The notes beneath the pieces were generated by a model. That model had not been told where the DNA came from. It saw nothing but the letters and a program-made list of their open reading frames with translations, and ran no database searches. From an uncultured Thermodesulfobacteriota bacterium (GTDB taxonomy: Bacteria; Desulfobacterota; GWC2-55-46; JADFVP01), in the NCBI GenBank assembly GCA_964472295.1, contig CAYYJQ010000002.1, forward strand, positions 32,074 through 96,073: a stretch of 64,000 nucleotides of DNA. Reading direction: 5' to 3'. This document shows, piece after piece, positions 1-64,000 of this stretch. The stretch's first letter is position 1. Each line of letters opens with the position of its first letter. Position numbers and translations under genes: made by a program.

Positions 1-1076
1 ACCGAGTTTGCCGAAGACAGGATGCTTGCCGCCTGATACGAGGTTCCAGTACCAGACCATCTTTGGCCCTGAAGATATGATGAGCAGGGTGCGTTGAACG
101 ATCTCACTGGCGTGAAGCCTGTCCCTTCTCTCCTCCAGTTCCTCGGGGATATTATGCGCGAACATTCTAACATCAGGAGGATACCCCTTCAACCCACGGT
201 CAAAGACCGAATAATCTTTTTTGATCACCCTCTTGAGTTTTCCCAGCACCTTCCTGTCTGGATACTCCATCGGCGTAGGACCGCCGTACTCGGTAACGAC
301 CATGGGCTTGGAGAGACCGAGCTCGTTCATCTTTTCCTTGAACCAGTTAATCCTGTAGGGAATATCGTAAAGGTCGTTGTATATATGGAGGTCGAAGATG
401 TCAAAGTACTTGCTCCCGTGCTTGAAGACATATTCAATTACCTCGTGCCGGGCAGGGGCCGCACCCATAAAATGCCCAGAATGCCCCCCAAAGATAACCA
501 TCGCGTCAGGGTTAACCCCCTTAACGGTCTGAGAAAAGGCCTTTAGCAGCCTGACATAATTCGCTGGCGTATCGTCCCAGAACTTCCTGCTATCGATCTC
601 CCAGTCACACTCAAAGTACCTGACCTTTCCCTCGGTCCTCTCGACGAGCTCACGGACAAAGCTCTTGTAATGCTCCATATCCTTGGGCATGGACGCTTCG
701 CCCCTTGAGGTCCAGGGGCTGTTTGTCTTTATCCTTATAAGGGCCCTGTCGCCATCTCTCAACTGTTTCACAAAGTTGTCAACAGCCCTCCAGTTACGGT
801 GGCCCTTCCGGGGCTCTACCTCCTTCCACCTGATATTGATATGGGTGGAGTTGATATTAAGCTCCCTTATATAATTCAGGAACTTACCCCCCTTGTAAAA
901 TCCACCATAGGCCACGCCGAGGGGGTTCTCATCAAACTCCACCTTACCGCCGAACTCTACTGCGCTATTAAATCTACCTCCCTGGTGCGCGCTTACGTCC
1001 CTGTCCGCACCCATAAAAAACAACATCAGCAGAAATACACCAGATAGAGCCTTTGTTAATGCAGATCTTCGCGTCA
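1..1076 (-). CDS. secreted glycoside hydrolase, TIM-barrel clan GH-A-like (GH5/GH42-like); 3' end runs off the window
   Basis: Not in the ORF track because there is no stop in the window. Minus-strand translation from the ATG at 1076..1074 reads MTRRSALTKALSGVFLLMLFF (signal peptide) ... HINIRWKEVEP ... KMNELGLSKPMVVTEYGGP, giving a TEYG-type nucleophile context. The gap to the upstream gene at 1109 is 32 nt. Confidence 0.5.
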
Positions 1077-1108
1077 TGGTCGCTCCTTAAATAAACAAGA
1101 ACAAATAC

Positions 1109-3115
1109 TCAGGGTATGGAGTGATGAACTACTGACTCACCCTGTGGCGAAATCTCAACCCAGCTGACGAACCTTCTGTTACCGTTCAATACCAGGACCC
1201 TCGGGTTGAGCACTTTGCTATTAATGGCGTTGCTTAGCTTCACGGGGCTCGTCCAGACCGCCCCGTCATACTTCATGTAATAGACCTCTCCGTGACCGTC
1301 CCTGTAGTCAACCCACGCGAGGTACAGAAAGTTGGCATCTCCGGCGGCGGTGGGATACCAGGCGTTTACGCCGCTTAGAGTGGGATGCACAGGAACAGAC
1401 CACGTAAGCCCGCCATCTACAGACTTGGACATGAATATCTCCCAGGGGCCCTTCCTGTTATCTACAAAAAAGAGATAGGGCTCTGACTTAAATACCGTAA
1501 CAAAAGGGGTGATGGATTGAGCGCGGTCATCGCCGATGTCAACGGGCGCACCCCAGAGAGCAGACTTAGATGGTCTGCTCATAATGTAAACGTCCCAGTC
1601 ACCGGCAACTCCGTGTCTAACAAGTCTCTGATAGGCCATCACCAGGCCCTGCCCCAGATATTCGGCACTAATCCCCGCAGGAAAAGAGATCCCCTCGGCG
1701 ATCACCTCTTTCTGTCTCTTAGCATTAACATGGTAGGCATACTTTGCCTTTATGGCGCCAAACTCCTCTGTATACAGAATCGCTTTGCCTCGGCTGTCCG
1801 AGACCACGATAGGCTCGTAGACCCAGGCCGGTTTGGTGCTGGCCGTCTCTATGACGCTCTTGGCCACTATATGCTCTGAGTCCCATGTCTGGCCAAAATC
1901 AGGGCTGTTACGGTACTTGAGAGACCAGAGCCCGCCCTTAAGGTCTATCCATATCACATGGAGGCCGTCCTTGTTAACAGAAATATCAGAGAACTTTGTC
2001 ATAACGCCACTGGCGCTCAACTGGAGCGACGGAGACCAGGACCTTGTGGCGTCGTCATACATTGAAAAATAGACTTCATAGACCCCGCTACTGTTGTCGC
2101 GCCAGACCTTATAGGCCTTTCCTTCATAGGAAGCAGTACGGAGGTCTCTTAAATGGACATCAAATGTGCCAGAATAGTTAAAAAAATCTACTATGCTGTT
2201 TCCCTCTGCAAAAGGGGTCTCAAACCCCATGAGTTCACCTATCGTTGGGGCGATGTCAACATGATAGTACTGAGTGGAAACTTGCATGTTCGCCGGGGAG
2301 TCAGGTCCGAGTATCAAAAGCATAATATCCCTGTCCCCGTCACACATGCCCGTATGGTTCTGGAAACCACCATGAGCGTTATCATGGCGTCCATGATCTG
2401 TAGTTATGATAAGGGTTGTATTGTCCTTGTAGAAGGGGTCGGTCTGGATATGGTTCCATAACTCGGCCACATAATTGTCGGCTGTCCTGATGGTATTGAC
2501 ATAATTGTTCCAGTCACCGCTGTGACCGCTCAGGTCTACGTCCTCGAAGTTGATAAAGAGGAGCCTCGGATGGTCTGTGTCGAGCACGGAGAGGGCCTTC
2601 TGATAGGTCTGGTCATCAGGTCCTGTTATGGCGAGTTTTGCCGCGTAATCTATCCCGTAGCCCGGGTAGATGCTGTAATTTATCATATTAAGAGAACCTT
2701 TTCCAACGACCGCCCAGGTCTCACGCTGAGTGAGACCGAGGCCCTTTCTGGCGTACTCGAAGATCGTTGGGGTCTCGGGCCGGGCATTCATCCATCTCTC
2801 GGTGTTAGGTGCCCAATGCCATCTACCGGTAATGATATTGTAATGCCCGGGGGTAGTATACGTAGCGAAAACGTTCTTGAAATTTGTAAAAGCAGTCCCC
2901 TGCGGACGGAGCTCGCCCCATATGCGCGGTATATAGGGATGTGTTACTTCTCCCGGGTTAAAGCGGTACTTCAAGGCCTCTGTATTCCTGAGCCCATCAA
3001 TGGTAATGACTATGACGTTTCTGGTGGTATAGGCAAGGGCACGATGCGAAAGCCCCAGGGTGAGGGTCAGGAAGAGAAGAAAGACTGACAAGTATCTCGA
3101 TATGGATAGCCGCAA
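1109..3115 (-). CDS. secreted nucleotide pyrophosphatase/phosphodiesterase (alkaline-phosphatase superfamily, NPP-type) fused to C-terminal BNR/Asp-box repeats
   Basis: N-terminal signal peptide MRLSISRYLSVFLLFLTLTLGLSHRALA. NPP-type core motifs VIVITIDGLR, TTPGHYNIITG and ITTDHGRHDNAHGG. The C-terminal half carries Asp-box repeats SVDGGLTWS and DFGQTWD. Confidence 0.7.
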   Translation of the reverse strand: MRLSISRYLSVFLLFLTLTLGLSHRALAYTTRNVIVITIDGLRNTEALKYRFNPGEVTHPYIPRIWGELRPQGTAFTNFKNVFATYTTPGHYNIITGRWHWAPNTERWMNARPETPTIFEYARKGLGLTQRETWAVVGKGSLNMINYSIYPGYGIDYAAKLAITGPDDQTYQKALSVLDTDHPRLLFINFEDVDLSGHSGDWNNYVNTIRTADNYVAELWNHIQTDPFYKDNTTLIITTDHGRHDNAHGGFQNHTGMCDGDRDIMLLILGPDSPANMQVSTQYYHVDIAPTIGELMGFETPFAEGNSIVDFFNYSGTFDVHLRDLRTASYEGKAYKVWRDNSSGVYEVYFSMYDDATRSWSPSLQLSASGVMTKFSDISVNKDGLHVIWIDLKGGLWSLKYRNSPDFGQTWDSEHIVAKSVIETASTKPAWVYEPIVVSDSRGKAILYTEEFGAIKAKYAYHVNAKRQKEVIAEGISFPAGISAEYLGQGLVMAYQRLVRHGVAGDWDVYIMSRPSKSALWGAPVDIGDDRAQSITPFVTVFKSEPYLFFVDNRKGPWEIFMSKSVDGGLTWSVPVHPTLSGVNAWYPTAAGDANFLYLAWVDYRDGHGEVYYMKYDGAVWTSPVKLSNAINSKVLNPRVLVLNGNRRFVSWVEISPQGESVVHHSIP

Positions 3116-3180
3116 GATTAACCCCTGGCTTCAGATATGATAGACACGTTGAGAGCGCCCGGGTATTTCATAAGGGACCT

Positions 3181-3208
3181 CTCCTTAATTCAGGGACGAA
3201 TTAAGGAG
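3181..3208. repeat. hairpin CTCCTTAATTC-AGGGAC-GAATTAAGGAG, member of a motif family also at 59901..59930 and 60042..60069
   Basis: Perfect 11-bp stem. The loop is the reverse complement of the GTCCCG/GTCCCT loops of the copies near the porin gene. It lies about 90 nt 5' of the minus-strand start at 3115. Confidence 0.6.
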
Positions 3209-3294
3209 AAACCAACCTTTAGAGACAGCAAGAGGAGTATGCTTACGAATTAAAGAGTCCTCTATTCATAAAGCCGCCTCCATGCCTTGTTGAA

Positions 3295-5703
3295 TCATTG
3301 AACTACATCAATGGCGTCCAGGGGCACAACTCCTCCGCTGGACAGGGGGTTCCTGCTCCCGCTTACCTCAATCCTCAGCGTATGCGTCCCAGCCGTTGGC
3401 CCGGAATACTCAAAGACCGGGACAGAGACCCTTGACGTTGGTGAATAAAGGTCAACAGACTGAACAAATACATCATCAACAAATACATCGGCTATCCCGT
3501 GGCTGGGGCCCATGGCTGACATCCAGCGTACAAGCCTCCCATAGAACTGGAATTGCATATAGTTTCCCGTATGGCTGGAAAACTTTAGTGTTCCGCCGCT
3601 CAAGGCAGGGTCGTCATGGTCGTTCCATTGTCCTTTATAGTATATGAGGTCACTGCTTTCTTCATAACGGTTAAGGTACTGTACGCCGCTCCAGGTGGCG
3701 CCACCATCGAGTGACCTGAAAAGCCCTTTGTAAGTGCCTGCGAAGATGGTTCCGTCAACTGCGAAGTTCGGCGATAGCTCTATGCACCTTACCATGTTAG
3801 GTAATAGTCCCGTACTGCTGAGACTCCAGCTAGCGCCACTATCAGTACTCTTGTAAACCCCTCCCACAAGCGTGCCGGCAAATACCACATGGTCCTTAAG
3901 ATAATTCGGTGAGAGTGCGAGGGCGTTAACCGTACTGTATGGCAGGCCGTTATTCATGGCAACCCAGGTCTGCCCATCGTCAGTGGACCTGAATACCCCG
4001 TCTCCTGATGTGCCGATAAATATGGTTCTGTCCAGGGAGTAGGATGGCGAGAGGCCTATCACCTCTGCGGACACATGCTCTATTCCCAGATTGACGGCAA
4101 TCCATGAATTCCCACGGTCGCTCGACTTGTATATGCCCCGTCTCGTGACGCTGACAAAGACCGTGCCGTCTCTTGCGTAGTCCGGCGATACGGCAATCGC
4201 CCTTATGCCGGGATTGGGCGGCAGACCGGTATTCGCCTGGGTCCACGTTACTCCGCCGTCTACTGAGCGGAAGACCCCCTCACCGTACTCCGATGAGGCG
4301 AAAACAGTCTGGTCAACAAAAAAGTTTGGCGACAACTTGAGCTGGCGCGCATATAACGTGGAGCCTGGTCTCAAGGGATAAAAGTTCCACGTCCCACCCC
4401 CGTCTACTGTCTTGTAAACGCCGAGGTCTGTGCCGAGGAGCACTGTCCTGTCAAGGATATAGGCAGGGGAAATATCAATGGGGTCGATATAGGTATTGGT
4501 AATTGTCTTGTTTTTAACCCTCCACGTCTCGCCATGGGTAGTCGACTTCAAGACGCCCCCCCCGTATGTTCCGGCAAAGACCGTTCCGTCCAGGGCATAT
4601 GTGGCTGATACGGCGATGGAACGGTTCGTGGTCTGGGGAATAACGTTGGCGGAGAGCCAGATGTTGCCCTGTGTGTTTGAATAAAAGAGACCTTCAAAGG
4701 TGGCGATGTAAAGGGTTTTATCAGAGAGATAGGCAGGTGATATCTCTATATCTCTAAAGTGGAAAGTCGTCTGAGGCGAGAGGTGCTGGAGGCCGTTGTT
4801 CAGTTCCTGCCAGGTAGCGCCGCCGTCTTTGGAGCGAAAGACGCCGGAGCCCTGGGAGATGCAAAACATATGGCTATTGGGGGCAACCTCCACGTCACTG
4901 ATATTAAGGTCTGGAAGCCCGGTATTTATGGCCGACCAGGTACTTCCATCATCAATGCTCTTGAATACACCACCGCCTATGGTAGAGGCCACAACCGTGT
5001 GAGTTGTAAGATAAGACGGTGAGACCGCAACAGAGGTGACATCGAGGCTTGTCAACCCTATATTTACAGTACTCCAGCTACCCCCGGTATCGATGCTTTT
5101 GTATATTCCGTACCCCTGCACCGAGACGAAAACCGTAAAGGCCGCGCCGTAGGTAGTGCCGAGCTCTATCGCGGTAACAGCGCCGGCGCCGGCGCCGGTA
5201 TTTAACGAGGTCCACGTCTGCCCGCCATCAATGGACTTGTATACAAGCCCCCCATCGGTTCCGAGGAAGAGGGTCCGGTCTATTGAGAATGAAGGAGAGA
5301 TTGCCAGCGCCGTAACGCTCGGAGTCCCTATGCCGTTGTTGCTGGCGGTCCATGACTCCCCGCCGTCAGTGGAGACGTATACACCGGAAACGGTCCCGGC
5401 GAAGATGATTCCGTCAGTCGTGAAATCAGGTGAAAAAACAGCGGCCTGAACCTTTATGTTCGACATGGGGTCTGTAGGCGGATAAAAACTCATACCCCCG
5501 TCCACGGACTTGAAGAGCACGTTCTTCTCATCGAGATCGATAAGGAGAGTGCTGTCTGAGGCGAAAGCAGGGCTTAGCGCCACTATACTAATGGGGTCAT
5601 GAGGCTGATGCGCAAAGGCACCTGTGGGAAAGAGCCCTACCATCCCAAGACATAAGGAAAGAACAATACACCCTATTAACCTTCTCAAATCCATCTTCAA
5701 CAT
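3295..5703 (-). CDS. secreted BNR/Asp-box repeat protein (tandem beta-propellers) with a C-terminal carbohydrate-binding-like beta-sandwich domain
   Basis: Signal peptide. At least 11 SxDxGxTW repeats, for example STDGGESWT, SIDGGQTWT, SKDGGATWQ, STDDGQTWV and SLDGGATWS. The C-terminal roughly 140 aa reads ...GTHTLRIEVSG...VPLDAIDVVQ, typical of CBM-like sandwiches. Confidence 0.7.
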   Translation of the reverse strand: MLKMDLRRLIGCIVLSLCLGMVGLFPTGAFAHQPHDPISIVALSPAFASDSTLLIDLDEKNVLFKSVDGGMSFYPPTDPMSNIKVQAAVFSPDFTTDGIIFAGTVSGVYVSTDGGESWTASNNGIGTPSVTALAISPSFSIDRTLFLGTDGGLVYKSIDGGQTWTSLNTGAGAGAVTAIELGTTYGAAFTVFVSVQGYGIYKSIDTGGSWSTVNIGLTSLDVTSVAVSPSYLTTHTVVASTIGGGVFKSIDDGSTWSAINTGLPDLNISDVEVAPNSHMFCISQGSGVFRSKDGGATWQELNNGLQHLSPQTTFHFRDIEISPAYLSDKTLYIATFEGLFYSNTQGNIWLSANVIPQTTNRSIAVSATYALDGTVFAGTYGGGVLKSTTHGETWRVKNKTITNTYIDPIDISPAYILDRTVLLGTDLGVYKTVDGGGTWNFYPLRPGSTLYARQLKLSPNFFVDQTVFASSEYGEGVFRSVDGGVTWTQANTGLPPNPGIRAIAVSPDYARDGTVFVSVTRRGIYKSSDRGNSWIAVNLGIEHVSAEVIGLSPSYSLDRTIFIGTSGDGVFRSTDDGQTWVAMNNGLPYSTVNALALSPNYLKDHVVFAGTLVGGVYKSTDSGASWSLSSTGLLPNMVRCIELSPNFAVDGTIFAGTYKGLFRSLDGGATWSGVQYLNRYEESSDLIYYKGQWNDHDDPALSGGTLKFSSHTGNYMQFQFYGRLVRWMSAMGPSHGIADVFVDDVFVQSVDLYSPTSRVSVPVFEYSGPTAGTHTLRIEVSGSRNPLSSGGVVPLDAIDVVQ

Positions 5704-5726
5704 GATAATCCTTCTCTTACCAGGAC

Positions 5727-7973
5727 CTAAGGCTGAATGGTGAATGCAAAGTGCCCTTCATTCCATACCCTTGAGTAAGACCCTACAAAAGCGTTATAGG
5801 TGTAATTAGACGTGCCTGCGCCTAATGGTATATCGTGACTCATTACCTTGCTGATAGACGAATGGGCCTTTATGGTAAGCGGAACAGGATCAATGAACTC
5901 ACCCGCCGCCGGATACTTCGTACCATTGGGCAAGGTTATGTTGGTCCAGTAATCAAAGGTCAGGTCAACATTTGAGTCGTTAGTAAGAGTGAGGAGGTAT
6001 TTTAGCTTGCCTCCCAAGGGGACAGCAACACTTTCGGGTGTCAAGGTCATGGTCACGCTCGGTTCGGTCAGGGTCAGGAGGTTGTCCGCCGCAACATTAT
6101 AGAGCGTCTGCATAATTCCGCTTGGCCACCTTACTGTAAGCGAATCCACTGTCTGGCTTGTGCCAAGGCCAAAGTGTATGATCTGAGAATTTTGCGAAAA
6201 ACGCGAAGCCCCGCCGGTCTGTTGCCTTGTAGCTGTTCTGGCTCCAATAGTTGCCCTGACCGTAGCGCCTACGGAATCACGGTTATCAACCGAGCCCACG
6301 AGTTTGACCTTGAGCCAGTGGTTGAGGTTTCCATTATTGTGATAAAGGAGGTGGGGGCCGAAACTGAAAGGGGCCATGCCGAAACCGTTAGCGACAAAGA
6401 TGTCCATAAAGCCATTATTGTCATAGTCGCCGATAGCGGCGTTCTCTCCCCTGCCGCCCACATTCGCCTCGACGCCGCTTAATGCGGCGACCTCGGTAAA
6501 GGTCTTGTCTCCGTTATTCATGTACAGGGTGTTGGGCGCGTTGAAGATATGGTCGAGATTAACGACATAGAGGTCGAGATACCCGTCATTGTCAAAGTCG
6601 GCCCAGTTCGCCGAGATGCTGACAGAAAGGTCTGCCGTGTTGGAGGCCGCTGATACGTCGGTAAAGGTTCCGTCTCCCATGTTTTCAAAGAGAATATTGG
6701 GGAATAACTTGAGACTGAACATATCGAAGTTAAAGGGCGTAACAGAAGTTATCGCACCGCCGCTCTTGATAATGCCGGTAAAACTCTCGCCAGAACGGGT
6801 AGAAACTGTCGTGCTCCTAAGGTACCACGTCCCGGCCTCTTCCCAGACGTAGTACGCTGTCTCGGCGCCAGGTGTATAGGCGGGTTTACCGTGAACCTCG
6901 GGAGACCATGACGCCACAGTGAAGGGCATGGACGCCGGATGGACCCCGCTTGCGCCGATGTAGACCTGTGAGGGGTCCACACGCACCTGAAAATTAGATA
7001 TGTCAAATGTAACGGCAGTGCCGGTGGTCGTAAAATCTACGCCCTTCTCGTCCCCCCCGAAGACATCGGTCATGAAATATATGCCACTGCCGTCCCATTG
7101 AATGGTGTCATTTTCGGCGCCCCGTGCAAGGTATAGATCCATATCGCCGTCATTGTCATAGTCTCCCCATGTAAAATCCTGGGCGTAGAATTGCCCACCA
7201 AGACCTGCGGCGTCAGTTACGTCCGTGTAAACTCCGCCGCCGTCATTTCGAAAGAGCATTACCCTGTCTCGGGACTGGAGGTAAATGTCCATTAGGTTGT
7301 CATTGTTGTAATCAACGGCAGTGCCCATGATGGCGCCCATGGCGCTCAGGCCAAGAGAGGGGCCCACGTCCGTAAATGTATCGTCTCCGTTGTTCCTCAT
7401 GAGCGTGGAAGGGTATCCGGTAAGTCTCTCACTACAGAGATACAAGTCAAGGCGTCCATCGAGGTCGTAATCAACCCAGAAACCTCCTCTTGACCGGGCG
7501 TGCGGCACGTCCAGACCAGCAGTAACGGCAATCTCCTCGAAGAGGCCTGTGCCGAGGTTTTTGTAAAGCTTGTTACGGCCCCCACCCTGTGACCGGTTAC
7601 CCCCCTGGGCCTGAAAAAGGTCTTCAAAACCATCGTTGTTGTAGTCGCCCCAGACCGCGCCGTGAAAGTCGCCCACAGGGACGATACCGTAACTATCGGC
7701 CACGTTCTGAAAGGTAAGGTCACCAAGGTTCATAAAGAGCGCTGGCGGGGTCTGCACGTCGGCATGTTGCAACGAATAGTGGTGATTCCCGATATATATG
7801 TCCTCGAGGCCGTCGTTGTTTACATCTCCCCAGGAGACTCCCCATGTGGGTGATACCTGGCTTACTCCTGCCTGGGCCGACACCTCTGTAAAAGAGGTCT
7901 GCGCCGAGGCCTGACCGCTGAACACACTTAAAGAAAGAATAATAATCGCCAGTATTGGAATAATTTTTTTCAT
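5727..7973 (-). CDS. secreted FG-GAP/VCBS-repeat protein with C-terminal ASPIC/UnbV domain (CRTAC1-like)
   Basis: Repeated DYNNDGFEDLF, DYDLDGRLDLYL, DFDNDGYLDLYVVN and DYDNNGFMDIFVANG Ca-binding FG-GAP motifs. An UnbV/ASPIC-like tail reads VGATVRATIG...SLTVRWPSG. The ORF extends to 8015, but the start is likely the Met at 7973, which begins the signal peptide MKKIIPILAIIILSLSVFSGQASA. It abuts the downstream gene with a 23-nt gap, so they are co-transcribed. Confidence 0.75.
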   Translation of the reverse strand: MKKIIPILAIIILSLSVFSGQASAQTSFTEVSAQAGVSQVSPTWGVSWGDVNNDGLEDIYIGNHHYSLQHADVQTPPALFMNLGDLTFQNVADSYGIVPVGDFHGAVWGDYNNDGFEDLFQAQGGNRSQGGGRNKLYKNLGTGLFEEIAVTAGLDVPHARSRGGFWVDYDLDGRLDLYLCSERLTGYPSTLMRNNGDDTFTDVGPSLGLSAMGAIMGTAVDYNNDNLMDIYLQSRDRVMLFRNDGGGVYTDVTDAAGLGGQFYAQDFTWGDYDNDGDMDLYLARGAENDTIQWDGSGIYFMTDVFGGDEKGVDFTTTGTAVTFDISNFQVRVDPSQVYIGASGVHPASMPFTVASWSPEVHGKPAYTPGAETAYYVWEEAGTWYLRSTTVSTRSGESFTGIIKSGGAITSVTPFNFDMFSLKLFPNILFENMGDGTFTDVSAASNTADLSVSISANWADFDNDGYLDLYVVNLDHIFNAPNTLYMNNGDKTFTEVAALSGVEANVGGRGENAAIGDYDNNGFMDIFVANGFGMAPFSFGPHLLYHNNGNLNHWLKVKLVGSVDNRDSVGATVRATIGARTATRQQTGGASRFSQNSQIIHFGLGTSQTVDSLTVRWPSGIMQTLYNVAADNLLTLTEPSVTMTLTPESVAVPLGGKLKYLLTLTNDSNVDLTFDYWTNITLPNGTKYPAAGEFIDPVPLTIKAHSSISKVMSHDIPLGAGTSNYTYNAFVGSYSRVWNEGHFAFTIQP

Positions 7974-8042
7974 GAATAAACGAAGACCCATCTTATACAA
8001 CCCCACGAAGTCCACATAATAACCAACAAGGTTATGGAAGGT

Positions 8043-8062
8043 CTCTTTAATTCAGACTTTCC
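8043..8062. promoter_or_regulatory. CTCTTTAATTCAGACTTTCC motif 5' of the FG-GAP/BNR/NPP/GH operon
   Basis: It shares CTCTTTAAT with 59901..59909 and AAT(T)CAGACTTTCC with the direct repeats at 60172..60200. Confidence 0.4.
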
Positions 8063-8109
8063 AACGGTGAAAATATGCGCCGCCATCTTCAAGGTTTGTC
8101 AGCCCTTGA

Positions 8110-8140
8110 AAATGCAAAAAAACCGCGTTTTTTTGCATTT
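8110..8140. repeat. 31-bp palindrome AAATGCAAAAAAA-CCGCG-TTTTTTTGCATTT
   Basis: Perfect 13-bp arms. A similar A-tract/CGCGG/T-tract palindrome GAAAAAGAAAAAA-CGCGG-TTTTTCTTTTTC lies at 60074..60105. It sits in the 400-bp spacer between the EPS locus and the secreted-enzyme operon. Confidence 0.6.
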
Positions 8141-8414
8141 CATCTCCCCTTATTTCAAGGACGAACTAAGAGGAGGTTCCCTATATTAAAAAAACAATGT
8201 AGCCATATGCTACGGCATTATACATAATTTCAAGATATTTTGCAAGCCGTTGCCCCATGGAGGGAAGGCATCATTAACCATATTTTACAGGCCCCTCCAG
8301 TAGCCCATGACCTGAACCTGGTTTACGCTACGATAGAACCCATGGCCAAACAGGGACCTTCAAAATGGAGAGTTTCCCATGATTTTCCTGAGTCGTACAA
8401 CATCTCCCTTCGTA

Positions 8415-9578
8415 TCATCCTCTTGCGGCCATATCATACACCCTCAGTATATTCTCCATCATGGTATGGACCGAAAACCTATCTTCTACGAAGCGCCTTC
8501 CCTCTTCTGCAAGCCTCTTTCTAAGAGCAGGCTCGCTTAATAGTCTCAAGATGGCCTTGCCGAGTCCCTGCTCATCACCTGCCCTCACAAGCAGTCCCGT
8601 CTTCTCGTGTATTACGGTCTTACTGATTTCGTCTACGTCTGTTGCCACAACGGCCTTTTCATGGGCCATGGCCTCTACGAGCACGAGACCCTGACTCTCA
8701 GTGGAAGAACATAGCACCAAAATGTCCATGGCACTGTACACGGCGTCCATGTCGTTACGCCAGCCCGTGAAGACAACGCTATCGCCCATGCCGAGCTCGG
8801 CGGCGAGCCTCTTAAGGCCCCCCATCAGCGCTCCATCGCCTACTACGAGAAAACGCGCATCCGCCTTGGCCTTAAGCACCCCGGCGGCCGCCCGGAGGAA
8901 GTGGTCGTGGTTCTTCACCGGGACCATCCTTCCTACGATAGCCACAACAGGTGCCCCTGCGCTGATGTCAAACTCTCTCCTAATGTCTGAAGACTCATCC
9001 CCAGCACCGGCCTCGGGAAGGAGTATGCCGTGAGGTATGGTCTCGATCTTCTCCTCACCCACCCCCTGCTCGATGAGCCTTTTCCTTATGCCCCCAGAGA
9101 CGGCGATAAACTTCTTTGTAAACCCGGACATGAGCCTGTCGACCTGAAAAAACAACCTTGCGCCAAGGGGGCTCTTCTCAAGCCCGGCGAGTTCGTCTAT
9201 CATGTAACTGTGCATGGTGGTAACAACGGGAACACCTGCAAGCCTCGCCGAGAGCCTCCCGTAAAAATTGCTGTTTATGGTATGCGTGTGCATCACATCT
9301 ATCCGGTTTCTCTTAAGATAGATGTACAGCCTCGCCACAAGGGCAGGGTCCAGGGGCATGTATTTGGGTATCAGTTCATAGGGTACTCCAAGGTCCTCGG
9401 CCACACGCTGACCCGGACCGGGTATGAAAAAAACCACCCTGACGTCGGCCCTTTCACGGGCCTCCCTGGCAAGCGTCAGGACATGGGTAAGGGCCCCACC
9501 GCCCTGGGCGTCTATAAGGCAGGCTATCCTGAGTCTTCTCCCGCGCCCTCCTCTCCTGGTTCCCGCCCTTGTCCTCAA
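8415..9578 (-). CDS. GT4-family glycosyltransferase (GT-B fold)
   Basis: EX7E-type motif EAMAHEKAVVATDVDEISKTVIHEKTGLLV and a GT-B C-domain. The N-terminus from the ORF track (MRTRAGTRRGG...) is probably over-extended. Confidence 0.75.
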   Translation of the reverse strand: MRTRAGTRRGGRGRRLRIACLIDAQGGGALTHVLTLAREARERADVRVVFFIPGPGQRVAEDLGVPYELIPKYMPLDPALVARLYIYLKRNRIDVMHTHTINSNFYGRLSARLAGVPVVTTMHSYMIDELAGLEKSPLGARLFFQVDRLMSGFTKKFIAVSGGIRKRLIEQGVGEEKIETIPHGILLPEAGAGDESSDIRREFDISAGAPVVAIVGRMVPVKNHDHFLRAAAGVLKAKADARFLVVGDGALMGGLKRLAAELGMGDSVVFTGWRNDMDAVYSAMDILVLCSSTESQGLVLVEAMAHEKAVVATDVDEISKTVIHEKTGLLVRAGDEQGLGKAILRLLSEPALRKRLAEEGRRFVEDRFSVHTMMENILRVYDMAARG

Positions 9579-9654
9579 ACCCGTCCTCTATTGATATATG
9601 CAGACATGCACGCGCCGCGCTAAAAACCCCACCAACGCCCCCTTGGGCGCCCCC

Positions 9655-10836
9655 TTACATCCTCTCGGTCTTGACCCACTTCTTGCCGCTTCCGAGCAAA
9701 CTCTCGAAGACCATGGCCAGCCTCTGCACGAGAAAGAGCGGCGCGTAGACAAGATTCACGTAAACCCTGAAGCTCGCGTGCGCTATCATGAGGCCCGAGA
9801 GGGTATATATCGTTAGTCCTCCCGCCAGCGCCGTCCAGACGCAGAACCATGTGTCAATGCCATTGTAAAATAAGAGGAGGTACATGACGTAGAAGAAGTA
9901 AGTGGCCCCTGCGTAGAGGAGGTAGGGTGGAATTATGAGTTCAAGTACTGCGTCAAGGCAGGCGGGGCTCAGCTCTCTTAACCCCTTTGCAAGTAGCAGG
10001 GGGACGTACTTGTTACGGAGTTTGTACTTCCCTACGTCCCAGCGCGACCTCTGGGTATGGTACGACTTAATCCTTGAGGGCATCTCGGCCCATACCTTTG
10101 TCTCCGGCGCGAAGACTACGGGAACATCTTCAAGGAGGAGCTGGAGCTGATATTCGAGGTCTTCTGATATGGAGAAGGCACGCCAGCCGAAACGCTCTAT
10201 TATCTCTCTTGTAATGCACATGCCGTTCCCGAGGAGGTTTACGCTGAAGCCGAGGCGGCTCCGTCCCCTGTACTTCAGGTTTCTGCTTATGGCGAAACCA
10301 AGAAAGGTAAGGCTCGCCATGGGGGAACTTGCGGGTTTGAGCACATCGTAATATGCCTGCACGACCCTGGCCCCTCCGGCAAGGTACCCATTCATGACAT
10401 TCAGGATATTGGGGTCTACAATAGTATCGGCATCTACTATTATGAAGGCGTCGGAGCCGTGGGTCTTGAGTATTTTCTTGAAGGCCCACTCAAGGGCCTG
10501 CCCCTTTCCGGGGTTGGCCCTGTCATGTCTTTCGAGGCACTCAAGCCCCGCGCCCTTTACTATCTCCACTGTCCTGTCGTCGCAGTTATCGGCCACCACG
10601 AGAACCCTGTACAGGTCCTTCGGATAGGAGATATTACCAAGGCTCTGAAGGGTATCACCTATGACGCTTTCTTCATTATGGGCGGGTACTATTATTGTAT
10701 ATCTCTTCTTGGGTGCGTCCCCCCTCTGCCGGGCAGACCCAGGCCAGAACCCGGCTACGGCCAGGAATACGTAGTAGAGGAGGAAGAGAGAGAATATCGC
10801 CCCTATGCCAAGCACTATGAACTCGATGACGAACAC
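9655..10836 (-). CDS. GT2 processive polysaccharide synthase-like glycosyltransferase (D,D,D,QxxRW class; PgaC/NodC/cellulose-synthase-like)
   Basis: N-terminal TM helix, then TIIVPAHNEE...VLVVADNCDD, IIVDADT and SEDLE, then QRSRWDVG (QxxRW), then several C-terminal TM helices. Confidence 0.75.
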   Translation of the reverse strand: MFVIEFIVLGIGAIFSLFLLYYVFLAVAGFWPGSARQRGDAPKKRYTIIVPAHNEESVIGDTLQSLGNISYPKDLYRVLVVADNCDDRTVEIVKGAGLECLERHDRANPGKGQALEWAFKKILKTHGSDAFIIVDADTIVDPNILNVMNGYLAGGARVVQAYYDVLKPASSPMASLTFLGFAISRNLKYRGRSRLGFSVNLLGNGMCITREIIERFGWRAFSISEDLEYQLQLLLEDVPVVFAPETKVWAEMPSRIKSYHTQRSRWDVGKYKLRNKYVPLLLAKGLRELSPACLDAVLELIIPPYLLYAGATYFFYVMYLLLFYNGIDTWFCVWTALAGGLTIYTLSGLMIAHASFRVYVNLVYAPLFLVQRLAMVFESLLGSGKKWVKTERM

Positions 10837-10849
10837 CTACCGCTTCCTC

Positions 10850-12520
10850 CTACAGGTAACCGAGTCCCTTAAGCCTCTCCTCCACCTCTTTGCTGTCCTC
10901 ATCGGAGTACTCGGTAATCTCTCCCTGACCTGAAAATTCCGTGGCCTTGCCCCTGCTCACGGGCCTGCCCTCTGTGAAAGACCGCTCAAAGACCTCCTTC
11001 AGCACCCGCCCATCCATGTCCTCGGGAACGTCCTCACCGAGGGCGTAGAGTATGGTTGGGGCTATGTCCGTAATGCGCGCCCCCTCGACCCTCTCGTCCT
11101 TTTTTATGACAGGACCAAGGGCCATGAAGACCCCGTCGAGCCTGTGAGTTCCTATATGGAGGTAATCCGAGGCGTCTACCTTCTGGTACTCGCCGAAGCA
11201 GTCTCCGCTCTCGCGCCCCGGGGTATTGGATGTATAAAAAGAGTAGTCCTTCCAGCAGATGATAAGGTCCGGCGCTTCCTCGATCATCTCTCCCCTGTAG
11301 AGGTCCTCCTTCCTGTATACCTTCTCGACTATCTTCTCCCCGCTCTCGGGGTCGGTAAGGGCCTCTATCTCCTCGATGCAACGGGACCGCATGTCTTCGT
11401 ACTCCGCACCGGGCTCCACTATCCCGCCGGGCTCCCTGCCCTTGAGGTTTATGAAGATATTCCCGTACATGCCGAAACCATAGGCCTTTGTCCTGGACCA
11501 GTCTATGTCGTTAAAGAACCTGTAGGACTCGACGCGGTCCCGCACGCCGGGAAGAAAGGTCTTCATGAAGTTTTTGGCCTTTCGCGGCAAGAACCTCTTG
11601 GCCATGTAGCGCCCCATCTCAAGGGTCTTGAAGGCCGCGCCGCCGTTACTATCAAGATAGGCGAGATACCCGTTGAGCTCAAGCCATCTATTGAGATAGA
11701 AGAACCTCTTTATGGGGCCAGAGCCATGGTCTGAGATAATGAAAACGGCAGTGTTGCCATGGGCGTCAGCCCTTTCGAGGAGTTTTCCTATCTGCCTGTC
11801 AACATTCACATATGTCTTTACTATGAGGTTCTCGGGGTCCACCCTTCCAGCGGCAAGCTCGCGCTCCAGTTCCAGGGTGAAGTACTGGTGCTGGACCCTG
11901 TCCGTATTGGTATATGCCGTCATGAAGAGGTCTGTTGGGGTCTTGTCCCAGAGGTAGAGGCCTATATCAGTCCGATTCCTGTCCTCGGCCTGTATATCCC
12001 TCCAGAACTTGTCTTCTTCCACCCTCTTTCTCCCTATGGGAGAAGCGAGGTGTATGTAGTAGTTCCCGAAGCGTTCCCTTATCTCGGCGAGGAGTTCCGG
12101 CGGGTATACGGCCCGCTCATCCTCGGCGGGCGAATCCATGCCAGAGAGCATGAACCCATTGACAGGCTCTGGAGGGTAGGTAAAGGGCACGGCGATACAA
12201 CCCACCTTACTGCCCCTGCGGCTCAGGTGCATGAAGATGGATTCCGCGGACCTTCTGGAGGCGTTTACGAACTCTATGCCATAGGACCCCTCGCGGCGCC
12301 TGATAAAATCAAAAACGCCGTGCTTTCCGGCGTTCTTTCCCGTGAAAAAACTACTCCACGCCTGCGGGGTTATGGGGTGTATGGTGGAGCGTAGCGGCCC
12401 GTGCATGCCTTCGGAGAAGAACCTCGCGAAGTTGGGCAGGAGCCCCTTTTCCACAAGAGGGTTTATGACCTCAAAGGTGGCGCCGTCCACGCCGATTACC
12501 ATTACCTTTAGACTCTCCAT
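10850..12520 (-). CDS. cytoplasmic alkaline-phosphatase-superfamily protein, NPP/type-I phosphodiesterase family (paralog 1 of 4)
   Basis: MVIGVDGATFEVINPL...STIHPITPQAWSSFFTGKNAGKHGVFDF, with an NPP-type metal/nucleophile context. No signal peptide. An acidic linker is followed by the C-terminal tail ERLKGLGYL. Confidence 0.75.
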   Translation of the reverse strand: MESLKVMVIGVDGATFEVINPLVEKGLLPNFARFFSEGMHGPLRSTIHPITPQAWSSFFTGKNAGKHGVFDFIRRREGSYGIEFVNASRRSAESIFMHLSRRGSKVGCIAVPFTYPPEPVNGFMLSGMDSPAEDERAVYPPELLAEIRERFGNYYIHLASPIGRKRVEEDKFWRDIQAEDRNRTDIGLYLWDKTPTDLFMTAYTNTDRVQHQYFTLELERELAAGRVDPENLIVKTYVNVDRQIGKLLERADAHGNTAVFIISDHGSGPIKRFFYLNRWLELNGYLAYLDSNGGAAFKTLEMGRYMAKRFLPRKAKNFMKTFLPGVRDRVESYRFFNDIDWSRTKAYGFGMYGNIFINLKGREPGGIVEPGAEYEDMRSRCIEEIEALTDPESGEKIVEKVYRKEDLYRGEMIEEAPDLIICWKDYSFYTSNTPGRESGDCFGEYQKVDASDYLHIGTHRLDGVFMALGPVIKKDERVEGARITDIAPTILYALGEDVPEDMDGRVLKEVFERSFTEGRPVSRGKATEFSGQGEITEYSDEDSKEVEERLKGLGYL

Positions 12521-12531
12521 TAATACCCCTT

Positions 12532-14058
12532 CTATAGATACCCCAGGGCCTTGAGGCGTCCCTTTATCTTATCAACTTCCATGTCCCCTTCGTCGCTGGC
12601 CGCGGCGCTGGTAGGATTGAAGCTCTCTATGTACGATACAGGAAGGTCCTCGGTGAAGATACCCTTAAGGACCTTTCCCGGCATGTCCCTCGCCACCTCC
12701 ACGCCCATGAGGGCAAGAGATGTGGGGGTAATATCGTATATAGAGGCATCGGGCATTGACTTGCCCACCTTGATGCCGGGGCCTGCCGCCATGAATACGC
12801 CCTCGAGTTTGTGGTCCCCCGAGACGTCAGCCTTGTGCGGCGAGAAGAGCCGGGAGAAGGGCACTTCGCCGAACCTCTCCGCCCTAATCACCCGTTGCGG
12901 GTCCATGACAACGCCGGAGAACTGGTCCCCGAGTTTTATCCCGATGAGCGACTCCTCGTAGATAATATCAAAAACCTTCTCGCCAGTATCGGCAAAACGC
13001 ATCTCCTCGACAATCCCGGAGACTTCCTTAAGGAGATCCCTGTCATTAAAGTACATGAAGGTCATGAAACCTATGTTGGCGGGTATTACCTTTTTCTCAA
13101 TGCCAATGAGGCCGAGAAAGACCTCGTGATTCAACCTAAAGGACTCCTTGAGCATTTCCATGGCCTGGGCCCCGTGGTCGGAGATGAGCATTATGGTGGT
13201 ATCGCTCCCGGCGGCGTTCATGAACTCGCCTACTGTCCTGTCGGCCTCGATGTAAGACCGGGGAATTACATCCGCGTACCTTGAAACAAGGTCTCTATCC
13301 ACGTCCTTGAACCTCTCGGGCTCATAGTACTTCCAGTACCTGTGTGCAAGGGCGTCGCAGAGGTGTATGTGAAAGGTGGCGAAATCGGGCCTGTGAAGTC
13401 CATAGAGGTAGGTGAAGAACTCGGAGCATATCCTCAGGTGCAGGGCCGCCTTTTTCCAGTACTTCTCATCATCAGGGGGCCGCCGGACCATGTTATTGGC
13501 AAGAAAGACGAGGCTCTCAAGAAGGGTACGCGCGCTGACGCCGTGTTTCTTGAGTTTCAGCGCATAACCAACGAAGGTGCCCAGCCTTGAGGACCCCTTG
13601 CCCTTTGACTCAAGCTCGGGTTTGTTCTTCTTTCTCTCACCCAATGTGAGTTCCTGCAAAAAGCTGTATTCCTCGGGGTATGTCTCAGGGCCTATGGAAA
13701 AGAGGGACGGTATCATGAAACCATTTACCGGGTAGGGGGGCCAGGTGACAAAACTTCCAAAGACCCCTACCTTATGCCCCTTCTCGCTCAATATGTCCCA
13801 TATGCGCCGCACCTTCACCATGGACGATGAACTTCCGAAGAACTCCACGCCATGCTCATTGGAACTCTTCCCGGAAAAGATGGTAACCCATAGACGCGGC
13901 GAGATAAGGGGGTGCTCGGAGATGAGGTTGCCCGATACACCTCTTCTCATGAGCGCGGCTATATTGGGGAGCTTGCCAGAGGAAATGAGCGGGTTCATTA
14001 CATCCCAGGTGGCCCCATCGAGCTCAATAATCATAAGTTTTGATCGAAGTCCTCTCAT
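12532..14058 (-). CDS. alkaline-phosphatase-superfamily NPP-family protein (paralog 2)
   Basis: The ORF-track frame extends to 14301. The likely start is the Met at 14058 (MRGLRSKLMIIELDGATWDV), with GGTGGAG 5' of it overlapping the stop of the upstream gene. Motif ISPRLWVTIFSGKSSNEHGVEFF. C-terminal tail GRLKALGYL. Confidence 0.7.
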   Translation of the reverse strand: MRGLRSKLMIIELDGATWDVMNPLISSGKLPNIAALMRRGVSGNLISEHPLISPRLWVTIFSGKSSNEHGVEFFGSSSSMVKVRRIWDILSEKGHKVGVFGSFVTWPPYPVNGFMIPSLFSIGPETYPEEYSFLQELTLGERKKNKPELESKGKGSSRLGTFVGYALKLKKHGVSARTLLESLVFLANNMVRRPPDDEKYWKKAALHLRICSEFFTYLYGLHRPDFATFHIHLCDALAHRYWKYYEPERFKDVDRDLVSRYADVIPRSYIEADRTVGEFMNAAGSDTTIMLISDHGAQAMEMLKESFRLNHEVFLGLIGIEKKVIPANIGFMTFMYFNDRDLLKEVSGIVEEMRFADTGEKVFDIIYEESLIGIKLGDQFSGVVMDPQRVIRAERFGEVPFSRLFSPHKADVSGDHKLEGVFMAAGPGIKVGKSMPDASIYDITPTSLALMGVEVARDMPGKVLKGIFTEDLPVSYIESFNPTSAAASDEGDMEVDKIKGRLKALGYL

Positions 14059-14065
14059 CTCCACC

Positions 14066-15595
14066 TCACATGTACCCAAGGCTCTCAAGGCGCTTACGCA
14101 TCTTCGCGTAGTCCACGGGTTCTTCTTTACCGGAGGCCGCCTCTCCGCTCTCGTAACTCTCAACGTAACGTATGGGATGTTCCTTGAGGAAGTCTTTCGT
14201 AAATATGGCCTTGACGGGACTGCCGTCCATGTCCTTTGCAACGGGATAACCTGCAAGGGCAAGTACCGTTGGAGCAACGTCCATGATGGAGGCGTCCCCA
14301 AGGGAGGAGCCTCTCTTTACGCCTTTACCGTGGAAGAGAAAGATGCCGTTATCCTTGTGCACGCCAGTAACACGGAGCTTCCTTGTGGGGAAGAGATCAG
14401 CAAAACGGTAAGTCCCCAAATCAGCGACAGAGACCTCGGTATCGTCGTTGACATCGGTACGCCAGAGCTTCGTAGTGGTCTGTATGCTGAGATACCTCTC
14501 GTACTGGTCCACCTTGAAGATGCTCTCCTTTGTCCCGGCAAAGGCTATCTTCTCGATAACACCCTTGGCACGCGCCATCTCTTCTTTATCCCTCGAGGGA
14601 AAGGTCAGGTAGACCTTTATGCCGAAACGCGCCGGTATGACGCTGTTCTCAAGGCCGAGTATCTTGAGAAACCTCTCTATGTCGAGGATATGGGGCTGAA
14701 TCGCATCGGGCATGGCACCAAAGCCGTGGTCCGATACAAGCACCACGCTTGTATCATCGTCTATCATATCAAGAAAAGCGCCCACGGTCCTGTCGAGCTC
14801 CATATAGGCCTCGGGGATGACCCCGGCAAACTTGGCAGTAGCGGCGTCAGGGGCCTTGGAAAACTTCTCGGGCTCATAAGACTCCCAGTACCTGTGCGAT
14901 ATGGCGTCGCAGAGGTGGACATGGAAGGTTGCAAACTCAGGCCTATGCCTCTTGTAGAGGTTAATAAAGAGCTCGGTAAGCATCCGGTGGTAAATGGTGG
15001 CCTTTCGCCAGTACTTGTCCAAGGGAGTGTGGCTTCCGGCCTTCTCCCAGAGAAAATACTTTAACATGTAGAGAAATGTGCTATTGCTTATCCCATTCCT
15101 CTGCAGACCTTTGACGGCCTTCAATATGGCGAAGAGCTTACCGCTCCTTGAGGCCTTCTGGGTCAACTTCCTTCTTTCCCTCAGCACCACTTCCTGAAAG
15201 GAGCTGTACTCCTCGGGATAAGTCTCCGGCCCCATGGCGAATACGCTCGGTATAATAAAGCCATTTATGGGGTATGGAGGCCAGGTTACGAGGCTTCCCA
15301 CCACCCCCACCTTATTTCCCTGGTCATTAAAGATGTCCCAGAGCCGTTTCTGACGCACGGACTTGGCGGAGTCGCCGAAGAACTCCACTCCGTGTTTTTC
15401 GGAGCTCTTCCCCGTGAAGATGCTCGTCCATATCCTCGGTGAGATCATGGGCTGTTCGGAACGGAGCACCCCCCAGGAACCGCGGTCCATCAAGCCCTTG
15501 ATGTTGGGAAGGCGCCCCTTGTCAACAAGGGGCTTCATCACATCCCATGTACCGCCGTCAACTTCCACTATTAGTATCTTAGAGGCTGGCTTCAT
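14066..15595 (-). CDS. alkaline-phosphatase-superfamily NPP-family protein (paralog 3)
   Basis: ILIVEVDGGTWDV...MISPRIWTSIFTGKSSEKHGVEFF. C-terminal tail KRLESLGYM. Confidence 0.75.
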   Translation of the reverse strand: MKPASKILIVEVDGGTWDVMKPLVDKGRLPNIKGLMDRGSWGVLRSEQPMISPRIWTSIFTGKSSEKHGVEFFGDSAKSVRQKRLWDIFNDQGNKVGVVGSLVTWPPYPINGFIIPSVFAMGPETYPEEYSSFQEVVLRERRKLTQKASRSGKLFAILKAVKGLQRNGISNSTFLYMLKYFLWEKAGSHTPLDKYWRKATIYHRMLTELFINLYKRHRPEFATFHVHLCDAISHRYWESYEPEKFSKAPDAATAKFAGVIPEAYMELDRTVGAFLDMIDDDTSVVLVSDHGFGAMPDAIQPHILDIERFLKILGLENSVIPARFGIKVYLTFPSRDKEEMARAKGVIEKIAFAGTKESIFKVDQYERYLSIQTTTKLWRTDVNDDTEVSVADLGTYRFADLFPTRKLRVTGVHKDNGIFLFHGKGVKRGSSLGDASIMDVAPTVLALAGYPVAKDMDGSPVKAIFTKDFLKEHPIRYVESYESGEAASGKEEPVDYAKMRKRLESLGYM

Positions 15596-17072
15596 CTGTT
15601 ATTTCCCCTCTTGATTTATGTAACGTATACAGAGTCTGCGCCAATGCGATGACCATCCAGAGGTTCTTGTCAAGGAGGCTGTTCGAAGTACAGAGGAAAA
15701 AGCCGTAACCGCTGAGGGTCCCGAAGAGGGCGAGGGCGAGGTACCTGGTCTTGATGTCTCCCGAGGCCCGCATGACCATCCACATGCGCTTCATTGTTAG
15801 AAGATAGAGGGCGGCGAGGATAGATAAACCGAAAATGCCATACTCCGCGGCTATCTGCAGAGGCGTGTTATGTGTCTTCATGACGGTCTCCTGAAAGGCA
15901 TTGGCGGTATGGTGGGCCGCGTAGCGTCTATAGTTGGAGACAAAGCCATCGGGGCCGATGCCGAATATGGGGTTGTCGAAGAACATGGCCAGCCCGATGG
16001 GCACGTGCTCAAGGCGCATGCTGGCGGTCTGCTCTGAGCGCCCCTCTGAAGAATAGAGCCTCTCTGTATTCATCTCCGGCATTGCGACTACAACGACTAA
16101 GAGCAACATGAAAAACCCCGCCACAATGCCGCCGAATATGAGCCACTTCCTGCGGATCTCGATAAATGTCCAGATCACCATGAGCGAAATGGCAAGGCCG
16201 AGAAGCGCGCCTCTTGAGGCGGTCAGCAGGACGTTTATAGAGGCCACGGCAAAGACAATCCCTATGAGGCCTTTTTTGAGTCTGGAGTTCACGGTGAAAA
16301 ACTTGTAGACACAAAGACTCGCTATAACGACCATGTAGATGCCGTGGTAGGGGGCGTCTCCGATGAGGCCGTTGATCCTTCCCGCGTGCACGTTAAGGAG
16401 CACGTCACTTACGTCAGCCATGAAGATTGACCTGTTCCCAAGAAGGGCATAGGGAGACATATTTATCCTCATCTCAAGAAAACCTATAAGCCCGACTATC
16501 AGCCCGCCGGCCAATACCCAGGAAATCGTCTTCTCCATCTGCTCGCGCTTCTTCAAGGCAGTCTGCAGGTAGAAAAAGATAAGCCAGGAGTATATGAAGA
16601 GCTGTATCTGCTTTGCTGCCGCGGCTATACTCTGACTGTTCTTAATAGATATGAACATGAGGATGAGAAAAGCGCTAACAAGGAGATGCTCGGGCCTCAT
16701 GACGAACATCCCTATGAACTCCCGATCCTTCTTAAGGAGCATGACCATGGTCCACATTATAAAACCAGTCATCATTATTACAGTGGATACTGGAAAACCG
16801 CCTGAGGTTACGGGCAGGTTCAAGAACGCGGCGAATCCAAGGGTCAGGACAAAGATGCGGGCAAAGAGGAACTCATGGCGGAGGTAGAATACCGTGTATA
16901 ATACGGGCATTACGAGTGCTACCCCTATTAACGGATTATAACCTACAAGGGCCGCGTAAACAAAGATGAATGCCAGGAGCAGACCAAGAGCGAGCAGTCT
17001 GAAGGCCGTGGCCATCTGGTAACCTGGCTTTTGCATGTTAATCTCGTACATCACGTCTCCTCGGTCCGGCAT
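15579..17072 (-). CDS. polytopic membrane protein, O-antigen ligase/polymerase-like (Wzy_C-type)
   Basis: At least 10 predicted TM segments read by eye, with a large loop. It sits between the paralog genes and overlaps the upstream gene by 17 nt. The family assignment is from the overall pattern only. Confidence 0.45.
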   Translation of the reverse strand: MPDRGDVMYEINMQKPGYQMATAFRLLALGLLLAFIFVYAALVGYNPLIGVALVMPVLYTVFYLRHEFLFARIFVLTLGFAAFLNLPVTSGGFPVSTVIMMTGFIMWTMVMLLKKDREFIGMFVMRPEHLLVSAFLILMFISIKNSQSIAAAAKQIQLFIYSWLIFFYLQTALKKREQMEKTISWVLAGGLIVGLIGFLEMRINMSPYALLGNRSIFMADVSDVLLNVHAGRINGLIGDAPYHGIYMVVIASLCVYKFFTVNSRLKKGLIGIVFAVASINVLLTASRGALLGLAISLMVIWTFIEIRRKWLIFGGIVAGFFMLLLVVVVAMPEMNTERLYSSEGRSEQTASMRLEHVPIGLAMFFDNPIFGIGPDGFVSNYRRYAAHHTANAFQETVMKTHNTPLQIAAEYGIFGLSILAALYLLTMKRMWMVMRASGDIKTRYLALALFGTLSGYGFFLCTSNSLLDKNLWMVIALAQTLYTLHKSRGEITDEASL

Positions 17073-17110
17073 GGGACAGTCCTCTATCTTTCTCCCTCAC
17101 AGACCTTCCC

Positions 17111-18199
17111 CTATACGTAATCGCTGTCGCCAATAGATATGTCCCACATGGCCGCGTCTGTGACATCTACGGGAGGTGCGTCTTCACGCTCCCATCTCAC
17201 AATAAGATTGTGGTTGGTCTCCTTTACGGCAAAGCCCTTGTGACGCATGACTTCCCATGCATGGGAGTCCTCTCTCAACCAGGAGTTGACTGAATCAGCC
17301 TTCTCATCATAGCAGTAATTGACCGCGCGGTTTATCAAGACCCCCGTGACATCTATTTCCGGGTCAGAAAGCAGTTCCAGTATATAGCCACGCCTCATGT
17401 CTTCATTGAGTACGGCTACGACGGTAAAACCAACGACCACGTCGCCCTTCTCTATGGCAAAGACCCGATAATTGACAGAAGGACAGTCTACATAACGCCA
17501 GTTAAGATAAGCTGAGTCCTTGTAGAGCATAACCTTTACACGGGAAGAGACCGACTTGAGGAGCCTGTCGAAGCGCTCGTCGAACCTCTTTATCTCACTT
17601 ATGCGAAAACCCTCGGGCAGGGTTACGTCCGTGGAGTGCACCATGTGCATCAACGCTCCGGAGACCTTGCCGAGCACACGAGCAAGAGGCGCCGGCGCGG
17701 CCTTTTTTCTCAAAAACTCCCCGGGGTCGAGAACCCTCACAAGACGGCGCACAGGAAAAACGCTCTGGAACTTGAGTAGGCGCCTGCTTATCTTAAGCGT
17801 CTTATGAATGGAGTACCCGAAGACAATCTTCACCCCCGCCGGAGAAAGCAACTGTGTGGCGCAGTCGTGCAGTCTGAAGAAGGGCCCACCCTTCTGGAAC
17901 TCCGGAAGTATTACGATATCACAGGTCTGCGCACCGAGGACCTTCTGTCCATCTATCATCAGCCAGGTAGGAATAGCGCCTACCTGTCCCACAACTCTAC
18001 CGCTCTGTGCCTCTACGCCCACAGCCATAATGTGAGCGCCAGCGGGATTGGCATAGTACTTCCACCTCCAGAAGGCCATGTCCTTGTCTACGCCGAAGAC
18101 CGTCTTGTAAATCGCAGGCAGATACTTCAAGTCCCGCTCTTCGAGCTTGCGTATCTCAATATTCTTGAACCTTTCCCTGGCCATACTCCCTCTTATCAC
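17111..18199 (-). CDS. GNAT-fold / FemAB-like acyl(aminoacyl)transferase
   Basis: Roughly 360 aa. The architecture resembles the FemAB/BioF2-like acetyltransferase proteins common in EPS loci. No transmembrane segment. Confidence 0.45.
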   Translation of the reverse strand: MIRGSMARERFKNIEIRKLEERDLKYLPAIYKTVFGVDKDMAFWRWKYYANPAGAHIMAVGVEAQSGRVVGQVGAIPTWLMIDGQKVLGAQTCDIVILPEFQKGGPFFRLHDCATQLLSPAGVKIVFGYSIHKTLKISRRLLKFQSVFPVRRLVRVLDPGEFLRKKAAPAPLARVLGKVSGALMHMVHSTDVTLPEGFRISEIKRFDERFDRLLKSVSSRVKVMLYKDSAYLNWRYVDCPSVNYRVFAIEKGDVVVGFTVVAVLNEDMRRGYILELLSDPEIDVTGVLINRAVNYCYDEKADSVNSWLREDSHAWEVMRHKGFAVKETNHNLIVRWEREDAPPVDVTDAAMWDISIGDSDYV

Positions 18200-19869
18200 A
18201 GGTAACCCAGGCCCTTAAGGCGCTTTGCAACCTCTTCCTCGTCCTCCTCGGAGAGGAAACTGTCAGCCCCGGAATCAATGACAACACCCTCGTCGTCACT
18301 GAAAGCCGCCTTGTGTGATCTCAGGAATCTGCCCTTGATAATGCCATCAAGGGCCTGACCATCCATTCCCCTTGGAACAGGAACTCCAAGAAGTCTTAGA
18401 ATCGTGGGGGCAATGTCCATTATGTGCGCGCCCTCTACAGCGCCCTTCTTTTTCAAGTCTTTTCCGTAGCCGAGCAGAATCCCCTCCATCCGGTGCGTCC
18501 CCCAGCCGCTCGCATAGCTTGCCTTCTCAAAGACATGTCCCTTTAACTGCACGTCCGCCAGATAGGCCCCTCCCTTCAAGAAGAAGATTATATCAGGCGC
18601 ATCGTCAAGGTAGGGGCCGCTGTAGAGTTCCTCCTTCTTGTAGGTATGTGTAACAACGGCCTCGCCCGTGGCGGGGTCCCGCATCTTTTTGAGAGCGGCG
18701 ATGAGGTCGTCCCTGAACTCCTCGTATTCCTGGCCAGGGCTTATCACGCCATCTGGCTCACGTCCCTTGAGGTTAACATAAAAGCCCTGTTCAGTATTGG
18801 AGGCGGAGTAGGCCTTTGTTTTCGACCAGTTAATAACCTGAAGAAAGTCATATGCGTGTATCCTGCCGCCCTTGCCCCTGCTCGGAAGGATTCGTTTGCG
18901 CAGATTATGTTTGTCTATCCTTCTTAAGTACCTCTTCACCTTGAGCACGCTCTGGCGGAAGGCCATATGAGAGAGTTGTTTGCTCTGATTGAGCTCCAGG
19001 TATCCTTGCTGGTGCAGCCACTGGTTGACGTATACCTTCTTTTCAAGAGGACCGAAGCCGTGGTCTGATACCATGAGGATATTGGCCACATCCCCGTACC
19101 TCTCCATGACCTTGCCCATGAATGCGTCGACCATCTGGTAGTACTCTTTTATCTTCTTAACAAAGCCCTTCTCGCGCGTGGTGAGCGAGTCCGGATCCAC
19201 GGGGTGGATGTACTTCCAGAGATAGTGCTGTATGCGGTCGGAACCGATAAATACCGAGATGAAAAGATCCCATTGCTTGTTTTCCATAAGGTACTCGAAG
19301 GCCCGGCATCTCTGCTCCGTGCACTCGATAATCTCATCGAGAAACTTCTCCACACCACGCTCGCCGTAGTACTGCCACCATACATCCATGGTGTATCCGC
19401 CGATCTTGTTCTTCACCTCCTCGAAGAGACCCTCGGGGTATGAGATGTTCGTGGCGTTCCCGGGCGTTAGAAGACCGGTAATTACGAAACCGTCAACCTC
19501 TGGCGGCGGGTACGTTAGCGGCATGTTGACCATGCCCACCTTCATCCCCGCGTCGTTTACGAGTTTCAGTATGGTAGCGCTCCTGATATGCTTGTAGTTG
19601 ACAGGGTGGCGGCCGACCTCGTTCTTGCCGGCCTTTACAAAGTCATAGATGCCGTGCTTTCCGGGGTTCTTCCCTGTCATGAAGGAGACCCACGACGGAC
19701 CGGTAACAGGGGGAATAGATGAACGGAGGTCGCCACGCACCCCTTCTGCGCACATCTTCTGAAGGTTGGGGAGCTCACCCCTCTTCATGTATGGGTCGAG
19801 GGCGTCGAAGGTGGCCCCATCGAGACCTATCACTATAACCTTTTCATTTATCTTCTTTTTCATTACCAA
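18196..19869 (-). CDS. alkaline-phosphatase-superfamily NPP-family protein (paralog 4)
   Basis: VIVIGLDGATFDALDPY...SIPPVTGPSWVSFMTGKNPGKHGIYDF. C-terminal tail KRLKGLGYL. Confidence 0.75.
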   Translation of the reverse strand: MVMKKKINEKVIVIGLDGATFDALDPYMKRGELPNLQKMCAEGVRGDLRSSIPPVTGPSWVSFMTGKNPGKHGIYDFVKAGKNEVGRHPVNYKHIRSATILKLVNDAGMKVGMVNMPLTYPPPEVDGFVITGLLTPGNATNISYPEGLFEEVKNKIGGYTMDVWWQYYGERGVEKFLDEIIECTEQRCRAFEYLMENKQWDLFISVFIGSDRIQHYLWKYIHPVDPDSLTTREKGFVKKIKEYYQMVDAFMGKVMERYGDVANILMVSDHGFGPLEKKVYVNQWLHQQGYLELNQSKQLSHMAFRQSVLKVKRYLRRIDKHNLRKRILPSRGKGGRIHAYDFLQVINWSKTKAYSASNTEQGFYVNLKGREPDGVISPGQEYEEFRDDLIAALKKMRDPATGEAVVTHTYKKEELYSGPYLDDAPDIIFFLKGGAYLADVQLKGHVFEKASYASGWGTHRMEGILLGYGKDLKKKGAVEGAHIMDIAPTILRLLGVPVPRGMDGQALDGIIKGRFLRSHKAAFSDDEGVVIDSGADSFLSEEDEEEVAKRLKGLGYL

Positions 19870-19884
19870 CCTGACTCCAACCTC

Positions 19885-20667
19885 TTAGATCCTCGCGAAA
19901 AACCTGTACCAAAAGAGGTATAGGATAAATTTTGTATTACCGATAAGGTATCTTCTCCAGAGGCGCCTCGGCTCCACGGCAAGTCTGCAGAGCCACTCGA
20001 AGCCATTGTCAAGGAGCCACGCCGGCCCCCTTCTCGTCATCTCGCTGATAAAATCAAATAGGCCGCCAACGCCCCAAACAACCTCCACATTCAGGCTCAC
20101 GGCGTACCTGTCTATCCACTTCTCCTGCAGAGGGGCGCCGAAACCCACAAGGAGTATATCGGGCTTTACCCTGTTAATCTCCTTTATGAGTTCACTACAG
20201 TCATTGTGATCAAAGTACCCATGGTGCGTGCCCACGACCTTGAGGCCAGGGGCCTGTTCCTCAAGTCTCCTTGCCGCCTCCTCTGCCACGCCCTCACCGG
20301 CGCCAAGAAGATACACGCTTATGCCCTGCTCCGCATACTCCTTGCAGAAGTCCGCGATAAAGTCCGCCCCCGTCATCCTGCCGGGCAGGCGCACCCCCCA
20401 GAGCCTCGCCCCGAGTACCACACCCACACCGTCTGCGTACACGAGGTCCGCGCTGTTAAGAATCCTCCTGTAGCCCCTGTCCTTGAGGGAAAGGAGTGAG
20501 CAGTCGGCGTTAAGATACATAATCTTTCGGACCTTGCCGTCGCCGGCATACTTTAAAGTCTTCCTGAGAAGGCCCTCCCTGTCAAGAATATCGGTCTTTA
20601 CGCCGAAAACCTCAACCGTATCCCTGGGCTCGCTATCCGCCTCTGACCTGCCACTCACTTCACCCAC
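19885..20667 (-). CDS. WecB/TagA/CpsF-family glycosyltransferase (GT26)
   Basis: LNADCSLLSLKD...YADGVGVV...VYLLGAGEGVAEEAARRL...GYFDHNDCSELIKEINRVKPDILLVGFGAPLQEKW, a characteristic GT26 signature. Confidence 0.8.
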   Translation of the reverse strand: MGEVSGRSEADSEPRDTVEVFGVKTDILDREGLLRKTLKYAGDGKVRKIMYLNADCSLLSLKDRGYRRILNSADLVYADGVGVVLGARLWGVRLPGRMTGADFIADFCKEYAEQGISVYLLGAGEGVAEEAARRLEEQAPGLKVVGTHHGYFDHNDCSELIKEINRVKPDILLVGFGAPLQEKWIDRYAVSLNVEVVWGVGGLFDFISEMTRRGPAWLLDNGFEWLCRLAVEPRRLWRRYLIGNTKFILYLFWYRFFARI

Positions 20668-22211
20668 CCCAGTTTTCGTCCCACGATAGATTCCACTCTT
20701 CTATACTCATCAAGCTTCAGGCAACGGCATACGACAAGAAAAAAGACCCAAGACACAAAGGAGATCAGGGCAATCTCGATTAACTGCACCGGCGTATTTT
20801 GAAGATTCAGGTATCTGGCAAGGATCCCCTTCATGAGCATAATGCTGACCCCCATGAAAAGCGTGGCCACACCTATCTTGAGGATTGAACCAAAGATATG
20901 GGAGATCTCTATGCCGCCAATTCCAGCATTGAGTTTCATGTAAAGCAATAGGGTCGTAAAGACCGAGACGCCCAATGTGGCCATTGGTATGCCGATAATA
21001 CCGAATATATTCATGAGGAGAAAATCCAGCAGGGCATTGAGTATGAGTGCCAGAAAAGTCACCTTGAAGGGGGTCCATGTGTCCCCTGAGGCAAAGAATA
21101 TCCCCGAGAGAATAACGCTTGTGGCGCTGAAGAGAATGGCAAGGCTATAGAAGATGAAGACACCTGAGGCGAGCACGGCCGCGTCCCCGGTAAAGTTGCC
21201 CCTCTGGTAGAGGAGCCGGATTATGGTCTCGCTGAAGTACACGAAAATTAGCACCAGCGGGGCAAGGCCGAAGAGCACGAACCTGATGGCATAGGGGACA
21301 AATTTACGAAGATAATCCATATTACCCTCGGCGACTTCCTTGGAAAGGTGGGGCATAAGGGTCTTGCCGAAGGTGGCAACAGCCAATGAGACGGGCAGTA
21401 AAGTAAGCCTGTAAGTATAGCCCAACACCGAGACCGAACCAGCCCCAAGCATTGAGGCAAATAAACGGTCTATCCCTATTATGCCCCTGTTTACGCCTAT
21501 ACCGCCGGCCCTTGGCCCCATGAGCCTTGCGACATTAATGAACTCTCTTATCCCGGAAAACCTGAACCTCGGAAGGACCCCCGCCTTTAAGAGGGCAAAA
21601 AAGAGGACGATGAGCTGAAGCGCCACCCCTGAGAGAAAACCTGCTACCACGGCCTTTATGCCCCAACGCCCTATGCCCCCGAAGAGGATGAAGGAGATGG
21701 CCCCGAGGTCGGGTAACTGCGCGGCCAGGGCCGGAACTCCAAACCTCTGGAGCGTATAGGAGAGCGCGGCCAGGAAGGCGGCAAGTCCCCCGATAAAGAC
21801 CACGGGGCTCAAGAGTCGGAGCAGGTCCACGGCAAGGAGGTAGGCCTCGGTGGAGAAGCCGGGTGCCAGCAGGGCGACGAGGTAGGGAGCAACAAGATAA
21901 AGTACGACCGCGAGCACGAGCAGGGAGAGAAAGAACCACGTAAAGATATGGTTCGCCGCCTCAACGGCCCTCTCTCGGCCCTCCTTGACATGCTTGGACA
22001 CAAGGTAGGGAACGAGGGAATAAGTGAGAACAGTATCGCCCATGCCCCATATGATGAGCGTTATCCAGACCGATATCATATAGGCGTCCGTAGTGGCGCT
22101 GACGCCGTACTCACGGGCTATTAATATGACCTGCAAGAGACCAAAGACCCCAAGCCCCAACCGGGACAGGAGGTTTATCAATGCGGATCTGCCAAGCCTC
22201 TGTTGTCTCAA
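20655..22211 (-). CDS. MOP-superfamily flippase (MurJ/MviN-like or Wzx-like)
   Basis: Roughly 14 TM helices. MurJ-like N-terminus LLSRLGLGVFGLLQVILIAREYGVSATTDAYMIS. Confidence 0.65.
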   Translation of the reverse strand: MRQQRLGRSALINLLSRLGLGVFGLLQVILIAREYGVSATTDAYMISVWITLIIWGMGDTVLTYSLVPYLVSKHVKEGRERAVEAANHIFTWFFLSLLVLAVVLYLVAPYLVALLAPGFSTEAYLLAVDLLRLLSPVVFIGGLAAFLAALSYTLQRFGVPALAAQLPDLGAISFILFGGIGRWGIKAVVAGFLSGVALQLIVLFFALLKAGVLPRFRFSGIREFINVARLMGPRAGGIGVNRGIIGIDRLFASMLGAGSVSVLGYTYRLTLLPVSLAVATFGKTLMPHLSKEVAEGNMDYLRKFVPYAIRFVLFGLAPLVLIFVYFSETIIRLLYQRGNFTGDAAVLASGVFIFYSLAILFSATSVILSGIFFASGDTWTPFKVTFLALILNALLDFLLMNIFGIIGIPMATLGVSVFTTLLLYMKLNAGIGGIEISHIFGSILKIGVATLFMGVSIMLMKGILARYLNLQNTPVQLIEIALISFVSWVFFLVVCRCLKLDEYRRVESIVGRKLGWVK

Positions 22212-22243
22212 CTCAATGCCCTCTGAAGTTCCTTAACGTCTTT

Positions 22244-23284
22244 TTACTTCTTGTAAAAGCCCAGCTCGGCTGCCCGCTTGTACACCTGTTTACGCTCCTT
22301 CAATATCCTCTCGTAATGCAGGGCATTGGAGGAATCGCACATCCTGCAAGTGGGAAGCCCCGAGAGGTCACGGTCGAGGTGCTTCCTTCTCAGCTCGTTA
22401 AAGGCTTCACTGTGCCAGAGGTCCTCTATACTCGAGTCGTTGAAGTTACCTACAGAGAGGGCGCCGTCTATATCTGCACAACATACGGTGGCGGTCCCGT
22501 CCCAGAATATGAGGAGGCGGTCGAAGAGCTGGTGGCAAGGCCTTACCTTCTCCCTTTCTCCGCGTTCCACGTGCGTAAGGTCCTCGACGTTTCCGTACCT
22601 CCCAACTGGCAGGACGTTTATCTTATCCGCATGAGCGGCCCATAGCTCAAAGACACCGTAGATCTCTTCCTCTGTGTCCTTGCTGAGTATGGTATTAATA
22701 ACCACTCGGGGTTTGTCCCTGCCCATATCGTTACGCATCTTTATCAAGGTCATTATATTATCCCTGACCTGCTCATATTTAGCGTTTACACGGATATTCT
22801 CGTAGGTTTCCCTGCTAGAGCCATCGAAGCTGAAAGTTATGGAGTCAAGCCCTGAATTGATTAGCCCTCTGGCCTTCTCCTCTGTCAAGAGCGTCCCGTT
22901 GCTTGTGAAGTAGACCCATGGCACACCCCTGTCCTTGGCATAGCGGATCATCTCCATGAGCCTGGGGTGCAACATGGACTCACCAAAGCGGTTGAGCTTA
23001 AGAACTGGAACCTTTATCTCCACCGCGTTGTCCACGATCCTCTTGAAGAGCTCCATGCTCATGAATCCGCTCTTACGCGTCATGCCGTCACGATCGCACA
23101 TAACACAGTTGAGGTTACAGACATCGGTAAGCTCGACGTAGACCGTAGGAGGAACTTTGGGAAGGATATGGAATTTTTTCTTTAAGGCCTTGCACGCGGA
23201 GTACAGAGGTTTTGCAAACCTTAGTGCTTTGACTTTTTTTAATTTTTGTATATCGGCAACCATCTCATTAGGCCTCTGATGCAA
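22244..23284 (-). CDS. radical SAM enzyme with C-terminal SPASM/twitch-type auxiliary-cluster domain
   Basis: CNLNCVMC (CX3CX2C) cluster motif. C-terminal Cys-rich region CCADIDG...GLPTCRMC. Confidence 0.8.
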   Translation of the reverse strand: MHQRPNEMVADIQKLKKVKALRFAKPLYSACKALKKKFHILPKVPPTVYVELTDVCNLNCVMCDRDGMTRKSGFMSMELFKRIVDNAVEIKVPVLKLNRFGESMLHPRLMEMIRYAKDRGVPWVYFTSNGTLLTEEKARGLINSGLDSITFSFDGSSRETYENIRVNAKYEQVRDNIMTLIKMRNDMGRDKPRVVINTILSKDTEEEIYGVFELWAAHADKINVLPVGRYGNVEDLTHVERGEREKVRPCHQLFDRLLIFWDGTATVCCADIDGALSVGNFNDSSIEDLWHSEAFNELRRKHLDRDLSGLPTCRMCDSSNALHYERILKERKQVYKRAAELGFYKK

Positions 23285-23313
23285 ACCTGAAAAGGGCGTA
23301 CATCTGTAAGAAG

Positions 23314-25350
23314 TCAGTCCAGAAAACTCTGGAGTATCTCAGGTACATACTCAGCCCGCTTGGTCAAGACGATGCCACTTACTGTACCGCCAGCTTCCCT
23401 TACCTTCTCTACGGCCCCCAAAAGCGAACGTCTGGAGGTCTGATCAGCCTCTACCGTGAGAATGACGCCATCGGCGGCGCGAGCGAGGAGAAGGGCATCT
23501 CTGAACCCCGTGGTGCACGGCGTATCGATAAGGACATATTCGTAATTCTCTCTGGCGTACTTGAGAAGCTCAGTCATCTTATCAGATGCGAGCACCTCGA
23601 AAGGGTCTTTTTTGTTCCTGAGAGGGTCCCCGGCGAATATCACCGCCAGACTGCAGGCACTGACAACAAGACCATCTGCCCCGAGGTCACTGCTGTAGTA
23701 ATCCATGAGCCCCCTTGAGGGCTTGACATCTAAAATCCCTTCGAGCGAGGGGGCCCTCATGTCAGCCTCAACGACAAGAACCTTCTTGCCGCGTTTGGCA
23801 AGGGCCCTTGCGAGAAAGACAGCAGTCGTGCTCTTGCCCTCACCGCGTCCGGGGCTCGAAATGAGATAGATACTGCTCGGCCTCTCCATGTTCTTTAACC
23901 GTATGCTGTCGGCAAGACGCTCGTAAGCGGAGAGTGACCTTGCGAGCACCTTCTCAGTAAGCATCCCCAAAAGCTTGTTGCCACCGGCGTGAGAGCCAGA
24001 GCCTATCATAGAAGCGAACACCTTTTTCCTGTTATAAAAGGGTATCATCGGGATAGCTCCAAGCGCAGGTATCGGCACCTCTGACTCAATATCTTTTAAG
24101 GACGTGAAGGACGTGCTCCAGTACTCAATCAAGAGGACGAAGGCAATGGCGGAGAACAGACTCGCCATAAGGGCCAGCGGTATAGTGATTGCCATCTTTG
24201 GCCAGTCAGGCTTTACATAGGAGTATACCTTCGCGCTGTCCAGGACCTTAATCTCAACATCCCCGACATCCGAGTTCATCAGGGCCTCAATCTCAAGAAT
24301 CTTCCCCTTGAGGGTAGTATAAAGATCCTGATGAACCTTCATGTCCTGGCTGAGCCTATCATACTCCACCTCCTCAAGAGGCAATGCCTTCAAGCGCTCC
24401 TTTATCTTCGGAATAATGGTATTCTTATACTCCTCTATCTTAGCGCCAAGGGCCCTTACCTCTGGATGGTTAACTGACTTTTCTATCCTTAATGACGCCA
24501 GCTGACCTTCCATGTCCTTTAGCTCATTCCCGTACTTATCCAGTCTGTTGAGTAATATCGTGGCCTCCTGATCATAGGAGAGTATGCCTGATTTGATCTT
24601 GTACTTACGGAACCTCTCCTGGGAGTCTTTGAGATTCTTGTCAGCCACGGCCAGCTGAACCTTTGTCGCCTCGAGCATGGAACGTAGCGGCAGTTTGCTG
24701 AGTTCCTTGTTCTTCTCCATAGCCAGCTCTACAAGCTTATTGCTGAGCGCCGTCGCTATCTCGGGAGACTCGCCCCATACCCCGACGTCTATGACTGTGG
24801 TATCCTCTTCAAGTTCTATATCCTCGAGGTCATCGAGCATCTCATCAACTGCCGAGGCAAGGTAGTTATCAGGCTTGTCCTTAAGTACGCCGATGTACTG
24901 CAAAAAGGCAAGGGGTTTGCCGATAAGAAAATCGTAGATATACCCGCGGATTATCTCCTTGACACTCTGCGGATCATTTGTCCTCTGCTCCCAGAGTTTG
25001 TCCCTCTTGAATGACTTGACAAGCTTCTCTGCAAGTTCGCGGCTTGTGAGCATCTGTATTATGTCGTTTGCCGGGTTGACGCCCGAGACCTGTCCGGCTG
25101 GCGTGGTAATGCCCTCGAACATTGAGAGTTGTTGCTTACTGCTGTACTGCACCCGTATCTTCGCCGTGGCCTTCCATGATGTGGTGACAAGGTAGGTCCC
25201 GAAGAGTATCCCCAGGAAGGTAACCCCGCAGACGAGAACGGCAAAATACTTCCTCTTGAACAGTGCATAGAGAAAGCCGTAAAGTATATCTCCCTGCGTC
25301 GATTCACTCTGCACTCTGTTTCCACTTGATGACTGGTTGGCCGGGCTCAT
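23314..25350 (-). CDS. polysaccharide co-polymerase / BY-kinase-like protein (Wzc/EpsG-like)
   Basis: N-terminal Wzz-like region with a TM helix and a second TM helix near residue 430. P-loop SSPGRGEGKSTTAVFLARALAKRGKKVLVVEADMR and Walker-B-like LIDTP. No C-terminal Tyr cluster. Confidence 0.75.
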   Translation of the reverse strand: MSPANQSSSGNRVQSESTQGDILYGFLYALFKRKYFAVLVCGVTFLGILFGTYLVTTSWKATAKIRVQYSSKQQLSMFEGITTPAGQVSGVNPANDIIQMLTSRELAEKLVKSFKRDKLWEQRTNDPQSVKEIIRGYIYDFLIGKPLAFLQYIGVLKDKPDNYLASAVDEMLDDLEDIELEEDTTVIDVGVWGESPEIATALSNKLVELAMEKNKELSKLPLRSMLEATKVQLAVADKNLKDSQERFRKYKIKSGILSYDQEATILLNRLDKYGNELKDMEGQLASLRIEKSVNHPEVRALGAKIEEYKNTIIPKIKERLKALPLEEVEYDRLSQDMKVHQDLYTTLKGKILEIEALMNSDVGDVEIKVLDSAKVYSYVKPDWPKMAITIPLALMASLFSAIAFVLLIEYWSTSFTSLKDIESEVPIPALGAIPMIPFYNRKKVFASMIGSGSHAGGNKLLGMLTEKVLARSLSAYERLADSIRLKNMERPSSIYLISSPGRGEGKSTTAVFLARALAKRGKKVLVVEADMRAPSLEGILDVKPSRGLMDYYSSDLGADGLVVSACSLAVIFAGDPLRNKKDPFEVLASDKMTELLKYARENYEYVLIDTPCTTGFRDALLLARAADGVILTVEADQTSRRSLLGAVEKVREAGGTVSGIVLTKRAEYVPEILQSFLD

Positions 25351-25409
25351 AATATATGCCTCATTTAACTACTCTCCTACAAGGTTTTGGATGTGCTATC
25401 TTGTAATGG

Positions 25410-25529
25410 TCAGAACTTTACGATCTTTAAGACCAGAAAAGAGAAGAAGGCCACCAGTCCTGTCCACGACGCAAAGAAAGCCGCTATTATAAAGAACCTC
25501 AGGTATCGCTGAAACTTGTTATCGTCCAT
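25410..25529 (-). CDS. candidate small single-TM protein (39 aa)
   Basis: Below the ORF-track length cutoff. Minus-strand ATG at 25529..25527 gives MDDNKFQRYLRFFIIAAFFASWTGLVAFFSFLVLKIVKF and ends at a stop at 25412..25410. AGGAAAAGG lies 5' of the start. It sits between the Wza-like and Wzc-like genes. Confidence 0.25.
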   Translation of the reverse strand: MDDNKFQRYLRFFIIAAFFASWTGLVAFFSFLVLKIVKF

Positions 25530-25589
25530 AGCCTTTTCCTATCACCCGCCCTGACGGGCGCCTTTATCTTATTTACAGCTCTACGTTAA

Positions 25590-26903
25590 TTAACGAAACC
25601 CTAATGACGTTGAAGAGCCCCTTCCCACGCCGGTCTCTATGTGCTGCCCAACCCAGTATCCGGTCTCGAGGTTGAAGAGGGGTTTGAGGATTTTGTCCAG
25701 ATGGTCGAAGAAGCGGTCCACGTTTGAGATAAAGGTTCTCGGGACATATATAATATCGCCCTTTCCAACAACGGGGTTCTGGGAGATATCGCCCTTCGCG
25801 TAGAGCCTCTTGAGATCCAGAACCTGCACGTCCGCAGACTTAGTGGCGCGCCCGCCCTTTATAAGTACGATGCTCCGTTGCTTTGCATCCAAGGTCAGCC
25901 CGCCGGCCATGGCGATGGCGTCAACTACACCAGCCTGCCCGTCAGCAAGGAATACCCCCGGGTGTTGAACCTCGCCGAAGACAAATACCTTGTGCCCGCC
26001 CAGACCGCTCACCTCTACGCCTACCTGCGGGTCGGCGATCCTCTTCGGGGCGCTAATCCTCATAATGTCGAGCGAGACCTGCGGGTCAACTACGATCTTG
26101 GGCATGCCCATTGAAACAAGGTCCACCCCCACCTGCGGGTCCTCTATGAACCCTGAGAGTCCCTCGGTTATCTCCTTCCTTAAATCGCCAAGGCTCTTGC
26201 CTTCGGCGCGTATTTCGCCGACCAGAGGGATGAAGATAACCCCGTCAGGAGGAATGAACATCTTACGGCTGAGTTCTTCCTGATGGTAGACAGTAATTGA
26301 TATTTCGTCCCCTGGCGCAAGGTATGATTTGCGGTACTTGGAAAGCCCGTCTACGATGACCTGCCTTATCTCACGCAAGGACCTACCGTCAGTGTTTATA
26401 TCGCCGACAAGGGGAAAGAATATATGCCCGTCCGAGGGCACGACAATCTCCCTGCTGAATTCATCATGACCGAAGATGGCCACGGAGATCTTGTCCCCAG
26501 GTGACAAGAACTGTTCCTTGCGCTCCGAGAGCCCTTTGGTTATAACACCCCTTAAATCCTTCAGGCTCATTCCTTTCGTATCAATCTCGCCCACTATGGG
26601 GTAAAAAAACTTTCCGTCAGCGGGGATCCTGATTTTACGTGTAAGGTCTTCATGCCCGTAGACAACGATTGAGATTTCGTCTCCGGGAGAAAGCATAAAC
26701 TTGCTGACCCCAAGTTTCTCTGTAAGAGCCCCTCCTGTAGGGGCACCCTCTGCACCGCCTTCCTGGACAGTACCCGGCGGCACGGGAGCGCTATCGCCAT
26801 GCCCCCTGAGTCCCGCGCACCCCTCTATCGCAGAAAGTAACGCGAGCATGAGCAGGAGGGCAAAGATTTTTCCAGTTTTATTCGCCAATTTTTCCTTCAT
26901 CAA
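25590..26903 (-). CDS. outer-membrane polysaccharide export lipoprotein (Wza/OPX family) with three tandem Poly_export-type repeats
   Basis: Signal peptide with Cys, ALLLMLALLSAIEGC. Three consecutive roughly 55-aa repeats LSPGDEISIVVYGHEDLTRKIRIPADGKFFYPIVGEIDTKGMSLKDLRGVITKGL, LSPGDKISVAIFGHDEFSREIVVPSDGHIFFPLVGDINTDGRSLREIRQVIVDGL and LAPGDEISITVYHQEELSRKMFIPPDGVIFIPLVGEIRAEGKSLGDLRKEITEGL. Confidence 0.75.
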   Translation of the reverse strand: MMKEKLANKTGKIFALLLMLALLSAIEGCAGLRGHGDSAPVPPGTVQEGGAEGAPTGGALTEKLGVSKFMLSPGDEISIVVYGHEDLTRKIRIPADGKFFYPIVGEIDTKGMSLKDLRGVITKGLSERKEQFLSPGDKISVAIFGHDEFSREIVVPSDGHIFFPLVGDINTDGRSLREIRQVIVDGLSKYRKSYLAPGDEISITVYHQEELSRKMFIPPDGVIFIPLVGEIRAEGKSLGDLRKEITEGLSGFIEDPQVGVDLVSMGMPKIVVDPQVSLDIMRISAPKRIADPQVGVEVSGLGGHKVFVFGEVQHPGVFLADGQAGVVDAIAMAGGLTLDAKQRSIVLIKGGRATKSADVQVLDLKRLYAKGDISQNPVVGKGDIIYVPRTFISNVDRFFDHLDKILKPLFNLETGYWVGQHIETGVGRGSSTSLGFR

Positions 26904-27374
26904 TAAGCACCAGTTTTTTAGAGACCTCTCGGATGAAACTTAAAATATCCTTTATTCTTTATCCCAGCCCATTTATATTAATTTCTCACACACCTCACAT
27001 CGTTACACCCTGGCAACCCGGCCATGAAAGACTATCTCCCCACATACATACCAGCCCCACTTATGCCCTCTCGTTCCAGGCGCTCAGGCACCCAGCCACA
27101 AAAACCGTCCCTACCTCCCCCGCCCCCCTGCCCTCTTTAACCACAAAGGTGCAAAGCAGGGTCTTGCCGATATTACCAGCACCCCTCATGTACCAGGACC
27201 TCACCCCGTCCCGCCCAATCCCAAGCGGTACTGGGCCGACCAGGATCATATCACAGATGAAGACGTTGAATAAGCGCGTAAAGCGCTACGATAAGCCCAA
27301 ATCACCTGTCACCAGACTTCAGAGCCCCCGTGAGAAGGAAGCTCTTTAGAACACCATTTGCTGTACCCCTATTC

Positions 27375-29129
27375 TTACCTGGCTCCTATCTTCTTTAGAA
27401 GCACATTAAAGGTCCTCAAGATTATCTTCAAGTCCCCTATAAGCGACTGTTCCTTCACATAGGCGACATCATACCTTATCCAGTCATGGAAGTATGGACT
27501 GCCCCTTCCCTCCACCTGCCAGAGCCCTGTAATCCCGGGCTTCACCCTGAGCCTTATATCCCTCCAGCTCGGGCTGAACTTCATCTCGTCCATAACAAGG
27601 GGCCTTGGCCCCACAAGGCTCATCTCGCCCTTGATAACGTTAATGAGCTGCGGAATCTCATCAAGACTCGTCTTTCTGAGGAAAGCGCCCACCCGTGTAA
27701 TCCTCGGGTCCCTGTCCATCTTGAATACAGGGCCGTCCACGTTCTTGCTCTCCATGTATTTTTTCTGCAGTTTGTGTGCGTCCTTTATCATTGTCCTGAA
27801 CTTCAACATGCCAAACTCGCGCCCGTCCTTGCCGCAACGCCTCTGGCGGTATATGACAGAGCCCGGAGAATCGAACTTGATGACAAGGGCTATGACCAGC
27901 ATGAGTGGGGAGAGCGCCATGAGCGCAACGGCGGAGAGAACGACATCCATGGCCCTCTTTGTAATGAGATAGGCCTGCGACTTCACCGCCTCCATCTTTG
28001 CCATGGAAACGCTGCTTATGCCCTCGGCACTGTCCCTTGAAGGGGCAAGGTTCATGTCCCCATGTTTTATATCACCCACAAGTGCCTTGTTGTTATAGGA
28101 ACGGCCTTCTTTTATATCCGAATTGGAGGCGGCCACGCAGTAAAAGAGGCTCGCCCGGCTCATTACCTTCGTGTCCTGCCAGAGTATGCTCTCCCGGACA
28201 ATGGCGCCCTCGTCCACCACGCACCCGCGGCCGAGTATGACCGGCCCAACGATCTGAGCGTGGTCCTTTACAACGCAGTTGTCGCCGATGACGGCAGGCC
28301 CGATCAGATAAGACCTCGGTGATATTGCCACGTTCTTTCCAACCCAGACATTGGCGCCAACTTCCTTGAGCCCGCTTGGCACATGGCCCTTGAGGATGCG
28401 GGACCTGTGAAGGTTGTAATAATCATCAATACTCTCAATGGTCCTTATAAAGCCCTCGAGCCTGTGAACATATACAGGCATTGAGGCCTTTTTCATGGCA
28501 GGGAACAACTGCTCCTTTATATCAAAATACCCTTCGCTGTCCACAAGAGAGAGCACCTTGGAATTCACCATGAAAATGCCCTCGGACTTTACGAGGGACC
28601 GCCTGTTCCTTGAGGCATGGATAATGGAGATGTCATCGACAAGGCCGTCATCGCGGGCCTTGATGGTCTCGAGTGTGGCGTCCCGCCTGCACGAAGCCCC
28701 GATGGTAAGGGCCGCCCCCTTGTTCATGTGAAATCTTATCAACTCGTCAACAGCGCTGTACTCGGCATAAGTGTTGCATTGCATAACAAGGACATCGTCG
28801 TCCTCGAAAAAGTCCCTGAGGTCGCGAAGGACCCCTGCCGTGCCCCGCGGCCGATCTTCCTCGTAGTACTCTATCTTTACGGGTGGCCTCCTGCCTCCAA
28901 AGTGCTCCGACGGGTCTACAGGCCGGGCGCCCTTGCGTCCAACTACCACTACGCTGGAGATGCCGTTGTCAGAGAGACACTGGATGGTCTGTTCCAGTAT
29001 GGGCCTGTTAAAGACCGGCAGGGAACATATTGGGGCGTGCTTGATGAGGGGCCTGAGGAGAGCGTTCTCTCCATCGGCAAGGATAACCGCCCTCTTTACC
29101 CTGGCTTTGATATGCGCGTGGTTAATCAT
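27375..29129 (-). CDS. fusion of nucleotidyltransferase-like domain, left-handed beta-helix domain, and polyprenyl-phosphate sugar-phosphate transferase (initiating PGT, WbaP/PglC-type)
   Basis: N-terminus RAVILADGENALLRPL has the NTP_transferase fold with the glycine-rich motif degenerate. Hexapeptide repeats VGKNVAISPRSYLIGPAVIGDNCVV. TM helix, then the bacterial sugar-transferase core SVIYRQRRCGKDGREFGMLKFRTM...DEIPQLINVIKGEMSLVGPRP...PGITGLWQV. Confidence 0.75.
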   Translation of the reverse strand: MINHAHIKARVKRAVILADGENALLRPLIKHAPICSLPVFNRPILEQTIQCLSDNGISSVVVVGRKGARPVDPSEHFGGRRPPVKIEYYEEDRPRGTAGVLRDLRDFFEDDDVLVMQCNTYAEYSAVDELIRFHMNKGAALTIGASCRRDATLETIKARDDGLVDDISIIHASRNRRSLVKSEGIFMVNSKVLSLVDSEGYFDIKEQLFPAMKKASMPVYVHRLEGFIRTIESIDDYYNLHRSRILKGHVPSGLKEVGANVWVGKNVAISPRSYLIGPAVIGDNCVVKDHAQIVGPVILGRGCVVDEGAIVRESILWQDTKVMSRASLFYCVAASNSDIKEGRSYNNKALVGDIKHGDMNLAPSRDSAEGISSVSMAKMEAVKSQAYLITKRAMDVVLSAVALMALSPLMLVIALVIKFDSPGSVIYRQRRCGKDGREFGMLKFRTMIKDAHKLQKKYMESKNVDGPVFKMDRDPRITRVGAFLRKTSLDEIPQLINVIKGEMSLVGPRPLVMDEMKFSPSWRDIRLRVKPGITGLWQVEGRGSPYFHDWIRYDVAYVKEQSLIGDLKIILRTFNVLLKKIGAR

Positions 29130-29462
29130 GGAGTGGTTTTATCTGCAGTTTCCAAAGGTGTGATGTGAAGGTTTCAGAGGTTTATGCCGTAAAACCGGCG
29201 ATGAGCATCTGAGGCCTGAAGCCCTTGAGGAGGGCTGGAGATGAACCCCGCACTTGCAACTATTTTCGCCTGAACGGCTCTTTTTTGAGGAGGCCCGGGG
29301 AGGCCCGCCGATACATCATGTATTAAAATAAACCATAAGCCCCCTTTTGTCAATCCCTCTTTAGGGGGTTTTTAAAATTCTGCATACAGTGGGGGGGGTA
29401 GGGATCTTGAGAGGGGGACTCTTTTGAAATACCTAAGCCAGGCGTGATGCGAAGAAGGAGGA

Positions 29463-30083
29463 CTATCTATGACTCTCGAAAATCCTACAAATAAGAAGCG
29501 AGCGGTTGTTGACGCCTATCTTCTGCATGAGGCTCTTCACGTGGTCCTTCACCGTATGCTCGCTTATGAAGAGAAGACCGGATATGTCCCTGTTGGTCAT
29601 GCCCCTGGCAAGCCCCTTCAAGACCTCGGTCTCGCGCTTTGTAAGCCCGAACCTCGAGCAAATCTTGCCGATGTCAGCCGTAAGCCTCGTAGAGAACCTC
29701 TCCACTGTAATCATTACATGGGAGGCGCCGTCTTTCTTTGAGATCCTGTGTATGGGTATGGCCCTGAGGAAGTACTCCTCTCCCATGGAGACGATATTCT
29801 TGTAAATAAAGTGTTTTTTACCCTCCTTTTCCTCCCCTTCCTCCTTTTCCTCTCCGCCCATGGCCGAAAGGAGTTCATCGCAAAGCGATGGTATGGGTTC
29901 TGGCAAAGAGACGTCCTTCCCATCGGCGGGGTCCGGCTCCAGGTCCCCTTTTCCCATGAGGCCGCGGAGGAATTTTCGGGCCTCCTCGTTAACATAGAGG
30001 AGTTCCTTGCCGGCGCTCAATATCATCACCCCCGCAAGGGCCCGTTTCTGTATTATATCGCTATACGAATCCATACCAGTCAA
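29463..30083 (-). CDS. LuxR-family transcriptional regulator (PAS-like N-domain + LuxR HTH)
   Basis: C-terminal LTKRETEVLKGLARGMTNRDISGLLFISEHTVKDHVKSLMQKIG. It is transcribed divergently from the plus-strand glycan operon. Confidence 0.8.
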   Translation of the reverse strand: MTGMDSYSDIIQKRALAGVMILSAGKELLYVNEEARKFLRGLMGKGDLEPDPADGKDVSLPEPIPSLCDELLSAMGGEEKEEGEEKEGKKHFIYKNIVSMGEEYFLRAIPIHRISKKDGASHVMITVERFSTRLTADIGKICSRFGLTKRETEVLKGLARGMTNRDISGLLFISEHTVKDHVKSLMQKIGVNNRSLLICRIFESHR

Positions 30084-30385
30084 GTCATCGGCCCCCGGGC
30101 CGGCCGGGAGGTCTTCATGGCCGGCGCATACTTTGACATATTATCATATTCTCTGTTACGGCCTGTTGTCAAGAAGTTCCATGGTCACCTGACCTCAAGA
30201 CCCCGGGGCAGGCAAGAGACCGGGGAGCGGCGCGGAGTTAAATCTTTTTTATTGCCAAGAAGAGGCCTGCTCTTATATTATTACTTATTCAGTATAATTT
30301 TCATCCCGGTGCGGGAAGGCCCCTGACGCGGCGAAGTGGGCCCGGACCATCCAAGATTCCGGCCTATAGGAGACATAAGACATAG

Positions 30386-31132
30386 ATGAGCCTATCGGAG
30401 ACCAACAAGAGGATCTGGGACGGATTTGTCCCTGATTACGTTGACAAGAGGGTGGAGAAGATCCTCGACCTCCTGCCCTCTTCCCTTAAGAACCCCCGCT
30501 ATCTTGACATAGGTTGCTCCAACGGGGCGGCGACAATGCTCGTGGCAGGACGCATAGGGGCGGACGTGGTAAAGGGCGTTGACCTTGTGCTCACTGACGA
30601 GGCAATAAAAAGGGGCGTTGACGCCTCAGCCAATGACCTTAACAGCGGCGAGCCGCTACCATTTGACGACAACTCCTTTCACGTCGTAACGTGCATGGAG
30701 ACCCTTGAGCACGTCCATGACACGGACTTCCTCCTCTCGGAACTACGCCGCGTCCTCCAAGACGACGGCACAGCCATAGTGGACATTCCGCGCCTTGACT
30801 CCATGATGAACGTCCTACTCCTCTTCTTCGGTTTTCAGCCCCCTGGAGTTGAGTGCTCGGCAAAAAAAAGATACGGCGCCATAAACGAGGGGAGCATCCT
30901 TACAGGCCATGTATCGTACTTTACAAAGCGGGCCTTCATGGAGATACTCGGGGCCAGCGGCTTCAATGTCCTTGAATTCGCCCAGAGCGGGCAGAAGAGC
31001 GACTGGGAGGCCGTGCAGGCAAAGCTTGGCCGAAGGCCCGGAACCATTCCAAGGCTCCTCTGGACGCTCTACGACCTTATCCCCTTCAAGAAAGACTACA
31101 TGATAGCGAAGATCGGGAAAAAGATTAGATGA
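30386..31132 (+). CDS. class I SAM-dependent methyltransferase
   Basis: Motif I YLDIGCSNGAATMLVAG and an acidic motif II. It overlaps the next gene by 4 nt (ATGA). Confidence 0.7.
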   Translation: MSLSETNKRIWDGFVPDYVDKRVEKILDLLPSSLKNPRYLDIGCSNGAATMLVAGRIGADVVKGVDLVLTDEAIKRGVDASANDLNSGEPLPFDDNSFHVVTCMETLEHVHDTDFLLSELRRVLQDDGTAIVDIPRLDSMMNVLLLFFGFQPPGVECSAKKRYGAINEGSILTGHVSYFTKRAFMEILGASGFNVLEFAQSGQKSDWEAVQAKLGRRPGTIPRLLWTLYDLIPFKKDYMIAKIGKKIR

Positions 31133-34100
31133 AGTCACCCGAGAGGCCCACTTACCCCCATGCAACCGGTCTTGCCGTCTTTATCCTCGCCATAGCCGCG
31201 TACCTTCCCATCTCGCAAGTAGACCTCTCCATGCTCGACGAGGGCGCTCTCCTCTATGTGGCCGAGAGGCTCACAAAAGGGGATGTCCTCTACAGAGACA
31301 TTGTAACAGGCATAATGCCGGGGGTATATTACCTTCAGGCGCTCTTCTTCTCGGTCCTCGGATACTCGGTCATGGCGGGCCGTGTCCTTGCCTGCGCAAC
31401 TCTGGCGCTGAACGCGCTCCTTGTCTATCTTCTCGCCACCCGATTCTTAAGTAAAAAGACCTCAATCGCCCTTGGCCTATTCTTCATCTCCACGGCGCTA
31501 CCGTCCTACTGGATGGCCGGTTACTCGCAGGTATCCCTTACCTTTGTCCTCACAGGCCTCCTCTTTTTTCTCCGTTATCTCGGCTCCAGGGGTCTTGTTG
31601 ACCTTCTCATCTCAGGGGCCGCGGCGGGCATGGCCCTTGTCTTCAAACAGAACTACGGCGTCTTCATTACAGCGGGGCTCGGCATGACGCTTATGGCGAG
31701 GCTGGTCTTAAAGAGAGAATGGCGGCCCGTACTTGTCTTTTCCGCGGCCTTCCTTACCCCTCTTATCGTGATGGTCCTCTATTTCTATTCCACCGGGGCC
31801 CTCCCCAATATGACAGAATATACCTTCTTCTCGCTCTTCAAGAAGGCGGCGGGCGCGTACTACAAGCCCTATCCCCTTCTCTCGCGAACTGACCCCCTGT
31901 TTTTCAACCATGAACTCTACAACTTCATCCCCTTCAGGAACCTCGCCATCTGGTCCTTAAAGGAGGGATATGCCCGCGAGGCCTGGGTGCGCGCCGCCGT
32001 GGTCATTATATACGCCCTCGCGCCCCTTATAATAGCGTCTTCCCTTGTTTACGGGGCCATCGCCCTTGTACGGAGAAGACTCAAGTGGGAAGAGGGCGTC
32101 CTCATGCTCGTATCCTTCCTCCTCTTTCTCGGCGTATTCCCTCGTAGCGACATTCACCACCTTATCTTCATAGCCCCGCCCCTCATGGTCACAGGGGCCA
32201 TGCTCGCGGGCAGGCTACCCGTGGGGGGCAAGGCCCTCATGATCTCAAGGACCTGCGCCCTTGTCATCATGGGTCTTTTCTCGGCCCTCTGCCTTGTCTC
32301 GTCATACATGCCGCTCCTGCACCCAGCGCCAGGCCGCGAAAAAGTAGCCCTCGACATACCAAGGGCAGGGGGGATAAGGGTCGAGAAGCGCGAGGCCAGG
32401 GTAATAAGGGCCGTTACGAATCATATCAGAAAGCATACCCGGCCAGACGAGCCAATCCTCGTGGTGCCAACAGGGGCCATGTACTATTTTCTCGCGGGCA
32501 GGAGGAGCGTGGTCCCATACCCCCTCATAATGCCCGGCGCCATGGACGAGGCCGTTGTAATCAAGGCCATGGAGAAGGCCTCGCTCAGATACATAATCTA
32601 CTCGGACATGAGCTTTGACGAGGAGACCCTCAGCCGGCACATGCCCCTTATCCATGATTACATACAAAAGAACTACAGTATAGACCCCTCCTATCCATTA
32701 AGAGAGACGGGCGGGAATGTCTATGTCCTGAAGAGGGGAAGGCCCGGAGAAGAAATAACCCCCCTCGATAGCGAGGCCGGTGAGGCCCTCGTGCATACGC
32801 GCGGCAGACATCTGCCCGTGCTCCTTGACCTTGCAGGGGGCCTTGAGAAGGCCCGTAGCGGCGTAATCCTCGGGAGCGGCAGGGGCGTGCCGCTCTTCCG
32901 GGAAAATCAGGTAACGCGCAACGCCTGGCTCCTGAAGGACGCCATACTACAGGAACCGGGCCGTGGCTGGTCCAAGGTATACACCGCCTTCAGCCTCCAC
33001 GTCCCGCGCTCCTCTGGACTCAGGTTCTCCATAGGCCAGTCCCCTGTGGTATGGTCCCCATGGTTCGGCGACGGGGCCCTCTTCGAGGTCTTTTTATATG
33101 ATAAAAGCGAGGGGAGACTCGTGAGGCTCTTCTCACGCTACCTTGACCCCAAGAACAACCTTAAGGAACGAAGGTGGTTCACCTATCTTGCGGGTTTGAA
33201 AAAATACGGCGGTCGTGATTTAATAATATACTTTGTAACATCTGGCGGGCCGCGGCTCAACCTCACCCTGGGAGAGATGAACAGGTGGAGGCAGATTGAC
33301 ATGGCCGGCTGGGGCGCCCCGGCAATCGTGGGCATTGGCAAGGTAGAGGGCTCCAATGGCGCCATGGTCTCTGGCAAGGCACAGAAGGTCCTCCTGCCGC
33401 CAATGGCCGCGCGGGAGATGGCGCGCTTTGACGACATATCCTTTATACTGGAAGAAAAAAAGAAGTACCCCGGTGATTATGACGTGCTCCTCACGCTGGG
33501 GAGGATATATGAGAGGGCGGGCAGAAAAGATAAGGCAATCAGGGAGTACAGGGCCGCACTTAAGTCCTACGCCCGGGGAAGCGAGGCAAGGAACCTCCTT
33601 TCGAGATATTATATAAGGAAGGGCCAGCATAAAAAGGCCGAGGGCCTTCTAATTGAGGGCCTCGGCCTTGACCGGACGGACGCGAAGCTCAATATGACCA
33701 TGGCGGACCTTTACAGGCGCAGGGGAAAATATGAGATGGCCGTCATGAGTTACGGCCAGGTTCTTCGCGCACGGCCAGGTGACGAGTGGGCTCTCCTTGG
33801 GCTGGCCCGCACCTACCTCGCCGAAAAAAAACCCGGGAAGGCCATGTCCGAGGCCAATAAGGCCCTTGACGCGCACCCCGGGAGCACGGCGGCCCTGATA
33901 ATGATTGGCGATGCCTACAGGCTCAAGAAAGAATGGAAAAGGGCCGAAAAAACTTACAGGAAGGCCTTGAGGACAAATCCGGACAGCCCGGCCCTGAAAC
34001 TCAAACTCGCCCTCTCGCTTAAGGCCATGGGCAGAACTGAAGAGGCCCTGAAGGCTTACGGCGAGGCCCTCACGGCAAGGGGGGCCAGCGATGCCCTCAA

Positions 34101-34158
34101 GAAGATGGCGAAAAAGGAAATATCCTCCATCTTGAGACAAAAGAAGGAACAGAGATAA
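31129..34158 (+). CDS. GT-C-fold membrane glycosyltransferase (ArnT/PMT-like, polyprenyl-P-sugar dependent) with periplasmic DUF and C-terminal TPR repeats
   Basis: Roughly 12 N-terminal TM helices. The central soluble domain FEVFLYDKSEGRLVRLFSRYLDPKNNLKERRWF...IYFVTSGGPRL is shared with the protein at 39648..43298. The C-terminal 250 aa are TPR repeats. Confidence 0.65.
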   Translation: MKSPERPTYPHATGLAVFILAIAAYLPISQVDLSMLDEGALLYVAERLTKGDVLYRDIVTGIMPGVYYLQALFFSVLGYSVMAGRVLACATLALNALLVYLLATRFLSKKTSIALGLFFISTALPSYWMAGYSQVSLTFVLTGLLFFLRYLGSRGLVDLLISGAAAGMALVFKQNYGVFITAGLGMTLMARLVLKREWRPVLVFSAAFLTPLIVMVLYFYSTGALPNMTEYTFFSLFKKAAGAYYKPYPLLSRTDPLFFNHELYNFIPFRNLAIWSLKEGYAREAWVRAAVVIIYALAPLIIASSLVYGAIALVRRRLKWEEGVLMLVSFLLFLGVFPRSDIHHLIFIAPPLMVTGAMLAGRLPVGGKALMISRTCALVIMGLFSALCLVSSYMPLLHPAPGREKVALDIPRAGGIRVEKREARVIRAVTNHIRKHTRPDEPILVVPTGAMYYFLAGRRSVVPYPLIMPGAMDEAVVIKAMEKASLRYIIYSDMSFDEETLSRHMPLIHDYIQKNYSIDPSYPLRETGGNVYVLKRGRPGEEITPLDSEAGEALVHTRGRHLPVLLDLAGGLEKARSGVILGSGRGVPLFRENQVTRNAWLLKDAILQEPGRGWSKVYTAFSLHVPRSSGLRFSIGQSPVVWSPWFGDGALFEVFLYDKSEGRLVRLFSRYLDPKNNLKERRWFTYLAGLKKYGGRDLIIYFVTSGGPRLNLTLGEMNRWRQIDMAGWGAPAIVGIGKVEGSNGAMVSGKAQKVLLPPMAAREMARFDDISFILEEKKKYPGDYDVLLTLGRIYERAGRKDKAIREYRAALKSYARGSEARNLLSRYYIRKGQHKKAEGLLIEGLGLDRTDAKLNMTMADLYRRRGKYEMAVMSYGQVLRARPGDEWALLGLARTYLAEKKPGKAMSEANKALDAHPGSTAALIMIGDAYRLKKEWKRAEKTYRKALRTNPDSPALKLKLALSLKAMGRTEEALKAYGEALTARGASDALKKMAKKEISSILRQKKEQR

Positions 34159-34961
34159 TGTCCATATCCATAACAAGGGGGCTCAAGCGGTCCCTTGAGT
34201 TCAGGAACCTTGTCACCGAGTTCGTAAAGAGCGACCTTCGGGCACGGTACGTGGGCTCAACGCTGGGCATCTACTGGTCCATAGTAAACCCCATTCTGCT
34301 CCTCATCATCTACACGCTCGTCTTCTCTGTCATACTCGGCGTAAGGTTCAAGGGCGGGCAGAGTTCTGACCACTACGCCCTCTATCTCTTCTGCGGCATG
34401 CTCCCCTGGCTCACCTTTCAGGAATCCATCACCACCAGCGTCGGAATACTGCCAAAGAACGCGAGCCTCATAAAAAATGTCGTATTCCCGCTAAAGACCC
34501 TGCACACCTCCATGGTCATATCAGGACTCATAAGCGAACTCATCGGCATAGCCATACTCCTTGTCTTCAGGCTTGTGCTCCTACACTCCATCGGAAACCT
34601 CTTCCCACTGCTCCTGGTAATCATATTCTTCCAGTTTTTCATGACCATGGGTTTTGCCCTCTTTCTCTCGGCCCTCAACGTCTTTTTCCGGGACGTGAAC
34701 CCCCTCATGAGGCCGCTTATCAGGATGTGGATGTACCTTACCCCGGTATTCTTCCCCCTCTCCATAGTACCCTCCACGGTAAGGTTCTTCATATACTTGA
34801 ACCCCATGACCCCCCTCATCATGGCGTACAGGGACGTGCTCCTGAATGACAAACTCCCTGGAGTAGGCTTTATTTACTTCATGATATTCTCGATAGTCAT
34901 CTTTATATACGGGTACAGGTTCTTCACAAAAAACCATATGAAACTCGTGGACCTCCTATAG
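34158..34961 (+). CDS. wzm: ABC-2 type polysaccharide exporter permease (Wzm/KpsM/TagG family)
   Basis: LRARYVGSTLGIYWSIVNPILLLIIYTLVF. Six TM helices. It is followed immediately by the ATPase gene. Confidence 0.8.
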   Translation: MSISITRGLKRSLEFRNLVTEFVKSDLRARYVGSTLGIYWSIVNPILLLIIYTLVFSVILGVRFKGGQSSDHYALYLFCGMLPWLTFQESITTSVGILPKNASLIKNVVFPLKTLHTSMVISGLISELIGIAILLVFRLVLLHSIGNLFPLLLVIIFFQFFMTMGFALFLSALNVFFRDVNPLMRPLIRMWMYLTPVFFPLSIVPSTVRFFIYLNPMTPLIMAYRDVLLNDKLPGVGFIYFMIFSIVIFIYGYRFFTKNHMKLVDLL

Positions 34962-34964
34962 ACA

Positions 34965-36218
34965 ATGATTGCCATCAAGGCCGAGAACCTCGGCAAAAAA
35001 TACGAGGTATACAAAAAACCCTCTCACCGGCTTGCGGAGATGCTCTTTCCAAAGGGCAAGAAGAGGCACAGGGACATGTGGGCCTTGAGAGAAGTCGACT
35101 TCGAGATAGAGAAGGGCTCTACCTGCGGGATTATCGGCCATAACGGGGCTGGAAAGAGCACGCTCTTAAGGCTCCTCTCGGGGCTCAGCCAGCCCAGTAC
35201 GGGCAGGATAACCACAAGGGGCAAGGTCACGAGCGTGCTTCAGCTTGGCGCTGGCTTCAGGGGAGACTTCACTGGAAGGGCGAACCTCTTCATGAACTGC
35301 TCCCTCATGGGTATCCCCAGAGAGGTAATCGAGACCAAGTTAGAGGAAATCCTGGACTTTTCCGAACTCGGGCACTTCATAGACATGCCCGTGAATACCT
35401 ATTCCTCTGGCATGAAGATGCGCCTTACCTTCTCCATCATGGTTGCCCTTGAACCGGAGATACTCCTCATAGACGAGGTCATTGCCGTTGGGGACGAGTA
35501 CTTCAGGGGGAAATGCTTCAACAAGATAAACGACCTCAAGCGCAGCGGCACGACCCTTGTAATAGTCACGCACAGCCTTTACAATCTAAGGAGCATCTGC
35601 GACCGCGTCATACTCCTTGAAAGAGGCCGCCTTGTTGCCAACGGCCAGCCCGACGAGGTGGTGGACAAATACCTCAACATGGTCCATGCCCAGAGAGAGG
35701 AACAGATACATAAGATAAATACTCGGGTAAAGGCAAAGGATTCGAGACCACGATGGGGCGAGGGCACCATAACCATAGACAAGGTGCGGCTCCTCGACAA
35801 TACCGGAACCGAACGCTACGTCTATCAGCCCGGTGACAGGGTAATAATCGAGGCCTCCTACAGTGTCAGAGAGACTACGAAAAAACCCGTCTTCGGCATA
35901 GGCATTTTCAGAAGCGACGGCACGTATATCTCGGGACTCAACCACCTCTGGCACAGAGACCCCCTTGAGATAGAAGAACTCAGGGAGGGAACACGGGGCA
36001 CCATAACCTGCCGAGTGAACGAACTCCCCCTTCTCAAGGGTTCTTATTATATATCCTATTACTGTTACGACCACAGCGAACTCGCCCCCACGCCCGTGGA
36101 CCACATGGAAAAGGCCCTCATCTTCGAGGTCATGGAGGGTAATGTCATAGAGCATGGCATGGTCTCCATTGCCACGTCGTGGGAATTAAGGCAGAACGAG
36201 GCCCATGAACCCGCTTAA
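34965..36218 (+). CDS. wzt: ABC polysaccharide exporter ATPase (Wzt/KpsT/TagH family) with C-terminal carbohydrate-binding extension
   Basis: Walker A GHNGAGKST, signature YSSGMKMRL, Walker B ILLIDEV. A roughly 170-aa C-terminal extra domain is typical of Wzt terminal-residue-binding modules. Confidence 0.85.
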   Translation: MIAIKAENLGKKYEVYKKPSHRLAEMLFPKGKKRHRDMWALREVDFEIEKGSTCGIIGHNGAGKSTLLRLLSGLSQPSTGRITTRGKVTSVLQLGAGFRGDFTGRANLFMNCSLMGIPREVIETKLEEILDFSELGHFIDMPVNTYSSGMKMRLTFSIMVALEPEILLIDEVIAVGDEYFRGKCFNKINDLKRSGTTLVIVTHSLYNLRSICDRVILLERGRLVANGQPDEVVDKYLNMVHAQREEQIHKINTRVKAKDSRPRWGEGTITIDKVRLLDNTGTERYVYQPGDRVIIEASYSVRETTKKPVFGIGIFRSDGTYISGLNHLWHRDPLEIEELREGTRGTITCRVNELPLLKGSYYISYYCYDHSELAPTPVDHMEKALIFEVMEGNVIEHGMVSIATSWELRQNEAHEPA

Positions 36219-37260
36219 ACTGCCCTTTGACCAGTACCAGAGATACCGCGTTGCTTGCGACGCCATAGAGGCGGTGCGCGAGGAGGGGGAAAAACTCACC
36301 GTCCTTGACGTTGGCGGCAGCCCGGGCCTTGCGCTGGATTTTCTCCCCAAGGACCGTGTCTTTGTCATCGACAGGACTGATGCCTCGAAGGGGCCTTTTA
36401 TCCGCGGTGACGGCACGGCCATGCCCTTCAGGGACAGGGCCTTTGACGTGGTAATGAGCGTGGACGTGCTCGAACACATCGCGCCCGAGAGAAGAGAGAC
36501 CTTCCTGAATGAACTCAAGCGTGTCTCGAAGAGATACGTCTTTATCGCCGCGCCCTTCCGCTCGGACGCCGTGGTAGAGGCCGAACGCGTCCTATATGAC
36601 GTAATAAAGGCCGCAAGCGGCGAGGAGCACGCCTTCTTGAAGGAGCACCTTGAGCACGGCCTGCCCGAAGAGTCAGGCGTGAGAGAGACCCTGGAGGGAG
36701 ACAGATGGGAGACCCTCTCCATACCCAACGGCGCCCTCAAGCGCTGGCTCCCCATGATGGCGCTCATGCTTTACATGATAGGGGACGAGAACCTCAGGGA
36801 CATTGCCGGACGGGTAAGCGCCTTTTATAACTCCAACTACTACGAGGACGACAACAGGGAACCCTCGTACCGCCGCCTTGTGGGCGCGGCAAGGGGCGGG
36901 TTCCCGCAAGGGGCCGCCGAAAAGATAGCGTTCCTTGCCTCAGGTGAAAAAGACGAAAAGGGACTGGACCTCTCGTGGCTCTCACTCTTTATCACCCTCT
37001 TCGGGTACAGAGACCTTAAGAAGGCACGCCATGACGAGAGAGAAGAATTCAAAAAAGTCATCGAGGCGAGGGATAACCATATAGAGAGCCTCAAGGAGAC
37101 GGTTACGGAGAAGGACAGGCGCATAAAAAGACAGAAAGATACGATAGAGGGTCAGAAAAAGACCATTGAAGCGCTCAGGAAGAGGCTTGAGACGCTGGAA
37201 AGATCCCCTGCCGTAAAGGCCCTCAAGGGGATTGGCGTCATAAAGAAGACCGGGAAATAA
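36205..37260 (+). CDS. SAM-dependent methyltransferase with C-terminal coiled coil (WbdD-like chain-terminating/capping enzyme candidate)
   Basis: LTVLDVGGSPGLALDFL...FDVVMSVDVLEHI methyltransferase fold. C-terminal heptad-like ESLKETVTEKDRRIKRQKDTIEGQKKTIEALRKRLETLE. It overlaps wzt by 14 nt. Confidence 0.6.
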   Translation: MNPLKLPFDQYQRYRVACDAIEAVREEGEKLTVLDVGGSPGLALDFLPKDRVFVIDRTDASKGPFIRGDGTAMPFRDRAFDVVMSVDVLEHIAPERRETFLNELKRVSKRYVFIAAPFRSDAVVEAERVLYDVIKAASGEEHAFLKEHLEHGLPEESGVRETLEGDRWETLSIPNGALKRWLPMMALMLYMIGDENLRDIAGRVSAFYNSNYYEDDNREPSYRRLVGAARGGFPQGAAEKIAFLASGEKDEKGLDLSWLSLFITLFGYRDLKKARHDEREEFKKVIEARDNHIESLKETVTEKDRRIKRQKDTIEGQKKTIEALRKRLETLERSPAVKALKGIGVIKKTGK

Positions 37261-37268
37261 GGGTTCTA

Positions 37269-38672
37269 ATGAAGGTACTTGAGGTCATTCACGATTTTCT
37301 GCCCCGCCATACGGCGGGTTCCGAGGTCTACACCTTCAAACTCTCGAAGGAACTTCAGAAGATGGGCCACGAGGTGAGCCTTTTTTTCACAGAGGCCGAC
37401 CGCTCCCAGAAGCAGTACACCCTGAGAGAGTACACCTACGAGGGGCTTCCCTGCTTCGAGGCCATTGTCAACCGCGCATACAGCGACTTTACCGAGACCT
37501 ACCTGAACCCGGCCATGGACGCTCTCTTCTCCGAGGTCCTCGACAGGACCAGGCCCGATGTCATACACCTTCAACACATCATCAACCACTCGCTTAACTA
37601 CACACGCATGGCAAGGGAGCGCGGCATCCCCGTTGTCTTCACCCTTCACGACTACTATCTCACCTGCCCGCTTGGCGGGCAGAGGATAAGGCCCGACCTC
37701 ACCATATGCCATGACGTTCTGTCGGCAAGATGCGCCAGGTGCATCTCAAGGTACTCAAAGGGCTCATTCAAACTCAAGAAACTCTTCAACCGCGTCTCTG
37801 GACGCATCACACCCCGGGGGGCCGGCAACTCATCTCCAGGCAGGGGCCTTGCGGCAAGGTCGCTCATGAGGTTCAACGGGATCTTTGATACCATGGCCGT
37901 TAAAAAACTCATCCCAGAGGTTGAAAAGAGGCTCCTTCGAGTACTGGAGGCATCGAAGGACGTTGACCTCTTTATCGCGCCCTCGCGCTTCCTGAGGGAC
38001 AGGTTCCTGGACTTCGGCATCCCTGAGGAAAAGATACTCTACTCTGATTACGGCTTTGACGTGGCGGCCTTCAGGAAGATAAAAAAGGAGAGGAAAAAGC
38101 ACAGAGGCCCCATGGTCTTCGGCTACACGGGAAGCCTCGTGCCCCACAAGGGCGTGCACGTCCTTGTCCATGCCTTCAGCGCCCTGGAGCCCGGAAGGGC
38201 GGAACTCAAGATATACGGCAACCTCACATGGTTTCCCGATTACGTCGCAAGGCTTCGCAAGATAGCGGGGGACGCGGACATAAAGTTCATGGGGGCCTTT
38301 GATAATAGCGATGTGCCCGGCGTGCTCGCGGACATGGACGTACTTGTCGTGCCCTCCATATGGTTCGAGAACTCGCCCCTGACCATACACGAGGCCTTTA
38401 TCTCCAGAACCCCTGTCATAACGAGCAACCTCGGCGGCATGGCCGAACTCATAGATAACAACGTCTCGGGCCTTGTCTTTGAGACAGGCGACTCAGATGA
38501 CCTTCGCGCCAAGATGGAGGCTCTCATAAACGAACCTGGCCTTTTGGAAAGGCTCCGAAAGGGCCTGCCCCCTGTAAAGACCATAAGCGACGACGCCCGT
38601 CATATGGAGGAGATTTTCAGGGGGCTTATCGCCGGCAAGCCGTCCGTGCTTAGAGCCAGGGGGCAGGGCTGA
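37269..38672 (+). CDS. GT4-family glycosyltransferase with N-domain Cys4 insertion
   Basis: EAFISRTPVITSNLGGMAELIDNNVSGLVFETGD GT4 motif. Insert TCPLGGQRIRPDLTICHDVLSARCARC. It is a paralog of the N-domain of the protein at 39648..43298. Confidence 0.75.
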   Translation: MKVLEVIHDFLPRHTAGSEVYTFKLSKELQKMGHEVSLFFTEADRSQKQYTLREYTYEGLPCFEAIVNRAYSDFTETYLNPAMDALFSEVLDRTRPDVIHLQHIINHSLNYTRMARERGIPVVFTLHDYYLTCPLGGQRIRPDLTICHDVLSARCARCISRYSKGSFKLKKLFNRVSGRITPRGAGNSSPGRGLAARSLMRFNGIFDTMAVKKLIPEVEKRLLRVLEASKDVDLFIAPSRFLRDRFLDFGIPEEKILYSDYGFDVAAFRKIKKERKKHRGPMVFGYTGSLVPHKGVHVLVHAFSALEPGRAELKIYGNLTWFPDYVARLRKIAGDADIKFMGAFDNSDVPGVLADMDVLVVPSIWFENSPLTIHEAFISRTPVITSNLGGMAELIDNNVSGLVFETGDSDDLRAKMEALINEPGLLERLRKGLPPVKTISDDARHMEEIFRGLIAGKPSVLRARGQG

Positions 38673-38696
38673 GGGGATGACACCTCTATCTTAACC

Positions 38697-39644
38697 ATGA
38701 AAAAGGTCCGCGTCTCCATAGTCATACCCTCTCTTAACGGCGGCCCGCTCTTCAGGGAGTGCCTTGAGGCGGTCTTTTCACAGGAGACAGAGACGCCATA
38801 TGAGGTAATCGTGCTGGACTCGGGCTCCACGGACGGCACAATTGAGGCGGCCAAGGCGCGCGGCGTGAGGCTTTACGGCGTAGGTCCCGGAGAGTTCAAC
38901 CACGGCGAGACGAGAAACAGGGGCATAGCGCTCTCAAAGGGAGAGTTCGTGGTCCTGATGACGCAGGACGCCGTGCCAATGGGAAGGGGCTGGCTCAACG
39001 CACTGATAAGGCCCTTTAATGGCGACCCCCTCGTGGCGGGCGTATACGCGAGACAAGTACCGCACGAAGACGCGGACGTGCTAACGAAAAAACACCTCAA
39101 TGAGTGGCTCACGGGAAGGGCCGAGAGACACGTCTCCTATATCACGGACCGCGATGAGTATGAGACCATGAGGCCCATGAAGAGGTATTTTTTCTGTAAC
39201 TTCGACGACGTTTGCTCGGCCATACGAAAGAGCGTATGGGAAAAGATACCCTACGAAAGGACGGACTTTGGCGAGGACATCGAGTGGTCCAAGAAGGCCC
39301 TTGAGGCGGGCTTCAAGATAGTCTATGAGCCAGCGGCCAGCGTGAGGCACTCTCACGCAAGGCCCCTTAAGTATGAGTACCAGCGGACACGCCTCTGCCA
39401 CAGGCGTCTTAATGAGATATTCGGCATGAGGACAGTGCCAACAAGAAAACTTATACTCCGTTATGCCCTTAACTCGGCCATGAAAGACGCGGCCTATGTA
39501 TGGCGAAACGAGCCTTCTCTTAGTAGGCGCCTTGTCCTCATGGCGCGCGCGCCGCTTGCGAGTCTTATAAATGTTTACGCCCAGTACAGCGGGGCAAGGG
39601 ACGCCATGAAGGGGCGGACCAAAAAAAAGATTGCCGGAGTCTGA
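38697..39644 (+). CDS. GT2-family glycosyltransferase
   Basis: VSIVIPSLNGGPLFRECLEAVFSQ...VIVLDSGSTDGT, with a DxD-type region. Confidence 0.75.
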   Translation: MKKVRVSIVIPSLNGGPLFRECLEAVFSQETETPYEVIVLDSGSTDGTIEAAKARGVRLYGVGPGEFNHGETRNRGIALSKGEFVVLMTQDAVPMGRGWLNALIRPFNGDPLVAGVYARQVPHEDADVLTKKHLNEWLTGRAERHVSYITDRDEYETMRPMKRYFFCNFDDVCSAIRKSVWEKIPYERTDFGEDIEWSKKALEAGFKIVYEPAASVRHSHARPLKYEYQRTRLCHRRLNEIFGMRTVPTRKLILRYALNSAMKDAAYVWRNEPSLSRRLVLMARAPLASLINVYAQYSGARDAMKGRTKKKIAGV

Positions 39645-39647
39645 TAT

Positions 39648-42600
39648 ATGCGCATCGCCCTTGTTATACATGGTTTTCCGCCGGAGAACATGGCAGGCTC
39701 CGAGGTATATACCTGTAACCTTGCCGTGGAACTCGCAAAAAAACACGAGGTCTTTGTCTTTCAGAGGACCGCCGACCCGGACCGGCCAGAGTACGACGTT
39801 CAGAAACGCGGGTACCGGGGCCTCAACATAACCGCCATAAACAACAACTTCCGAAAGTGCCCGGATTTTTCCTGGACCTATCGTAACGACGAGATAGCGA
39901 AAAAATTCGGCGAGTTCCTTGACGAGACCAGGCCGGATGTAGTGCATTTTCACCACCTTACGTGCCTCTCCACCACCTGCGTGGAAGAGGCAAAAAAAAG
40001 AGGTCTTCCCGTTGTATACACGCTTCACGACTTCTGGCTCATCTGCCAGAGGGGCCAACTCCTCACAAGGGACCTCCATATATGCCCCGGCCCCTCGGTA
40101 GAGGCCTGCGCCGAATGTCTCGCAGGGCAGCTCGCCATGGGCGAGAGGACGAAAAAGGCCGCCGAGGCCCTCAAGAAGGGCCTTCCCGTGCTCGGGGGCA
40201 AGGGCAGGGCAAAGGAACTCCTCAGAAAGGTCTTTCTCTTCTCATCAAAGACCCTGCAGAGGGATGGGACCAAGGCCGCGGGGAAGATAAGACAACGGGA
40301 AGGGCATATAAGAGAGACCTTGTCTCTTATTGACAGGTTCATCTCTCCATCAGAGTTTGTAAGGGAAAAATTCATAGAGGCCGGAGTACCTGAAGACAGG
40401 ATAACCTTTCTTGACAATGGCTTTGATACCGCCATCTTCAAGGGGCTGAAGAGAAAGCCCTCCAAGAAGATACGCTTCGGATACATAGGCACATGGATAC
40501 CATCAAAGGGTGTGCATGTGCTCCTGAAGGCCTTCAGCCGCGTAAAAGAGAGCAAGGCCACGCTCACCGTGTACGGACGCCACGCCGCATATGATGGTTA
40601 CAGGGATTATGGAAAAGACCTTGAGGCCCTTGCGGACAACAAGGCCATACGCCTTGCCGGTCCCTATGACAATTCTGACGTTGGGAAGATACTCTCCGGG
40701 ATAGACGTCCTTATCGTGCCCTCCATCTGGTACGAGAACTCCCCCCTTACTGTGCACGAGGCCTACCTTGCCGGGGTGCCCGTCCTCGCTTCAGACATCG
40801 GCGGCCTTGCCGAGTACGTGGGCGAGGGCCGGGGCGGCATGAACTTTCGCGCGGGAGACGACAAGGACCTTTACGAAAAGATAAAGGAGATTATGGATAA
40901 CCCCTCCCTTATCGAGAAGATGAGAAGCACAATCCCACCCGTAAAGTCCATAGAGGAAAACGCAGGAGAGTTGGAGGGGATATACAGGGACCTTGCCAGC
41001 CCGGCCATGACCAGTGGTTATGACTTCATAAGCAATATCTTCACGGCAGAGGTCAAAAAAGACGGCAAGGGCTTCACCGAGTGCGCCTACCCCAAGTACA
41101 GGCACAAGGAGATGGTGAACGAGGGCGCCTTCAAGGTTGGAGGCGAGGAACGCCGCGTACTCTTCGAGCACCCCGCCATACGCGTTGGCGATACGTCCAT
41201 GACAGTGGCCTTCAGGAAAGTCAATGTAAAGGAAGGCGACGCACTCGAATTCGGCATTGGCGTAAACGAAGAGGCATGGACTAAGCCCGGCGACGGCGTG
41301 GACTTCGAGGTCCTTATAAAGGACGGCGAGACGCTGAAGCCTGTCTTCAAAAAATACATTGACCCCAAGCGAAATGAGGCGGATAGAAAGTGGTTTGATG
41401 AAAGAGTAGACCTTGGCGCATTTGAGGGCCGGACCATTGAAATACTCTTTCGCACCTCTGCCGGGCCGCGCGGCGATACGGAGTATGACTGGGCAGGCTG
41501 GAGCGAGCCCGCGGTGGTAAGCGGGGACGGCGCGTGTCGTTGCCTCCTTGACGAGTTGGACCGCGCCTTTATTGTGCGTTATGAAAAAAAGGAAGAGCAG
41601 GTCCTCGAAGACGTCCTGTATCTTGGCGACGACGCCCGGCAGGTGGTCTCTCTTGAGAACGGCGTGGAACTCGTCTACAGGGGCGTTACAGTTCCAGAGG
41701 GGGCGAGACTGAGGCTCGGCATAGGCGGAAGGAGCGGCCCCTCTGGCATGAGCCTCAAGGGGGGGCTTGAGATAGACGTAACAAGAGACGGGTCGAGGGA
41801 GACCATCTTCTCAAAAAACGCCCTTAGCGTGCTCTCAAAGCGCCTTACGAGCAAGGCCTGGCACGACGTGGAACTGGACCTTGAGAGATACTCGGGCCAG
41901 ACCCTTGACTTTCACTTTCGTAACAGGAGCAGTCAGATAATGGGCCTTGGCCCCCTTGAGATAATTTCAAAGGAAAAGAAAGAGATACGCCCACGGAAGT
42001 CAGAGCATACAAACGTCCTCATCATCACCCTTGACGCCGTGCGGGCCGACCGCATGGGTTTCATGGGCAACAAGGCCATGAAGACACCCTGCATGGACCG
42101 CTTAGCCCGCGAGGGCGTAGTATTTACCAACCACTTCGCCCAGTCGCACATTACAATACCATCGCACATGTCTCTTCTCTCATCAAAATTTCCGCGTACC
42201 ATAAAGACCCTCGATAACTACCAGTACAACCTCCCGTCCCTCCAGACCATAGCCGAGAGGCTCGGAGACAAGGGCTACAGGAGCTCGGCGGTGGTAAGCG
42301 TATCTCTACTCAACCCCTCGTGGTGCCGGGGAATAGAGCGGGGGTTTGACGACTACTTCCCAGTGCTTGGAAGGGAGCGCACCGCCTCACAGGGCATGAA
42401 CATCCTTGGCAACTGGATAGAAAAAAACAGCGAGAACCCCTTTTTCTCGTGGATACACCTCTATGACGCCCACTTCCCATACCAGGCCCCAAAACCCTTT
42501 CACACCATGTTCAAGGGGGGCGCGTCCCGTAGCGGCGCGCCCGCCATTGACGAGATAAAACTACACCCCCAGACAAGAAAATGGCTTGCTGACAGGGGCA

Positions 42601-43298
42601 TCACGGCCATGGACGCCCCAGTGGCCGAGTACAACGCCGAGGTGACATACCTTGACCATGAACTAAACCGCCTCTTCACCCGCATGGAGGCCCTCGGGGT
42701 CCTCGATAATACCCTTGTCATGATAACGGCTGACCACGGCGAGTGCCTCGGCGAGAGGGGGAGTTTCTTCTCCCACGTCGGGGTCTTTGACGAGACCATG
42801 CGAATACCCCTTGTCATGCGCCTTCCCGGGAGGCTTCCCGCCGGAAAGAGGATAGACGCCATGACCATGAACGTAGACCTCGTGCCAACGGCCATGGACA
42901 TACTCGGCCTCGCAGAAGAAAAAAAGGGCATGGAGGGTAAAAGCCTCCTGCCCCTCGTGGAAGGGAGCGCCAAGGGGATCCATGAGTATGTCATCGACGA
43001 GGGCGGCCACGGTGCCCAGGTGGCCCTGAGGACAGAAAAATGGAAGTTCATAAAGACCTTTGACGACATCTCCTATCTTGCCAACTTCCAGCGAAACAAG
43101 GGCGATGTGGAACTCTTTGACCTTGAGTCTGACCCGGGGGAGAAAAAGAACATTGCCAAGGAAAACCCGGAGACCTGCAGGCGTCTTTCCGGCCTCCTCG
43201 ACAAGTGGCTCGCCTCGCGAGCGGGAGCGGAGCAGGCCGAGATGATAGAGGCCGACGAAGAGACAAAGAAGAAACTCGAGGCCCTGGGGTATCTATAG
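39648..43298 (+). CDS. multidomain 1216-aa protein: GT4 glycosyltransferase + two copies of an uncharacterised domain + C-terminal sulfatase-family (alkaline-phosphatase superfamily) domain with Thr/His in place of the Cys/Arg sulfatase motif
   Basis: N-terminus MRIALVIHGFPPENMAGSEVYT...EAYLAGVPVLASDIGGLAEYV (GT4), with Cys4 insert ICQRGQLLTRDLHICPGPSVEACAEC. DUF copy 1 FEVLIKDGETLKPVFKKYIDPKRNEADRKWF...EILFRTSAGPRGDTEYDWAGWSEP, then a second degenerate copy. C-domain NVLIITLDAVRADRMGFMG...HITIPSHMSLLSSKFP...TADHGECLGERG...DLESDPGEKKNIAKE. It ends with the tail KKLEALGYL. Confidence 0.75.
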   Translation: MRIALVIHGFPPENMAGSEVYTCNLAVELAKKHEVFVFQRTADPDRPEYDVQKRGYRGLNITAINNNFRKCPDFSWTYRNDEIAKKFGEFLDETRPDVVHFHHLTCLSTTCVEEAKKRGLPVVYTLHDFWLICQRGQLLTRDLHICPGPSVEACAECLAGQLAMGERTKKAAEALKKGLPVLGGKGRAKELLRKVFLFSSKTLQRDGTKAAGKIRQREGHIRETLSLIDRFISPSEFVREKFIEAGVPEDRITFLDNGFDTAIFKGLKRKPSKKIRFGYIGTWIPSKGVHVLLKAFSRVKESKATLTVYGRHAAYDGYRDYGKDLEALADNKAIRLAGPYDNSDVGKILSGIDVLIVPSIWYENSPLTVHEAYLAGVPVLASDIGGLAEYVGEGRGGMNFRAGDDKDLYEKIKEIMDNPSLIEKMRSTIPPVKSIEENAGELEGIYRDLASPAMTSGYDFISNIFTAEVKKDGKGFTECAYPKYRHKEMVNEGAFKVGGEERRVLFEHPAIRVGDTSMTVAFRKVNVKEGDALEFGIGVNEEAWTKPGDGVDFEVLIKDGETLKPVFKKYIDPKRNEADRKWFDERVDLGAFEGRTIEILFRTSAGPRGDTEYDWAGWSEPAVVSGDGACRCLLDELDRAFIVRYEKKEEQVLEDVLYLGDDARQVVSLENGVELVYRGVTVPEGARLRLGIGGRSGPSGMSLKGGLEIDVTRDGSRETIFSKNALSVLSKRLTSKAWHDVELDLERYSGQTLDFHFRNRSSQIMGLGPLEIISKEKKEIRPRKSEHTNVLIITLDAVRADRMGFMGNKAMKTPCMDRLAREGVVFTNHFAQSHITIPSHMSLLSSKFPRTIKTLDNYQYNLPSLQTIAERLGDKGYRSSAVVSVSLLNPSWCRGIERGFDDYFPVLGRERTASQGMNILGNWIEKNSENPFFSWIHLYDAHFPYQAPKPFHTMFKGGASRSGAPAIDEIKLHPQTRKWLADRGITAMDAPVAEYNAEVTYLDHELNRLFTRMEALGVLDNTLVMITADHGECLGERGSFFSHVGVFDETMRIPLVMRLPGRLPAGKRIDAMTMNVDLVPTAMDILGLAEEKKGMEGKSLLPLVEGSAKGIHEYVIDEGGHGAQVALRTEKWKFIKTFDDISYLANFQRNKGDVELFDLESDPGEKKNIAKENPETCRRLSGLLDKWLASRAGAEQAEMIEADEETKKKLEALGYL

Positions 43299-43300
43299 AT

Positions 43301-44002
43301 ATGAAAACACTCGTAATCCTTCCCACATATAACGAAGCCGGAAACATCGAGAAGATGGTGCGCGCTGTCCTCAAGATGCGATGCGCCCACGTGCTTGTCG
43401 TGGACGACAACTCCACCGACGGCACAGGGGAAATCGCCGACCATCTCGCCAAGAAGGACAAAAGGGTGCGCGTACTTCACAGGAGCGGAAAACTGGGCCT
43501 TGCCTCGGCCTATATAGAGGGCTTTCACCTTGGGTTCGAGAATGGATATGAGTTCATACAGCAGATGGACTGCGACTTTTCCCACGACCCCGCGGACCTG
43601 CCAAGATTTCTTGAGGAGATGAAGACCAGCGGCGCGGACGTGGTCATCGGGTCGCGCTATGTGCCGGGCGGGGCCATTATTGGTTGGCCCCTTGCGAGAC
43701 ACATACTCAGCAAGGGCGGCAACCTCTACGCGCGCTTTATCCTCCGATGCAACCTCAGGGACTGGACAGGAGGGTTCAACCTCTTCAGGGCCGCGGCGCT
43801 AAGAGAGATTATAGATGAGAAGAACTTTGCCGAGGGATACGCCTTTCTCGTGGAGATGAAGTACCACGCCGTAAAGAGGGGATTCAAGGTAAGAGAGATT
43901 CCCATTGTCTTCAGGGAAAGGACCATAGGCGAGTCCAAGATGGGAAGGAATATCGTCACCGAGGCGGCAAAGAGGGTCTGGAAACTGAGAAGAGAGGGCT
44001 GA
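43301..44002 (+). CDS. polyprenyl-phosphate sugar synthase, GT2 (DPM1/GtrB/CsbB-like)
   Basis: The ORF-track frame starts at 43205 inside the previous gene. The likely start is the ATG at 43301, 2 nt after the upstream stop. MKTLVILPTYNEAGNIE...VLVVDDNSTDGT...GSRY... gives a dolichol-phosphate-mannose-synthase-like pattern. Confidence 0.8.
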   Translation: MKTLVILPTYNEAGNIEKMVRAVLKMRCAHVLVVDDNSTDGTGEIADHLAKKDKRVRVLHRSGKLGLASAYIEGFHLGFENGYEFIQQMDCDFSHDPADLPRFLEEMKTSGADVVIGSRYVPGGAIIGWPLARHILSKGGNLYARFILRCNLRDWTGGFNLFRAAALREIIDEKNFAEGYAFLVEMKYHAVKRGFKVREIPIVFRERTIGESKMGRNIVTEAAKRVWKLRREG

Positions 44003-44005
44003 GGG

Positions 44006-46117
44006 GTGAGAAGGCCTGCAACCCTCTTGGCGGCGCTCCTCCTCATTGGACTGGCCGCCCTCTACTGGAAGATATGCGTCCTCATGGCCGCCACGGGCAG
44101 GGTCTCGCCTTTTGGCTCCGAGAACCTCTACGTACTCTACTACCCCCTCATACGCTACGGCGTAGAGTCCATGAAGGCCCTGCATATCCCCCTCTGGAAC
44201 CCCTACCAGTCCCTTGGAGCGCCCTTTCTGGGCTCAGCGCTCTTCGGTCTCTTCTCGCCCTTCAGTTTTCTCTACTACATACTGCCGACGCACATTGCCA
44301 TGGGCTGGTCCACCGTTCTGAACATAGCCCTTGCAGGGTTCTTCACCTTTTTATTCCTCAATAAGAGCCTTAAGATAGCACCTGCCGGCGCCCTCGCCGG
44401 GGCCATTGTCTTCATGTTCTCAGGGCCACTGCTTCTTGAGATAATACACCCATCGCTCGTAGGGGCCATGAGTTTTCTACCCCTTCTGCTCTATCTCACG
44501 CAAAAGATATTCGAGAGAGAGAGCACCCGGTGGGCGGCACTCTTTGCCGTCATACTTGCCTGCCAGATGCTTACAGGCGCCGTGCAGGTAATCGTCCATA
44601 GCATCTTCCTGACAGGGGCCTACGCCATGGCGCTCTTCTACCATGCCTGGCGTGACAAAAGGGCAGGCATGAGGCCCCTTGTCCTCATCGTCATCGGCGG
44701 CCTTGTGGCCATTGCCCTCTCTTTAATACAGTGGCTTCCGCTCCTTGAACTCTCGGGCCATACTGGAAGAGACGCGAGCGGGCTCTCCCTCAAAGACGCC
44801 GAGCCATTCATATCCGTCTTCACCCCCGCCTTTGTCATAAAGAGTCTCCTCTTCGGCGGACGCGGCATGACTATTGGTCTTATTCCTGTATTACTGGGCC
44901 TCTTTGCCGTCTTTAACCGCAGGTCTCGTGGCCGCACGCTTTTTTTCGCCTTCATGGCCCTTCTCACGCTCCTCATGGCCTTTGGCACTCATACGCCCCT
45001 TTACGGCATTTACTACCACTATATACCCACAGGCAAGATGTTCCGCGTGCCCGTGCGCTGGCTCTGGCTAACGGCATTTTCCGTGGCCGTACTCGCGGCC
45101 TACGGCGCGGGGGCCATCTTCAGGGAGTTGGAGGCCCGAAGGGGCCTTCGCGCCGCGGCCCTCATCATCATCCCCTTCCTCATTACGGTCTTTCTCTTTC
45201 AGAAGAACGTGATGAGACTCTATAACCACCCCCAGCAGACGCCAGCCCTCTTCACGCGCCACGCGGAAGAAGGCGCATTCCTCAGAAAGGTTCAGGGCAC
45301 GTACCGCACATACATATCAAGCGACTTTGGAAGAGATTTTTCGCTCCTTCAGAAGTTCGGCACCATAGAGAAGGTCTATGTCCTCAATGACTACGAATCC
45401 CTGAGCCTCGGCTCCTACCAGAGGTTCGCGGCCGCGGTCCTCGGTAGAGACGATATGCTCTCAAAAAAAATCTTCTACGGCGCCTTCATGCTCAAGAACG
45501 GCCAGAAGAGCCTCCGCCTCATGAGCCTCTTAAGCACAGGCTTTGTAATGGAAAAAGGCCATGGCCCCTTCGGCAAAAAAACGCCACCCGGCATGGACGA
45601 GATATACAACAAGAAGGGCGTTAAGATATACCGCTATAAAGGCGCCCTCCCGAGGGCCTATGTGGTCTACAGGAGCGAGACCATAAAGGACGAGACCACG
45701 GCCCTTAAGAGGCTCGCATCTCCTGCCTTCAACCCCAGGGCCGCCGCAATTCTTGAGCATGACGCGGGCCTTGCCAAGGCCCCCCCGCAAGGCCCTGCCC
45801 TTACAAGGGCGCGCATAACGCGCCTTCTCCCCGAAAAAGTGGAGATAAGGGCAGACCTCCGGGAAAGGGGCGTCCTCGTCATGACGGACTTTTTCTATCC
45901 CGGATGGCGCGCCTACGTGGACGGAGCGGAGGCCCCCATTCTCAGGGCAAACACCATCATGAGGGGCCTTGTCCTTGATAAAGGCCCTCACAAGGTGGTA
46001 TTTGTCTACAGGCCCCTGCCCTTCAGGATAGGGCTCTGGGTATCTATCCTTACCCTTGCGGGACTTCTCATATACCTCGGCCTTGACATCAAGAAAGGTG
46101 CGCGGAAAAGACCATGA
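44006..46117 (+). CDS. YfhO-family GT-C membrane glycosyltransferase
   Basis: At least 12 TM helices. The periplasmic C-terminal domain ends ...MTDFFYPGWRAYVDGAEAPILRANTIMRGLVLDKGPHKVVFVYRPLPF plus a final TM helix, the YfhO hallmark. Confidence 0.65.
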   Translation: MRRPATLLAALLLIGLAALYWKICVLMAATGRVSPFGSENLYVLYYPLIRYGVESMKALHIPLWNPYQSLGAPFLGSALFGLFSPFSFLYYILPTHIAMGWSTVLNIALAGFFTFLFLNKSLKIAPAGALAGAIVFMFSGPLLLEIIHPSLVGAMSFLPLLLYLTQKIFERESTRWAALFAVILACQMLTGAVQVIVHSIFLTGAYAMALFYHAWRDKRAGMRPLVLIVIGGLVAIALSLIQWLPLLELSGHTGRDASGLSLKDAEPFISVFTPAFVIKSLLFGGRGMTIGLIPVLLGLFAVFNRRSRGRTLFFAFMALLTLLMAFGTHTPLYGIYYHYIPTGKMFRVPVRWLWLTAFSVAVLAAYGAGAIFRELEARRGLRAAALIIIPFLITVFLFQKNVMRLYNHPQQTPALFTRHAEEGAFLRKVQGTYRTYISSDFGRDFSLLQKFGTIEKVYVLNDYESLSLGSYQRFAAAVLGRDDMLSKKIFYGAFMLKNGQKSLRLMSLLSTGFVMEKGHGPFGKKTPPGMDEIYNKKGVKIYRYKGALPRAYVVYRSETIKDETTALKRLASPAFNPRAAAILEHDAGLAKAPPQGPALTRARITRLLPEKVEIRADLRERGVLVMTDFFYPGWRAYVDGAEAPILRANTIMRGLVLDKGPHKVVFVYRPLPFRIGLWVSILTLAGLLIYLGLDIKKGARKRP

Positions 46118-47214
46118 CCAGGACCCCCCCACTCGTTAGCATCATTATCATACACTATGGAGACGCGGGCGTGCTCGGCGAGTGCCTCGCCTCGCTAAGG
46201 TCCATAAAATACCCTGATGTAGAGTTCATCGTCCTCTCCAACTCCCCGCGAGACAGCCTCCTTGATGCCATAATCTCCGCTCACCCAGACAAAAAATTCA
46301 TCTTTACAGAGACCAACCTCGGTTATGCGGGAGGTTGCAACAGGGCCGTGGAGGCGGCCCGTGGAAAGTACGTCTTCATACTCAATAACGACGTAACCCT
46401 TGACTCCGACGCTGTTTCGCCCCTTCTGAAGGTATTGGAGGCAGACGGCAACATAGCCCTTGCCCAGCCAAAGATACTCTCCATGAGTGAGCCGGAGCGC
46501 TTTGAGTACTCCGGGGCCGCTGGAGGGCTCATGGACAGATACGGCTATCCCTTTGCCGCGGGAAGGATTTTCAATGATATAGAGCGTGACACCGGCCAGT
46601 ACGAAGAACCAAGAGAGATATTCTGGGCCTCAGGGGCCGCCCTCTTCGCAAGAAGAGACGTTATAACCAGGGCCGGCCTAATGGACGAGAGTTTCTTTGC
46701 CTACATGGAAGAAATCGACCTTGCCTGGCGCGTCCACCTAATGGGATACAAGGTCGTATACGTGCCAGGGGCGCGAATCTTTCACCTCGGGAGCCCCAAC
46801 CTGGACAGAAAAAGCGCCCGGCACCTCTACCTTAACCACAGGAACAACCTCGTCATGGTCCTCAAAAACTACTCACTTGCCTCGCTCCTTCGTACCCTCC
46901 CCCCAAGACTCGCACTCGAAGGCGCCACCATGCTATATGGCCTTGTACGCGAAAACCCCCTCAGGGCAAAGGCCATCATAAGGGCCATGCTGAACGTAAC
47001 TGGAAACATCCTAAGCATATTAAAGGAGAGAAAAAAGGCGCAGGCCATGAGGAAAGTCGGAGACGACGTAATACTCAAGAGGATGTATCACGGCTCCATA
47101 GCGGTCGAGTATTTCTTGAGAAAAAAAAGGACCATAAAAGAAATACCCGGTGCCGCGCCGCGGCCTTATGTGGATAGAAAAAACAAGAGAGGGAAAATAA
47201 AAGACAAAAGATAA
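46114..47214 (+). CDS. GT2-family glycosyltransferase (Glyco_tranf_2_3-like)
   Basis: VSIIIIHYGDAGVLGECLASL...NLGYAGGCNRA...ILNNDVTLD. The last 20 codons are Lys-rich and are encoded by a purine-rich stretch that merges into repeat element A, so the true stop may be uncertain. Confidence 0.75.
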   Translation: MTRTPPLVSIIIIHYGDAGVLGECLASLRSIKYPDVEFIVLSNSPRDSLLDAIISAHPDKKFIFTETNLGYAGGCNRAVEAARGKYVFILNNDVTLDSDAVSPLLKVLEADGNIALAQPKILSMSEPERFEYSGAAGGLMDRYGYPFAAGRIFNDIERDTGQYEEPREIFWASGAALFARRDVITRAGLMDESFFAYMEEIDLAWRVHLMGYKVVYVPGARIFHLGSPNLDRKSARHLYLNHRNNLVMVLKNYSLASLLRTLPPRLALEGATMLYGLVRENPLRAKAIIRAMLNVTGNILSILKERKKAQAMRKVGDDVILKRMYHGSIAVEYFLRKKRTIKEIPGAAPRPYVDRKNKRGKIKDKR

Positions 47215-47221
47215 AAAAACC

Positions 47222-47380
47222 TCCCAATTTCTTTTAGAAAAAAGAAAGTCTTTTGATTGGGCGGCGAAGCCCATCTCAATTATTTGGTCAATACGCATGA
47301 CAGGCAAATTTTGCCAGAAAGAAAGCGCGTCAAAGAAAACCAATAGTGGAGTGGGCACTGCCCACCAAAAAAAAGAAGAA
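47222..47380. repeat. intergenic repeat element, copy A (truncated; ncRNA / MITE-like candidate)
   Basis: T-tract/A-tract palindrome TTTCTTTTAGAAAAAAGAAAG (47227..47250). Core GTCAAAGAAAACCA (47329..47342). Hairpin GTGGGCACTGCCCAC, then an A-rich tail. Confidence 0.7.
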
Positions 47381-47419
47381 AAAAAGGAGAGGCCCGCGCC
47401 CCCAAAGGGGACGCGGGCC
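47366..47419 (-). terminator. rho-independent terminator after the DUF2249-hemerythrin gene, embedded in repeat element A
   Basis: Stem GGCCCGCG/CGCGGGCC enclosing CCCC-AAA-GGGG, followed on the minus strand by CTCTCCTTTTTTTCTTCTTTTTTTT. Confidence 0.6.
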
Positions 47420-47446
47420 GGGGTGTACAACACAAAACAAAGGCCT

Positions 47447-48124
47447 CTAAAGGGTCTGGGCCTTCCTGATAAAGTCCTTGCGCTCGCCGGGAGAGAGAAA
47501 CGAGTCAGACTCGGGGTAGAGTATCTGCTCTTCCTTCATGTTGTGGTCCGCAAGGGTATTGACCAGCATGTCCGTGCCCCTTGCCGTCTCCTCGCGGTCC
47601 CTGGCCTCTGTGGCGTTCATAATCTTCTCAAGAAAATCCCTTATATCCGTGTGCTCCATGCGCATCACAAATGTGGGACCTGCGTCATGCATGCCTGTCT
47701 TTTCCTCGAAGAGGGGAAATAGCACATCTTCCTCGCCCTGTATGTGCCTCCTGAGGCCAAGGTCAAACTCCCTGAAATAGGCTTTGGCCTCGTCCCATCT
47801 CTCTTCCTTGAAGGCCTCCTGAAAACTGTTGAATATGTGATCAAGCCTCCTGTGGTCCTCCTGAAGATAATCCGTCACATCCCGCTCCACGGCCTTTGTG
47901 CGCCTCTTCACAATGCGGACACGCCAGGCCTCGGGACCGCGCTCAAGGGGCCACCACTCGAACTCGCCGTCATGCTCGTTCTGAAACTGATAAAGGAGCG
48001 GCTTTGGGTCGTGGTCATTAACGAGAACAAAACTATCCCCTGGCTCAAGAGATTTAAAGGTGTTGAATATGCCGGGGTGCCTCTCCGGCGGGCTGAGCGG
48101 CCTTACGTCAAGTACGGTCTCCAT
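47447..48124 (-). CDS. DUF2249 + hemerythrin-like (HHE cation-binding) two-domain protein
   Basis: The likely start is the ATG at 48124 (METVLDVRPL...), preceded by CAGGAGG. DUF2249-like VLDVRPLSPPERHPGIFNTFKSLEPGDSFVLVNDHDPKPLLYQFQ. A hemerythrin-like helical domain carries H/E/D ligands (HIFNSF, EEDVLFPLFE, MRMEHTDI). The ORF track extends it to 48196. Confidence 0.6.
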   Translation of the reverse strand: METVLDVRPLSPPERHPGIFNTFKSLEPGDSFVLVNDHDPKPLLYQFQNEHDGEFEWWPLERGPEAWRVRIVKRRTKAVERDVTDYLQEDHRRLDHIFNSFQEAFKEERWDEAKAYFREFDLGLRRHIQGEEDVLFPLFEEKTGMHDAGPTFVMRMEHTDIRDFLEKIMNATEARDREETARGTDMLVNTLADHNMKEEQILYPESDSFLSPGERKDFIRKAQTL

Positions 48125-48526
48125 ATGTATATCTGCCTCCTGTTTATAATTATTATAGACGCATTTTAACAAGAAGGGAAAGATTGTAAATGACAAAAGT
48201 CAGTTATGCGGGGAAGGCTACACGTAAAAAAAATATCATAATCACCCCCATGTCAAAAAAATGAATATCCCCCTTCCGTGGGGTTGTTTTTCTGACATGC
48301 CTGTGCTATTATTACACAAACTTCAGTCCTGACGACGGGGCGGATGATGGCAGAGTGGCCACTGGGCAGGGATGGGGCTTAGTTAAAGTCCCCACCTGCG
48401 AGCACATGGCCTTACTCAAGGCCTGGCCCCTGGTTTGTACGTCCATAAAAGAGGAAGGTCTCTATTCTCCTCCTTATTGCGTAATCTTTTACCGCCCCGA
48501 GTATATTCTCATCCCGGAGACTCAGC

Positions 48527-49597
48527 ATGGCGCGCGTAAGCGTTCTTATCGTTACATACAATTCCAAAGATACCATAGGCACTGTTCTTGAATCACTCAA
48601 CAGGCAGACCCACAAAGACTTCGAGGTAATACTTGTTGATAACGCCTCAACGGACTCTACCCGCGCCGTTGTGCGGGGGTTTGCCCCACGGGCCTCCTAT
48701 ACGCTCAAGACCCTTTTCCTTGACAAAAACAGGGGCTTTGCAGGGGGTAACAATGAGGCCTACTCCCTTGCAACAGGCGAGTTCATAGCCCTTCTTAACC
48801 CCGATGCCAGGGCCTCCGAGACCTGGCTCGATGAACTCCTCTCAGGCCTCGAAAGAGACCGTTCCGCCGGCATCTGCACTTCCCGCGTCCTTACCTGGGA
48901 CGGCTCTGCCGTTGATAGCGCGGGCGACGTCCTTCTATCCACCCTCAGGTGCTTCAAACGCGAGGCTACGGAGAACGAGAGATACAAAAAACGCGAGTAC
49001 GTCTTCAGCGCCTGCGCCGCGGCGGCCATGTACAGAAGAGAGATGCTCGACAAAATAGGTTTTTTTGACGAAGACTTCTTCATACAGTGTGAGGACACTG
49101 ACCTCAGCATGAGGGCACAGGTCGCGGGGTGGAAGGTCCTCTACCTCCCTCGGGCCGTGGTATACCACAAGGTGGGCCACTCCATTGGAAAGGCCAGCGC
49201 CACAGGCGTGTACTACAGCCAGCGCAACATGGAGTTCCTGCGAATAAAATACCTGCCTCTCTCGCTACTCGTAAAGAGCCTGCCGCAGATGCTCTTTGGT
49301 TTCACGGCAGACATGCTCTACTTCGCCATACGCCAGAGAAAGGCAGGCCCCTTCTTCCGGGCAAAGCTCGACGCCTTGAAGATGACAGGGGGTATGCTGA
49401 AAAAGAGAAAATACATCAGAAAAGAACTTAAAAAGGTGGATAACGCCTACCTTGCCTCTCTTGTCACACCAGTATTCCTGAATAAAGAACTCATAAAAAT
49501 GAAACTCGCCAAACTCATGCCAGCGCCTGCCGCGAAAGACACTACCCCAGCAACAAACCCCGGCTTTCTGAGACGACTCCTCTCCATCTACAGATAA
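48527..49597 (+). CDS. GT2-family glycosyltransferase (paralog of 46114..47214)
   Basis: VSVLIVTYNSKDTIGTVLESL...NRGFAGGNNEA...LLNPDARAS. Confidence 0.75.
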   Translation: MARVSVLIVTYNSKDTIGTVLESLNRQTHKDFEVILVDNASTDSTRAVVRGFAPRASYTLKTLFLDKNRGFAGGNNEAYSLATGEFIALLNPDARASETWLDELLSGLERDRSAGICTSRVLTWDGSAVDSAGDVLLSTLRCFKREATENERYKKREYVFSACAAAAMYRREMLDKIGFFDEDFFIQCEDTDLSMRAQVAGWKVLYLPRAVVYHKVGHSIGKASATGVYYSQRNMEFLRIKYLPLSLLVKSLPQMLFGFTADMLYFAIRQRKAGPFFRAKLDALKMTGGMLKKRKYIRKELKKVDNAYLASLVTPVFLNKELIKMKLAKLMPAPAAKDTTPATNPGFLRRLLSIYR

Positions 49598-49659
49598 AAA
49601 CTAAAAAAGGAAAGAGAGAAGGTCAAGGATGGACTGCGTCCACCAGAAGAGATGAAATG

Positions 49660-49885
49660 ATATTTCCCCTTTCTTTTTGGAAAAAGAAAGTTTTTTATTC
49701 AGGCGGCCATCTCCCTCAGGATTTCTTGGACACACCGTATGATATGCACGCTTTATCAGGAAGAAACCGCGTCAAAGAAAACCAAAAAATTTGTAGTAGT
49801 GGGGTGTGCCCCCAAAAGAAAAAAGTTCTCGTAGGATGGGTGGAGCGTGTGCGAAACCCAACAACTCAAAAGATAAAAAGACAGT
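49660..49885. repeat. intergenic repeat element, copy B (full length)
   Basis: Palindrome CTTTCTTTTTGGAAAAAGAAAG (49668..49692). Core GTCAAAGAAAACCA (49771..49784). Hairpin GGGGTGTGCCCC. Second core AGGATGGG...GCGAAACCCAACAA (49831..49865). Confidence 0.7.
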
Positions 49886-49906
49886 AGTCCCATGGCCCAA
49901 GGCCAT
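49860..49906 (-). terminator. candidate terminator after thiE, embedded in repeat element B
   Basis: Stem ATGGCC-CAA-GGCCAT, followed on the minus strand by GGGACTACTGTCTTTTTATCTTTT. Confidence 0.4.
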
Positions 49907-49932
49907 TTGACGTGCCCGGCAGACTTCTACCC

Positions 49933-50577
49933 CTACTCCATCATACCCATAATCCGCCGCGCCTTCTTGGCGGGGTCCCGGTCCAGCAGTACGTCCGAGA
50001 TCAAGGCAACGGCGTCAACACCAGTTGCAAGCACCTCTGGCAGTCTGTCTTCCGTTATGCCGCCTATGGCAACGAGTTTTTTTGTGACAATACTCCTGGC
50101 CTCGCCAAGAAGACCAATCCCCTGGGCCGGGTCCGCGTTCTTCTTGGTGCTCGTCGCGAAGACAGGACCAAAAGATATATAATCAGCGCTTGAATCGCCG
50201 GCCCTCCGGGCCTGCCCGAGGTCGTGCGTCGAAAAGCCTATAACAGCCCCCTCTCCAAGGAGCCTTCGCGCCTCATCCACAGGTATATCGTCCTGCCCGA
50301 GGTGCACGCCCCCGGCCCCCGAGAGTAGCGCTATATCCACCCTGTCGTTCACAATAAAGAGCGCGCCCCTTGAAGAGGCCATGGAAGAAAGCCGCCTCGA
50401 AAGAACGAGAAACTCACTGGACCCGAGGCCCTTTGCCCGTAACTGCAGAACCCCTGCCCCGGCGCCAAGGAGCTTTTCCGCCAGCGCCGCCGTCTCCTTA
50501 ACGGGCACGAGTGACGTATCCACAATGGCGTAAAACCCCTTTATCCCCGCCGCCTTATCCATCCCCGGAGAGATCAC
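49933..50577 (-). CDS. thiE: thiamine-phosphate synthase
   Basis: FYAIVDTSL...LQLRAKGL...GVHLGQDDIP...LVAIGGITEDRL, the ThiE TIM-barrel signature. Confidence 0.75.
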   Translation of the reverse strand: MISPGMDKAAGIKGFYAIVDTSLVPVKETAALAEKLLGAGAGVLQLRAKGLGSSEFLVLSRRLSSMASSRGALFIVNDRVDIALLSGAGGVHLGQDDIPVDEARRLLGEGAVIGFSTHDLGQARRAGDSSADYISFGPVFATSTKKNADPAQGIGLLGEARSIVTKKLVAIGGITEDRLPEVLATGVDAVALISDVLLDRDPAKKARRIMGMME

Positions 50578-52016
50578 GGCCTGCCCCGTCCCCCGGCGCC
50601 GGCCTTCTTCTCTATGCCAAGGAGTTTTATCTTCTTCCTGAGGGTGTTCCTGTTTATGCCAAGAACCTCGGCGGCGCGAAGCTGATTCCCCCCTGTCTTC
50701 TCAAGGACAAGACGGAGCAGGGGCCTCTCCATGAAGGGCATGATAAGGGCGTATATGTCCTGCCTGCCCCTCGACTCCATTCTCTCGAAAAAGGGCTTCA
50801 GCCTCGCGGCAATGACATTCTCAAGGGAATCTCCCCTGCGCTCTCCCGGTGTTATGTTAAGGTCGCAGGGAAGTATCTCCATGGTGGAAGAAAGGAGCAC
50901 GGCCCTCCTTATTACGTTCTCCAGTTCGCGCACGTTACCGGGCCAGCGGTAATGCTTGAGGGCCTCAACGGCCGCCGGAGAAAGAGTCCTCGCCCCTGTG
51001 CCGAACTCACTGGAAAACCTCGCGAGAAAGTACCCGGCAAGGAGCGGAATGTCAGAGCGGCGTTTTCTGAGAGGAGGCATGGTAATCGTGACCCCGCCGA
51101 GACGGAACCAGAGGTCTTCCCTGAAACTCCCGTCTCTAACCATGGCCGGTATGTCGTGATTCGTGGCCGCTATGATGCGCACATCTACCTTTATGGGCGC
51201 CTTTCCCCCCACCCTGTAGAACTCGCGTTCCTGCACCACGCGAAGGAGCCTGGCCTGAAGGTCCGGGCTCATGTCCCCTATCTCGTCAAGGAAGATGGCC
51301 CCGGTATCGGCAAGCTCAAACTTTCCGGGCCTCGCCTCCACCGCGCCTGTAAAGGCGCCCTTCTCGTGCCCGAAGAGTTCGCTCTCCATGAGCCCCGCAG
51401 GAACAGCGGCGGCATTGAAGGCCACAAAGGGGCCGTCCTTCCGGGGGCTCGAGGCGTGGAGGATGCGCGCCATGAGTTCCTTTCCCGTGCCGCTCTCGCC
51501 AAGGACCATTACGTCCACATCCGAGGCGGCAAGCCTTCCCACGGTCTTGAAGACCTCCTGCACGGCCCGGGACTTTCCCACAAAGACGGTGCTCTCGGCA
51601 AGGCCTTCGTCCAGCCTTGTCGAGAGCCTTCGGAGTTTTTTACGCATGGCCCGGTCTTTGAGGGCACGCTCCACGATTATCTCAAGTTCATCAAGGTCAA
51701 AGGGCTTACCTATATAATCAAAGGCCCCGAGCTTCATGGCCTCAACCGTGTTATCCATGGTGGCCTCGGCGGTCATTATGATGAAAGAGGTCTCTCCCGC
51801 GAGGTCTCCTGCGTCCTTTAATATGGCGAGGCCGTCCTTTCCCGGCATGTTTATATCCAGAAGGGCCATGTCCGGCGACTTCTCACGCAGGAGGGCCTCG
51901 GCCCCATTGCCGTCAGAGGCACGTAGAGTCTCAAGACCCTTGTCCGAGAAAAAACTCTCAAGGAGCCAGAGCATGCTCTCGTCATCATCTGCTATAAGAA
52001 CAACCTGTTTCTTCAT
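50574..52016 (-). CDS. sigma-54-dependent response regulator (NtrC family: REC + AAA+ sigma-54 activator + Fis-type HTH)
   Basis: REC domain LIADDDESM...DINMPGKDG. AAA+ domain with GESGTGKELMARILH and ESELFGHEKGAFTGA (GAFTGA). C-terminal HTH. Confidence 0.85.
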   Translation of the reverse strand: MKKQVVLIADDDESMLWLLESFFSDKGLETLRASDGNGAEALLREKSPDMALLDINMPGKDGLAILKDAGDLAGETSFIIMTAEATMDNTVEAMKLGAFDYIGKPFDLDELEIIVERALKDRAMRKKLRRLSTRLDEGLAESTVFVGKSRAVQEVFKTVGRLAASDVDVMVLGESGTGKELMARILHASSPRKDGPFVAFNAAAVPAGLMESELFGHEKGAFTGAVEARPGKFELADTGAIFLDEIGDMSPDLQARLLRVVQEREFYRVGGKAPIKVDVRIIAATNHDIPAMVRDGSFREDLWFRLGGVTITMPPLRKRRSDIPLLAGYFLARFSSEFGTGARTLSPAAVEALKHYRWPGNVRELENVIRRAVLLSSTMEILPCDLNITPGERRGDSLENVIAARLKPFFERMESRGRQDIYALIMPFMERPLLRLVLEKTGGNQLRAAEVLGINRNTLRKKIKLLGIEKKAGAGGRGRP

Positions 52017-52038
52017 TTTCCTGATTCTATTTCTTGAC

Positions 52039-53205
52039 TTATCCGGCCCGCGCCGCCCCTCTCCGGTCCGTCACTGCGCGCGCTATGGGTAGATAAACCC
52101 TCACCCTTGTGCCCTCACCGGGCGTGGACTCTATATTCAAGTACCCGCCCTGCTCCCGCACTATCTTGAGCGATACGGGCATTCCAAGTCCGCTCCCGCC
52201 CTTCTTGGTGGTGAAAAATGGGGTGAAAATCCTCTCAAGGTCCTCTGCCTCAATGCCGCACCCCTTATCACGTACCTCCACCACGGCCATCCTTGCTCCC
52301 CCGGGCCCCCTTGCCGCCGTTTCTCCCACGGCACGACCCGTCCCGCCGCGCCCTGTGCCTGAGATATGAAAATCCGTTATAATCCTTGTCCCAACAGAGA
52401 TGACCCCCGCGCCCGAGAGGGCCTCCCTCGCGTTCTTGAGGAGGTTCAGGAATACCTGCACCAGGGCCCCTTCATCTCCCGCCACAGGCGGAAGGGAGGG
52501 GTCGTACTCCCGTCTTATCACGAGGTCCGGGCACTCTCCAGAGACGAGGAATATTACTGAATCAAGGAGTTTGTGTATGTTTATCTCCTTCTTTACATCT
52601 CTTCGAGGGGCCGTGAGCGCCGCCACCTCCATAAGCATGGCGTCGAGGCGGTCAGTCTCTCTTATGATAATATCCGTATAATTGGAGAGTCCGCCATCTG
52701 TAGTCTTCCTTGAGAGGAGCTGGGCCGCGGCCCTGATGCCGCCAAGCGGGTTTCTTATCTCATGCACGAGTTTTGCCGCGAAAAAACCAATGCCAGAAAG
52801 ATCCCCGTCCTGCGGCGACTGGCCCGCAAGGGATTTTCCTCCTGAGCCAAGGTCCCTTATAAAGGCAATGGCCCCTTTAAGGACTCCTTCGGCATCGTGG
52901 ACCAGCCCTGTTGTCACGCTCACCGAGAGAGGCCCGCCAAAGGCACGGTGAAGACGCCCGGCGCGGTCGATAAAGACCTTGCCATCCCTGATGGTCTCCT
53001 CCATCAGCTCAAAGAACCAGGGGTCGCGGGGAAAGACCTCGTCAAGGGACCGATTGAGGGCCTTTTTCCTTGACCTTCCCGAGAGGCGCTCGGCCATCTG
53101 GTTGAAGACCTGTATCCTCATGGAGAGATCCACATAGACAAGCCCCCCCAGGAAGCTGTCCATGATCTCCTCGTAGATCTTCTCCTGCTCTCCTCTCATG
53201 GCCAT
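52039..53205 (-). CDS. cytoplasmic PAS sensor histidine kinase (NtrB-like)
   Basis: The likely start is the ATG at 53205 (MAMRGEQ...), preceded by AGGTG. PAS domain, H-box HEIRNPLGGIRAAAQLL, and HATPase_c with G-boxes. No TM segment. Confidence 0.75.
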   Translation of the reverse strand: MAMRGEQEKIYEEIMDSFLGGLVYVDLSMRIQVFNQMAERLSGRSRKKALNRSLDEVFPRDPWFFELMEETIRDGKVFIDRAGRLHRAFGGPLSVSVTTGLVHDAEGVLKGAIAFIRDLGSGGKSLAGQSPQDGDLSGIGFFAAKLVHEIRNPLGGIRAAAQLLSRKTTDGGLSNYTDIIIRETDRLDAMLMEVAALTAPRRDVKKEINIHKLLDSVIFLVSGECPDLVIRREYDPSLPPVAGDEGALVQVFLNLLKNAREALSGAGVISVGTRIITDFHISGTGRGGTGRAVGETAARGPGGARMAVVEVRDKGCGIEAEDLERIFTPFFTTKKGGSGLGMPVSLKIVREQGGYLNIESTPGEGTRVRVYLPIARAVTDRRGAARAG

Positions 53206-53235
53206 CACACACCTATATTTGCCTAAATAATAGGC

Positions 53236-53264
53236 ATTATAACACGGTATTTTCCAGAAGACAA
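53236..53264 (-). promoter_or_regulatory. sigma-70-like promoter for the NtrB-like kinase / NtrC-like regulator operon
   Basis: The minus strand reads TTGTCT-17 nt-TATAAT, about 30 nt 5' of the AGGTG/ATG at 53205. Confidence 0.45.
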
Positions 53265-53387
53265 GGTAATGAAAAGTGAAACGCCTACAGCCGGACCTGC
53301 GCGGCCACGGCACCCGGCGCGGCAAAAGGGGAGTGAAAGTCCCTGGTCCTCGGCATAAAGGGAGCGCCCAATACCGGTTTTCTTTGT

Positions 53388-53417
53388 CTTACTTTCTTTT
53401 TTCAAAAAGAAAGTAAG
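53388..53417. repeat. 30-bp perfect palindrome CTTACTTTCTTTTT-TC-AAAAAGAAAGTAAG (partial relative of elements A-C)
   Basis: Same arm sequence (CTTTCTTTT / AAAAGAAAG) as the palindromes opening elements A, B and C. It is followed by GGAAAACCAAGG and the nirB terminator hairpin. Confidence 0.6.
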
Positions 53418-53459
53418 GAAAACCAAGGGGGGCGAGGGGGCTCAAGGCCCCTCGCCCCC
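53395..53459 (-). terminator. rho-independent terminator after nirB
   Basis: 12-bp GC stem GGGGGCGAGGGG/CCCCTCGCCCCC with an 8-nt loop, followed on the minus strand by CTTGGTTTTCCTTACTTTCTTTTT. Confidence 0.6.
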
Positions 53460-53470
53460 ACTTCCCCCCC

Positions 53471-55852
53471 TCAACCCGCGATTCGTTCCTTCCATGGGTC
53501 CCGTACAACGGCAAGGGCGGAAGAGAGGCGTTGCAGGAGCCTGGCTCTCCCAGGCGCGTCCTCCACCACGGCCTTTTTCACGGCCTCAAGGCCAACTCGT
53601 TCAATAAACGTAGCGGTCCTCTCTCCATAATGGGCCTCTTCGCGATAATACTGGAGAAATGCCCCGGCAATCTCGCGTACTTCATCGGCTGTCTTTACGG
53701 TGCAGAGGATCTCGGCCCCCCGCGTCTTTGTGCCGCCGCAGCCGCCGACATAAATCTCCCAGCCGCCCGATATTCCCGTTATGCCTATATCCTTTATCGC
53801 TGTCTCGGCGCAGTTTCGCGGACAGCCCGTAACTCCCATCTTCACCTTGGCGGGTGTCCAGAGCCCCTCGAACTCCTTCTCAAGGGCCATGCCGAGGCCC
53901 ACGGAGTCCTGCGTGCCGTACCTGCAAAAAGTCGACCCCACACAGGTCTTTACGGTGCGAAGGGCCTTTCCATAGGCATAACCCGAGGGCATGCCGAGGT
54001 CTTTCCAGACACGCGGAAGGTCTTCTTTTTTTATACCAAGGAGATCAAGACGCTGGCCTCCTGTTACCTTCACGAGGGGCACATGGTACTTCTCGGCAAC
54101 CTCGGCTATGCGCCGTAGTTCCCTGGGCGTGGTAATGCCTCCGTACATCCTCGGCACAACGGAGAAGGTCTTGTCCTTCTGGATATTTGCGTGGGCGCGC
54201 TCATTTACCACCCTTGATGTGGGGTCGTCCTCGCTCTCTCGGGGCCAGACCATGGAGACATAGTAGTTTATGGCGGGCCTGCACCTGTCGCACCCCACGG
54301 TCTCCCAGCCAAGGGAATCCATGACAGCCATGACAGAGGTAAGCCTGTTATCGCGTATGTTCCTTATAAGGTCATCCCGCGTATAACGTGTGCAGGCGCA
54401 GATGGCGCGGTCCTCGCCCCCGCCCTGAAAATCAGAGCCAAGTACTGCCTCGAGTATCTGCTCAACGAGCGTTCCGCATCCGCCGCAGGACGTTGCGGCC
54501 TTTGTCTCGCGCTCCACGTCTTCGCGCGTGAAGAGGCCCTTTTCCTCTATGGCCTTTACGATTTCGCCCTTTGTCACTCCGTTACAGCCGCAGATAATGG
54601 CATCATCAGAGAGGGCGTCCACTGAGGCCGTGGCCCTCGCGGAGAGGCCCTCGCCAAAGAGTATGGTGCCCCGCTTCTCAGTGATGTCATTCCCGTCAAT
54701 AAGGTGCTGAAAGAGACGCGGCCCGTCGCTGGTCTCGCCGTAGAGGAGTATTCCCTCTATCCTACCGTCCCTTATGAAGAGTTTCTTGTACGTGCGAAGC
54801 CCCCTGTCCGAGAACTCGATGGTCTCAACGCCAGGGCCGGTCTCTACACTCCCCGCGGAATATAACTCAATGCCCGGGACCTTGAGTTTTGTTGAGAGGG
54901 GTTTATTCACAAAATAAAGCCGCGCGTCCCCAGCAAGGTGGTTGGCAAGGACACGGGCCTGCTCAAAGAGCGGGGCAACAAGGCCGAAGGTCAGGCCCCT
55001 ATGCTGGACGCACTCGCCAACAGCGTATACGGCAGGGTCATAGGTCTGCAAGGTGTCGCTCACCACTACGCCGCGCTCGCAGTATATGCCCGAGGCACGG
55101 GCAAGGACCATATTGGGCCTGATTCCAGTAGAGAGGACTACGACATCAGTCTCAAGGTGGCTGCCATCAGAGAAGGTAATCCCCTCGACCCTCTCCCTGC
55201 CCGTAATCTCCGTGGTCTTCGCTCCAAGGCGTATCTTCATGCCCCGCTTCTCGAGGTCTTCCTTGAGGAGCGCACCGGCCTCGGCGTCGAGCTGACGCTC
55301 CATGAGCCGGTCCATGAGGTGTACTACCGTAACCTCAAGGCCAAGGTCCATGAGCCCCCTTGCCGCCTCAAGGCCCAGAAGCCCGCCACCAAGGACTACT
55401 GCGCGTCTGCTCGCGGCGGCCTCGCGCTTAAGGCGTTCGCAATCCTCGATGTTACGAAAGGGGATTACCCCTTCCTTATCTATCCCATCTATGGGGGGCA
55501 CAAAGGGGACCGAGCCCGTGGCGAGGATAAGGCTGTCATAGGCGGCCTCCGTGCCGTCCTCGGAGACGGCCACGCGGCGGCTCCTATCTATCTTCTTAAC
55601 AGGACTCCCCGTATGGAGCGTAATCCCCCGCTCTTCATACCACTCAAAGGCATTGAGTGTTATATCTTGAAGGGTCTTCTCGCCCGTAAGGAGCGATGAG
55701 AGAAAGACCCTGTTGTAGTTGGGGTGGCGCTCCTTGCCGAATACCGTTATCTCGTAACGCTCGGCGTCAAGGCGCAGTATCTCCTCGATACAACTCGTGC
55801 CTGCCATACCGCCACCTATGACAACGAGTTTTTTTCTTGTGTTCTTCTTCAT
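53471..55852 (-). CDS. nirB: assimilatory NAD(P)H-nitrite reductase large subunit
   Basis: The likely start is the ATG at 55852 (MKKNTRKKLVVIGGGMAG). FAD/NAD Rossmann folds, BFD-like [2Fe-2S] CGCNGVTKGEI, and siroheme/4Fe-4S motifs CVGSTFCRYG and TGCPRNCAE. Confidence 0.8.
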   Translation of the reverse strand: MKKNTRKKLVVIGGGMAGTSCIEEILRLDAERYEITVFGKERHPNYNRVFLSSLLTGEKTLQDITLNAFEWYEERGITLHTGSPVKKIDRSRRVAVSEDGTEAAYDSLILATGSVPFVPPIDGIDKEGVIPFRNIEDCERLKREAAASRRAVVLGGGLLGLEAARGLMDLGLEVTVVHLMDRLMERQLDAEAGALLKEDLEKRGMKIRLGAKTTEITGRERVEGITFSDGSHLETDVVVLSTGIRPNMVLARASGIYCERGVVVSDTLQTYDPAVYAVGECVQHRGLTFGLVAPLFEQARVLANHLAGDARLYFVNKPLSTKLKVPGIELYSAGSVETGPGVETIEFSDRGLRTYKKLFIRDGRIEGILLYGETSDGPRLFQHLIDGNDITEKRGTILFGEGLSARATASVDALSDDAIICGCNGVTKGEIVKAIEEKGLFTREDVERETKAATSCGGCGTLVEQILEAVLGSDFQGGGEDRAICACTRYTRDDLIRNIRDNRLTSVMAVMDSLGWETVGCDRCRPAINYYVSMVWPRESEDDPTSRVVNERAHANIQKDKTFSVVPRMYGGITTPRELRRIAEVAEKYHVPLVKVTGGQRLDLLGIKKEDLPRVWKDLGMPSGYAYGKALRTVKTCVGSTFCRYGTQDSVGLGMALEKEFEGLWTPAKVKMGVTGCPRNCAETAIKDIGITGISGGWEIYVGGCGGTKTRGAEILCTVKTADEVREIAGAFLQYYREEAHYGERTATFIERVGLEAVKKAVVEDAPGRARLLQRLSSALAVVRDPWKERIAG

Positions 55853-55943
55853 CTCATTAACCTCGAAGACGCCTGGCGTCGGCTCATAACCAGGACCAGA
55901 GAGTTTTATCCCTCCTGGAGAGGCGGGGGCCACCGAAGTGGGC

Positions 55944-55997
55944 CGCAAAAAACCATTTAAACAGGCGAGGGGCGCGGGGAAAGACCCCGCGCCCCTC
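55944..55997 (-). terminator. rho-independent terminator after amt copy 2
   Basis: 13-bp stem GAGGGGCGCGGGG-AAAGA-CCCCGCGCCCCTC, followed on the minus strand by TGTTTAAATGGTTTTTT. Confidence 0.6.
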
Positions 55998-56021
55998 GTA
56001 TCTTTCCTTAATTTGTCTATC

Positions 56022-57296
56022 TCAGAGGCTATATCCGCTCTCGCCGTGAAGCGCGTAGTCAAGGCCGGCCACCTCGTCCTCGTCAGTGACCCTGAGGCCA
56101 ACCACAAGGTCAACTATCTTGAGGATTATGAAGGTAGCCACAGCCGCAAGCACCATGGTGGCCACGACACCTATAATCTGCGCCTTCATCTGCCCCGGGT
56201 TGCCAAAGAAGGCACCCTTTGCCCCTACGGAGGCGAAGAGCCCCGTGGCCAGCGCCCCCCAGGTACCGCCAACGCCGTGTATGCCAAAGGCGTCAAGGGC
56301 GTCGTCATAACCAAGGGCGGGTTTTACAATAGCCACCATGAAGTAGCAGATAACTCCACCAACAGCACCGATGATGATGGACGATACAGGCCCCACAAAG
56401 CCAGCCCCGGGAGTAATGGAGACAAGGCCGGCCACGGCGCCAGAGACAACGCCAAGCACAGTGGGTTTGCCCCTGTGAGCCCACTCCACAAATACCCAGG
56501 CAAGGGCCGCGGCGGCGGAGGCCGTGTTTGTCGTGACAAAGGCCATGGCCGCTATGCCGTCTGCCGCAAGGGCGCTCCCCGCGTTAAAGCCAAACCAGCC
56601 AAACCAGAGTATGGCGGCGCCAATGACCGTAAGGGTCATGTTATGGGGCGGCATGTGCTCGCGCGGATAGCCCCGCCTCTTTCCAAGGACTATGGCCACG
56701 ACAAGGGCCGATATGCCCGAGCTTATATGAACTACCGTGCCGCCGGCAAAGTCCAAGGCCCCCATGCTACCTATCCAGCCCCCGCCCCAGACCCAGTGGC
56801 ATATGGGGTCATATACAACGGTGGTCCAGATGAGGCTGAATATGATAACAGCGGAAAATTTCATTCTACCGGCTACTGCTCCGGTGATGAGGGCTACGGT
56901 AATGATGGCGAACATTCCCTGAAACATCATGAAGATAAGGTGCGGGATGCTGCCCTTCGCCTCCATGCCCACATGGGCAAGCCCAAAGTACTTAATGCCC
57001 CCGACAATGCCACCAAGGGCGTGGGGCCCAAAGGATAGCGAGTATCCCCAGAGGACCCATTGAACGCTAATCAGGCAGAGCAGGAAAAAACTCTGCATGA
57101 TAGTGGAGAGGACATTTTTCTGTCTTACCATGCCCCCGTAAAAGAGGGCGAGCCCGGGGGTCATGAACATCACAAGGGCCGTTGATACGAGTATCCATGC
57201 CGTGTCACCTGCGCTTATGGAGCCCCCCTCCCCCGCAAAGGCCGTGCCCCCGAGGGCAATGAAAAGAAACAAGACCAATGATGCCTTTTTGAGCAA
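56022..57296 (-). CDS. amtB: ammonium transporter (Amt family), copy 2
   Basis: Signal peptide. 11 TM helices. DFAGGTVVH and FGWFGFN Amt signatures. TTG start. Confidence 0.85.
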   Translation of the reverse strand: MLKKASLVLFLFIALGGTAFAGEGGSISAGDTAWILVSTALVMFMTPGLALFYGGMVRQKNVLSTIMQSFFLLCLISVQWVLWGYSLSFGPHALGGIVGGIKYFGLAHVGMEAKGSIPHLIFMMFQGMFAIITVALITGAVAGRMKFSAVIIFSLIWTTVVYDPICHWVWGGGWIGSMGALDFAGGTVVHISSGISALVVAIVLGKRRGYPREHMPPHNMTLTVIGAAILWFGWFGFNAGSALAADGIAAMAFVTTNTASAAAALAWVFVEWAHRGKPTVLGVVSGAVAGLVSITPGAGFVGPVSSIIIGAVGGVICYFMVAIVKPALGYDDALDAFGIHGVGGTWGALATGLFASVGAKGAFFGNPGQMKAQIIGVVATMVLAAVATFIILKIVDLVVGLRVTDEDEVAGLDYALHGESGYSL

Positions 57297-57372
57297 CTCT
57301 CTTCTCCTTTCAGACCATTTTTGTATTTAAACATTAAACATATCACCTCCTGTAATTACTGACAACTGAAAA

Positions 57373-59857
<2,485 letters not shown>

Positions 59858-59897
59858 CTTGTCTCCTCTTCTTGCCCCGGTTTTTTATCTTGAGGAA

Positions 59898-60212
59898 CCT
59901 CTCTTTAATCCGTCCCGGAATTAAGGAGAGACGGGAAAGAAAAAAACGCTGTTTTTCTTTCCCTCACATTTTCAAGAACTTACAGTTATAGAAAATCTCA
60001 ACACGTCCCGGCGTTGCTGGAACATCTGAATTAAGGAAGCTCTGAATAATTCGTCCCTGAATTATTCAGAGACGAAAAAGAAAAAACGCGGTTTTTCTTT
60101 TTCTCACATTTTCAATAACTTACAGTTATCGAAAATGGCAACACGTCCATGTGTTGCTGGAAAGTCTGAATTAATCAGACTTTCCTTAATCAGACTTTCC
60201 TTTCTTATCCCG
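59898..60212. repeat. tandem 139-bp direct repeat (2 body copies, 3 hairpin modules) in the leader of the porin-glnK-amt operon
   Basis: Unit 1 starts at 59935 (GAAAGAAAAAAACGCTGTTTTTCTTTCC...) and unit 2 at 60074 (GAAAAAGAAAAAACGCGGTTTTTCTTTTTC...). The units contain ACTTACAGTTAT(A/C)GAAAAT and GCAACAC-N6-GTGTTGC. The hairpin modules lie at 59901..59930, 60042..60069 and 60164..60200. Confidence 0.7.
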
Positions 60213-60339
60213 AAGGTCATCCATATCTCCCCCCCTGCCCCGGGCGCGCCGCGCCGCGCTCCACCTGCCAACCGCCGTCATGACAATCAGGAGGGAGACG
60301 AATAAGGACATGCCTACTCGTCAATTCCCTTCATATAAC

Positions 60340-60355
60340 GCAACTTTGGTGCCAC
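60340..60355 (-). promoter_or_regulatory. sigma-54 (-24/-12) promoter for the porin-glnK-amt-amt operon
   Basis: The minus strand reads TGGCAC-CAAAG-TTGC, a perfect match to TGGCAC-N5-TTGC, about 480 nt 5' of the porin start. An NtrC-family activator gene is present in the window. Confidence 0.55.
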
Positions 60356-60439
60356 AATGGGCCTGTTTTAAAAAACTATTATTTTTTAAATAGTTAGAGT
60401 GATTAAAGAAAAGATGGGAAGGTATTTGCGAGGGCAATA

Positions 60440-60456
60440 TGCCTATATTTTAGGCA
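60440..60456. promoter_or_regulatory. candidate enhancer-binding-protein site (6-5-6 palindrome) upstream of the sigma-54 promoter
   Basis: TGCCTA-TATTT-TAGGCA lies about 95 bp 5' of the -24 element. An AT-rich palindrome AACTATTATTTTTTAAATAGTT sits in between, at a position expected for IHF-induced bending. Confidence 0.35.
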
Positions 60457-60522
60457 TCGGTTGAGCATAAAAGGGCTTTATTGAGGCAGTTTTGTAAGAG
60501 TCTGATTGATCTTCCGGGGCGC

Positions 60523-61236
60523 TCAGGCTATCTGGCGAAGGAACCTCTTTATGATGGCCCGGCCAAGGCCGTTGATGGCGGGAAGTACTTCGCGGGCCTC
60601 TTCCATTATGGCCTCTGGGGACTTTATATAGGGGACCCCTCTGAGTTCGTCCTCTCCGGCCGTGAGAAATTCCCTCACCATGTGTTCAGTCACCTCTATA
60701 TGAAACTGAAGACCATAGGAATTTGTACCAACCTTTATGAGCTGATGTTCAAAGAGGGGCGATGAGGCGAGGTTTCTCGCACCTTCCGGGATGCTGAAGG
60801 TGTCTCCGTGCCACTGAAATACAGTGAACTCTTCGGGAAGGCCAAGAAGGAGCCTATCGCCAAGGCCTTCTGGCGTAAGGCCTATATCATAAAAACCTAT
60901 CTCTTTCTTATCTCCGCTCGTCACCCTGCCGCCAGCGGCGCGGGCCATCATCTGGGCCCCGAGGCATACGCCGAGCACGGGCACCCGCGCCCTGAAGGCA
61001 GACTCGATAAGCCGGAGTTCGTGGGGTATGAAAGGATACTCCTCTTCGTCATATACACCCATGGGCCCGCCTATGACAACTATGGCGCACCACGGCAGGG
61101 GGTCCGCCGGGACCCTCTCGCCGCGAAAGAGCCCCACCGTCTGAAGCGAAAAGCCATTTTCCAGGGCCACGGCGCCTATGAGGCCAGGTCCCTCGGCCTC
61201 TACATGCTGAAGAACGAGTATCTCATTATCTCTCAT
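60523..61236 (-). CDS. class I glutamine amidotransferase-like protein
   Basis: The likely start is the Met at 61236 (MRDNEILVLQHVE), preceded by GGAGAGG. Catalytic-Cys context GVCLGAQMMA. Confidence 0.65.
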   Translation of the reverse strand: MRDNEILVLQHVEAEGPGLIGAVALENGFSLQTVGLFRGERVPADPLPWCAIVVIGGPMGVYDEEEYPFIPHELRLIESAFRARVPVLGVCLGAQMMARAAGGRVTSGDKKEIGFYDIGLTPEGLGDRLLLGLPEEFTVFQWHGDTFSIPEGARNLASSPLFEHQLIKVGTNSYGLQFHIEVTEHMVREFLTAGEDELRGVPYIKSPEAIMEEAREVLPAINGLGRAIIKRFLRQIA

Positions 61237-61320
61237 AAAGAACCTCTCCTGATGAAAAGACAGCCATCCCTTGCCTGTGGTATCCCTGCTCACCACTCCC
61301 CCCTCCAGCCCTGCCCCTCC

Positions 61321-62829
61321 TCAACCTTGCCGCGGTCTCCTGCCCCAGATGTCCTTTTTAGCCCTGCCCCCTCCTGGCGCCGCCTTTTTCATGGCAAGTT
61401 CGTATAGTTCCATGTACCTCTCTGCTGAACGCGACCACGAAAAGTCCTCGCTCATGGCCCTGGCCTGAAGTTCACGCCACTCTTCCCTCTTCCTGAAGAC
61501 TTCCACGGCCCTTCCAACTGCCTCTATAAGGGCGCCCGTGGAGTATCGCCTGAACTTGAAGCCCGTGGGCCGGGGCTCGTTTCCATAGTCCCTTACAGTG
61601 TCGTCAAGGCCGCCCGTAGCCCTGACAACAGGTATGGTCCCGTACTTCTGACTGTATATCTGGTTAAGACCGCAGGGCTCGAACTTCGAGGGCATGATAA
61701 ATATGTCGCTCCCCGCCTCCACGAGGTGGGCAAGGTTGTTGTCAAAACCCGTCCTGAGCGCCGCCCTGCCAGGGTGTCTTTCGCAGGCTCGGCCAAGGCG
61801 GGCCTTGGTCCTGCTCTCGCCCGAGCCAAGAATGGCAAGGCTGATGCCCTGCTTCATAAGCCCGTCCATGGCCCTTATGACAAGGTCTATGCCCTTCTGC
61901 GAAGTTAGCCTCGTAACCATCCCTGCGACCAGCCCATGGCCCTCCTCCCTGAGCTCAAATTCCTTCAATAGGGCGCTGCGGCACACGGCCTTGCCGCTCA
62001 AATCCACCTTCGAGTACCGCGCCGGGATAAGGGGGTCCACGGCAGGGTCCCACTCATTATAATCAATGCCGTTAAGAACACCGAAAAGGTCGTCACTGCG
62101 TATCTTGTAAAGCCCCTCAAGGCCATAGCCACACCGCGGGGTCTTTAGCTCCCTGCAGAACCCGGGGCTCACGGTAGTGAGTACGTCCGAGAAGACAAGA
62201 CCTGCCTTCAAGAGACTTATTCTCCCCCAGAACTCAATGCCCTGCGGCGTAAAGAGCCTGTGGCTGACTCCAAGAAGGCTGTAGTCCTCTGAAGAGAAGA
62301 GCCCCTGAAATGCGCTGTTGTGCACCGTAAAGAGCGTGCCAGTGCCCCTGAAGGCAACGTCCCCCCTGTAAAGATTCTTAATGTATAGCGGGACAAGGCC
62401 TGTCTGCCAGTCATTGGCGTGCACCACCCCGGGCCTGAGCCCAAGGGCACAGACCGCCTCGAGCACTGCCCTTGAAAAAAGCGTGAACCGCTCAAGGTTA
62501 TCAAAGTAATCCCTCTCAGGGGTGCCGTAAAGAAAAGACCTGTCAAAGTACTCGTCACAGCTTATAAAATACGTCTTTACCGCCGCACCGCCTGCCCTGT
62601 AGACCCCGGCCCTGATCATCCGCCGCCCAAGGGGTACCACCACCTCAAGGCCCGTGTCCCTTATCTCAAGCCCCCTGGAGAGGGTCTCCCTGTAAAGGGG
62701 TAAAAAGAGCGTAACGTCAGCCCCCTCCCCCTTCATGGCCGCGGGCAGGGCCCCGGCCACGTCGCCGAGCCCGCCTGTCTTTGAAAAAGGAGCGGCCTCG
62801 GAAGATACGAATATTACACTCAGAGCCAT
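61321..62829 (-). CDS. glgA: glycogen synthase
   Basis: MALSVIFVSSEAAPFSKTGGLGDV (KTGGL) plus a GT-B C-domain. Confidence 0.85.
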   Translation of the reverse strand: MALSVIFVSSEAAPFSKTGGLGDVAGALPAAMKGEGADVTLFLPLYRETLSRGLEIRDTGLEVVVPLGRRMIRAGVYRAGGAAVKTYFISCDEYFDRSFLYGTPERDYFDNLERFTLFSRAVLEAVCALGLRPGVVHANDWQTGLVPLYIKNLYRGDVAFRGTGTLFTVHNSAFQGLFSSEDYSLLGVSHRLFTPQGIEFWGRISLLKAGLVFSDVLTTVSPGFCRELKTPRCGYGLEGLYKIRSDDLFGVLNGIDYNEWDPAVDPLIPARYSKVDLSGKAVCRSALLKEFELREEGHGLVAGMVTRLTSQKGIDLVIRAMDGLMKQGISLAILGSGESRTKARLGRACERHPGRAALRTGFDNNLAHLVEAGSDIFIMPSKFEPCGLNQIYSQKYGTIPVVRATGGLDDTVRDYGNEPRPTGFKFRRYSTGALIEAVGRAVEVFRKREEWRELQARAMSEDFSWSRSAERYMELYELAMKKAAPGGGRAKKDIWGRRPRQG

Positions 62830-62925
62830 GACGAAAACTTAACAAAAAAAAACCATGAGGGCAAGACATATGAGGAGAGGAGAAAAGGGATAAAATAAAA
62901 AAAGGGGAAGAAACAAAGGGGGAAT

Positions 62926-63044
62926 GGGCGGGCTTCGCCCGCAAAGAGATAGAATAGGAAAGAAGGGGTGAAGCGGGCGGGCTTCGCCCAAAGAGGCCAA
63001 AGAGAGACAAAAAGAGGATAATGGGTGGGCGGGCTTCGCCCGCA
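62926..63044. repeat. three regularly spaced GCGGGC-TTCG-GCCCGC hairpins/inverted repeats inside a roughly 220-nt polypurine tract
   Basis: GGGCGGGCTTCGCCCGC at 62926..62942, 62973..62989 (variant) and 63028..63044, with about 50-nt spacing. The plus strand at 62840..63056 is almost devoid of C and T outside the hairpins. Confidence 0.65.
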
Positions 63045-63057
63045 AAGAAAAAGACTT

Positions 63058-63260
63058 CAAACTTTCTTTTAGAAAAAGGAAAGTTTTTTGGCTGGGTTGC
63101 TCTCTACCTCTGGCTTTTTGGAAGTTAAATCAAGAAAGGTTAGTCTGCCACAAAAAGAAATTGTCAAAGAAAACCAATACCAATGGCCTTCGGCCATTGG
63201 AAATAACTTGCAGGATGGGCGAAGCACAGCGAAACCCAACAAGAAGCACAGAAGAGAAAG
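63058..63260. repeat. intergenic repeat element, copy C (full length)
   Basis: Palindrome CTTTCTTTTAGAAAAAGGAAAG (63062..63085). Core GTCAAAGAAAACCA (63163..63176). Hairpin CCAATGGCC-TTCG-GGCCATTGG. Second core AGGATGGG...GCGAAACCCAACAA (63211..63243). Confidence 0.7.
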
Positions 63261-63264
63261 AAGC

Positions 63265-63303
63265 GGCAAGACCCTGTCTTTGCCTTCCCCTCCTTTTTGT
63301 GTT
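63265..63303 (+). terminator. plus-strand rho-independent terminator at the 3' end of repeat element C
   Basis: GGCAAGAC-CCT-GTCTTTGCC followed by TTCCCCTCCTTTTTGTGTT. No plus-strand CDS lies upstream, since glgA is on the minus strand. Confidence 0.45.
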
Positions 63304-63342
63304 AAAAAAAGGTAAGGGAAAAAAACAGGAAATGGATAAAAG

Positions 63343-64000
63343 ATGTTCATAAAGACACTTAACGACGTGCAGGCCGAGGCCGCCACCTTCGGCGACGGCC
63401 CCATACTCGTACTTGCCGGGGCCGGGAGCGGAAAGACGCGTGTGCTTACCTCGCGCGTGGCCTGGCTCATGAAAGAGCGCGGAGTACCGGCCCGCCGCAT
63501 ACTTGCCGTAACCTTTACCAACAAGGCCGCCGGAGAGATGCGCTCCCGTCTCGCCTCGCTCCTTGGAGGGGCGGCAAAAGACCTCTGGCTCGGCACCTTT
63601 CACAGCATTGGCCTCCGCATACTAAAGGAACAGGCAGGCCCCGGGCGCGCGGGAATGAGCGTCTACGCCGAGGACGAGCAGATAGCCCTCATAAAGAAGA
63701 TACTAAAGGAACTAAACCTTGGCGACAAGGCCATGACGCCAAAGTCCATAGCCTGGAAGATCTCCCGCGCCAAGAACGAACTCATGGACCCCGAGGCCCT
63801 CCTGGCCTCTTCCCACGATTTTCTCACCGAGCGCCTCTACAAGATATACAGCCTATACCAGAAGCGTCTTCGCGAGATGAACGCCTATGACTTTGGAGAC
63901 CTCATCGCCGAGCCCGTGCGTATCCTTGAGCGCAATCCCGAAGTCCTGAAAAGGTACCACGAACAGATCCACTATATCCTTGTAGATGAGTACCAGGACA
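63343..64000 (+). CDS. UvrD/PcrA/Rep-family DNA helicase, 5' part (continues past window end)
   Basis: Not in the ORF track because there is no stop. The ATG at 63343 gives MFIKTLNDVQAEAATFGDGPILVLAGAGSGKTRVLTSRVAWL...ILVDEYQD. Confidence 0.8.
   Translation, partial: MFIKTLNDVQAEAATFGDGPILVLAGAGSGKTRVLTSRVAWLMKERGVPARRILAVTFTNKAAGEMRSRLASLLGGAAKDLWLGTFHSIGLRILKEQAGPGRAGMSVYAEDEQIALIKKILKELNLGDKAMTPKSIAWKISRAKNELMDPEALLASSHDFLTERLYKIYSLYQKRLREMNAYDFGDLIAEPVRILERNPEVLKRYHEQIHYILVDEYQD

Follow-up and report, generated by a model that had tools for sequence, protein, structure and literature searches.

Five proteins of the AlkP superfamily, encoded by a polysaccharide gene cluster in a 64,000-nucleotide stretch of DNA from an uncultured Thermodesulfobacteriota bacterium (the whole stretch is called the window below), end in one shared peptide. 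Four are NPP-type paralogs and the fifth is a 1216-aa fusion protein. A sequence-only reading of this DNA took the peptide for a docking motif, with the TPR domain of a membrane GT-C protein as a plausible receptor. In this study, we ask how widespread the tail is, where it stands in its carriers, and with what it is likely to associate.

Tail carriers in the window

All five open reading frames were confirmed on their strands (Table 1), and each ends in (R/K)L(K/E)xLGY(L/M) exactly as had been read. The mechanical ORF of paralog 2 extends to 14301, its true start being the ATG at 14058 (JGI gene call, 508 aa), and for paralog 4 the ATG at 19863 is the probable start. The tails are not chance matches, because a six-frame scan of the 64 kb found L..LGY. 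at six sites, five of which are the extreme C-termini of the five carriers, and because a looser tail pattern was C-terminal in just 2 of ~2,700 non-AlkP ORFs from 80 other loci.

Table 1. Features of the window discussed in the text
Feature	Position	Strand	Basis
Secreted AlkP-BNR (NPP-BNR) fusion, negative control in the window	1109..3115	-	Pfam; N-terminal signal-like segment
NPP-type AlkP paralog 1, subfamily A, 556 aa, cytoplasmic	10850..12520	-	PF01663, 136 bits
Tail ERLKGLGYL of paralog 1	coding letters 10853-10879	-	
NPP-type AlkP paralog 2, subfamily B, 508 aa	12532..14058	-	PF01663, 76.5 bits
Tail GRLKALGYL of paralog 2	coding letters 12535-12561	-	
NPP-type AlkP paralog 3, subfamily B, 509 aa	14066..15595	-	PF01663, 89 bits
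Tail KRLESLGYM of paralog 3	coding letters 14069-14095	-	
Wzy_C polymerase/ligase-like gene, between paralogs 3 and 4	15579-17072	-	Pfam
GNAT-like gene, between paralogs 3 and 4	17111-18199	-	Pfam
NPP-type AlkP paralog 4, subfamily A, 557 aa	18196..19869	-	PF01663, 150 bits
Tail KRLKGLGYL of paralog 4	coding letters 18199-18225	-	
PMT_2 (GT-C) membrane protein with C-terminal TPR domain	31129..34158	+	Pfam
1216-aa cytoplasmic fusion: GT4, unannotated middle domain, PF00884/SGSH_C AlkP	39648..43298	+	Pfam
Tail KKLEALGYL of the 1216-aa fusion	coding letters 43269-43295	+	

Pfam analysis placed the four paralogs in PF01663 (76-150 bits, above the gathering threshold) and the 1216-aa protein in PF00884 (128 bits), the latter also matching SGSH_C and GT4. 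Inspection of the translations and of the start-site context bore out the absence of a signal peptide from all five carriers: the first beta-strand and the metal-binding Asp (xxDGxT) lie within ~12 residues of the starts, and the upstream genes abut or overlap these starts. The NPP nucleophile context (T/S)Px..W....(T/S)GK....HG was found in all four paralogs, with T51 as the nucleophile of paralog 1 and Ser (ISPRLW) as that of paralog 2, and the metal ligands are kept in 4/4 (D12, D207/H211, D264/H265 and H459 in paralog 1 numbering). Acidic linkers do precede the tails, the last 40 residues holding 8-11 D/E at a net charge of -1 to -7, and the same tail was verified on the sulfatase-family 1216-aa protein. 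The secreted NPP-BNR protein is indeed tailless, its translation terminating in ...VVHHSIP.

The paralogs resemble the NPP family (Xanthomonas NPP, ENPP1-7 and the phosphonoacetate hydrolase PhnA) in the Thr/Ser nucleophile of T-x-P...T-G...H-G and in the ligands of the two-metal site, and Foldseek aligned paralog 1 with 5ven, 1ei6 and 2gsn at E ~1e-14, the best matches being ENPP5, PhnA and Xac NPP. Unlike that family, they lack a signal peptide and are hence cytoplasmic, the enzyme is ~170 residues longer, mainly through helical insertions (helices 166-193 and 294-336), and the chain closes with the acidic linker plus LGY tail, which no solved relative has. No sequence relative of the NPP-type paralogs was found in the PDB, and NCBIfam gave no specific model. 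The locus had been described as a tandem expansion; the four paralogs are real, but their identities (36% between 1 and 4, 45% between 2 and 3, and only ~26% between the two pairs) indicate that they are ancient and not the product of a recent expansion.

The C-terminal domain of the 1216-aa protein was rightly assigned to PF00884, but it is not unrelated to the NPP type, since both belong to one superfamily. Nor is it a true sulfatase, because the nucleophile position holds Thr (TIPSH) and not Cys/Ser in the window, as does that of 119 of its 120 nearest homologues. Its best NCBIfam matches (choline-sulfatase, arylsulfatase and PehA) all fell far below cut-off, and the solved sulfatase structures stop short of the tail position. 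With Thr replacing the formylglycine precursor, the fold is like that of LtaS, EptA/MCR-1, OpgB and YejM/PbgA, and, like LtaS/EptA-type enzymes, it is associated with the modification of envelope glycans or lipids. Enzymes of the LtaS/EptA/OpgB/YejM type carry N-terminal TM anchors and act in the periplasm, whereas the window domain lies in the cytoplasm, at the C-terminal end of a GT4 fusion.

Distribution and conservation of the tail

Among the homologues listed, the tail was carried by 117/120 for paralog 1 and the motif by 110/120 for paralog 3 (91 C-terminal and 19 internal), about 90% of NPP-type homologues having it, and by 88/120 (73%) for the sulfatase-type domain. Relatives are encoded in at least 583 stretches of the species-genome collection, which come from many phyla. 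Tail-bearing NPP ORFs numbered 113 and were distributed over 77 of 80 loci, with 2-4 each in 25 loci. Exported sulfatase-type carriers form a tandem array of four in locus L088, and three of the four members of a similar array in L090 have the tail. Carriers are overwhelmingly Thr/Ser-nucleophile AlkP-superfamily enzymes of a COG3379-like PF01663 clade and a sulfatase-like PF00884 clade that does not consist of true sulfatases, and the typical arrangement is a set of 2-4 carrier paralogs inside a polysaccharide biosynthesis locus. This context recurs in L084-L088 and L090; a single carrier, that of L089, is not part of such a locus. The Wzy_C and GNAT-like genes found between paralogs 3 and 4 also adjoin tail-bearing NPP paralogs in other phyla (L085 and L087), and Wzz/GNVR and P-loop (AAA_31/CbiA) genes occur both in the window and in L085-L087.

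On these sequence comparisons, the tail is not specific to the locus but an ordinary feature of the PF01663 clade and of the Thr-nucleophile PF00884 clade in many phyla, and as a portable LGY motif it is present on thousands of related enzymes. No description of the motif was found in the literature, and it is so far undescribed. Its L, L, G and Y were invariant in every alignment made (A1, A2 and A3), matching the conservation of the catalytic residues. The tail codons vary at synonymous sites (20-28 of 36 nt identical), so that selection acts on the peptide; the alignments indicate a family-wide motif under strong purifying selection.

Position, fusions and predicted compartment

The consensus [DE]-x3-[VIL]-x-E-[RK]-L-[KR]-[GSA]-L-G-Y-[LIVM]-[ED]? 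was found both at the C-terminus and away from it. Anything from 0 to more than 40 residues may follow the Tyr, C-terminal motifs having 0-4. Among the homologues listed, 49 sulfatase-type and 19 PF01663 proteins bear the motif internally, mostly as TPR fusions; in 18 of the 19 paralog 3 homologues concerned, more than 40 residues of TPR repeats lie beyond it. In both enzyme branches, TPR repeats come immediately behind the motif, and no other domain is fused there recurrently. A membrane PF01663 family has the motif at both termini in at least 12 representative clusters, and acidic linkers hold seven tandem copies in P0377, a BlaR1-type M56 protein, and three in P0387, an anti-sigma/VWA protein. 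These two unrelated envelope proteins show that an AlkP domain on the same polypeptide is not required for the motif to function. An AlkP domain was attached in 39 of the 56 tail-profile matches longer than 220 aa. Some carriers have lipoprotein (lipobox), Sec or Tat signals, which places carriers on both predicted sides of the membrane. By these matches the motif is independent of position: C-terminal, internal, N-terminal or in tandem arrays. Rare tail variants end in a basic amphipathic sequence such as IKKLKILKKL.

Predicted structure and resemblance to known modules

The tail is predicted to form an amphipathic helix of two to three turns that ends in a Gly-Tyr cap and is held on a flexible, acidic tether. 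In the AlphaFold models it is not confidently packed on its own protein: pLDDT is 61-71 for the tail helix (540-552) of paralog 1 in an AF2 model averaging 90.9, and 48-50 for the motif region of a sulfatase-TPR fusion whose flanking domains both exceed 90. This low confidence, together with portability, suggests a portable short linear motif acting in trans. The docking-motif layout that had been proposed is therefore retained in its acidic flexible linker, conserved portable peptide and low model confidence; the GT-C TPR as receptor is not.

A flexible or acidic tether followed by a conserved hydrophobic peptide is likewise seen in the SSB tail, the FtsZ C-terminal peptide and the Hsp70/90 EEVD-TPR, PTS1-Pex5 and HbYX/GQYL systems, and the LGY motif resembles such peptides in being common to otherwise divergent paralogs and in its low structure-prediction confidence. 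In contrast to them, it needs neither a free C-terminus nor a fixed distance from it, and it also occurs internally, N-terminally, in arrays and on both membrane sides. Identity with HbYX was rejected, as Gly and no hydrophobic residue precedes the Tyr.

The tail profile also matches helix 1 of PG_binding_1 (PF01471; positions 5-22, V..LQ.RLk.LGY; hhalign probability 92%, E 5.7e-7), and PG_binding_1 repeat proteins are among its top matches. The likeness covers 18 columns, helix 1 and the LGY turn, whereas the remaining ~40 residues (DG.FG..T..AV..FQ...) are missing in the tail, and Pfam found PF01471 on no window protein; the resemblance may be convergent.

The GT-C/TPR protein as a proposed receptor

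The idea that the tails dock on the GT-C TPR, recruiting the enzymes to polymer export or modification machinery, drew on this protein being the only one with TPR in the locus, and no further TPR protein was in fact found among the annotated window ORFs. It gains from the TPR fusions in both AlkP branches, a Rosetta-stone functional link, and from the operon and ~120-aa domain that the GT-C/TPR protein shares with the tail-bearing GT4-AlkP fusion. We nevertheless regard it as very unlikely. Across 80 loci, no GT-C/TPR relative was found at 10 kb or less from a carrier. A sensitive TPR HMM detected TPR ORFs of any kind, heterogeneous and unrelated, in only ~15/87 loci, and TPR was absent from the seven Pfam-annotated carrier contexts. 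No co-occurrence of tail and TPR/GT-C partner thus appeared over 87 loci, and the tail is an ordinary feature of this PF01663 clade; what the sequence-only reading had itself named as contrary to its model was thus largely observed. With ~11 TM segments and the N-terminus inside (positive-inside rule), the GT-C protein is predicted to expose its TPR to the periplasm, against five cytoplasmic carriers in the window, and the same tail occurs on lipoproteins and on Sec- and Tat-exported enzymes. Moreover, the motif is kept beside an already fused TPR with no cis docking predicted, and it tolerates trailing residues and internal positions, unlike ligands of the TPR carboxylate clamp.

A possible trans-acting association tag and its alternatives

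We consider the LGY motif to be a widespread portable linear module whose best explanation, at a tentative probability of roughly 0.45, is a protein-protein association tag that acts in trans and ties the paralogs together. The most economical receptor would be the AlkP-type catalytic domain itself, because it is the sole component common to cytoplasmic and periplasmic carriers. C-terminal arms mediate oligomerisation in other AlkP-superfamily enzymes (PMH and choline-sulfatase structures), and the tails could similarly join the paralogous modifying enzymes that one locus encodes, as homo- or hetero-oligomers, where the polymer is assembled. Several points weigh against this. AlphaFold monomers often place such an element confidently in cis and here did not; the non-AlkP arrays in P0377 and P0387 fit a third-party receptor equally well; a small structural cap would show an invariant L/L/G/Y as well; the NPP tail, with pLDDT about 70, may pack weakly in cis; and the likeness to PG_binding_1 helix 1 means that part of the portability could reflect a generic helix-Gly-Tyr motif.

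Docking in trans on a widely conserved partner outside the AlkP superfamily, either a polysaccharide assembly component or TPR-type adaptors, would suit the short-linear-motif layout with its low model confidence, the N-terminal motifs of the membrane PF01663 proteins, the conserved polysaccharide context of NPP-type carriers and the multi-copy arrays, which in sensor-like proteins would be scaffolds or decoys. It is doubtful all the same, as no single partner can serve carriers on both sides of the membrane, only generic Wzx/Wzy/GT genes co-occurred consistently with carriers in the loci examined, and the L089 carrier has no polysaccharide locus around it. A structural or regulatory element in cis, capping the carrier's own catalytic domain or acting as an autoinhibitory lid, seems unlikely: it would explain catalytic-grade invariance, the near-restriction to AlkP proteins and an NPP tail predicted as helical with intermediate confidence and not disordered, but it sits poorly with the fusion model, with N-terminal motifs parted from the domain by TM segments, with arrays in proteins lacking AlkP, and with solved relatives that are complete folds without a tail.

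The hydrophobic positions -9, -5, -2 and +1 form an amphipathic pattern, and a membrane-targeting helix as in MinD or FtsA could bring soluble enzymes to lipid-linked substrates at either leaflet, a mechanism feasible on both sides of the membrane and in keeping with the rare basic endings; yet the net acidic tail regions, the strongly acidic P0377 arrays, the length of merely ~12 residues and a Gly-Tyr atypical of generic membrane-targeting helices make this highly improbable. Least credible is phosphorylation of the Tyr by the Wzc-like BY-kinase of the locus to regulate enzyme activity. An invariant Tyr in an acidic flexible tail and the Wzz/GNVR and P-loop genes speak for it, but a cytoplasmic kinase cannot reach exported carriers, the Wzc-like protein of the window has no C-terminal Tyr cluster, and the conserved L..LG context suggests packing and no kinase site.

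The enzymes that such an association tag would assemble most probably act in the cytoplasm, on lipid-linked or nucleotide-activated intermediates, as phosphodiesterases or phospho-substituent transferases. Their predicted intact catalysis and their relatives in polysaccharide loci (four distant Pfam-annotated NPP contexts) make it reasonable that they decorate the polymer, as had been suggested, or process it.

Tail-bearing enzymes of the window

The carriers, i.e. the enzymes ending in the (R/K)L(K/E)xLGY(L/M) peptide (LGY motif), comprise four NPP-type paralogs and a GT4-AlkP fusion (AlkP, alkaline-phosphatase superfamily), and all five ORFs with their tails were recovered as the sequence-only reading had described them. 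The absence of signal peptides was likewise borne out, the strand with the metal-binding Asp beginning within about 12 residues of each start, as were the acidic linkers (8-11 acidic residues within the last 40 of each carrier) and the lack of a tail in the secreted AlkP-BNR protein. Intergenic distances around the carriers are short (-17 to +38 bp), and the surroundings consist of two polysaccharide loci. Six occurrences of the L..LGY. pattern were returned by a six-frame scan of the window, five of which are the extreme C-termini of the five carriers, and a looser C-terminal LGY pattern was found only twice among about 2,700 non-AlkP ORFs of 80 other loci; because the pattern is this rare elsewhere, a chance origin of the five tails is excluded.

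Features of the window and two related genes in annotated loci around relatives
Feature	Position	Strand	Details
Paralog 1 (subfamily A)	10850-12520	minus	PF01663, 136.4 bits; tail ERLKGLGYL
Paralog 2 (subfamily B)	12532-14058	minus	PF01663, 76.5 bits; tail GRLKALGYL
Paralog 3 (subfamily B)	14066-15595	minus	PF01663, 89.2 bits; tail KRLESLGYM
Paralog 4 (subfamily A)	18196-19869	minus	PF01663, 150.5 bits; tail KRLKGLGYL
GT4-AlkP fusion	39648-43298	plus	1216 aa; tail KKLEALGYL
AlkP domain of fusion	41958-43298	plus	TIPSH in place of C/S-x-P-x-R
GT-C/TPR protein	31129-34158	plus	PMT_2 and C-terminal TPR
Secreted AlkP-BNR protein	1109-3115	minus	no tail
Three likely secreted proteins, upstream of locus	1109-8015	minus	AlkP-BNR fusion, Sortilin/BNR protein, FG-GAP/ASPIC protein
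Acetyltransf_9 gene, window	17111-18199	minus	GNAT-like
Acetyltransf_9 gene, locus L085	1320-2399		GNAT-like
Acetyltransf_9 gene, locus L087	5031-6095		GNAT-like
Radical SAM/SPASM protein	22244-23284	minus	inside Wzx/Wzy operon
Wzc-like protein	23314-25350	minus	Wzz/GNVR/AAA_31; ends ...KRAEYVPEILQSFLD; no C-terminal tyrosine cluster
Wzx/Wzy-type locus		minus	Bac_transf, Poly_export, Wzz/GNVR/P-loop gene, MurJ-like flippase, WecG, Wzy_C, GNAT, GT2, GT4
ABC-type locus		plus	methyltransferase, PMT_2+TPR, Wzm/Wzt, GTs, GT4-AlkP fusion, YfhO

Family assignment and age of the NPP-type paralogs

Pfam confirmed PF01663 membership of the four paralogs (gathering threshold 23 bits), and the nucleophile and bimetal ligands were seen in the translations of all of them. 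The metal ligands D12, D207, H211, D264, H265 and H459 (paralog 1) are invariant in alignment A1, with Thr or Ser at the nucleophile position (T51). The AF2 model of the NPP type (pLDDT 90.9, pTM 0.92) has the AlkP core fold in the NPP topology, and the top PDB structures by Foldseek (probability 1.00, E about 1e-14) are those of ENPP5, phosphonoacetate hydrolase (PhnA) and Xanthomonas (Xac) NPP. No sequence relative of the paralogs was found in the PDB, no NCBIfam equivalog or specific family matched, and the literature search for COG3379 returned nothing relevant. The paralogs and the fusion are new members of known families, such enzymes being named 'alkaline phosphatase family protein' or 'sulfatase' in public databases.

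The set had been read as a tandem expansion; four paralogs are indeed present, but their identities of only 26-45% (36% for 1 versus 4, 45% for 2 versus 3, about 26% between the pairs) do not fit a recent duplication. At synonymous sites the tail codons of the window carriers have diverged (20-28 of 36 nt are identical), and gene conversion or a DNA repeat behind the identical tails was rejected on these differences. Since the paralogs are old and their tail codons have diverged synonymously, the shared peptide has been kept by selection. In other samples the longest contigs with relatives of subfamilies A and B agree in length, which suggests that the two subfamilies share contigs there, too.

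The AlkP domain of the GT4-AlkP fusion

Assignment of the C-domain of the fusion to the sulfatase family holds for the fold profile (PF00884, 127.7 bits against a gathering threshold of 25 bits; SGSH_C, 60.8 bits; residues 789-1173, behind the GT4 glycosyltransferase) but not for the formylglycine signature. The PF00884 profile is common to this domain and type I sulfatases, whereas the C/S-x-P-x-R signature of the latter is absent, and the domain should therefore not be filed as a sulfatase. Among the 120 nearest homologues listed, 119 have Thr at the formylglycine position, mostly as T-x-P-x-H. Judged by its sequence, the domain groups with putative Thr-nucleophile phospho-ester enzymes of PF00884. 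Many of these homologues are named arylsulfatase or choline-sulfatase, which for the Thr-bearing ones is probably wrong; because of the Thr nucleophile, the tail-bearing 'sulfatases' of the set examined would be better named phospho-ester enzymes.

The fusion (aa about 514-624) and the GT-C/TPR protein (aa about 612-733) also have in common an unannotated domain of about 120 residues (35% identity, E 1e-17 by BLASTP; pattern GDG..FEV...DPK.N...R.WF...AGW..PA.V), for which no Pfam match was obtained. A second, weaker copy may be present in the fusion at aa about 730-760, and the domain may be a polymer-binding module used by one cytoplasmic protein and one that is probably periplasmic, both encoded in one operon.

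Distribution and conservation of the LGY motif

Among the 120 homologues listed for each query, the motif was present in 117 for paralog 1 (the remaining three look incomplete), 110 for paralog 3 and 88 for the sulfatase-type domain. Three independent alignments show no variation at L(-5), L(-2), G(-1) and Y(0), on the level of catalytic residues, and the consensus is [DE]x3[VIL]xE[RK]L[KR][GSA]LGY[LIVM][ED]?. With each species represented by a single genome, scanning identified at least 583 stretches that code for relatives; the groups concerned include Verrucomicrobiota, Chloroflexota, Planctomycetota, Acidobacteriota, Desulfobacterota, Zixibacteria, Omnitrophota and Nitrospinota. The 80 loci retained contain 113 tail-bearing NPP-type ORFs, and 25 of these loci have 2-4 such paralogs. 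The loci of four distant NPP homologues are all of the Wzx/Wzy type and contain 2-4 PF01663 paralogs with the tail. Sulfatase-type carriers also form arrays, with four consecutive carriers in locus L088; in L090, where the array adjoins PMT_2 and YfhO genes, three of its four members have the tail. One carrier, that of L089, lies outside any polysaccharide locus. The tail is thus not specific to the window: it is a real finding, and an ordinary one for the family.

Five relatives of paralog 3 (P0334, P0346, P0350, P0351 and P0358) have basic amphipathic endings of equal length instead of the tail. In these endings (for example IKKLKILKKL, IKELKTLGKI and IKNLKLKGKI) the hydrophobic spacing is kept and the Tyr is lost.

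Position, compartment and structure of the motif

The motif was found at different positions and on enzymes predicted for both sides of the membrane. Signals of the lipoprotein, Sec or Tat type are present on many carriers; the window carriers are cytoplasmic. From 0 to more than 40 residues are tolerated after the Tyr: among 316 motif copies, the chain stops at Y+1 or earlier in 111, at Y+2 in 131 and at Y+3 to Y+5 in 6, and in 68 it runs more than five residues past the Tyr. Proteins with an internal copy number 49 of the sulfatase type and 19 of PF01663; they are mostly TPR fusions, in which the motif directly separates the catalytic domain from the TPR repeats and is still invariant (alignment A2).

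A 36-residue tail profile (A3) was searched against 1.84 billion representatives, and the informative matches included AlkP C-termini, double-ended membrane PF01663 proteins, two non-AlkP envelope proteins and PG_binding_1 repeat proteins. The double-ended proteins form at least 12 clusters (P0362, P0371, P0375, P0376, P0378, P0383, P0384, P0394, P0404, P0426, P0441 and P0507; about 630-680 aa), with 4-7 TM segments by a crude hydropathy scan, an N-terminal motif at residues about 14-22 ahead of these segments ('D(A/E)LR.KL(R/K)ALGYLD') and a C-terminal one ('RERLRSLGYVQ'). P0377 (1339 aa, BlaR1-type M56/beta-helix/HEAT) has seven acidic-linker-plus-LGY copies about 28 residues apart between residues 436 and 610, and P0387 (1125 aa, anti-sigma-like N-terminus with VWA/YfbK_C) has three, at residues 158, 397 and 611.

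In the AlphaFold models, the NPP tail helix (540-552) has a pLDDT of 61-71 versus a model mean of 90.9, and the motif region of a sulfatase-TPR fusion (invariant L424/L427/G428/Y429) has 48-50 between two domains above 90. A PDB sequence search with the full proteins and their last 120 residues returned no solved relative with the tail, and canonical solved sulfatases end at the SGSH_C helix, before the motif position. LGY behaves as a portable module outside the catalytic fold, a conserved peptide in a low-confidence segment, independent of position and recurrent in unrelated proteins; its positions and compartments, the low pLDDT and the solved structures lacking it are hallmarks of a trans-acting short linear motif. 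Neither Pfam nor NCBIfam was found to have a model for it, and the searchable literature, queried also for the peptide strings and for C-terminal motifs of sulfatase/TPR proteins, yielded no description. We regard LGY as a candidate among bacterial short linear motifs. The catalogue of bacterial short linear motifs is far thinner than the eukaryotic one.

Among known elements, there is a likeness to PG_binding_1 (PF01471), whose helix 1 plus LGY turn matches the tail profile (hhalign 92%, E 5.7e-7, 18 columns, A3 versus the PG_binding_1 units of A4). The complete domain, however, has three helices in about 57 residues, of which the tail has helix 1 and LGY only, and no window protein matched PF01471 at E<0.01. 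The likeness does not make the tail a peptidoglycan-binding domain; by analogy, it points to the likely local structure, an amphipathic helix with a Gly-Tyr cap and two buried Leu. A helix-LGY element is also seen in an actinobacterial-looking repeat of about 66-72 aa, 'RSPAQVAERLSALGYSPPD' (P0366, P0369, P0462 and P0469). TPR carboxylate-clamp ligands (EEVD type) and PTS1-type signals require a free C-terminal carboxylate at a fixed register, whereas LGY copies vary in register and are invariant when internal. HbYX/GQYL signals of proteasome activators have hydrophobic-Tyr-X or GQYL at the extreme C-terminus, the Tyr being penultimate, whereas LGY always has Gly before Tyr, which is penultimate in only about a third of the copies (111/316); no carrier enzyme is an ATPase or an activator.

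Possible roles of the tail

We favour an association tag acting in trans. The AlkP-type domain itself would be the most economical receptor, because cytoplasmic and periplasmic carriers have no other element in common, and the outcome would be homo- or hetero-oligomers of paralogous enzymes; a third-party receptor bound in trans is nearly as likely. A cap or lid acting in cis would suit the pLDDT of about 70 in the NPP-branch tail but is hard to reconcile with the N-terminal copies, the arrays and the fusion model, and we consider it rather improbable. A basic membrane-targeting helix is unlikely, the tails being net acidic, and so is phosphorylation of the tail Tyr by a Wzc-like protein, since exported carriers exist and the Wzc-like protein of the window has no Tyr cluster; that protein may not be a canonical autophosphorylating BY-kinase.

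The sequence-only reading had named the TPR of the GT-C/TPR protein as a plausible receptor of the tails and as the only TPR domain of the locus; no second TPR protein was detected in the window. This partnership draws some support from TPR being the one domain repeatedly found fused behind the motif, and from the GT-C/TPR protein and the tail-bearing fusion sharing an operon and the 120-residue domain. However, the expected co-occurrence across genomes was not seen: tblastn with three parts of the protein found a relative within +/-10 kb of the carriers in 0 of 80 loci. As tblastn with window proteins was too insensitive for GT and flippase genes, Pfam-annotated contexts and a TPR HMM (which recovered the window protein at 1e-35) were used instead; TPR ORFs of any kind appeared in only about 15 of 87 loci, heterogeneous in type, and TPR genes in none of seven annotated contexts. 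GT-C proteins usually have a periplasmic C-terminal region, and the 11 TM segments predicted here, with the N-terminus inside (hydropathy and positive-inside rule), would likewise place that region in the periplasm, opposite the five cytoplasmic carriers. Moreover, the motif needs no free carboxylate, and in the AF2 fusion model it is not docked on the covalently attached TPR. Docking on this protein is thus very improbable, and for the window the result is deflationary, the tail saying nothing locus-specific and giving no pointer to the TPR protein.

Returning to the association tag, a broader form would make LGY an unrecognised short linear interaction motif on both membrane sides that assembles Thr/Ser-nucleophile AlkP-type glycan-modifying enzymes into complexes, with sensor-like arrays of the P0377/P0387 type as scaffolds or regulators and the fused TPRs belonging to the same interaction system; we hold this tentatively, at a probability of about 0.3. 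The main interest lies in the motif as a general phenomenon, and the locus-specific interpretation is not supported. The four invariant residues recur in AlkP-superfamily enzymes of polysaccharide loci across many phyla, thousands of which are uncharacterised. If the motif is an interaction tag, tail peptides could be used as bait for the organisation of soluble modifying enzymes around Wzx/Wzy-type and ABC-type assembly lines. For the large COG3379-like family, the motif offers a way into function.

Neighbouring genes

An Acetyltransf_9 gene of about 355-362 aa recurs in the window, L085 and L087. In these phylogenetically distant settings it is accompanied by a flippase gene, a Wzy_C gene and PF01663 paralogs bearing the tail, which suggests a conserved functional cassette. 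Other neighbours of NPP-type genes include a sulfotransferase (L085) and a PAPS-reductase (L086). In NCBIfam, the radical SAM/SPASM protein comes closest to metalloenzyme or tungsten-cofactor maturase-like models, at scores well under the cut-off; an anSME-type sulfatase maturase role is unlikely, as no window AlkP enzyme has a Cys/Ser-x-P-x-R site. Another radical SAM gene occurs in L087. Near the NPP gene of L085 there are genes for a BNR protein and for a DSE-like_N/heparinase II/III-like one, and together with the likely secreted proteins of the window these neighbours hint at a polymer-degrading or remodelling set.

Follow-up and report, generated by a model that had tools for sequence, protein, structure and literature searches.

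A twitch-type radical SAM enzyme encoded by an accessory gene of a Wzx/Wzy-type exopolysaccharide operon, a candidate for sugar editing

To our knowledge, radical SAM enzymes that act on sugars have been described almost only from antibiotic pathways. The top solved relative of the enzyme considered here is BtrN (PDB 4M7S/4M7T), which we take to be the 2-deoxy-scyllo-inosamine dehydrogenase of butirosin biosynthesis and the founding twitch radical SAM enzyme; Goldman et al., in 2013, reportedly found that it acts on a carbohydrate-like alcohol and not on a peptide. BlsE (7VOB), DesII (8HZV), AbmM (8WM2) and SpeY (7WZV) abstract hydrogen atoms from nucleotide- or nucleoside-linked sugars in natural-product pathways, with chemistries that vary (decarboxylation, deamination, sulfur insertion and dehydrogenation) and that show what is possible, not what takes place in the present case. 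In the sulfatase maturases (anSME; e.g., anSMEcpe, PDB 4K36), the SPASM domain is complete and holds two auxiliary clusters.

The gene described here lies within a 64,000-nt stretch of DNA, the whole of which we call the window, in an operon that relies on a flippase of the MurJ type and occurs in anaerobic bacteria resembling Thermodesulfobacteriota. The features on which the argument rests are as follows.

8415..29129, minus strand: whole Wzx/Wzy-type exopolysaccharide operon (Pfam, short gaps, uniform composition)
22244..23263, minus strand: radical SAM/twitch enzyme gene, 339 aa, ATG start (Pfam and public gene calls)
23159..23263, minus strand: N-terminal basic amphipathic helix of that enzyme, 35 residues (charge, hydrophobic moment, AF2 model)
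23096..23119, minus strand: CX3CX2C motif CNLNCVMC, residues 49-56, predicted to bind the radical SAM [4Fe-4S] cluster (translation)
22337..22537, minus strand: predicted twitch (truncated SPASM) domain core, residues 243-309 (translation, invariant columns, BtrN alignment)
23314..25350, minus strand: Wzc-like co-polymerase with P-loop kinase, directly upstream of the radical SAM gene (Wzz, GNVR, AAA_31)
20655..22211, minus strand: MurJ/MviN-type flippase, directly downstream of the radical SAM gene (PF03023, 3.9e-68)
18196..19863, minus strand: AP555, a cytoplasmic protein of the alkaline-phosphatase (AP) superfamily with a Thr nucleophile (PPVTGPSW; PF01663, 1.2e-43)
17111..18184, minus strand: tandem-GNAT protein, acyl-CoA N-acyltransferase-like, 357 aa, the conserved block partner of AP555

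The radical SAM gene is real and forms one operon with the Wzc-like co-polymerase and the MurJ-type flippase on either side of it, the position that the first-pass annotation had given it. The ORF list of the window holds an ORF at 22244..23284 on the minus strand, which is not a chance ORF because identical copies of the 339-aa protein have been called on six metagenome contigs and orthologues exist at 45-81% identity. Translation probably begins from an ATG at 23263, a codon that is preceded by AGAGG 9 nt upstream, is shared with the public gene calls and is where the aligned orthologues begin; a TTG at 23284 is the less likely alternative. The flanking gaps, previously put at 30 nt or less, depend on this choice, in that the upstream gap is 29 nt if the TTG is used, whereas with the ATG the gene lies 50 nt from the Wzc stop and 32 nt from the start of MurJ. 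From its upstream end, the operon encodes a PGT fusion, Poly_export, a 39-aa ORF, the Wzc-like protein (TIGR01007, 106 bits; TIGR01005, 121.6 bits), the radical SAM enzyme, MurJ (TIGR01695, 242.9 bits against a cutoff of 235.55), a WecG-family GT, AP555, the tandem GNAT, Wzy, AP509, AP508, AP556, GT2 and GT4. Gaps along it are mostly short and the composition is uniform. A recent insertion of the radical SAM gene is rejected, given that its GC and GC3 match those of its neighbours and that no promoter-like or terminator-like site flanks it.

The enzyme is predicted to be of the twitch type, with one radical SAM [4Fe-4S] cluster and one auxiliary [4Fe-4S] cluster held by four Cys ligands. It matches PF04055 (Radical_SAM, 1e-17) and PF13186 (SPASM, 2.6e-13) in Pfam, and the CX3CX2C motif by which the radical SAM superfamily (PF04055) is recognized, and which in that superfamily binds the SAM-cleaving [4Fe-4S] cluster inside a partial TIM barrel, is present, with C49, C53 and C56 invariant across the 26 homologues aligned. 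The twitch core follows the pattern C243-x12-G-x4-C261(C262)-x44-C306-x2-C309, and the translation contains no Cys after C309. We assign a twitch rather than a full SPASM domain because only four C-terminal Cys (C243, C261, C306 and C309) are invariant in the homologue alignment, and these align one-to-one with the single-cluster ligands of BtrN (C169, C187, C232 and C235) at identical spacing, C-x17-C-x44-C-x2-C. By sequence, ligands for a single, BtrN-like auxiliary cluster are in place, the twitch-domain model NF033640 matches at residues 250-323, and only CX12GX4C ... CX2C is found in the protein from the full SPASM pattern (CX9-15GX4C ... CX2CX5CX3C ... C). The earlier label of a radical SAM/SPASM enzyme holds for its first half, and a one-cluster twitch domain takes the place of the second. 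Cys262 is an additional residue, near-invariant in orthologues, that does not correspond to any of the cluster ligands of BtrN. The N-terminal helix has a net charge of +7 to +12 and a high hydrophobic moment in 17/17 orthologues, and the AF2 model of the protein (pLDDT 90.2) places a helix, at low confidence, at residues 2-30; it may anchor the enzyme at the surface of the membrane. Fold comparison alone does not separate the enzyme from anSME or from RiPP maturases.

In a ranking of PDB profiles, BtrN came first (6.9e-25, 91 bits), ahead of BlsE (2.7e-16), GDGT-MAS (1.1e-14) and AbmM (6e-12), and, further down, DesII (6e-11) and anSME (anSMEcpe, 2e-4, 23.7 bits). Sugars or cyclitols are the substrates of most of the solved proteins nearest in sequence (BtrN, BlsE, AbmM and DesII). 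Identity to BtrN is only ~20%. Compared with BtrN, which has no N-terminal helix and whose alignment begins at query residue 40, the window enzyme adds two basic helices, one of 35 residues at the N terminus and one at the C terminus, as well as Cys262, and it is encoded in a Wzx/Wzy exopolysaccharide operon instead of an aminoglycoside cluster, with no aminotransferase partner (none is found in the operon by Pfam). Given this low identity and this context, we reject the possibility that it is a BtrN orthologue, that is, a DOIA dehydrogenase. BlsE, DesII, AbmM and SpeY rank behind BtrN (2.7e-16 to 1.5e-07), but their matches cover chiefly the radical SAM core, and none of them belongs to a polysaccharide assembly locus.

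Beyond the orthologues, an exhaustive HMM search (E<=1e-30) defined a wider family of 5,098 cluster representatives. Rarity of the family, for which a word-indexed search with its 74 matches would have spoken, is rejected; only the tight orthologue group is small in size. The wider family is, as read from its Cys patterns, predicted to be uniformly of the twitch type, with C..G....C...CxxC only in 135 of the 149 best family representatives examined and the full SPASM motif CX2CX5CX3C in 0 of these 149. Its surroundings are those of glycan enzymes. Specifically, a 35%-identical relative lies beside NeuB, two CMP-sugar synthetases, a Kdo transferase and GTs, a 36%-identical relative lies beside four PMT_2 lipid-sugar transferases, and fusions join members of the family to a Kdo transferase, an FkbM methyltransferase, a class I methyltransferase and the C-terminal domain of a sugar C-methyltransferase. 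A full-text literature search found no paper describing the family or a block of AP555, GNAT and radical SAM genes. The enzyme belongs to a large twitch-type family that has no curated name and appears tied to cell-surface glycan assembly. The first-pass annotation had suggested a sugar-modifying radical enzyme, and this gains support from the BtrN-matched Cys, the sugar-acting relatives, the polysaccharide loci, and the glycan-enzyme neighbours and fusions. We accordingly favour, at a probability of roughly 0.58, a cytoplasmic twitch radical SAM enzyme, the product of an optional tailoring gene, that edits a sugar of the exopolysaccharide pathway.

Some of the same comparisons bear on whether the substrate is a lipid and not a sugar; the candidates would be the polyprenyl carrier and a lipid that belongs to the membrane or anchors the polymer. 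Third among the solved relatives is GDGT-MAS (1.1e-14), a radical SAM enzyme that acts on lipids, though its match is limited to the radical SAM core (query positions 41-229) and the twitch domain resembles that of BtrN instead. At 32-36% identity there are relatives whose partners are B12-binding radical SAM enzymes and PMT_2 lipid-sugar transferases, an orthologous cluster (L092) also holds a B12 radical SAM gene, and the basic amphipathic N-terminal helix suggests a location at the membrane surface; the fusion partners in the wider family, however, are glycosyl- and methyl-transferases of sugar type, and the operon contains no lipid-synthesis genes. We give a lipid substrate a slim chance. 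The GDGT-MAS similarity and the B12 radical SAM pairing of distant relatives nonetheless count against sugar editing, in that they keep a lipid substrate in play.

Orthologues at 52-63% identity sit in Wzx/Wzy-type polysaccharide loci in which the gene order is shuffled. MurJ is part of the same block in L004, L008, L010, L013, L090 and L092. One orthologue group at 50% identity (L005/L097) lies outside any recognizable polysaccharide locus, an observation that counts against sugar editing. Two clusters are orthologous to the window operon, L092, which has the radical SAM gene, and L090, which does not. The proteins of L090 are 46-72% identical to those of the window, its Wzc-MurJ gap is 139 nt, and GNAT and AP555 are retained; the L090-type cluster also occurs on a 2.53-Mb contig, and the radical SAM search gave no match on a contig of that size. 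Because the otherwise orthologous L090 cluster lacks it, the radical SAM gene is an accessory (optional) tailoring gene of a conserved exopolysaccharide operon. Between the window and L090, its presence or absence is not matched by that of any dedicated partner, for example an aminotransferase or a reductase.

AP555 shows the tightest linkage to the radical SAM gene, lying at most two genes away in 9/11 distinct orthologue contexts and directly adjoining it in five loci (L007, L008, L009, L013 and L098). L098 is the only informative new context that a metagenome scan contributed. That the tightest linkage is to a protein-coding partner weighs against sugar editing, and the pattern is one also expected of a pair of enzyme and maturase. 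Hence, by analogy with anSME and sulfatases, the enzyme might be a maturase of the AP-superfamily enzymes of the locus, modifying AP555 or its paralogues at or near the nucleophile or at the C-terminal tail. Where the first-pass annotation counted a lone sulfatase-like domain, the window contains six AP-superfamily proteins, and all five of the cytoplasmic ones share a conserved C-terminal ...L(K/E)xLGY(L/M) tail. The best NCBIfam matches of the radical SAM protein are also to maturase families, the tungsten-cofactor oxidoreductase radical SAM maturase TIGR04317 (140 bits, cutoff 380) and the radical SAM/SPASM putative metalloenzyme maturase TIGR04311 (130 bits, cutoff 400), but these fall far below cutoff, with the best stretch confined to the N-terminal half (residues ~45-220), and no NCBIfam model reaches its cutoff for the window enzyme or for ten wider-family members, whose best curated matches are to these two families as well.

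The linkage to AP-superfamily proteins is a trait shared with anSME. One auxiliary cluster is predicted here as opposed to two in anSME, anSME models are absent among the 25 best NCBIfam matches, and the anSME similarity is marginal. The enzyme does not group with anSMEs, an outcome on which the earlier proposal of a sugar substrate had been made to depend (profile E-value 2e-4 for anSME against 7e-25 for BtrN), and membership in the anSME clade is rejected on these scores (23.7 bits for anSMEcpe, 91 bits for BtrN). The C/S-x-P-x-R (fGly) motif, correctly noted before as missing from the sulfatase-like domain, was not found by a six-frame regex in any ORF of the 64 kb that plausibly codes for protein, and the Cys/Ser-type sulfatase nearby that would likewise have told against the proposal is absent among those ORFs. 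Of nine regex matches, all but one fall in reading frames of 19-85 codons, and the remaining one is an acidic segment, SEPERFEYSG, of a GT2 (46114-47214) that has no AP or sulfatase domain. The nucleophile motifs of the AP paralogues are PPVTGP, HPITPQ or ISPR(I/L)W, and a PF00884 domain at 39648-43298 has TIPSH in place of the target motif. An anSME with a cognate sulfatase is rejected on the lack of a C/S-x-P-x-R target in any plausible coding ORF of the window.

L090 is also informative about the AP enzymes. Each of the seven full-length AP555 orthologues in the alignment has a Thr nucleophile, the AP508/509 type has a Ser nucleophile (ISPRLW), the active-site motifs of AP555 and of the AP508 type are the same with the radical SAM gene and without it (L090), and the LGYL tail is likewise present in L090. 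We looked for co-variation between AP active sites and the radical SAM gene, saw none, and reject it. These unchanged nucleophiles and tails in the absence of the gene, and the L090-type cluster on a 2.53-Mb contig, a length at which the radical SAM search had no match, argue against a maturase of AP enzymes, which we regard as unlikely. It keeps that low probability because the AP-superfamily and tandem-GNAT genes, missed by the first-pass annotation, are tightly linked. A narrower version, in which the enzyme would install a non-formylglycine modification on the linked Thr- or Ser-nucleophile AP-superfamily enzymes, is more doubtful still; if true, it would constitute a second, unrecognized maturation system for the superfamily, inside polysaccharide assembly loci.

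The tandem GNAT suggests another substrate. It is in the same block in 8 loci, is present in 7 of the 9 that are AP555-linked, comes straight after the radical SAM gene in L008, L009 and L013, and has a tandem acyl-CoA-type fold near those of N-myristoyltransferase and Eis; PDB sequence searches gave no close solved relative for it or for AP555. The radical SAM enzyme could act on the product of the GNAT, either on an N-acyl substituent of an amino sugar or through Elp3-like, acyl-CoA-derived radical C-C chemistry. The persistence of both GNAT and AP555 in L090 without the radical SAM gene stands against this, and its chance is about as slim as that of a lipid substrate.

A peptide substrate, to which the Pfam SPASM match might point, is very improbable. 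Radical SAM maturases of RiPPs usually contain an RRE (PqqD-like) leader-recognition domain (PMC8326336). Pfam gave no match to such a domain in the radical SAM protein, in which only the 35-residue helix precedes the core, and neither flanking gap (50 nt and 32 nt) wholly contains an ORF of at least 20 aa; the earlier statement that there is no precursor peptide is borne out, with no plausible precursor found. Neither the RRE domain nor the adjacent precursor gene that would identify a RiPP maturase is present. A precursor could be encoded elsewhere or by the conserved 39-aa ORF at 25410-25529, two genes upstream of the radical SAM gene; this ORF has matching counterparts in the corresponding place of L004 and L007. 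This candidate is rejected; it is a Cys-free transmembrane helix that does not track the radical SAM gene, as it had no tblastn match in L008-L013, which keep that gene, and in L090 the interval from Poly_export to Wzc holds a called ORF of 37 aa (equated with the 39-aa ORF by position, not by sequence). The glycan enzymes among the fusions and neighbours of the family also argue against a RiPP maturase. A 62-aa ORF (27061-27249) was likewise rejected as a precursor, as it has no conserved counterpart. Genes of the window type, now labelled "radical SAM/SPASM", should not be annotated as RiPP or sulfatase maturases.

The computed comparisons show the domain architecture, how many cluster-binding Cys there are and in what register, that the gene belongs to the operon and is accessory to it, and that a peptide or sulfatase substrate is lacking. 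Regarding the favoured editing of an exopolysaccharide sugar, we infer a carbohydrate substrate, its lipid linkage and the type of chemistry, and radical oxidation or epimerization of a cytoplasmic sugar intermediate is the best reading. In the model we propose, the reduced radical SAM cluster would cleave SAM to yield a 5'-deoxyadenosyl radical, which would strip a hydrogen from a carbon in the sugar of a cytoplasmic precursor. This precursor could be a nucleotide sugar, though an undecaprenyl-diphosphate-linked repeat unit at the inner membrane face, immediately before flipping, is the likelier one. The substrate radical might then give an electron to the auxiliary cluster, producing a keto sugar as in a BtrN-like dehydrogenation, or a hydrogen might be returned on the opposite face by the near-invariant free Cys262, producing an epimer. 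We lean slightly toward a self-contained reaction, such as epimerization or terminal oxidation, because the absence of the gene from L090 is not paired with that of any dedicated partner enzyme; the lack of an aminotransferase or ketoreductase partner that would explain the fate of a keto-sugar product also counts against sugar editing itself. If a lipid-linked repeat unit is indeed edited before flipping, the enzyme would provide anaerobes with an oxygen-independent means of exopolysaccharide diversification and could be a useful biocatalyst for carbohydrate C-H chemistry. The orthologous operons with and without the gene constitute a clean natural experiment for pinpointing the sugar modification.

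The evidence assembled here supports reading the radical SAM protein as a putative carbohydrate-acting twitch enzyme within the Wzx/Wzy exopolysaccharide line of anaerobes. Twitch radical SAM enzymes that act on carbohydrates are an already known kind; it is the exopolysaccharide setting that is unstudied, and our literature search found no description of this family or locus. The open reading frame at 22244..23284 (minus strand) is real: its translation contains a CNLNCVMC motif and a cysteine-rich C-terminal domain, and Pfam recognizes Radical_SAM (PF04055, 1e-17) and SPASM (PF13186, 2.6e-13) in the protein. Pfam and NCBIfam likewise bear out its placement between flippase and co-polymerase. 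While the frame proposed by the first-pass annotation holds, its start probably does not, as the ATG at 23263 (339 aa) is more likely, given an AGAGG 9 nt upstream, the public gene calls of the identical protein, and aligned orthologues starting there. The flanking gaps, put at 30 nt or less, are 50 and 32 nt if this ATG is used; as originally described, they hold no small gene, with no ORF of at least 20 aa wholly inside either. The surrounding features are as follows.

20655-22211, minus: MurJ/MviN-type flippase, downstream of the radical SAM gene (PF03023, 3.9e-68)
22244-23263, minus: radical SAM gene
directly upstream of it: Wzz/GNVR/P-loop co-polymerase, Wzc type (Pfam/NCBIfam)
25410-25529, minus: 39-aa ORF between Poly_export and Wzc, a Cys-free hydrophobic helix, MDDNKFQRYLRFFIIAAFFASWTGLVAFFSFLVLKIVKF
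25590-26903, minus: Poly_export (Wza-like) protein, three Poly_export matches in Pfam
27375-29129, minus: initiating Bac_transf phosphoglycosyl transferase, fused to an N-terminal sugar-1-phosphate nucleotidyltransferase and a left-handed beta-helix domain

One minus-strand operon holds the radical SAM gene, running from the phosphoglycosyl-transferase fusion at 29129 to at least the GT4 at 8415, with mostly short intergenic gaps, uniform GC and GC3, and no promoter- or terminator-like site found flanking the gene. The flippase scores 242.9 bits against TIGR01695, the NCBIfam MurJ equivalog (cutoff 235.55), and is thus not a Polysacc_synt-type Wzx; automatic annotation would probably name it a peptidoglycan flippase. 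A MurJ-type flippase also occurs in the equivalent block of six other loci, and the nucleotidyltransferase/beta-helix/Bac_transf fusion recurs in three (L008, L090, L092). The L004 orthologue of the Poly_export protein is shorter, and a single stretch of it aligns to two overlapping parts of the window protein, suggesting that the domain has been duplicated internally.

SPASM/twitch domains carry one or two clusters (PMC8326336). Across 26 aligned homologues (27-81% identity), the SAM-cluster cysteines C49, C53 and C56 are invariant, as are C243, C261, C306 and C309, while C262 is invariant among the 17 closer orthologues only. No cysteine follows C309 in the translation, so the protein lacks the CX2CX5CX3C portion of a full SPASM domain. 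At residue level, C243/C261/C306/C309 fall on C169, C187, C232 and C235 of BtrN, the founding twitch enzyme, with identical spacing; these four, as Goldman et al. (2013, PNAS 110:15949) reportedly established, are the ligands of BtrN's single auxiliary [4Fe-4S] cluster. A twitch domain is defined by a single such cluster, and one is predicted here, so the original SPASM label gives way to twitch. The two enzymes differ in that BtrN lacks the N-terminal helix of about 35 residues. Consistent with this assignment, the family profile searched against all PDB sequences placed BtrN (6.9e-25, 91 bits) ahead of BlsE (2.7e-16), GDGT-MAS (1.1e-14), CteB (4.9e-12), AbmM (6e-12), MoaA (7e-12), PqqE (1.9e-11), DesII (6e-11), SkfB (3.9e-10) and anSME, the anaerobic sulfatase-maturating enzyme (2e-4, 23.7 bits).

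The family is large: an HMM search run exhaustively over 1.84 billion cluster representatives returned 5,098 at E<=1e-30. Its tight orthologue group, by contrast, has few members, and only four close loci turned up among 185,579 GTDB species genomes. Among the 149 best representatives of the 5,098 (the best 150 minus P0002), 135 have only C-x9-15-G-x4-C followed by CxxC, 101 of them with a 44-residue gap, and none has the full SPASM motif. The family signature is CCxD, and the NCBIfam cutoff was reached by none of ten sampled members. Fusion partners of the radical SAM/twitch unit in this set are a Kdo transferase (PF04413), an FkbM methyltransferase, a class I methyltransferase and a sugar C-methyltransferase C-terminal domain (PF08484). 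A 35%-identical relative adjoins NeuB, two CMP-sugar synthetases, a Kdo transferase, GT2/GT4 and PMT_2, and a distant branch (21-26% identity) adjoins strong homologues (225-314 bits) of the window GT4 at 37269-38672. The neighbourhoods of the more distant relatives are glycan or glycolipid, not peptide. One relative at 36% identity adjoins a B12 radical SAM gene plus four PMT_2 genes, and another, at 32%, alternates with genes of the B12 radical SAM type; such pairings keep lipid chemistry conceivable for distant branches and, with the GDGT-MAS match, speak for a lipid substrate, which we nonetheless consider improbable for the window enzyme. More distant twitch relatives, in L094 and L095, have B12 radical SAM genes as direct partners, and L092, the closest full orthologous cluster having the twitch gene, carries one (14327-15790, 487 aa) between an AP paralogue and Wzy. 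The distant-branch loci (L029, L033, L038, L040, L047, L070, L082, L085), from Beggiatoa-like, Thiotrichaceae, Persephonella, Sulfurimonas and Cloacimonadota MAGs, also hold strong homologues of the N-terminus of the window's GT4-sulfatase fusion.

Orthologues that share 52-63% identity occur in polysaccharide loci of MAGs assigned to Thermodesulfobacteriota, Desulfobacteraceae and Deltaproteobacteria. Counted strictly, an orthologue of the alkaline-phosphatase-superfamily (AP) protein AP555 lies within two genes of the radical SAM gene in 9 of 11 distinct contexts (the window, L004, L007, L008, L009, L010, L013, L092 and L098, the last too short for judging the rest of the block); including L011, which has an AP556-like gene some 1 kb downstream and in which no GNAT was found, brings the contexts with a nearby AP-superfamily gene to 10 of 12. 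Seven of the nine AP555-linked loci also have a tandem-GNAT gene (~355 aa) in the block, usually with a MurJ-type flippase; in L007 the GNAT is present and the contig stops before any flippase. Gene order is shuffled among loci, which argues for functional linkage of the block:

radical SAM-MurJ-(WecG)-AP555-GNAT
radical SAM-AP555-GNAT
MurJ-AP555-radical SAM-GNAT
AP555-radical SAM-GNAT
AP555-GNAT-MurJ-radical SAM

Chemistry on an acyl product of the GNAT is conceivable here but quite unlikely. Exceptions are a group at 50% identity (L005, L097) with no glycan genes nearby, and a Gallionella contig (L012/L177), at the edge of which the radical SAM gene sits, with an IS element and then a GT4 after it.

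The tight AP555 linkage, together with a weak family resemblance to putative metalloenzyme maturases, raises the possibility of an anSME-like maturase of AP-superfamily proteins. The locus had been credited with a single sulfatase-like domain; the window in fact encodes six AP-superfamily proteins, listed with their nucleophile segments.

1109-3115: secreted AP+BNR protein, TYTTPG
10850-12520: AP556, HPITPQ
12532-14058: AP508, ISPRLW
14066-15595: AP509, ISPRIW
18196-19863: AP555, PPVTGP
39648-43298, plus: GT4-sulfatase fusion, 1216 aa, PF00884 7.6e-37, TIPSH (Thr)

A six-frame regular-expression scan of the window for C/S-x-P/A-x-R...(T/S)G found the motif in no plausible coding ORF, in agreement with the earlier claim that a sulfatase target is lacking: eight of nine matches fall in reading frames of 19-85 codons, and the ninth, SEPERFEYSG, is an acidic stretch within a GT2 (46114-47214) that lacks AP and sulfatase domains. 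Further, the orthologous cluster L090 (GCA_040960175.1) does without the radical SAM gene. Its order is PGT, Poly_export, 37-aa ORF, Wzc, MurJ, WecG, AP544, GNAT, Wzy, AP504, AP557, GT2, GT4, FG-GAP, its Wzc-MurJ interval is only 139 nt, and its proteins are 46-72% identical to the window's, as close as those of L092, which has the gene. The L090 GNAT protein was also found on a 2.53-Mb contig, and a word-indexed search placed no radical SAM homologue on any contig of this length; within that search's sensitivity, the orthologue seems absent from at least this contig. Whether or not the radical SAM gene is present, AP555 orthologues have PPVTGPSW...TGK, SDHGFGPL, GTHR and an LKGLGYL terminus in common, and L090 keeps the AP508-type serine motif ISPRLW unaltered; both observations weaken the idea of an obligatory maturase. 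Given also an anSME profile score so far below that of BtrN, such a maturase is unlikely. The radical SAM gene is instead accessory, in a pattern that fits an optional tailoring step, and this natural operon pair makes its function directly testable.

A RiPP maturase is extremely improbable, as Pfam finds no RRE/PqqD domain (only the 35-residue helix precedes the core) and the flanking gaps are empty. The 39-aa ORF matches equal-position ORFs in L007 (50% identity) and L004, and is rejected as a substrate, being Cys-free, without a tblastn match in L008-L013, which keep the radical SAM gene, and paralleled in position by the 37-aa ORF of L090. The 39-aa ORF probably encodes a small membrane component of the export machinery.

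All tests run (profile ranking, cysteine pattern, glycan contexts, and the lack of a peptide or sulfatase target) thus favour the sugar-modifying role first proposed. Neither of the two findings named at the outset as counting against it emerged: no precursor gene adjoins the enzyme, and it shows neither anSME affinity nor a Cys/Ser-type sulfatase nearby. Radical SAM enzymes require SAM and a low-potential reductant, which confines this step to the cytoplasm and to a point ahead of repeat-unit export by the MurJ-type flippase; candidate substrates would be a nucleotide sugar, an undecaprenyl-diphosphate-linked repeat unit or a cytoplasmic protein. The N-terminal helix (net charge +7 to +12, high hydrophobic moment, 17/17 orthologues) hints, from its sequence, at membrane-surface binding and hence a lipid-linked substrate. 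On the BtrN model, catalysis would begin with removal of a hydrogen from a sugar carbon by the 5'-deoxyadenosyl radical. An electron might then pass to the auxiliary cluster, which has Cys ligands throughout, yielding a keto sugar; alternatively, the near-invariant free Cys262, beside ligand C261, might give back a hydrogen atom, yielding an epimer. Free cysteines do so in radical epimerases such as NeoN. Since clusters with and without the gene differ by no dedicated aminotransferase or reductase, we lean slightly toward a self-contained reaction, that is, epimerisation or terminal oxidation.

The window has no CysD/CysN-like (sulfate-activation) genes. Upstream of the L007 operon, and divergent from it, lie a CysD/CysN-like pair (PAPS_reduct + GTP_EFTU) and another AP-superfamily gene (2641-6067), a hint that its host activates sulfate and may make a sulfated polymer. 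The GT4-sulfatase fusion belongs to a glycan cluster of the ABC-transporter type (Wzm/Wzt, 34158-36218) and resembles an enzyme that transfers both glycosyl groups and phospho-substituents. The mechanical ORF of AP508 (12532-14301, minus, 589 aa) runs 236 nt into the gene upstream; its true start is most likely the ATG at 14058 (508 aa, MRGLRSK...), matching public gene calls. Finally, AP555, AP509, AP508, AP556 and the fusion, all cytoplasmic and spread over two glycan clusters, share a ...L(K/E)xLGY(L/M)-stop tail, preceded by an acidic stretch and kept in orthologues of other loci.

Follow-up and report, generated by a model that had tools for sequence, protein, structure and literature searches.

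A gene on the minus strand of the 64,000-nucleotide stretch of DNA analysed here (the window) encodes a protein in which a predicted monotopic phosphoglycosyltransferase (PGT) is preceded by a nucleotidyltransferase (NT) fold and a short left-handed beta-helix (LbH). Judged by its residues, this N-terminal module is non-catalytic across the whole family of fused proteins. We infer, with confidence that is no firmer than even, that the protein is a PGT of the initiating kind into which a pseudo-enzyme is built as sensor or scaffold, for which ligand binding, oligomerisation and a regulatory effect are proposed. Initiation uses undecaprenyl phosphate, which is in short supply, along with nucleotide sugars from a shared pool, and few post-translational controls of PGTs are known, namely tyrosine phosphorylation of CapM, the accessory domain of WbaP and the response regulator EpsW (PMC12802240, PMC10942596).

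The features of the gene and its surroundings are collected in Table 1. An ORF check placed the start at an ATG and the stop codon at 27375-27377, and the frame runs without any break across all 584 codons. Pfam assigned NTP_transferase to residues 14-151 (44.2 bits vs a cut-off of 21.2), Hexapep/LbH_EIF2B to residues 260-352, together with a match to GMPPB_C, and Bac_transf (PF02397) to residues 391-578 (223.4 bits vs a cut-off of 27, E 2e-66), the last profile being covered at positions 1-178 of 179. With NCBIfam, residues 14-342 matched a mannose-1-phosphate guanylyltransferase model and residues 371-583 the C-terminal half of EPS_sugtrans. The AF2 model of the fusion protein had a pLDDT of 83.2 and a pTM of 0.80, which for a protein of two modules hints at a defined arrangement between them. 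In the linker, the least conserved segment (0.22 identity across the family), pLDDT dropped below 50 at residues 365-369.

Table 1. Features of the fusion gene and its neighbourhood (positions in the window)
Feature	Position	Strand	Basis
Remaining Wzx/Wzy-type operon	15579..23284	-	Pfam
Wzc-like co-polymerase / BY-kinase (Wzz, GNVR, AAA_31)	23314..25350	-	Pfam
Wza-like outer-membrane polysaccharide export protein, three Poly_export repeats + SLBB	25590..26903	-	Pfam
Pseudo-nucleotidyltransferase / beta-helix / monotopic PGT fusion gene, 584 aa	27375..29129	-	Single ORF
PGT catalytic domain, aa 421-584, D490-E491 dyad + P508-R509-P510	27378..27869	-	Bac_transf
Amphipathic helix + predicted re-entrant membrane helix, aa 377-420, S407-P408 break	27870..28001	-	
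Linker, low confidence, aa 353-376	28002..28073	-	pLDDT 52-73
Short LbH, GMPPB/eIF2B type, aa 251-352	28074..28379	-	Pfam + AF2 model
NTP_transferase-like domain (GT-A/Rossmann-like), predicted catalytically degenerate, aa 12-250	28380..29096	-	PF00483, Foldseek, residue alignment
Family-specific GYFDIKEQLFP loop, aa 200-210	28500..28532	-	Alignment
RPRGTAG loop, base-contacting in nucleotidyltransferases, retained, aa 93-99	28833..28853	-	Alignment
G-x-G-T-R phosphate-binding loop remnant, aa 18-28	29046..29078	-	Alignment
Promoter-like TTGACA-17-TATTTT, about 195 nt upstream of start codon	29325..29353	-	Consensus match only
LuxR/GerE-family regulator, upstream	29463..30083	-	Pfam GerE E 4e-18

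By its sequence the C-terminal part is a complete monotopic PGT core. The D490-E491 dyad and P508-R509-P510 are present and were invariant in 69 family members; K391, D395 and P408 do not vary in the family either. The sole hydrophobic segment of the protein lies at about residues 393-422, with nothing hydrophobic N-terminal to residue 393, and DSSP assigned one continuous helix (377-420) to the model. The Ser-Pro pair in the middle of the segment (S407-P408) is predicted to mark the re-entrant helix of monotopic PGTs, which has both its flanks in the cytoplasm, and not a spanning TM helix. Thus, the initial annotation, a small PGT catalytic domain after one TM helix, was right about the PGT domain but not about its kind, as the core is like that of large PGTs and the helix is predicted to be re-entrant. 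The nearest cores were those of large PGTs of 460-540 aa with PF13727 (core identity 44-54%), and the best NCBIfam models for the core were EPS_sugtrans, WbaP and WcaJ. Small monoPGTs (PglC-like) consist of a core of about 200 aa, to which the fusion protein adds a 376-aa N-terminal extension. Of the features of large monoPGTs (TIGR03025/03022/03023), neither a PF13727 match nor a four-helix bundle was found, and TIGR03025 scored 279.7, below its cut-off of 295.55, with only model positions 237-444 matched. A second domain, as in bifunctional monoPGTs, is present, but its catalytic residues are replaced. An alignment of the region ahead of K391 gave no convincing similarity to the dimerising beta-hairpin common with large PGTs.

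The fusion is genuine and old. All of the best 120 homologues had the same layout (118 full length, two fragments), and the full-length ones, which were 41-100% identical to the query and 552-618 aa long, came from many samples and phyla; these 118 are 90%-identity clusters, and the architecture is present in at least that many. When the N-module alone was used for searching, 66 of the 147 additional representatives (50% identity) that were recovered also had a PGT; counted over the 150 best representatives at that identity level, about 69 have the architecture. Fused proteins occur in Thermodesulfobacteriota, Nitrospirota, Schekmanbacteria, Acidobacteriota, Planctomycetota (Phycisphaerales) and other phyla, most of them uncultured, and an identical fusion protein was found on two independent contigs. 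Ordinary large PGTs made up most of what a scan of the genome collection returned, and just two fusions (L006, L007) were among the hits, a result unfit for counting because the patterns used were derived from the PGT core. The view that this is not a typical PGT architecture holds in so far as the family lies outside the small and large classes and has no curated family, pipelines naming it only 'sugar transferase' or giving it a COG double name; it is not rare, however, as it is spread over several phyla. In the monoPGT literature searched, neither the fusion architecture nor an NTP_transferase partner was found; the primary fusion-network study, which was outside the search, may list it. 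Among three candidates, no robust split version was detected in which a lone degenerate module lies beside a PGT gene. On one metagenomic contig (L091) a related fusion is cut by an in-frame stop, which is the opposite of an artefactual joining, and L090 and L092 are short-contig candidates only.

The layout of an NT domain followed by a beta-helix, first noticed in the sequence, was borne out by the PF00483 and LbH matches and by Foldseek. Best matches of the N-module were 8x7s (E 6e-21, TM 0.74 on target), GMPPB, VTC1, GMPPA, AGPase and eIF2B gamma/epsilon; on the predicted model, the closest structures are NT+LbH enzymes plus the non-catalytic paralogues GMPPA and eIF2B gamma/epsilon. The LbH was modelled as a beta-strand ladder of about five coils (residues 255-351, pLDDT 89-97), and its top profile models, LbH_EIF2B and GMPPB_C, are both of non-catalytic types. 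It has no conserved His, the sole His (H290) being outside invariant or nearly invariant columns. An LbH acetyltransferase of the GlmU/PglD/NeuD type was considered and rejected on the grounds of the short helix, the missing His and the best profile models.

The phosphate-binding loop had been read as ADGENALLRPL, which is exact. It aligns to GGFGTRLRPL in GMPPB/VTC1 and to AGKGTRVRPI in 8x7s, with L24 as the Arg equivalent. In a study on VTC1, R13, K23, D111, D219 and E195-K196 were described as PPi-binding or catalytically critical (PMC9168903). In the query, R13 is replaced by L24, K23 by I34, D111 by N119 and D219 by T230, and the EKP Lys by Ala or Ile. Within the 118 close family members, position 119 was N in 81, S in 29 (N/S 110/118) and D in one, D was never among the top residues at position 230, and Lys was outside the six commonest residues at the PKP Lys position. 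Residues were also compared between 61 distant fused representatives and 64 catalytic (non-fused) relatives. The G-loop Arg, present in 97% of the catalytic relatives, was outside the four commonest residues in the fused proteins. Asp1 (VTC1 D111) was found in 100% of the catalytic and 8% of the fused proteins, Asp2 (VTC1 D219) in 100% of the former while being outside the four commonest residues in the latter, and the PKP Lys in 100% and 52%, respectively. According to these alignments, loss of the Arg and of both Asp is a trait of the whole fused family, and the PKP Lys was additionally lost in the query clade, apparently after the other three. The initial suspicion that a degenerate loop makes the module an unlikely catalyst is thus strengthened, as the PKP Lys, both Asp and the EKP Lys are replaced too. 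Without the Arg of the G-loop, the Lys of PKP and the two metal-binding Asp, the N-module is predicted to be unable to make nucleotide sugars, and we know of no sugar-1-phosphate nucleotidyltransferase of the RmlA/GlmU/GMPP family that works without these residues.

Variation at the centre of the G-loop is seen within the query clade, where none of the phosphate-binding residues (Arg, Thr and Lys) is left, so that nucleotide binding may be weakened or lost in the query protein. In many other fused clades the loop is well conserved as GGQGT(S/R/K)L. A relaxed constraint on the G-loop within the query clade was considered and rejected, as the 9-residue window was no outlier and 69 of 231 windows were equally or more variable. 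Intact nucleotidyltransferase motifs were seen in a single fused protein, P0251. It was discarded as an active ancestor: a singleton from a contig of 3 kb, it combines GT2, NTase and only half a Bac_transf domain. Its architecture is a different one, and it provides no evidence for such an ancestor.

Within the query clade, identity was highest in the PGT domain (0.82), followed by the LbH (0.79), the NT domain (0.71) and the linker (0.61), and the N-module remains under strong purifying selection. In the RPRGTAG loop GTAG is kept, with G96, A98 and G99 invariant in the family. G96 aligns to VTC1 G85, which hydrogen-bonds guanine (PMC9168903). The GYFDIKEQLFP motif is identical in 12 of 13 query-clade members, and its K205-E206-Q207 stand where VTC1 has the catalytic E195-K196-E197 loop. 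E206 and Q207 were invariant in alignment A1 and present in 98% each of the 61 distant fused representatives, vs K/D in catalytic relatives, and K205 was found in 82% of the 61. E154 occurred in 79% of the distant fused proteins, vs Gly in 98% of the catalytic relatives. In the LbH, G295-P296 is family-specific and found in 100%, and R312-E313 is invariant. The family-specific polar residues (E154, H171, K205-E206-Q207) are predicted to re-line the former sugar-phosphate pocket.

In all seven loci examined, the fusion gene is the first gene of a Wza/Wzc export operon with a Poly_export gene downstream, and a Wzc-like gene was present in six of them. The rest of the operon in the window encodes a radical SAM/SPASM protein, a MurJ-type flippase, a WecG/TagA-family glycosyltransferase, a PF01663 protein, a GNAT protein and a Wzy_C polymerase; a matching gene order was found beside a 49%-identical homologue (L086). 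Sugar-nucleotide synthesis genes are absent from the window, a catalytic NT+LbH paralogue is encoded neither there nor in most related loci, and an Rfam scan of the whole window gave no matches. The operon of one related locus (L004) includes a ManC gene of a different type (ManC beta-helix + cupin).

[quoted passage not shown] The N-module would be derived from a sugar-1-phosphate nucleotidyltransferase of the GMPP/UGPase type with its beta-helix, and as a soluble cytoplasmic module it would have replaced the 4-TM bundle and the PF13727 domain of related large PGTs. It may bind a nucleotide or nucleotide sugar and/or oligomerise through the beta-helix, and would thereby gate the PGT at the committed, carrier-lipid-consuming step, comparable to GMPPA acting on GMPPB and to the accessory domain in WbaP. 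That the nucleotide sugar may be sensed or channelled by the module, as the initial annotation had put forward, is suggested by the conserved, remodelled pocket and by the analogy to GMPPA and WbaP. A more specific reading, held tentatively and with somewhat less than even confidence, is a GMPPA-like sensor, in which binding of a nucleotide or of the NDP-sugar of the pathway in the remodelled pocket (GTAG, E154, H171, R177, K205-E206-Q207) would switch the PGT on or off. The absence, among the three candidates, of split versions suggesting a subunit-like behaviour speaks against the proposed mechanism.

Rather unlikely is a purely structural, ligand-free scaffold that oligomerises through the LbH and either positions or stabilises the PGT on the membrane or replaces a dimerising accessory domain. 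In its favour, the G-loop of the query clade has lost every phosphate-binding residue and varies at its centre, and within the module conservation is highest in the LbH (0.79 clade identity), with its invariant G295-P296 and R312-E313. Further, LbH domains dimerise VTC1, GMPPB and AGPase (PMC9168903), dimerisation of WbaP needs its accessory domain (PMC10942596), and the eIF2B gamma/epsilon subunits, which are among the structural matches, are a case of such modules serving a structural role alone. However, from a ligand-free scaffold the near-invariance of pocket positions down to about 27% identity would not be expected: the most conserved NT residues (G96/A98/G99, E154, H171, S173, R177 and D203 to Q207) are polar, pocket-equivalent and not hydrophobic-core positions, and the GGQGT(S/R/K)L loop is still conserved in many other clades.

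We regard as improbable a docking platform, to which an active nucleotidyltransferase or a further protein of the pathway, for example the Wzc kinase, would be recruited by pairing between LbH domains, as in GMPPA-GMPPB, or by another surface. The resulting complex, tethered to the membrane, would feed or control the PGT. It is through the LbH that GMPPA and KONJAC form heterodimers with their catalytic paralogues (PMC9168903), but neither the window nor most related loci encode such an NT+LbH partner, and the one ManC gene found in an operon (L004) is of the different type described above. Recruitment of the kinase is consistent with a Wzc-like BY-kinase being encoded in six of seven operons and with the reported tyrosine phosphorylation of PGTs by such kinases (PMC12802240).

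It is very improbable that the protein is truly bifunctional, the module making an NDP-sugar with non-canonical residues, or having a new activity, and passing the product to the PGT. JGI pipelines assign both COG names (glycosyltransferase and NDP-sugar pyrophosphorylase), the fold is intact with high pLDDT, the conserved polar cluster (E154, H171, R177, K205, E206, Q207) could form a new active site, and the PKP Lys is kept in half of the distant fused members. Against this, the G-loop Arg and both Asp, near-universal in the 64 nearest catalytic relatives, are absent from essentially all fused proteins, the query is also without the PKP Lys and the EKP Lys, and the same residues are those called PPi-binding or catalytically critical in VTC1 (PMC9168903). 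An annotation or assembly artefact, in which two genes are joined by a frameshift or by the missed stop that the initial annotation had considered, is practically ruled out by the uninterrupted frame, the identical protein on two contigs and the 118 full-length homologues of the same architecture.

Next to the small and the large PGTs, the fusion family would constitute a class with a third architecture, in which an enzyme of the preceding step was recruited, inactivated and kept as an accessory module. With the label 'glycosyltransferase / NDP-sugar pyrophosphorylase', pipelines imply an activity for which the residues give no support. If the module is a sensor, the committed step, which consumes undecaprenyl phosphate, would be under metabolite-level control. 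In that case the module would have evolved independently, as a second solution to what large PGTs achieve with their accessory domain, and no pseudo-enzyme regulator would have been described before it in the PGT superfamily. As a soluble module with clear candidate pocket residues, it offers a tractable test of whether PGTs are gated by nucleotide-sugar availability.

The closest relatives of the N-module are catalytic GMPP/UGPase-type nucleotidyltransferases with an LbH (tlr0611 8x7s, GMPPB 7d72, VTC1 7x8k and Leishmania GDP-MP 7whr; phmmer E 7e-21 to 5e-12, Foldseek TM 0.70-0.75 on target). The GTAG loop, the N-K/R-P motif and the FH motif are shared with these enzymes, whereas every residue named as catalytic or PPi-binding in VTC1 (R13, K23, D111, D219, E195-K196) is replaced in the N-module. 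With GMPPA and KONJAC it has in common the NT + short LbH fold (Foldseek 7d72_B E 5e-18; 8yre) and, as predicted, the lack of catalysis. GMPPA, a paralogue of GMPPB without catalytic activity, is described as binding GDP-mannose and regulating its catalytic partner (PMC11228364, PMC9168903), and the loop equivalent to the invariant KEQ loop of the query is reported to participate in GMPPA-GMPPB allostery (PMC9168903). GMPPA, however, is a polypeptide of its own and regulates a soluble enzyme to which it is homologous, whereas the N-module, about 16% identical, is covalently joined to a non-homologous membrane enzyme. The eIF2B gamma/epsilon subunits (GCD1/GCD6) likewise combine an NT-like domain and an LbH without nucleotidyltransferase activity, which for the N-module is predicted, and are structural/regulatory parts of a larger machine. 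Unlike the fusion protein, they belong to a eukaryotic translation factor with no glycan link, and the resemblance, found by sequence and structure, is at the level of fold and repeat only (15-16% identity).

Bifunctional monoPGTs, in which a PGT is combined with an active acetyltransferase, glycosyltransferase or sugar-modifying enzyme (PMC11626204, PMC10186338), are like the fusion protein in having a small catalytic PGT core and an extra soluble domain at one terminus; there the partner is an additional catalytic domain, whereas here it appears to be a pseudo-enzyme. The PGT core itself is most like those of the large monotopic PGTs WbaP, WcaJ and EpsZ. These too have a non-catalytic cytoplasmic domain of nucleotide-binding fold directly N-terminal to the membrane helix, as predicted for the fusion protein, and both head Wzx/Wzy pathways. 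The accessory domain of WbaP binds UMP, UDP and UTP and mediates dimerisation, and UMP inhibits the enzyme (PMC10942596). The fusion protein differs from the large PGTs in that it is without the 4-TM bundle and PF13727, and in that the fold of its accessory module, a GT-A-like nucleotidyltransferase with a left-handed beta-helix, is unrelated to PF13727.

The fusion gene is a single uninterrupted open reading frame of 584 codons with an ATG start, encoding an N-module, composed of a nucleotidyltransferase-like (NT) domain (aa 12-250) and a left-handed beta-helix (LbH, aa 251-352), followed by a monotopic phosphoglycosyl transferase (PGT). Pfam assigned NTP_transferase to aa 14-151 (44 bits, cut-off 21), a hexapeptide/LbH_EIF2B match to aa 260-352 and Bac_transf to aa 391-578 (223 bits, E 2e-66). 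With NCBIfam, aa 14-342 aligned to a mannose-1-phosphate guanylyltransferase model. TIGR03025, the exopolysaccharide PGT model, matched aa 371-583 with its C-terminal half (model positions 237-444 of 445) and gave 279.7 bits, below the cut-off of 295.55. The AlphaFold2 model, calculated from an alignment of 69 family sequences, was confident (mean pLDDT 83.2, pTM 0.80) and comprised an alpha/beta domain, a beta-helix ladder (255-351), a linker, a long helix (377-420) and the PGT domain, which together with the Pfam matches bears out the N-terminal layout proposed in the initial annotation. In a two-module protein this pTM hints at a fixed inter-module arrangement; the linker was modelled with low confidence (residues 365-369 below pLDDT 50).

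The same protein is encoded identically on two independent metagenomic contigs, and the 120 best database homologues, at 41-100% identity, share its layout without exception; 118 of them were full length (552-618 aa) and two were fragments. When the N-module alone (aa 1-365) was subjected to an exhaustive phmmer search of 1.84 billion 50%-identity representatives, 103 matches were obtained at E ≤ 1e-30. The best 150 matches included 147 new proteins, 66 of which also contained the PGT domain. According to names and record titles, members occur in Thermodesulfobacteriota (72% identical), 'Deltaproteobacteria', Nitrospirota, Schekmanbacteria, Acidobacteriota and Phycisphaerales. In pipeline annotation they go under 'sugar transferase', 'exopolysaccharide biosynthesis polyprenyl glycosylphosphotransferase' or a COG double name that includes 'NDP-sugar pyrophosphorylase', and NCBIfam contains no curated full-length family for the fusion. 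Taken together, these results show that the fusion is genuine, as initially annotated, as well as ancient and widespread.

Two matches deviated. At L091, a related locus, the homologue aligns in one frame to aa 13-573 and is interrupted by an in-frame stop, for which sequencing error, pseudogene formation or recoding may account; gene calling gave two pieces, an N-module of 403 aa and a Bac_transf fragment of 135 aa. P0251 (NCBI MBU0650371.1, 781 aa, on a 2963-bp contig), a singleton of uncertain integrity, consists of GT2, NTase/LbH and only the second half of Bac_transf, and was the only PGT-containing match with fully intact nucleotidyltransferase motifs (GGFGTRL, Lys at the PKP-motif position (VTKSM), GD, WKDIG).

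Neither D490-E491 nor P508-R509-P510 of the PGT domain varies within the family, and judged from sequence the catalytic apparatus is intact. The only hydrophobic segment detected by hydropathy analysis spans aa 393-422 and carries S407-P408 near its midpoint; K391, D395 and P408 are invariant across the family. A Ser-Pro break is the mark of the re-entrant helix in monotopic PGTs (PglC-type enzymes), and a re-entrant topology is the only one that places N-module and catalytic domain both in the cytoplasm. For these reasons the segment, previously described as one TM helix, is predicted to be re-entrant. The earlier description as a canonical small PGT holds for the domain and not for 'small': the nearest PGTs lacking the N-module (44-54% identity over aa about 360-583) are overwhelmingly 460-540 aa long, with PF13727 in six of six tested, and are therefore large PGTs. 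As for the donor sugar, probably a hexose, WbaP and WcaJ, which are Gal- and Glc-1-P transferases, were among the best NCBIfam models for this part. Upstream of K391, an alignment of the two classes revealed no sequence motif common to the family and the large PGTs.

In a Foldseek search against the PDB, the N-module matched best to the catalytic enzyme tlr0611 (8x7s, E 6e-21, TM 0.74 on the target), besides GMPPB, VTC1, Leishmania GDP-mannose pyrophosphorylase, ADP-glucose pyrophosphorylases, eIF2B gamma/epsilon and the catalytically inactive GMPPA (7d72_B, E 5e-18). Two of the matched groups are familiar cases in which this fold serves a non-catalytic purpose, in regulation or as a scaffold. 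In VTC1, G9, T12, R13 and K23 form the PPi site, G85 contacts the base, N173 and G146 contact the sugar, and D111, D219 and E195-K196 are catalytically critical (PMC9168903). Placed on the query by HMMER alignment to VTC1 and GMPPB, G9 (G20) and G85 (G96) are retained, T12 (A23), R13 (L24), K23 (I34), D111 (N119) and D219 (T230) are lost, and E195-K196-E197 is replaced by K205-E206-Q207. The E-K-P motif position reads I-I-H or H-A-S by alignment, both without Lys. The motif reported initially was exact (residues 18-28, ADGENALLRPL, aligning with GGFGTRLRPL of GMPPB/VTC1), and these losses agree with its interpretation as a degenerate loop in a module that may not be a catalyst.

Among 118 close homologues, position 119 was N in 81, S in 29 and D in one, and position 24 was R in 30, S in 23, L in 15 and K in 13; D at position 230 and K at position 34 were outside the eight and six commonest residues, respectively. 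As the deciding control, 61 more distant fused representatives were compared with 64 non-fused relatives from the N-module search, the latter being stand-alone enzymes (about 350-480 aa) and NTase-phosphomannomutase fusions (about 800 aa). The G-loop Arg was present in 97% of non-fused relatives and the PKP Lys, Asp1 and Asp2 in 100%, whereas in fused proteins Lys was found in 52%, Asp1 in 8%, and Arg and Asp2 were outside the four commonest residues. By this comparison, having lost Arg and both Asp characterises the PGT-fused lineage, and the degeneracy is family-wide; in the query clade Lys and the G-x-G-T core are gone too. This shows the N-module to be a predicted pseudo-enzyme across the family.

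Identity to the query in its clade (members at 71-79% overall identity) and in the rest of the family was 0.71 and 0.35 for the NT domain, 0.79 and 0.39 for the LbH, 0.61 and 0.22 for the linker, and 0.82 and 0.67 for the PGT domain. Among the (near-)invariant N-module residues of the family are P94, G96, A98 and G99 of the base-contacting loop, E154, H171, S173, R177, G184 and D203 to L208 of the NT domain, and W262, G264, G277-P278, G295-P296 and R312-E313-S314 of the beta-helix. E154 occurs in 79% of fused representatives versus Gly in 98% of catalytic relatives, and K205 (82%), E206 (98%) and Q207 (98%) stand against S/E-K/R-D. Twelve of 13 query-clade members share GYFDIKEQLFP unchanged, and IIH(A/S)SRxRR is almost unchanged as well. 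Central G-loop positions vary within this clade; the 9-residue G-loop window is no outlier, as 69 of 231 windows were equally or more variable. The conservation pattern shows strong purifying selection with family-specific pocket residues and no decay, and the pocket, re-lined with conserved polar/basic residues beside a base-binding loop that has been kept, has the look of a ligand site that was rebuilt rather than abandoned.

Features of the fusion locus and related loci (window coordinates unless a locus is named)
Feature	Position	Strand	Remark
Fusion gene	27375-29129	-
PGT-wza gap	26904-27374		470 nt; no Rfam match, no clear terminator
62-aa ORF	27061-27249	-	in gap; called by JGI, no family match
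Wza-like exporter	25590-26903	-	downstream of fusion gene
Wzc-like co-polymerase/kinase	23314-25350	-	downstream of fusion gene
Radical SAM/SPASM	22244-23284	-	between Wzc-like gene and flippase
Radical SAM/SPASM, L086	15197-16234		same position
PF01663 paralogues	10850-12520, 12532-14301, 14066-15595, 18196-19869	-	26-45% identical, no signal peptide
Fifth PF01663	1109-3115	-	more distant, hydrophobic N-terminus
LuxR/GerE regulator	29463-30083	-	upstream of fusion gene
PMT_2-TPR protein	31129-34158	+	1009 aa
Wzm/Wzt	34158-36218
GT4-sulfatase/SGSH_C protein	39648-43298	+	1216 aa
Fusion homologue, L091	802-2532		in-frame stop
AMP-binding/zinc alcohol dehydrogenase pair	L003 12206-14868; L004 11874-14533; L088 11747-14409; L089 13059-15718		absent from window's fusion locus

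Beyond the tabulated genes, a MurJ-type flippase, a WecG/TagA-family protein (the next glycosyltransferase in the operon after the PGT), GNAT and a Wzy_C polymerase are encoded downstream on the same strand. The fusion gene was first in a Wza-containing operon in all seven loci examined, homologues at 41-49% identity included, and L086 was gene-for-gene syntenic with the window. A promoter-like site lies ~195 nt upstream of the fusion gene; in the window, no convincing terminator was found between it and wza, and Rfam gave zero matches. These data show the protein to be a putative initiating PGT, intact by its residues, for a Wzx/Wzy-type exopolysaccharide.

The radical SAM/SPASM gene, shared with L086 (a 49%-identity locus), is uncommon for a Wzx/Wzy operon. 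Four operon paralogues belong to PF01663 (alkaline-phosphatase-superfamily 'Phosphodiest'), which also accompanies the fusion PGT in L086 and L004; the second probably starts near codon 87, in which case it would not overlap the third. An acyl-adenylate-forming AMP-binding gene paired with a zinc alcohol dehydrogenase gene directly follows the fusion PGT or wza in four of six related loci. In its N-terminal half the LuxR/GerE regulator has an unusual low-complexity stretch rich in Glu and Lys (GGEEKEEGEEKEGKK), and a GerE regulator also precedes the fusion gene in L089, beside curli-type CsgE/F/G genes. A second, divergently transcribed glycan cluster of ABC-transporter type (Wzm/Wzt) includes the protein with GT4 glycosyltransferase and C-terminal sulfatase/SGSH_C domains; directly upstream of Wzm/Wzt lies the gene combining an N-terminal PMT_2 (GT-C-like) membrane domain with a long C-terminal TPR array.

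We infer that the N-module may bind a nucleotide or NDP-sugar and/or oligomerise via its LbH and would thereby control PGT activity, in analogy to GMPPA and the WbaP accessory domain. The LbH mediates dimerisation in VTC1, GMPPB and AGPase, and a loop equivalent to the KEQ loop was reported in GMPPA-GMPPB allostery (PMC9168903). A scaffold without ligand, to which such dimerisation could equally belong, is a serious though clearly less probable alternative beside the remodelled pocket. A role as docking platform, whether for Wzc or for an active nucleotidyltransferase, is unlikely; in its favour, Wzc is present in six of the seven fusion loci, and against it, no catalytic sugar-1-phosphate nucleotidyltransferase gene was found anywhere in the 64-kb window. 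Residual or new catalytic activity is improbable given the lost residues, and an artefactual fusion can be dismissed in view of its recurrence.

Monotopic PGTs with additional domains are familiar (large PGTs, bifunctional PGTs, receiver-domain fusions), and pseudo-nucleotidyltransferases are known regulators in other systems. As a case of metabolite control acting on the committed step, the family is a neat and testable candidate, though no categorical surprise. A dead nucleotidyltransferase replacing the large-PGT accessory domain was undescribed in the literature searched; the primary monoPGT-fusion network analysis may list the Pfam combination. The large-PGT-type core gains interest from findings on WbaP, whose accessory domain binds UMP, UDP and UTP and provides the dimer interface, and which is inhibited by UMP (IC50 about 4 µM; PMC10942596). 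Since its nearest non-fused cores are large PGTs, the family can be described as a putative large-PGT-type core in which a soluble pseudo-nucleotidyltransferase takes the place of the 4-TM bundle and accessory domain of large PGTs.
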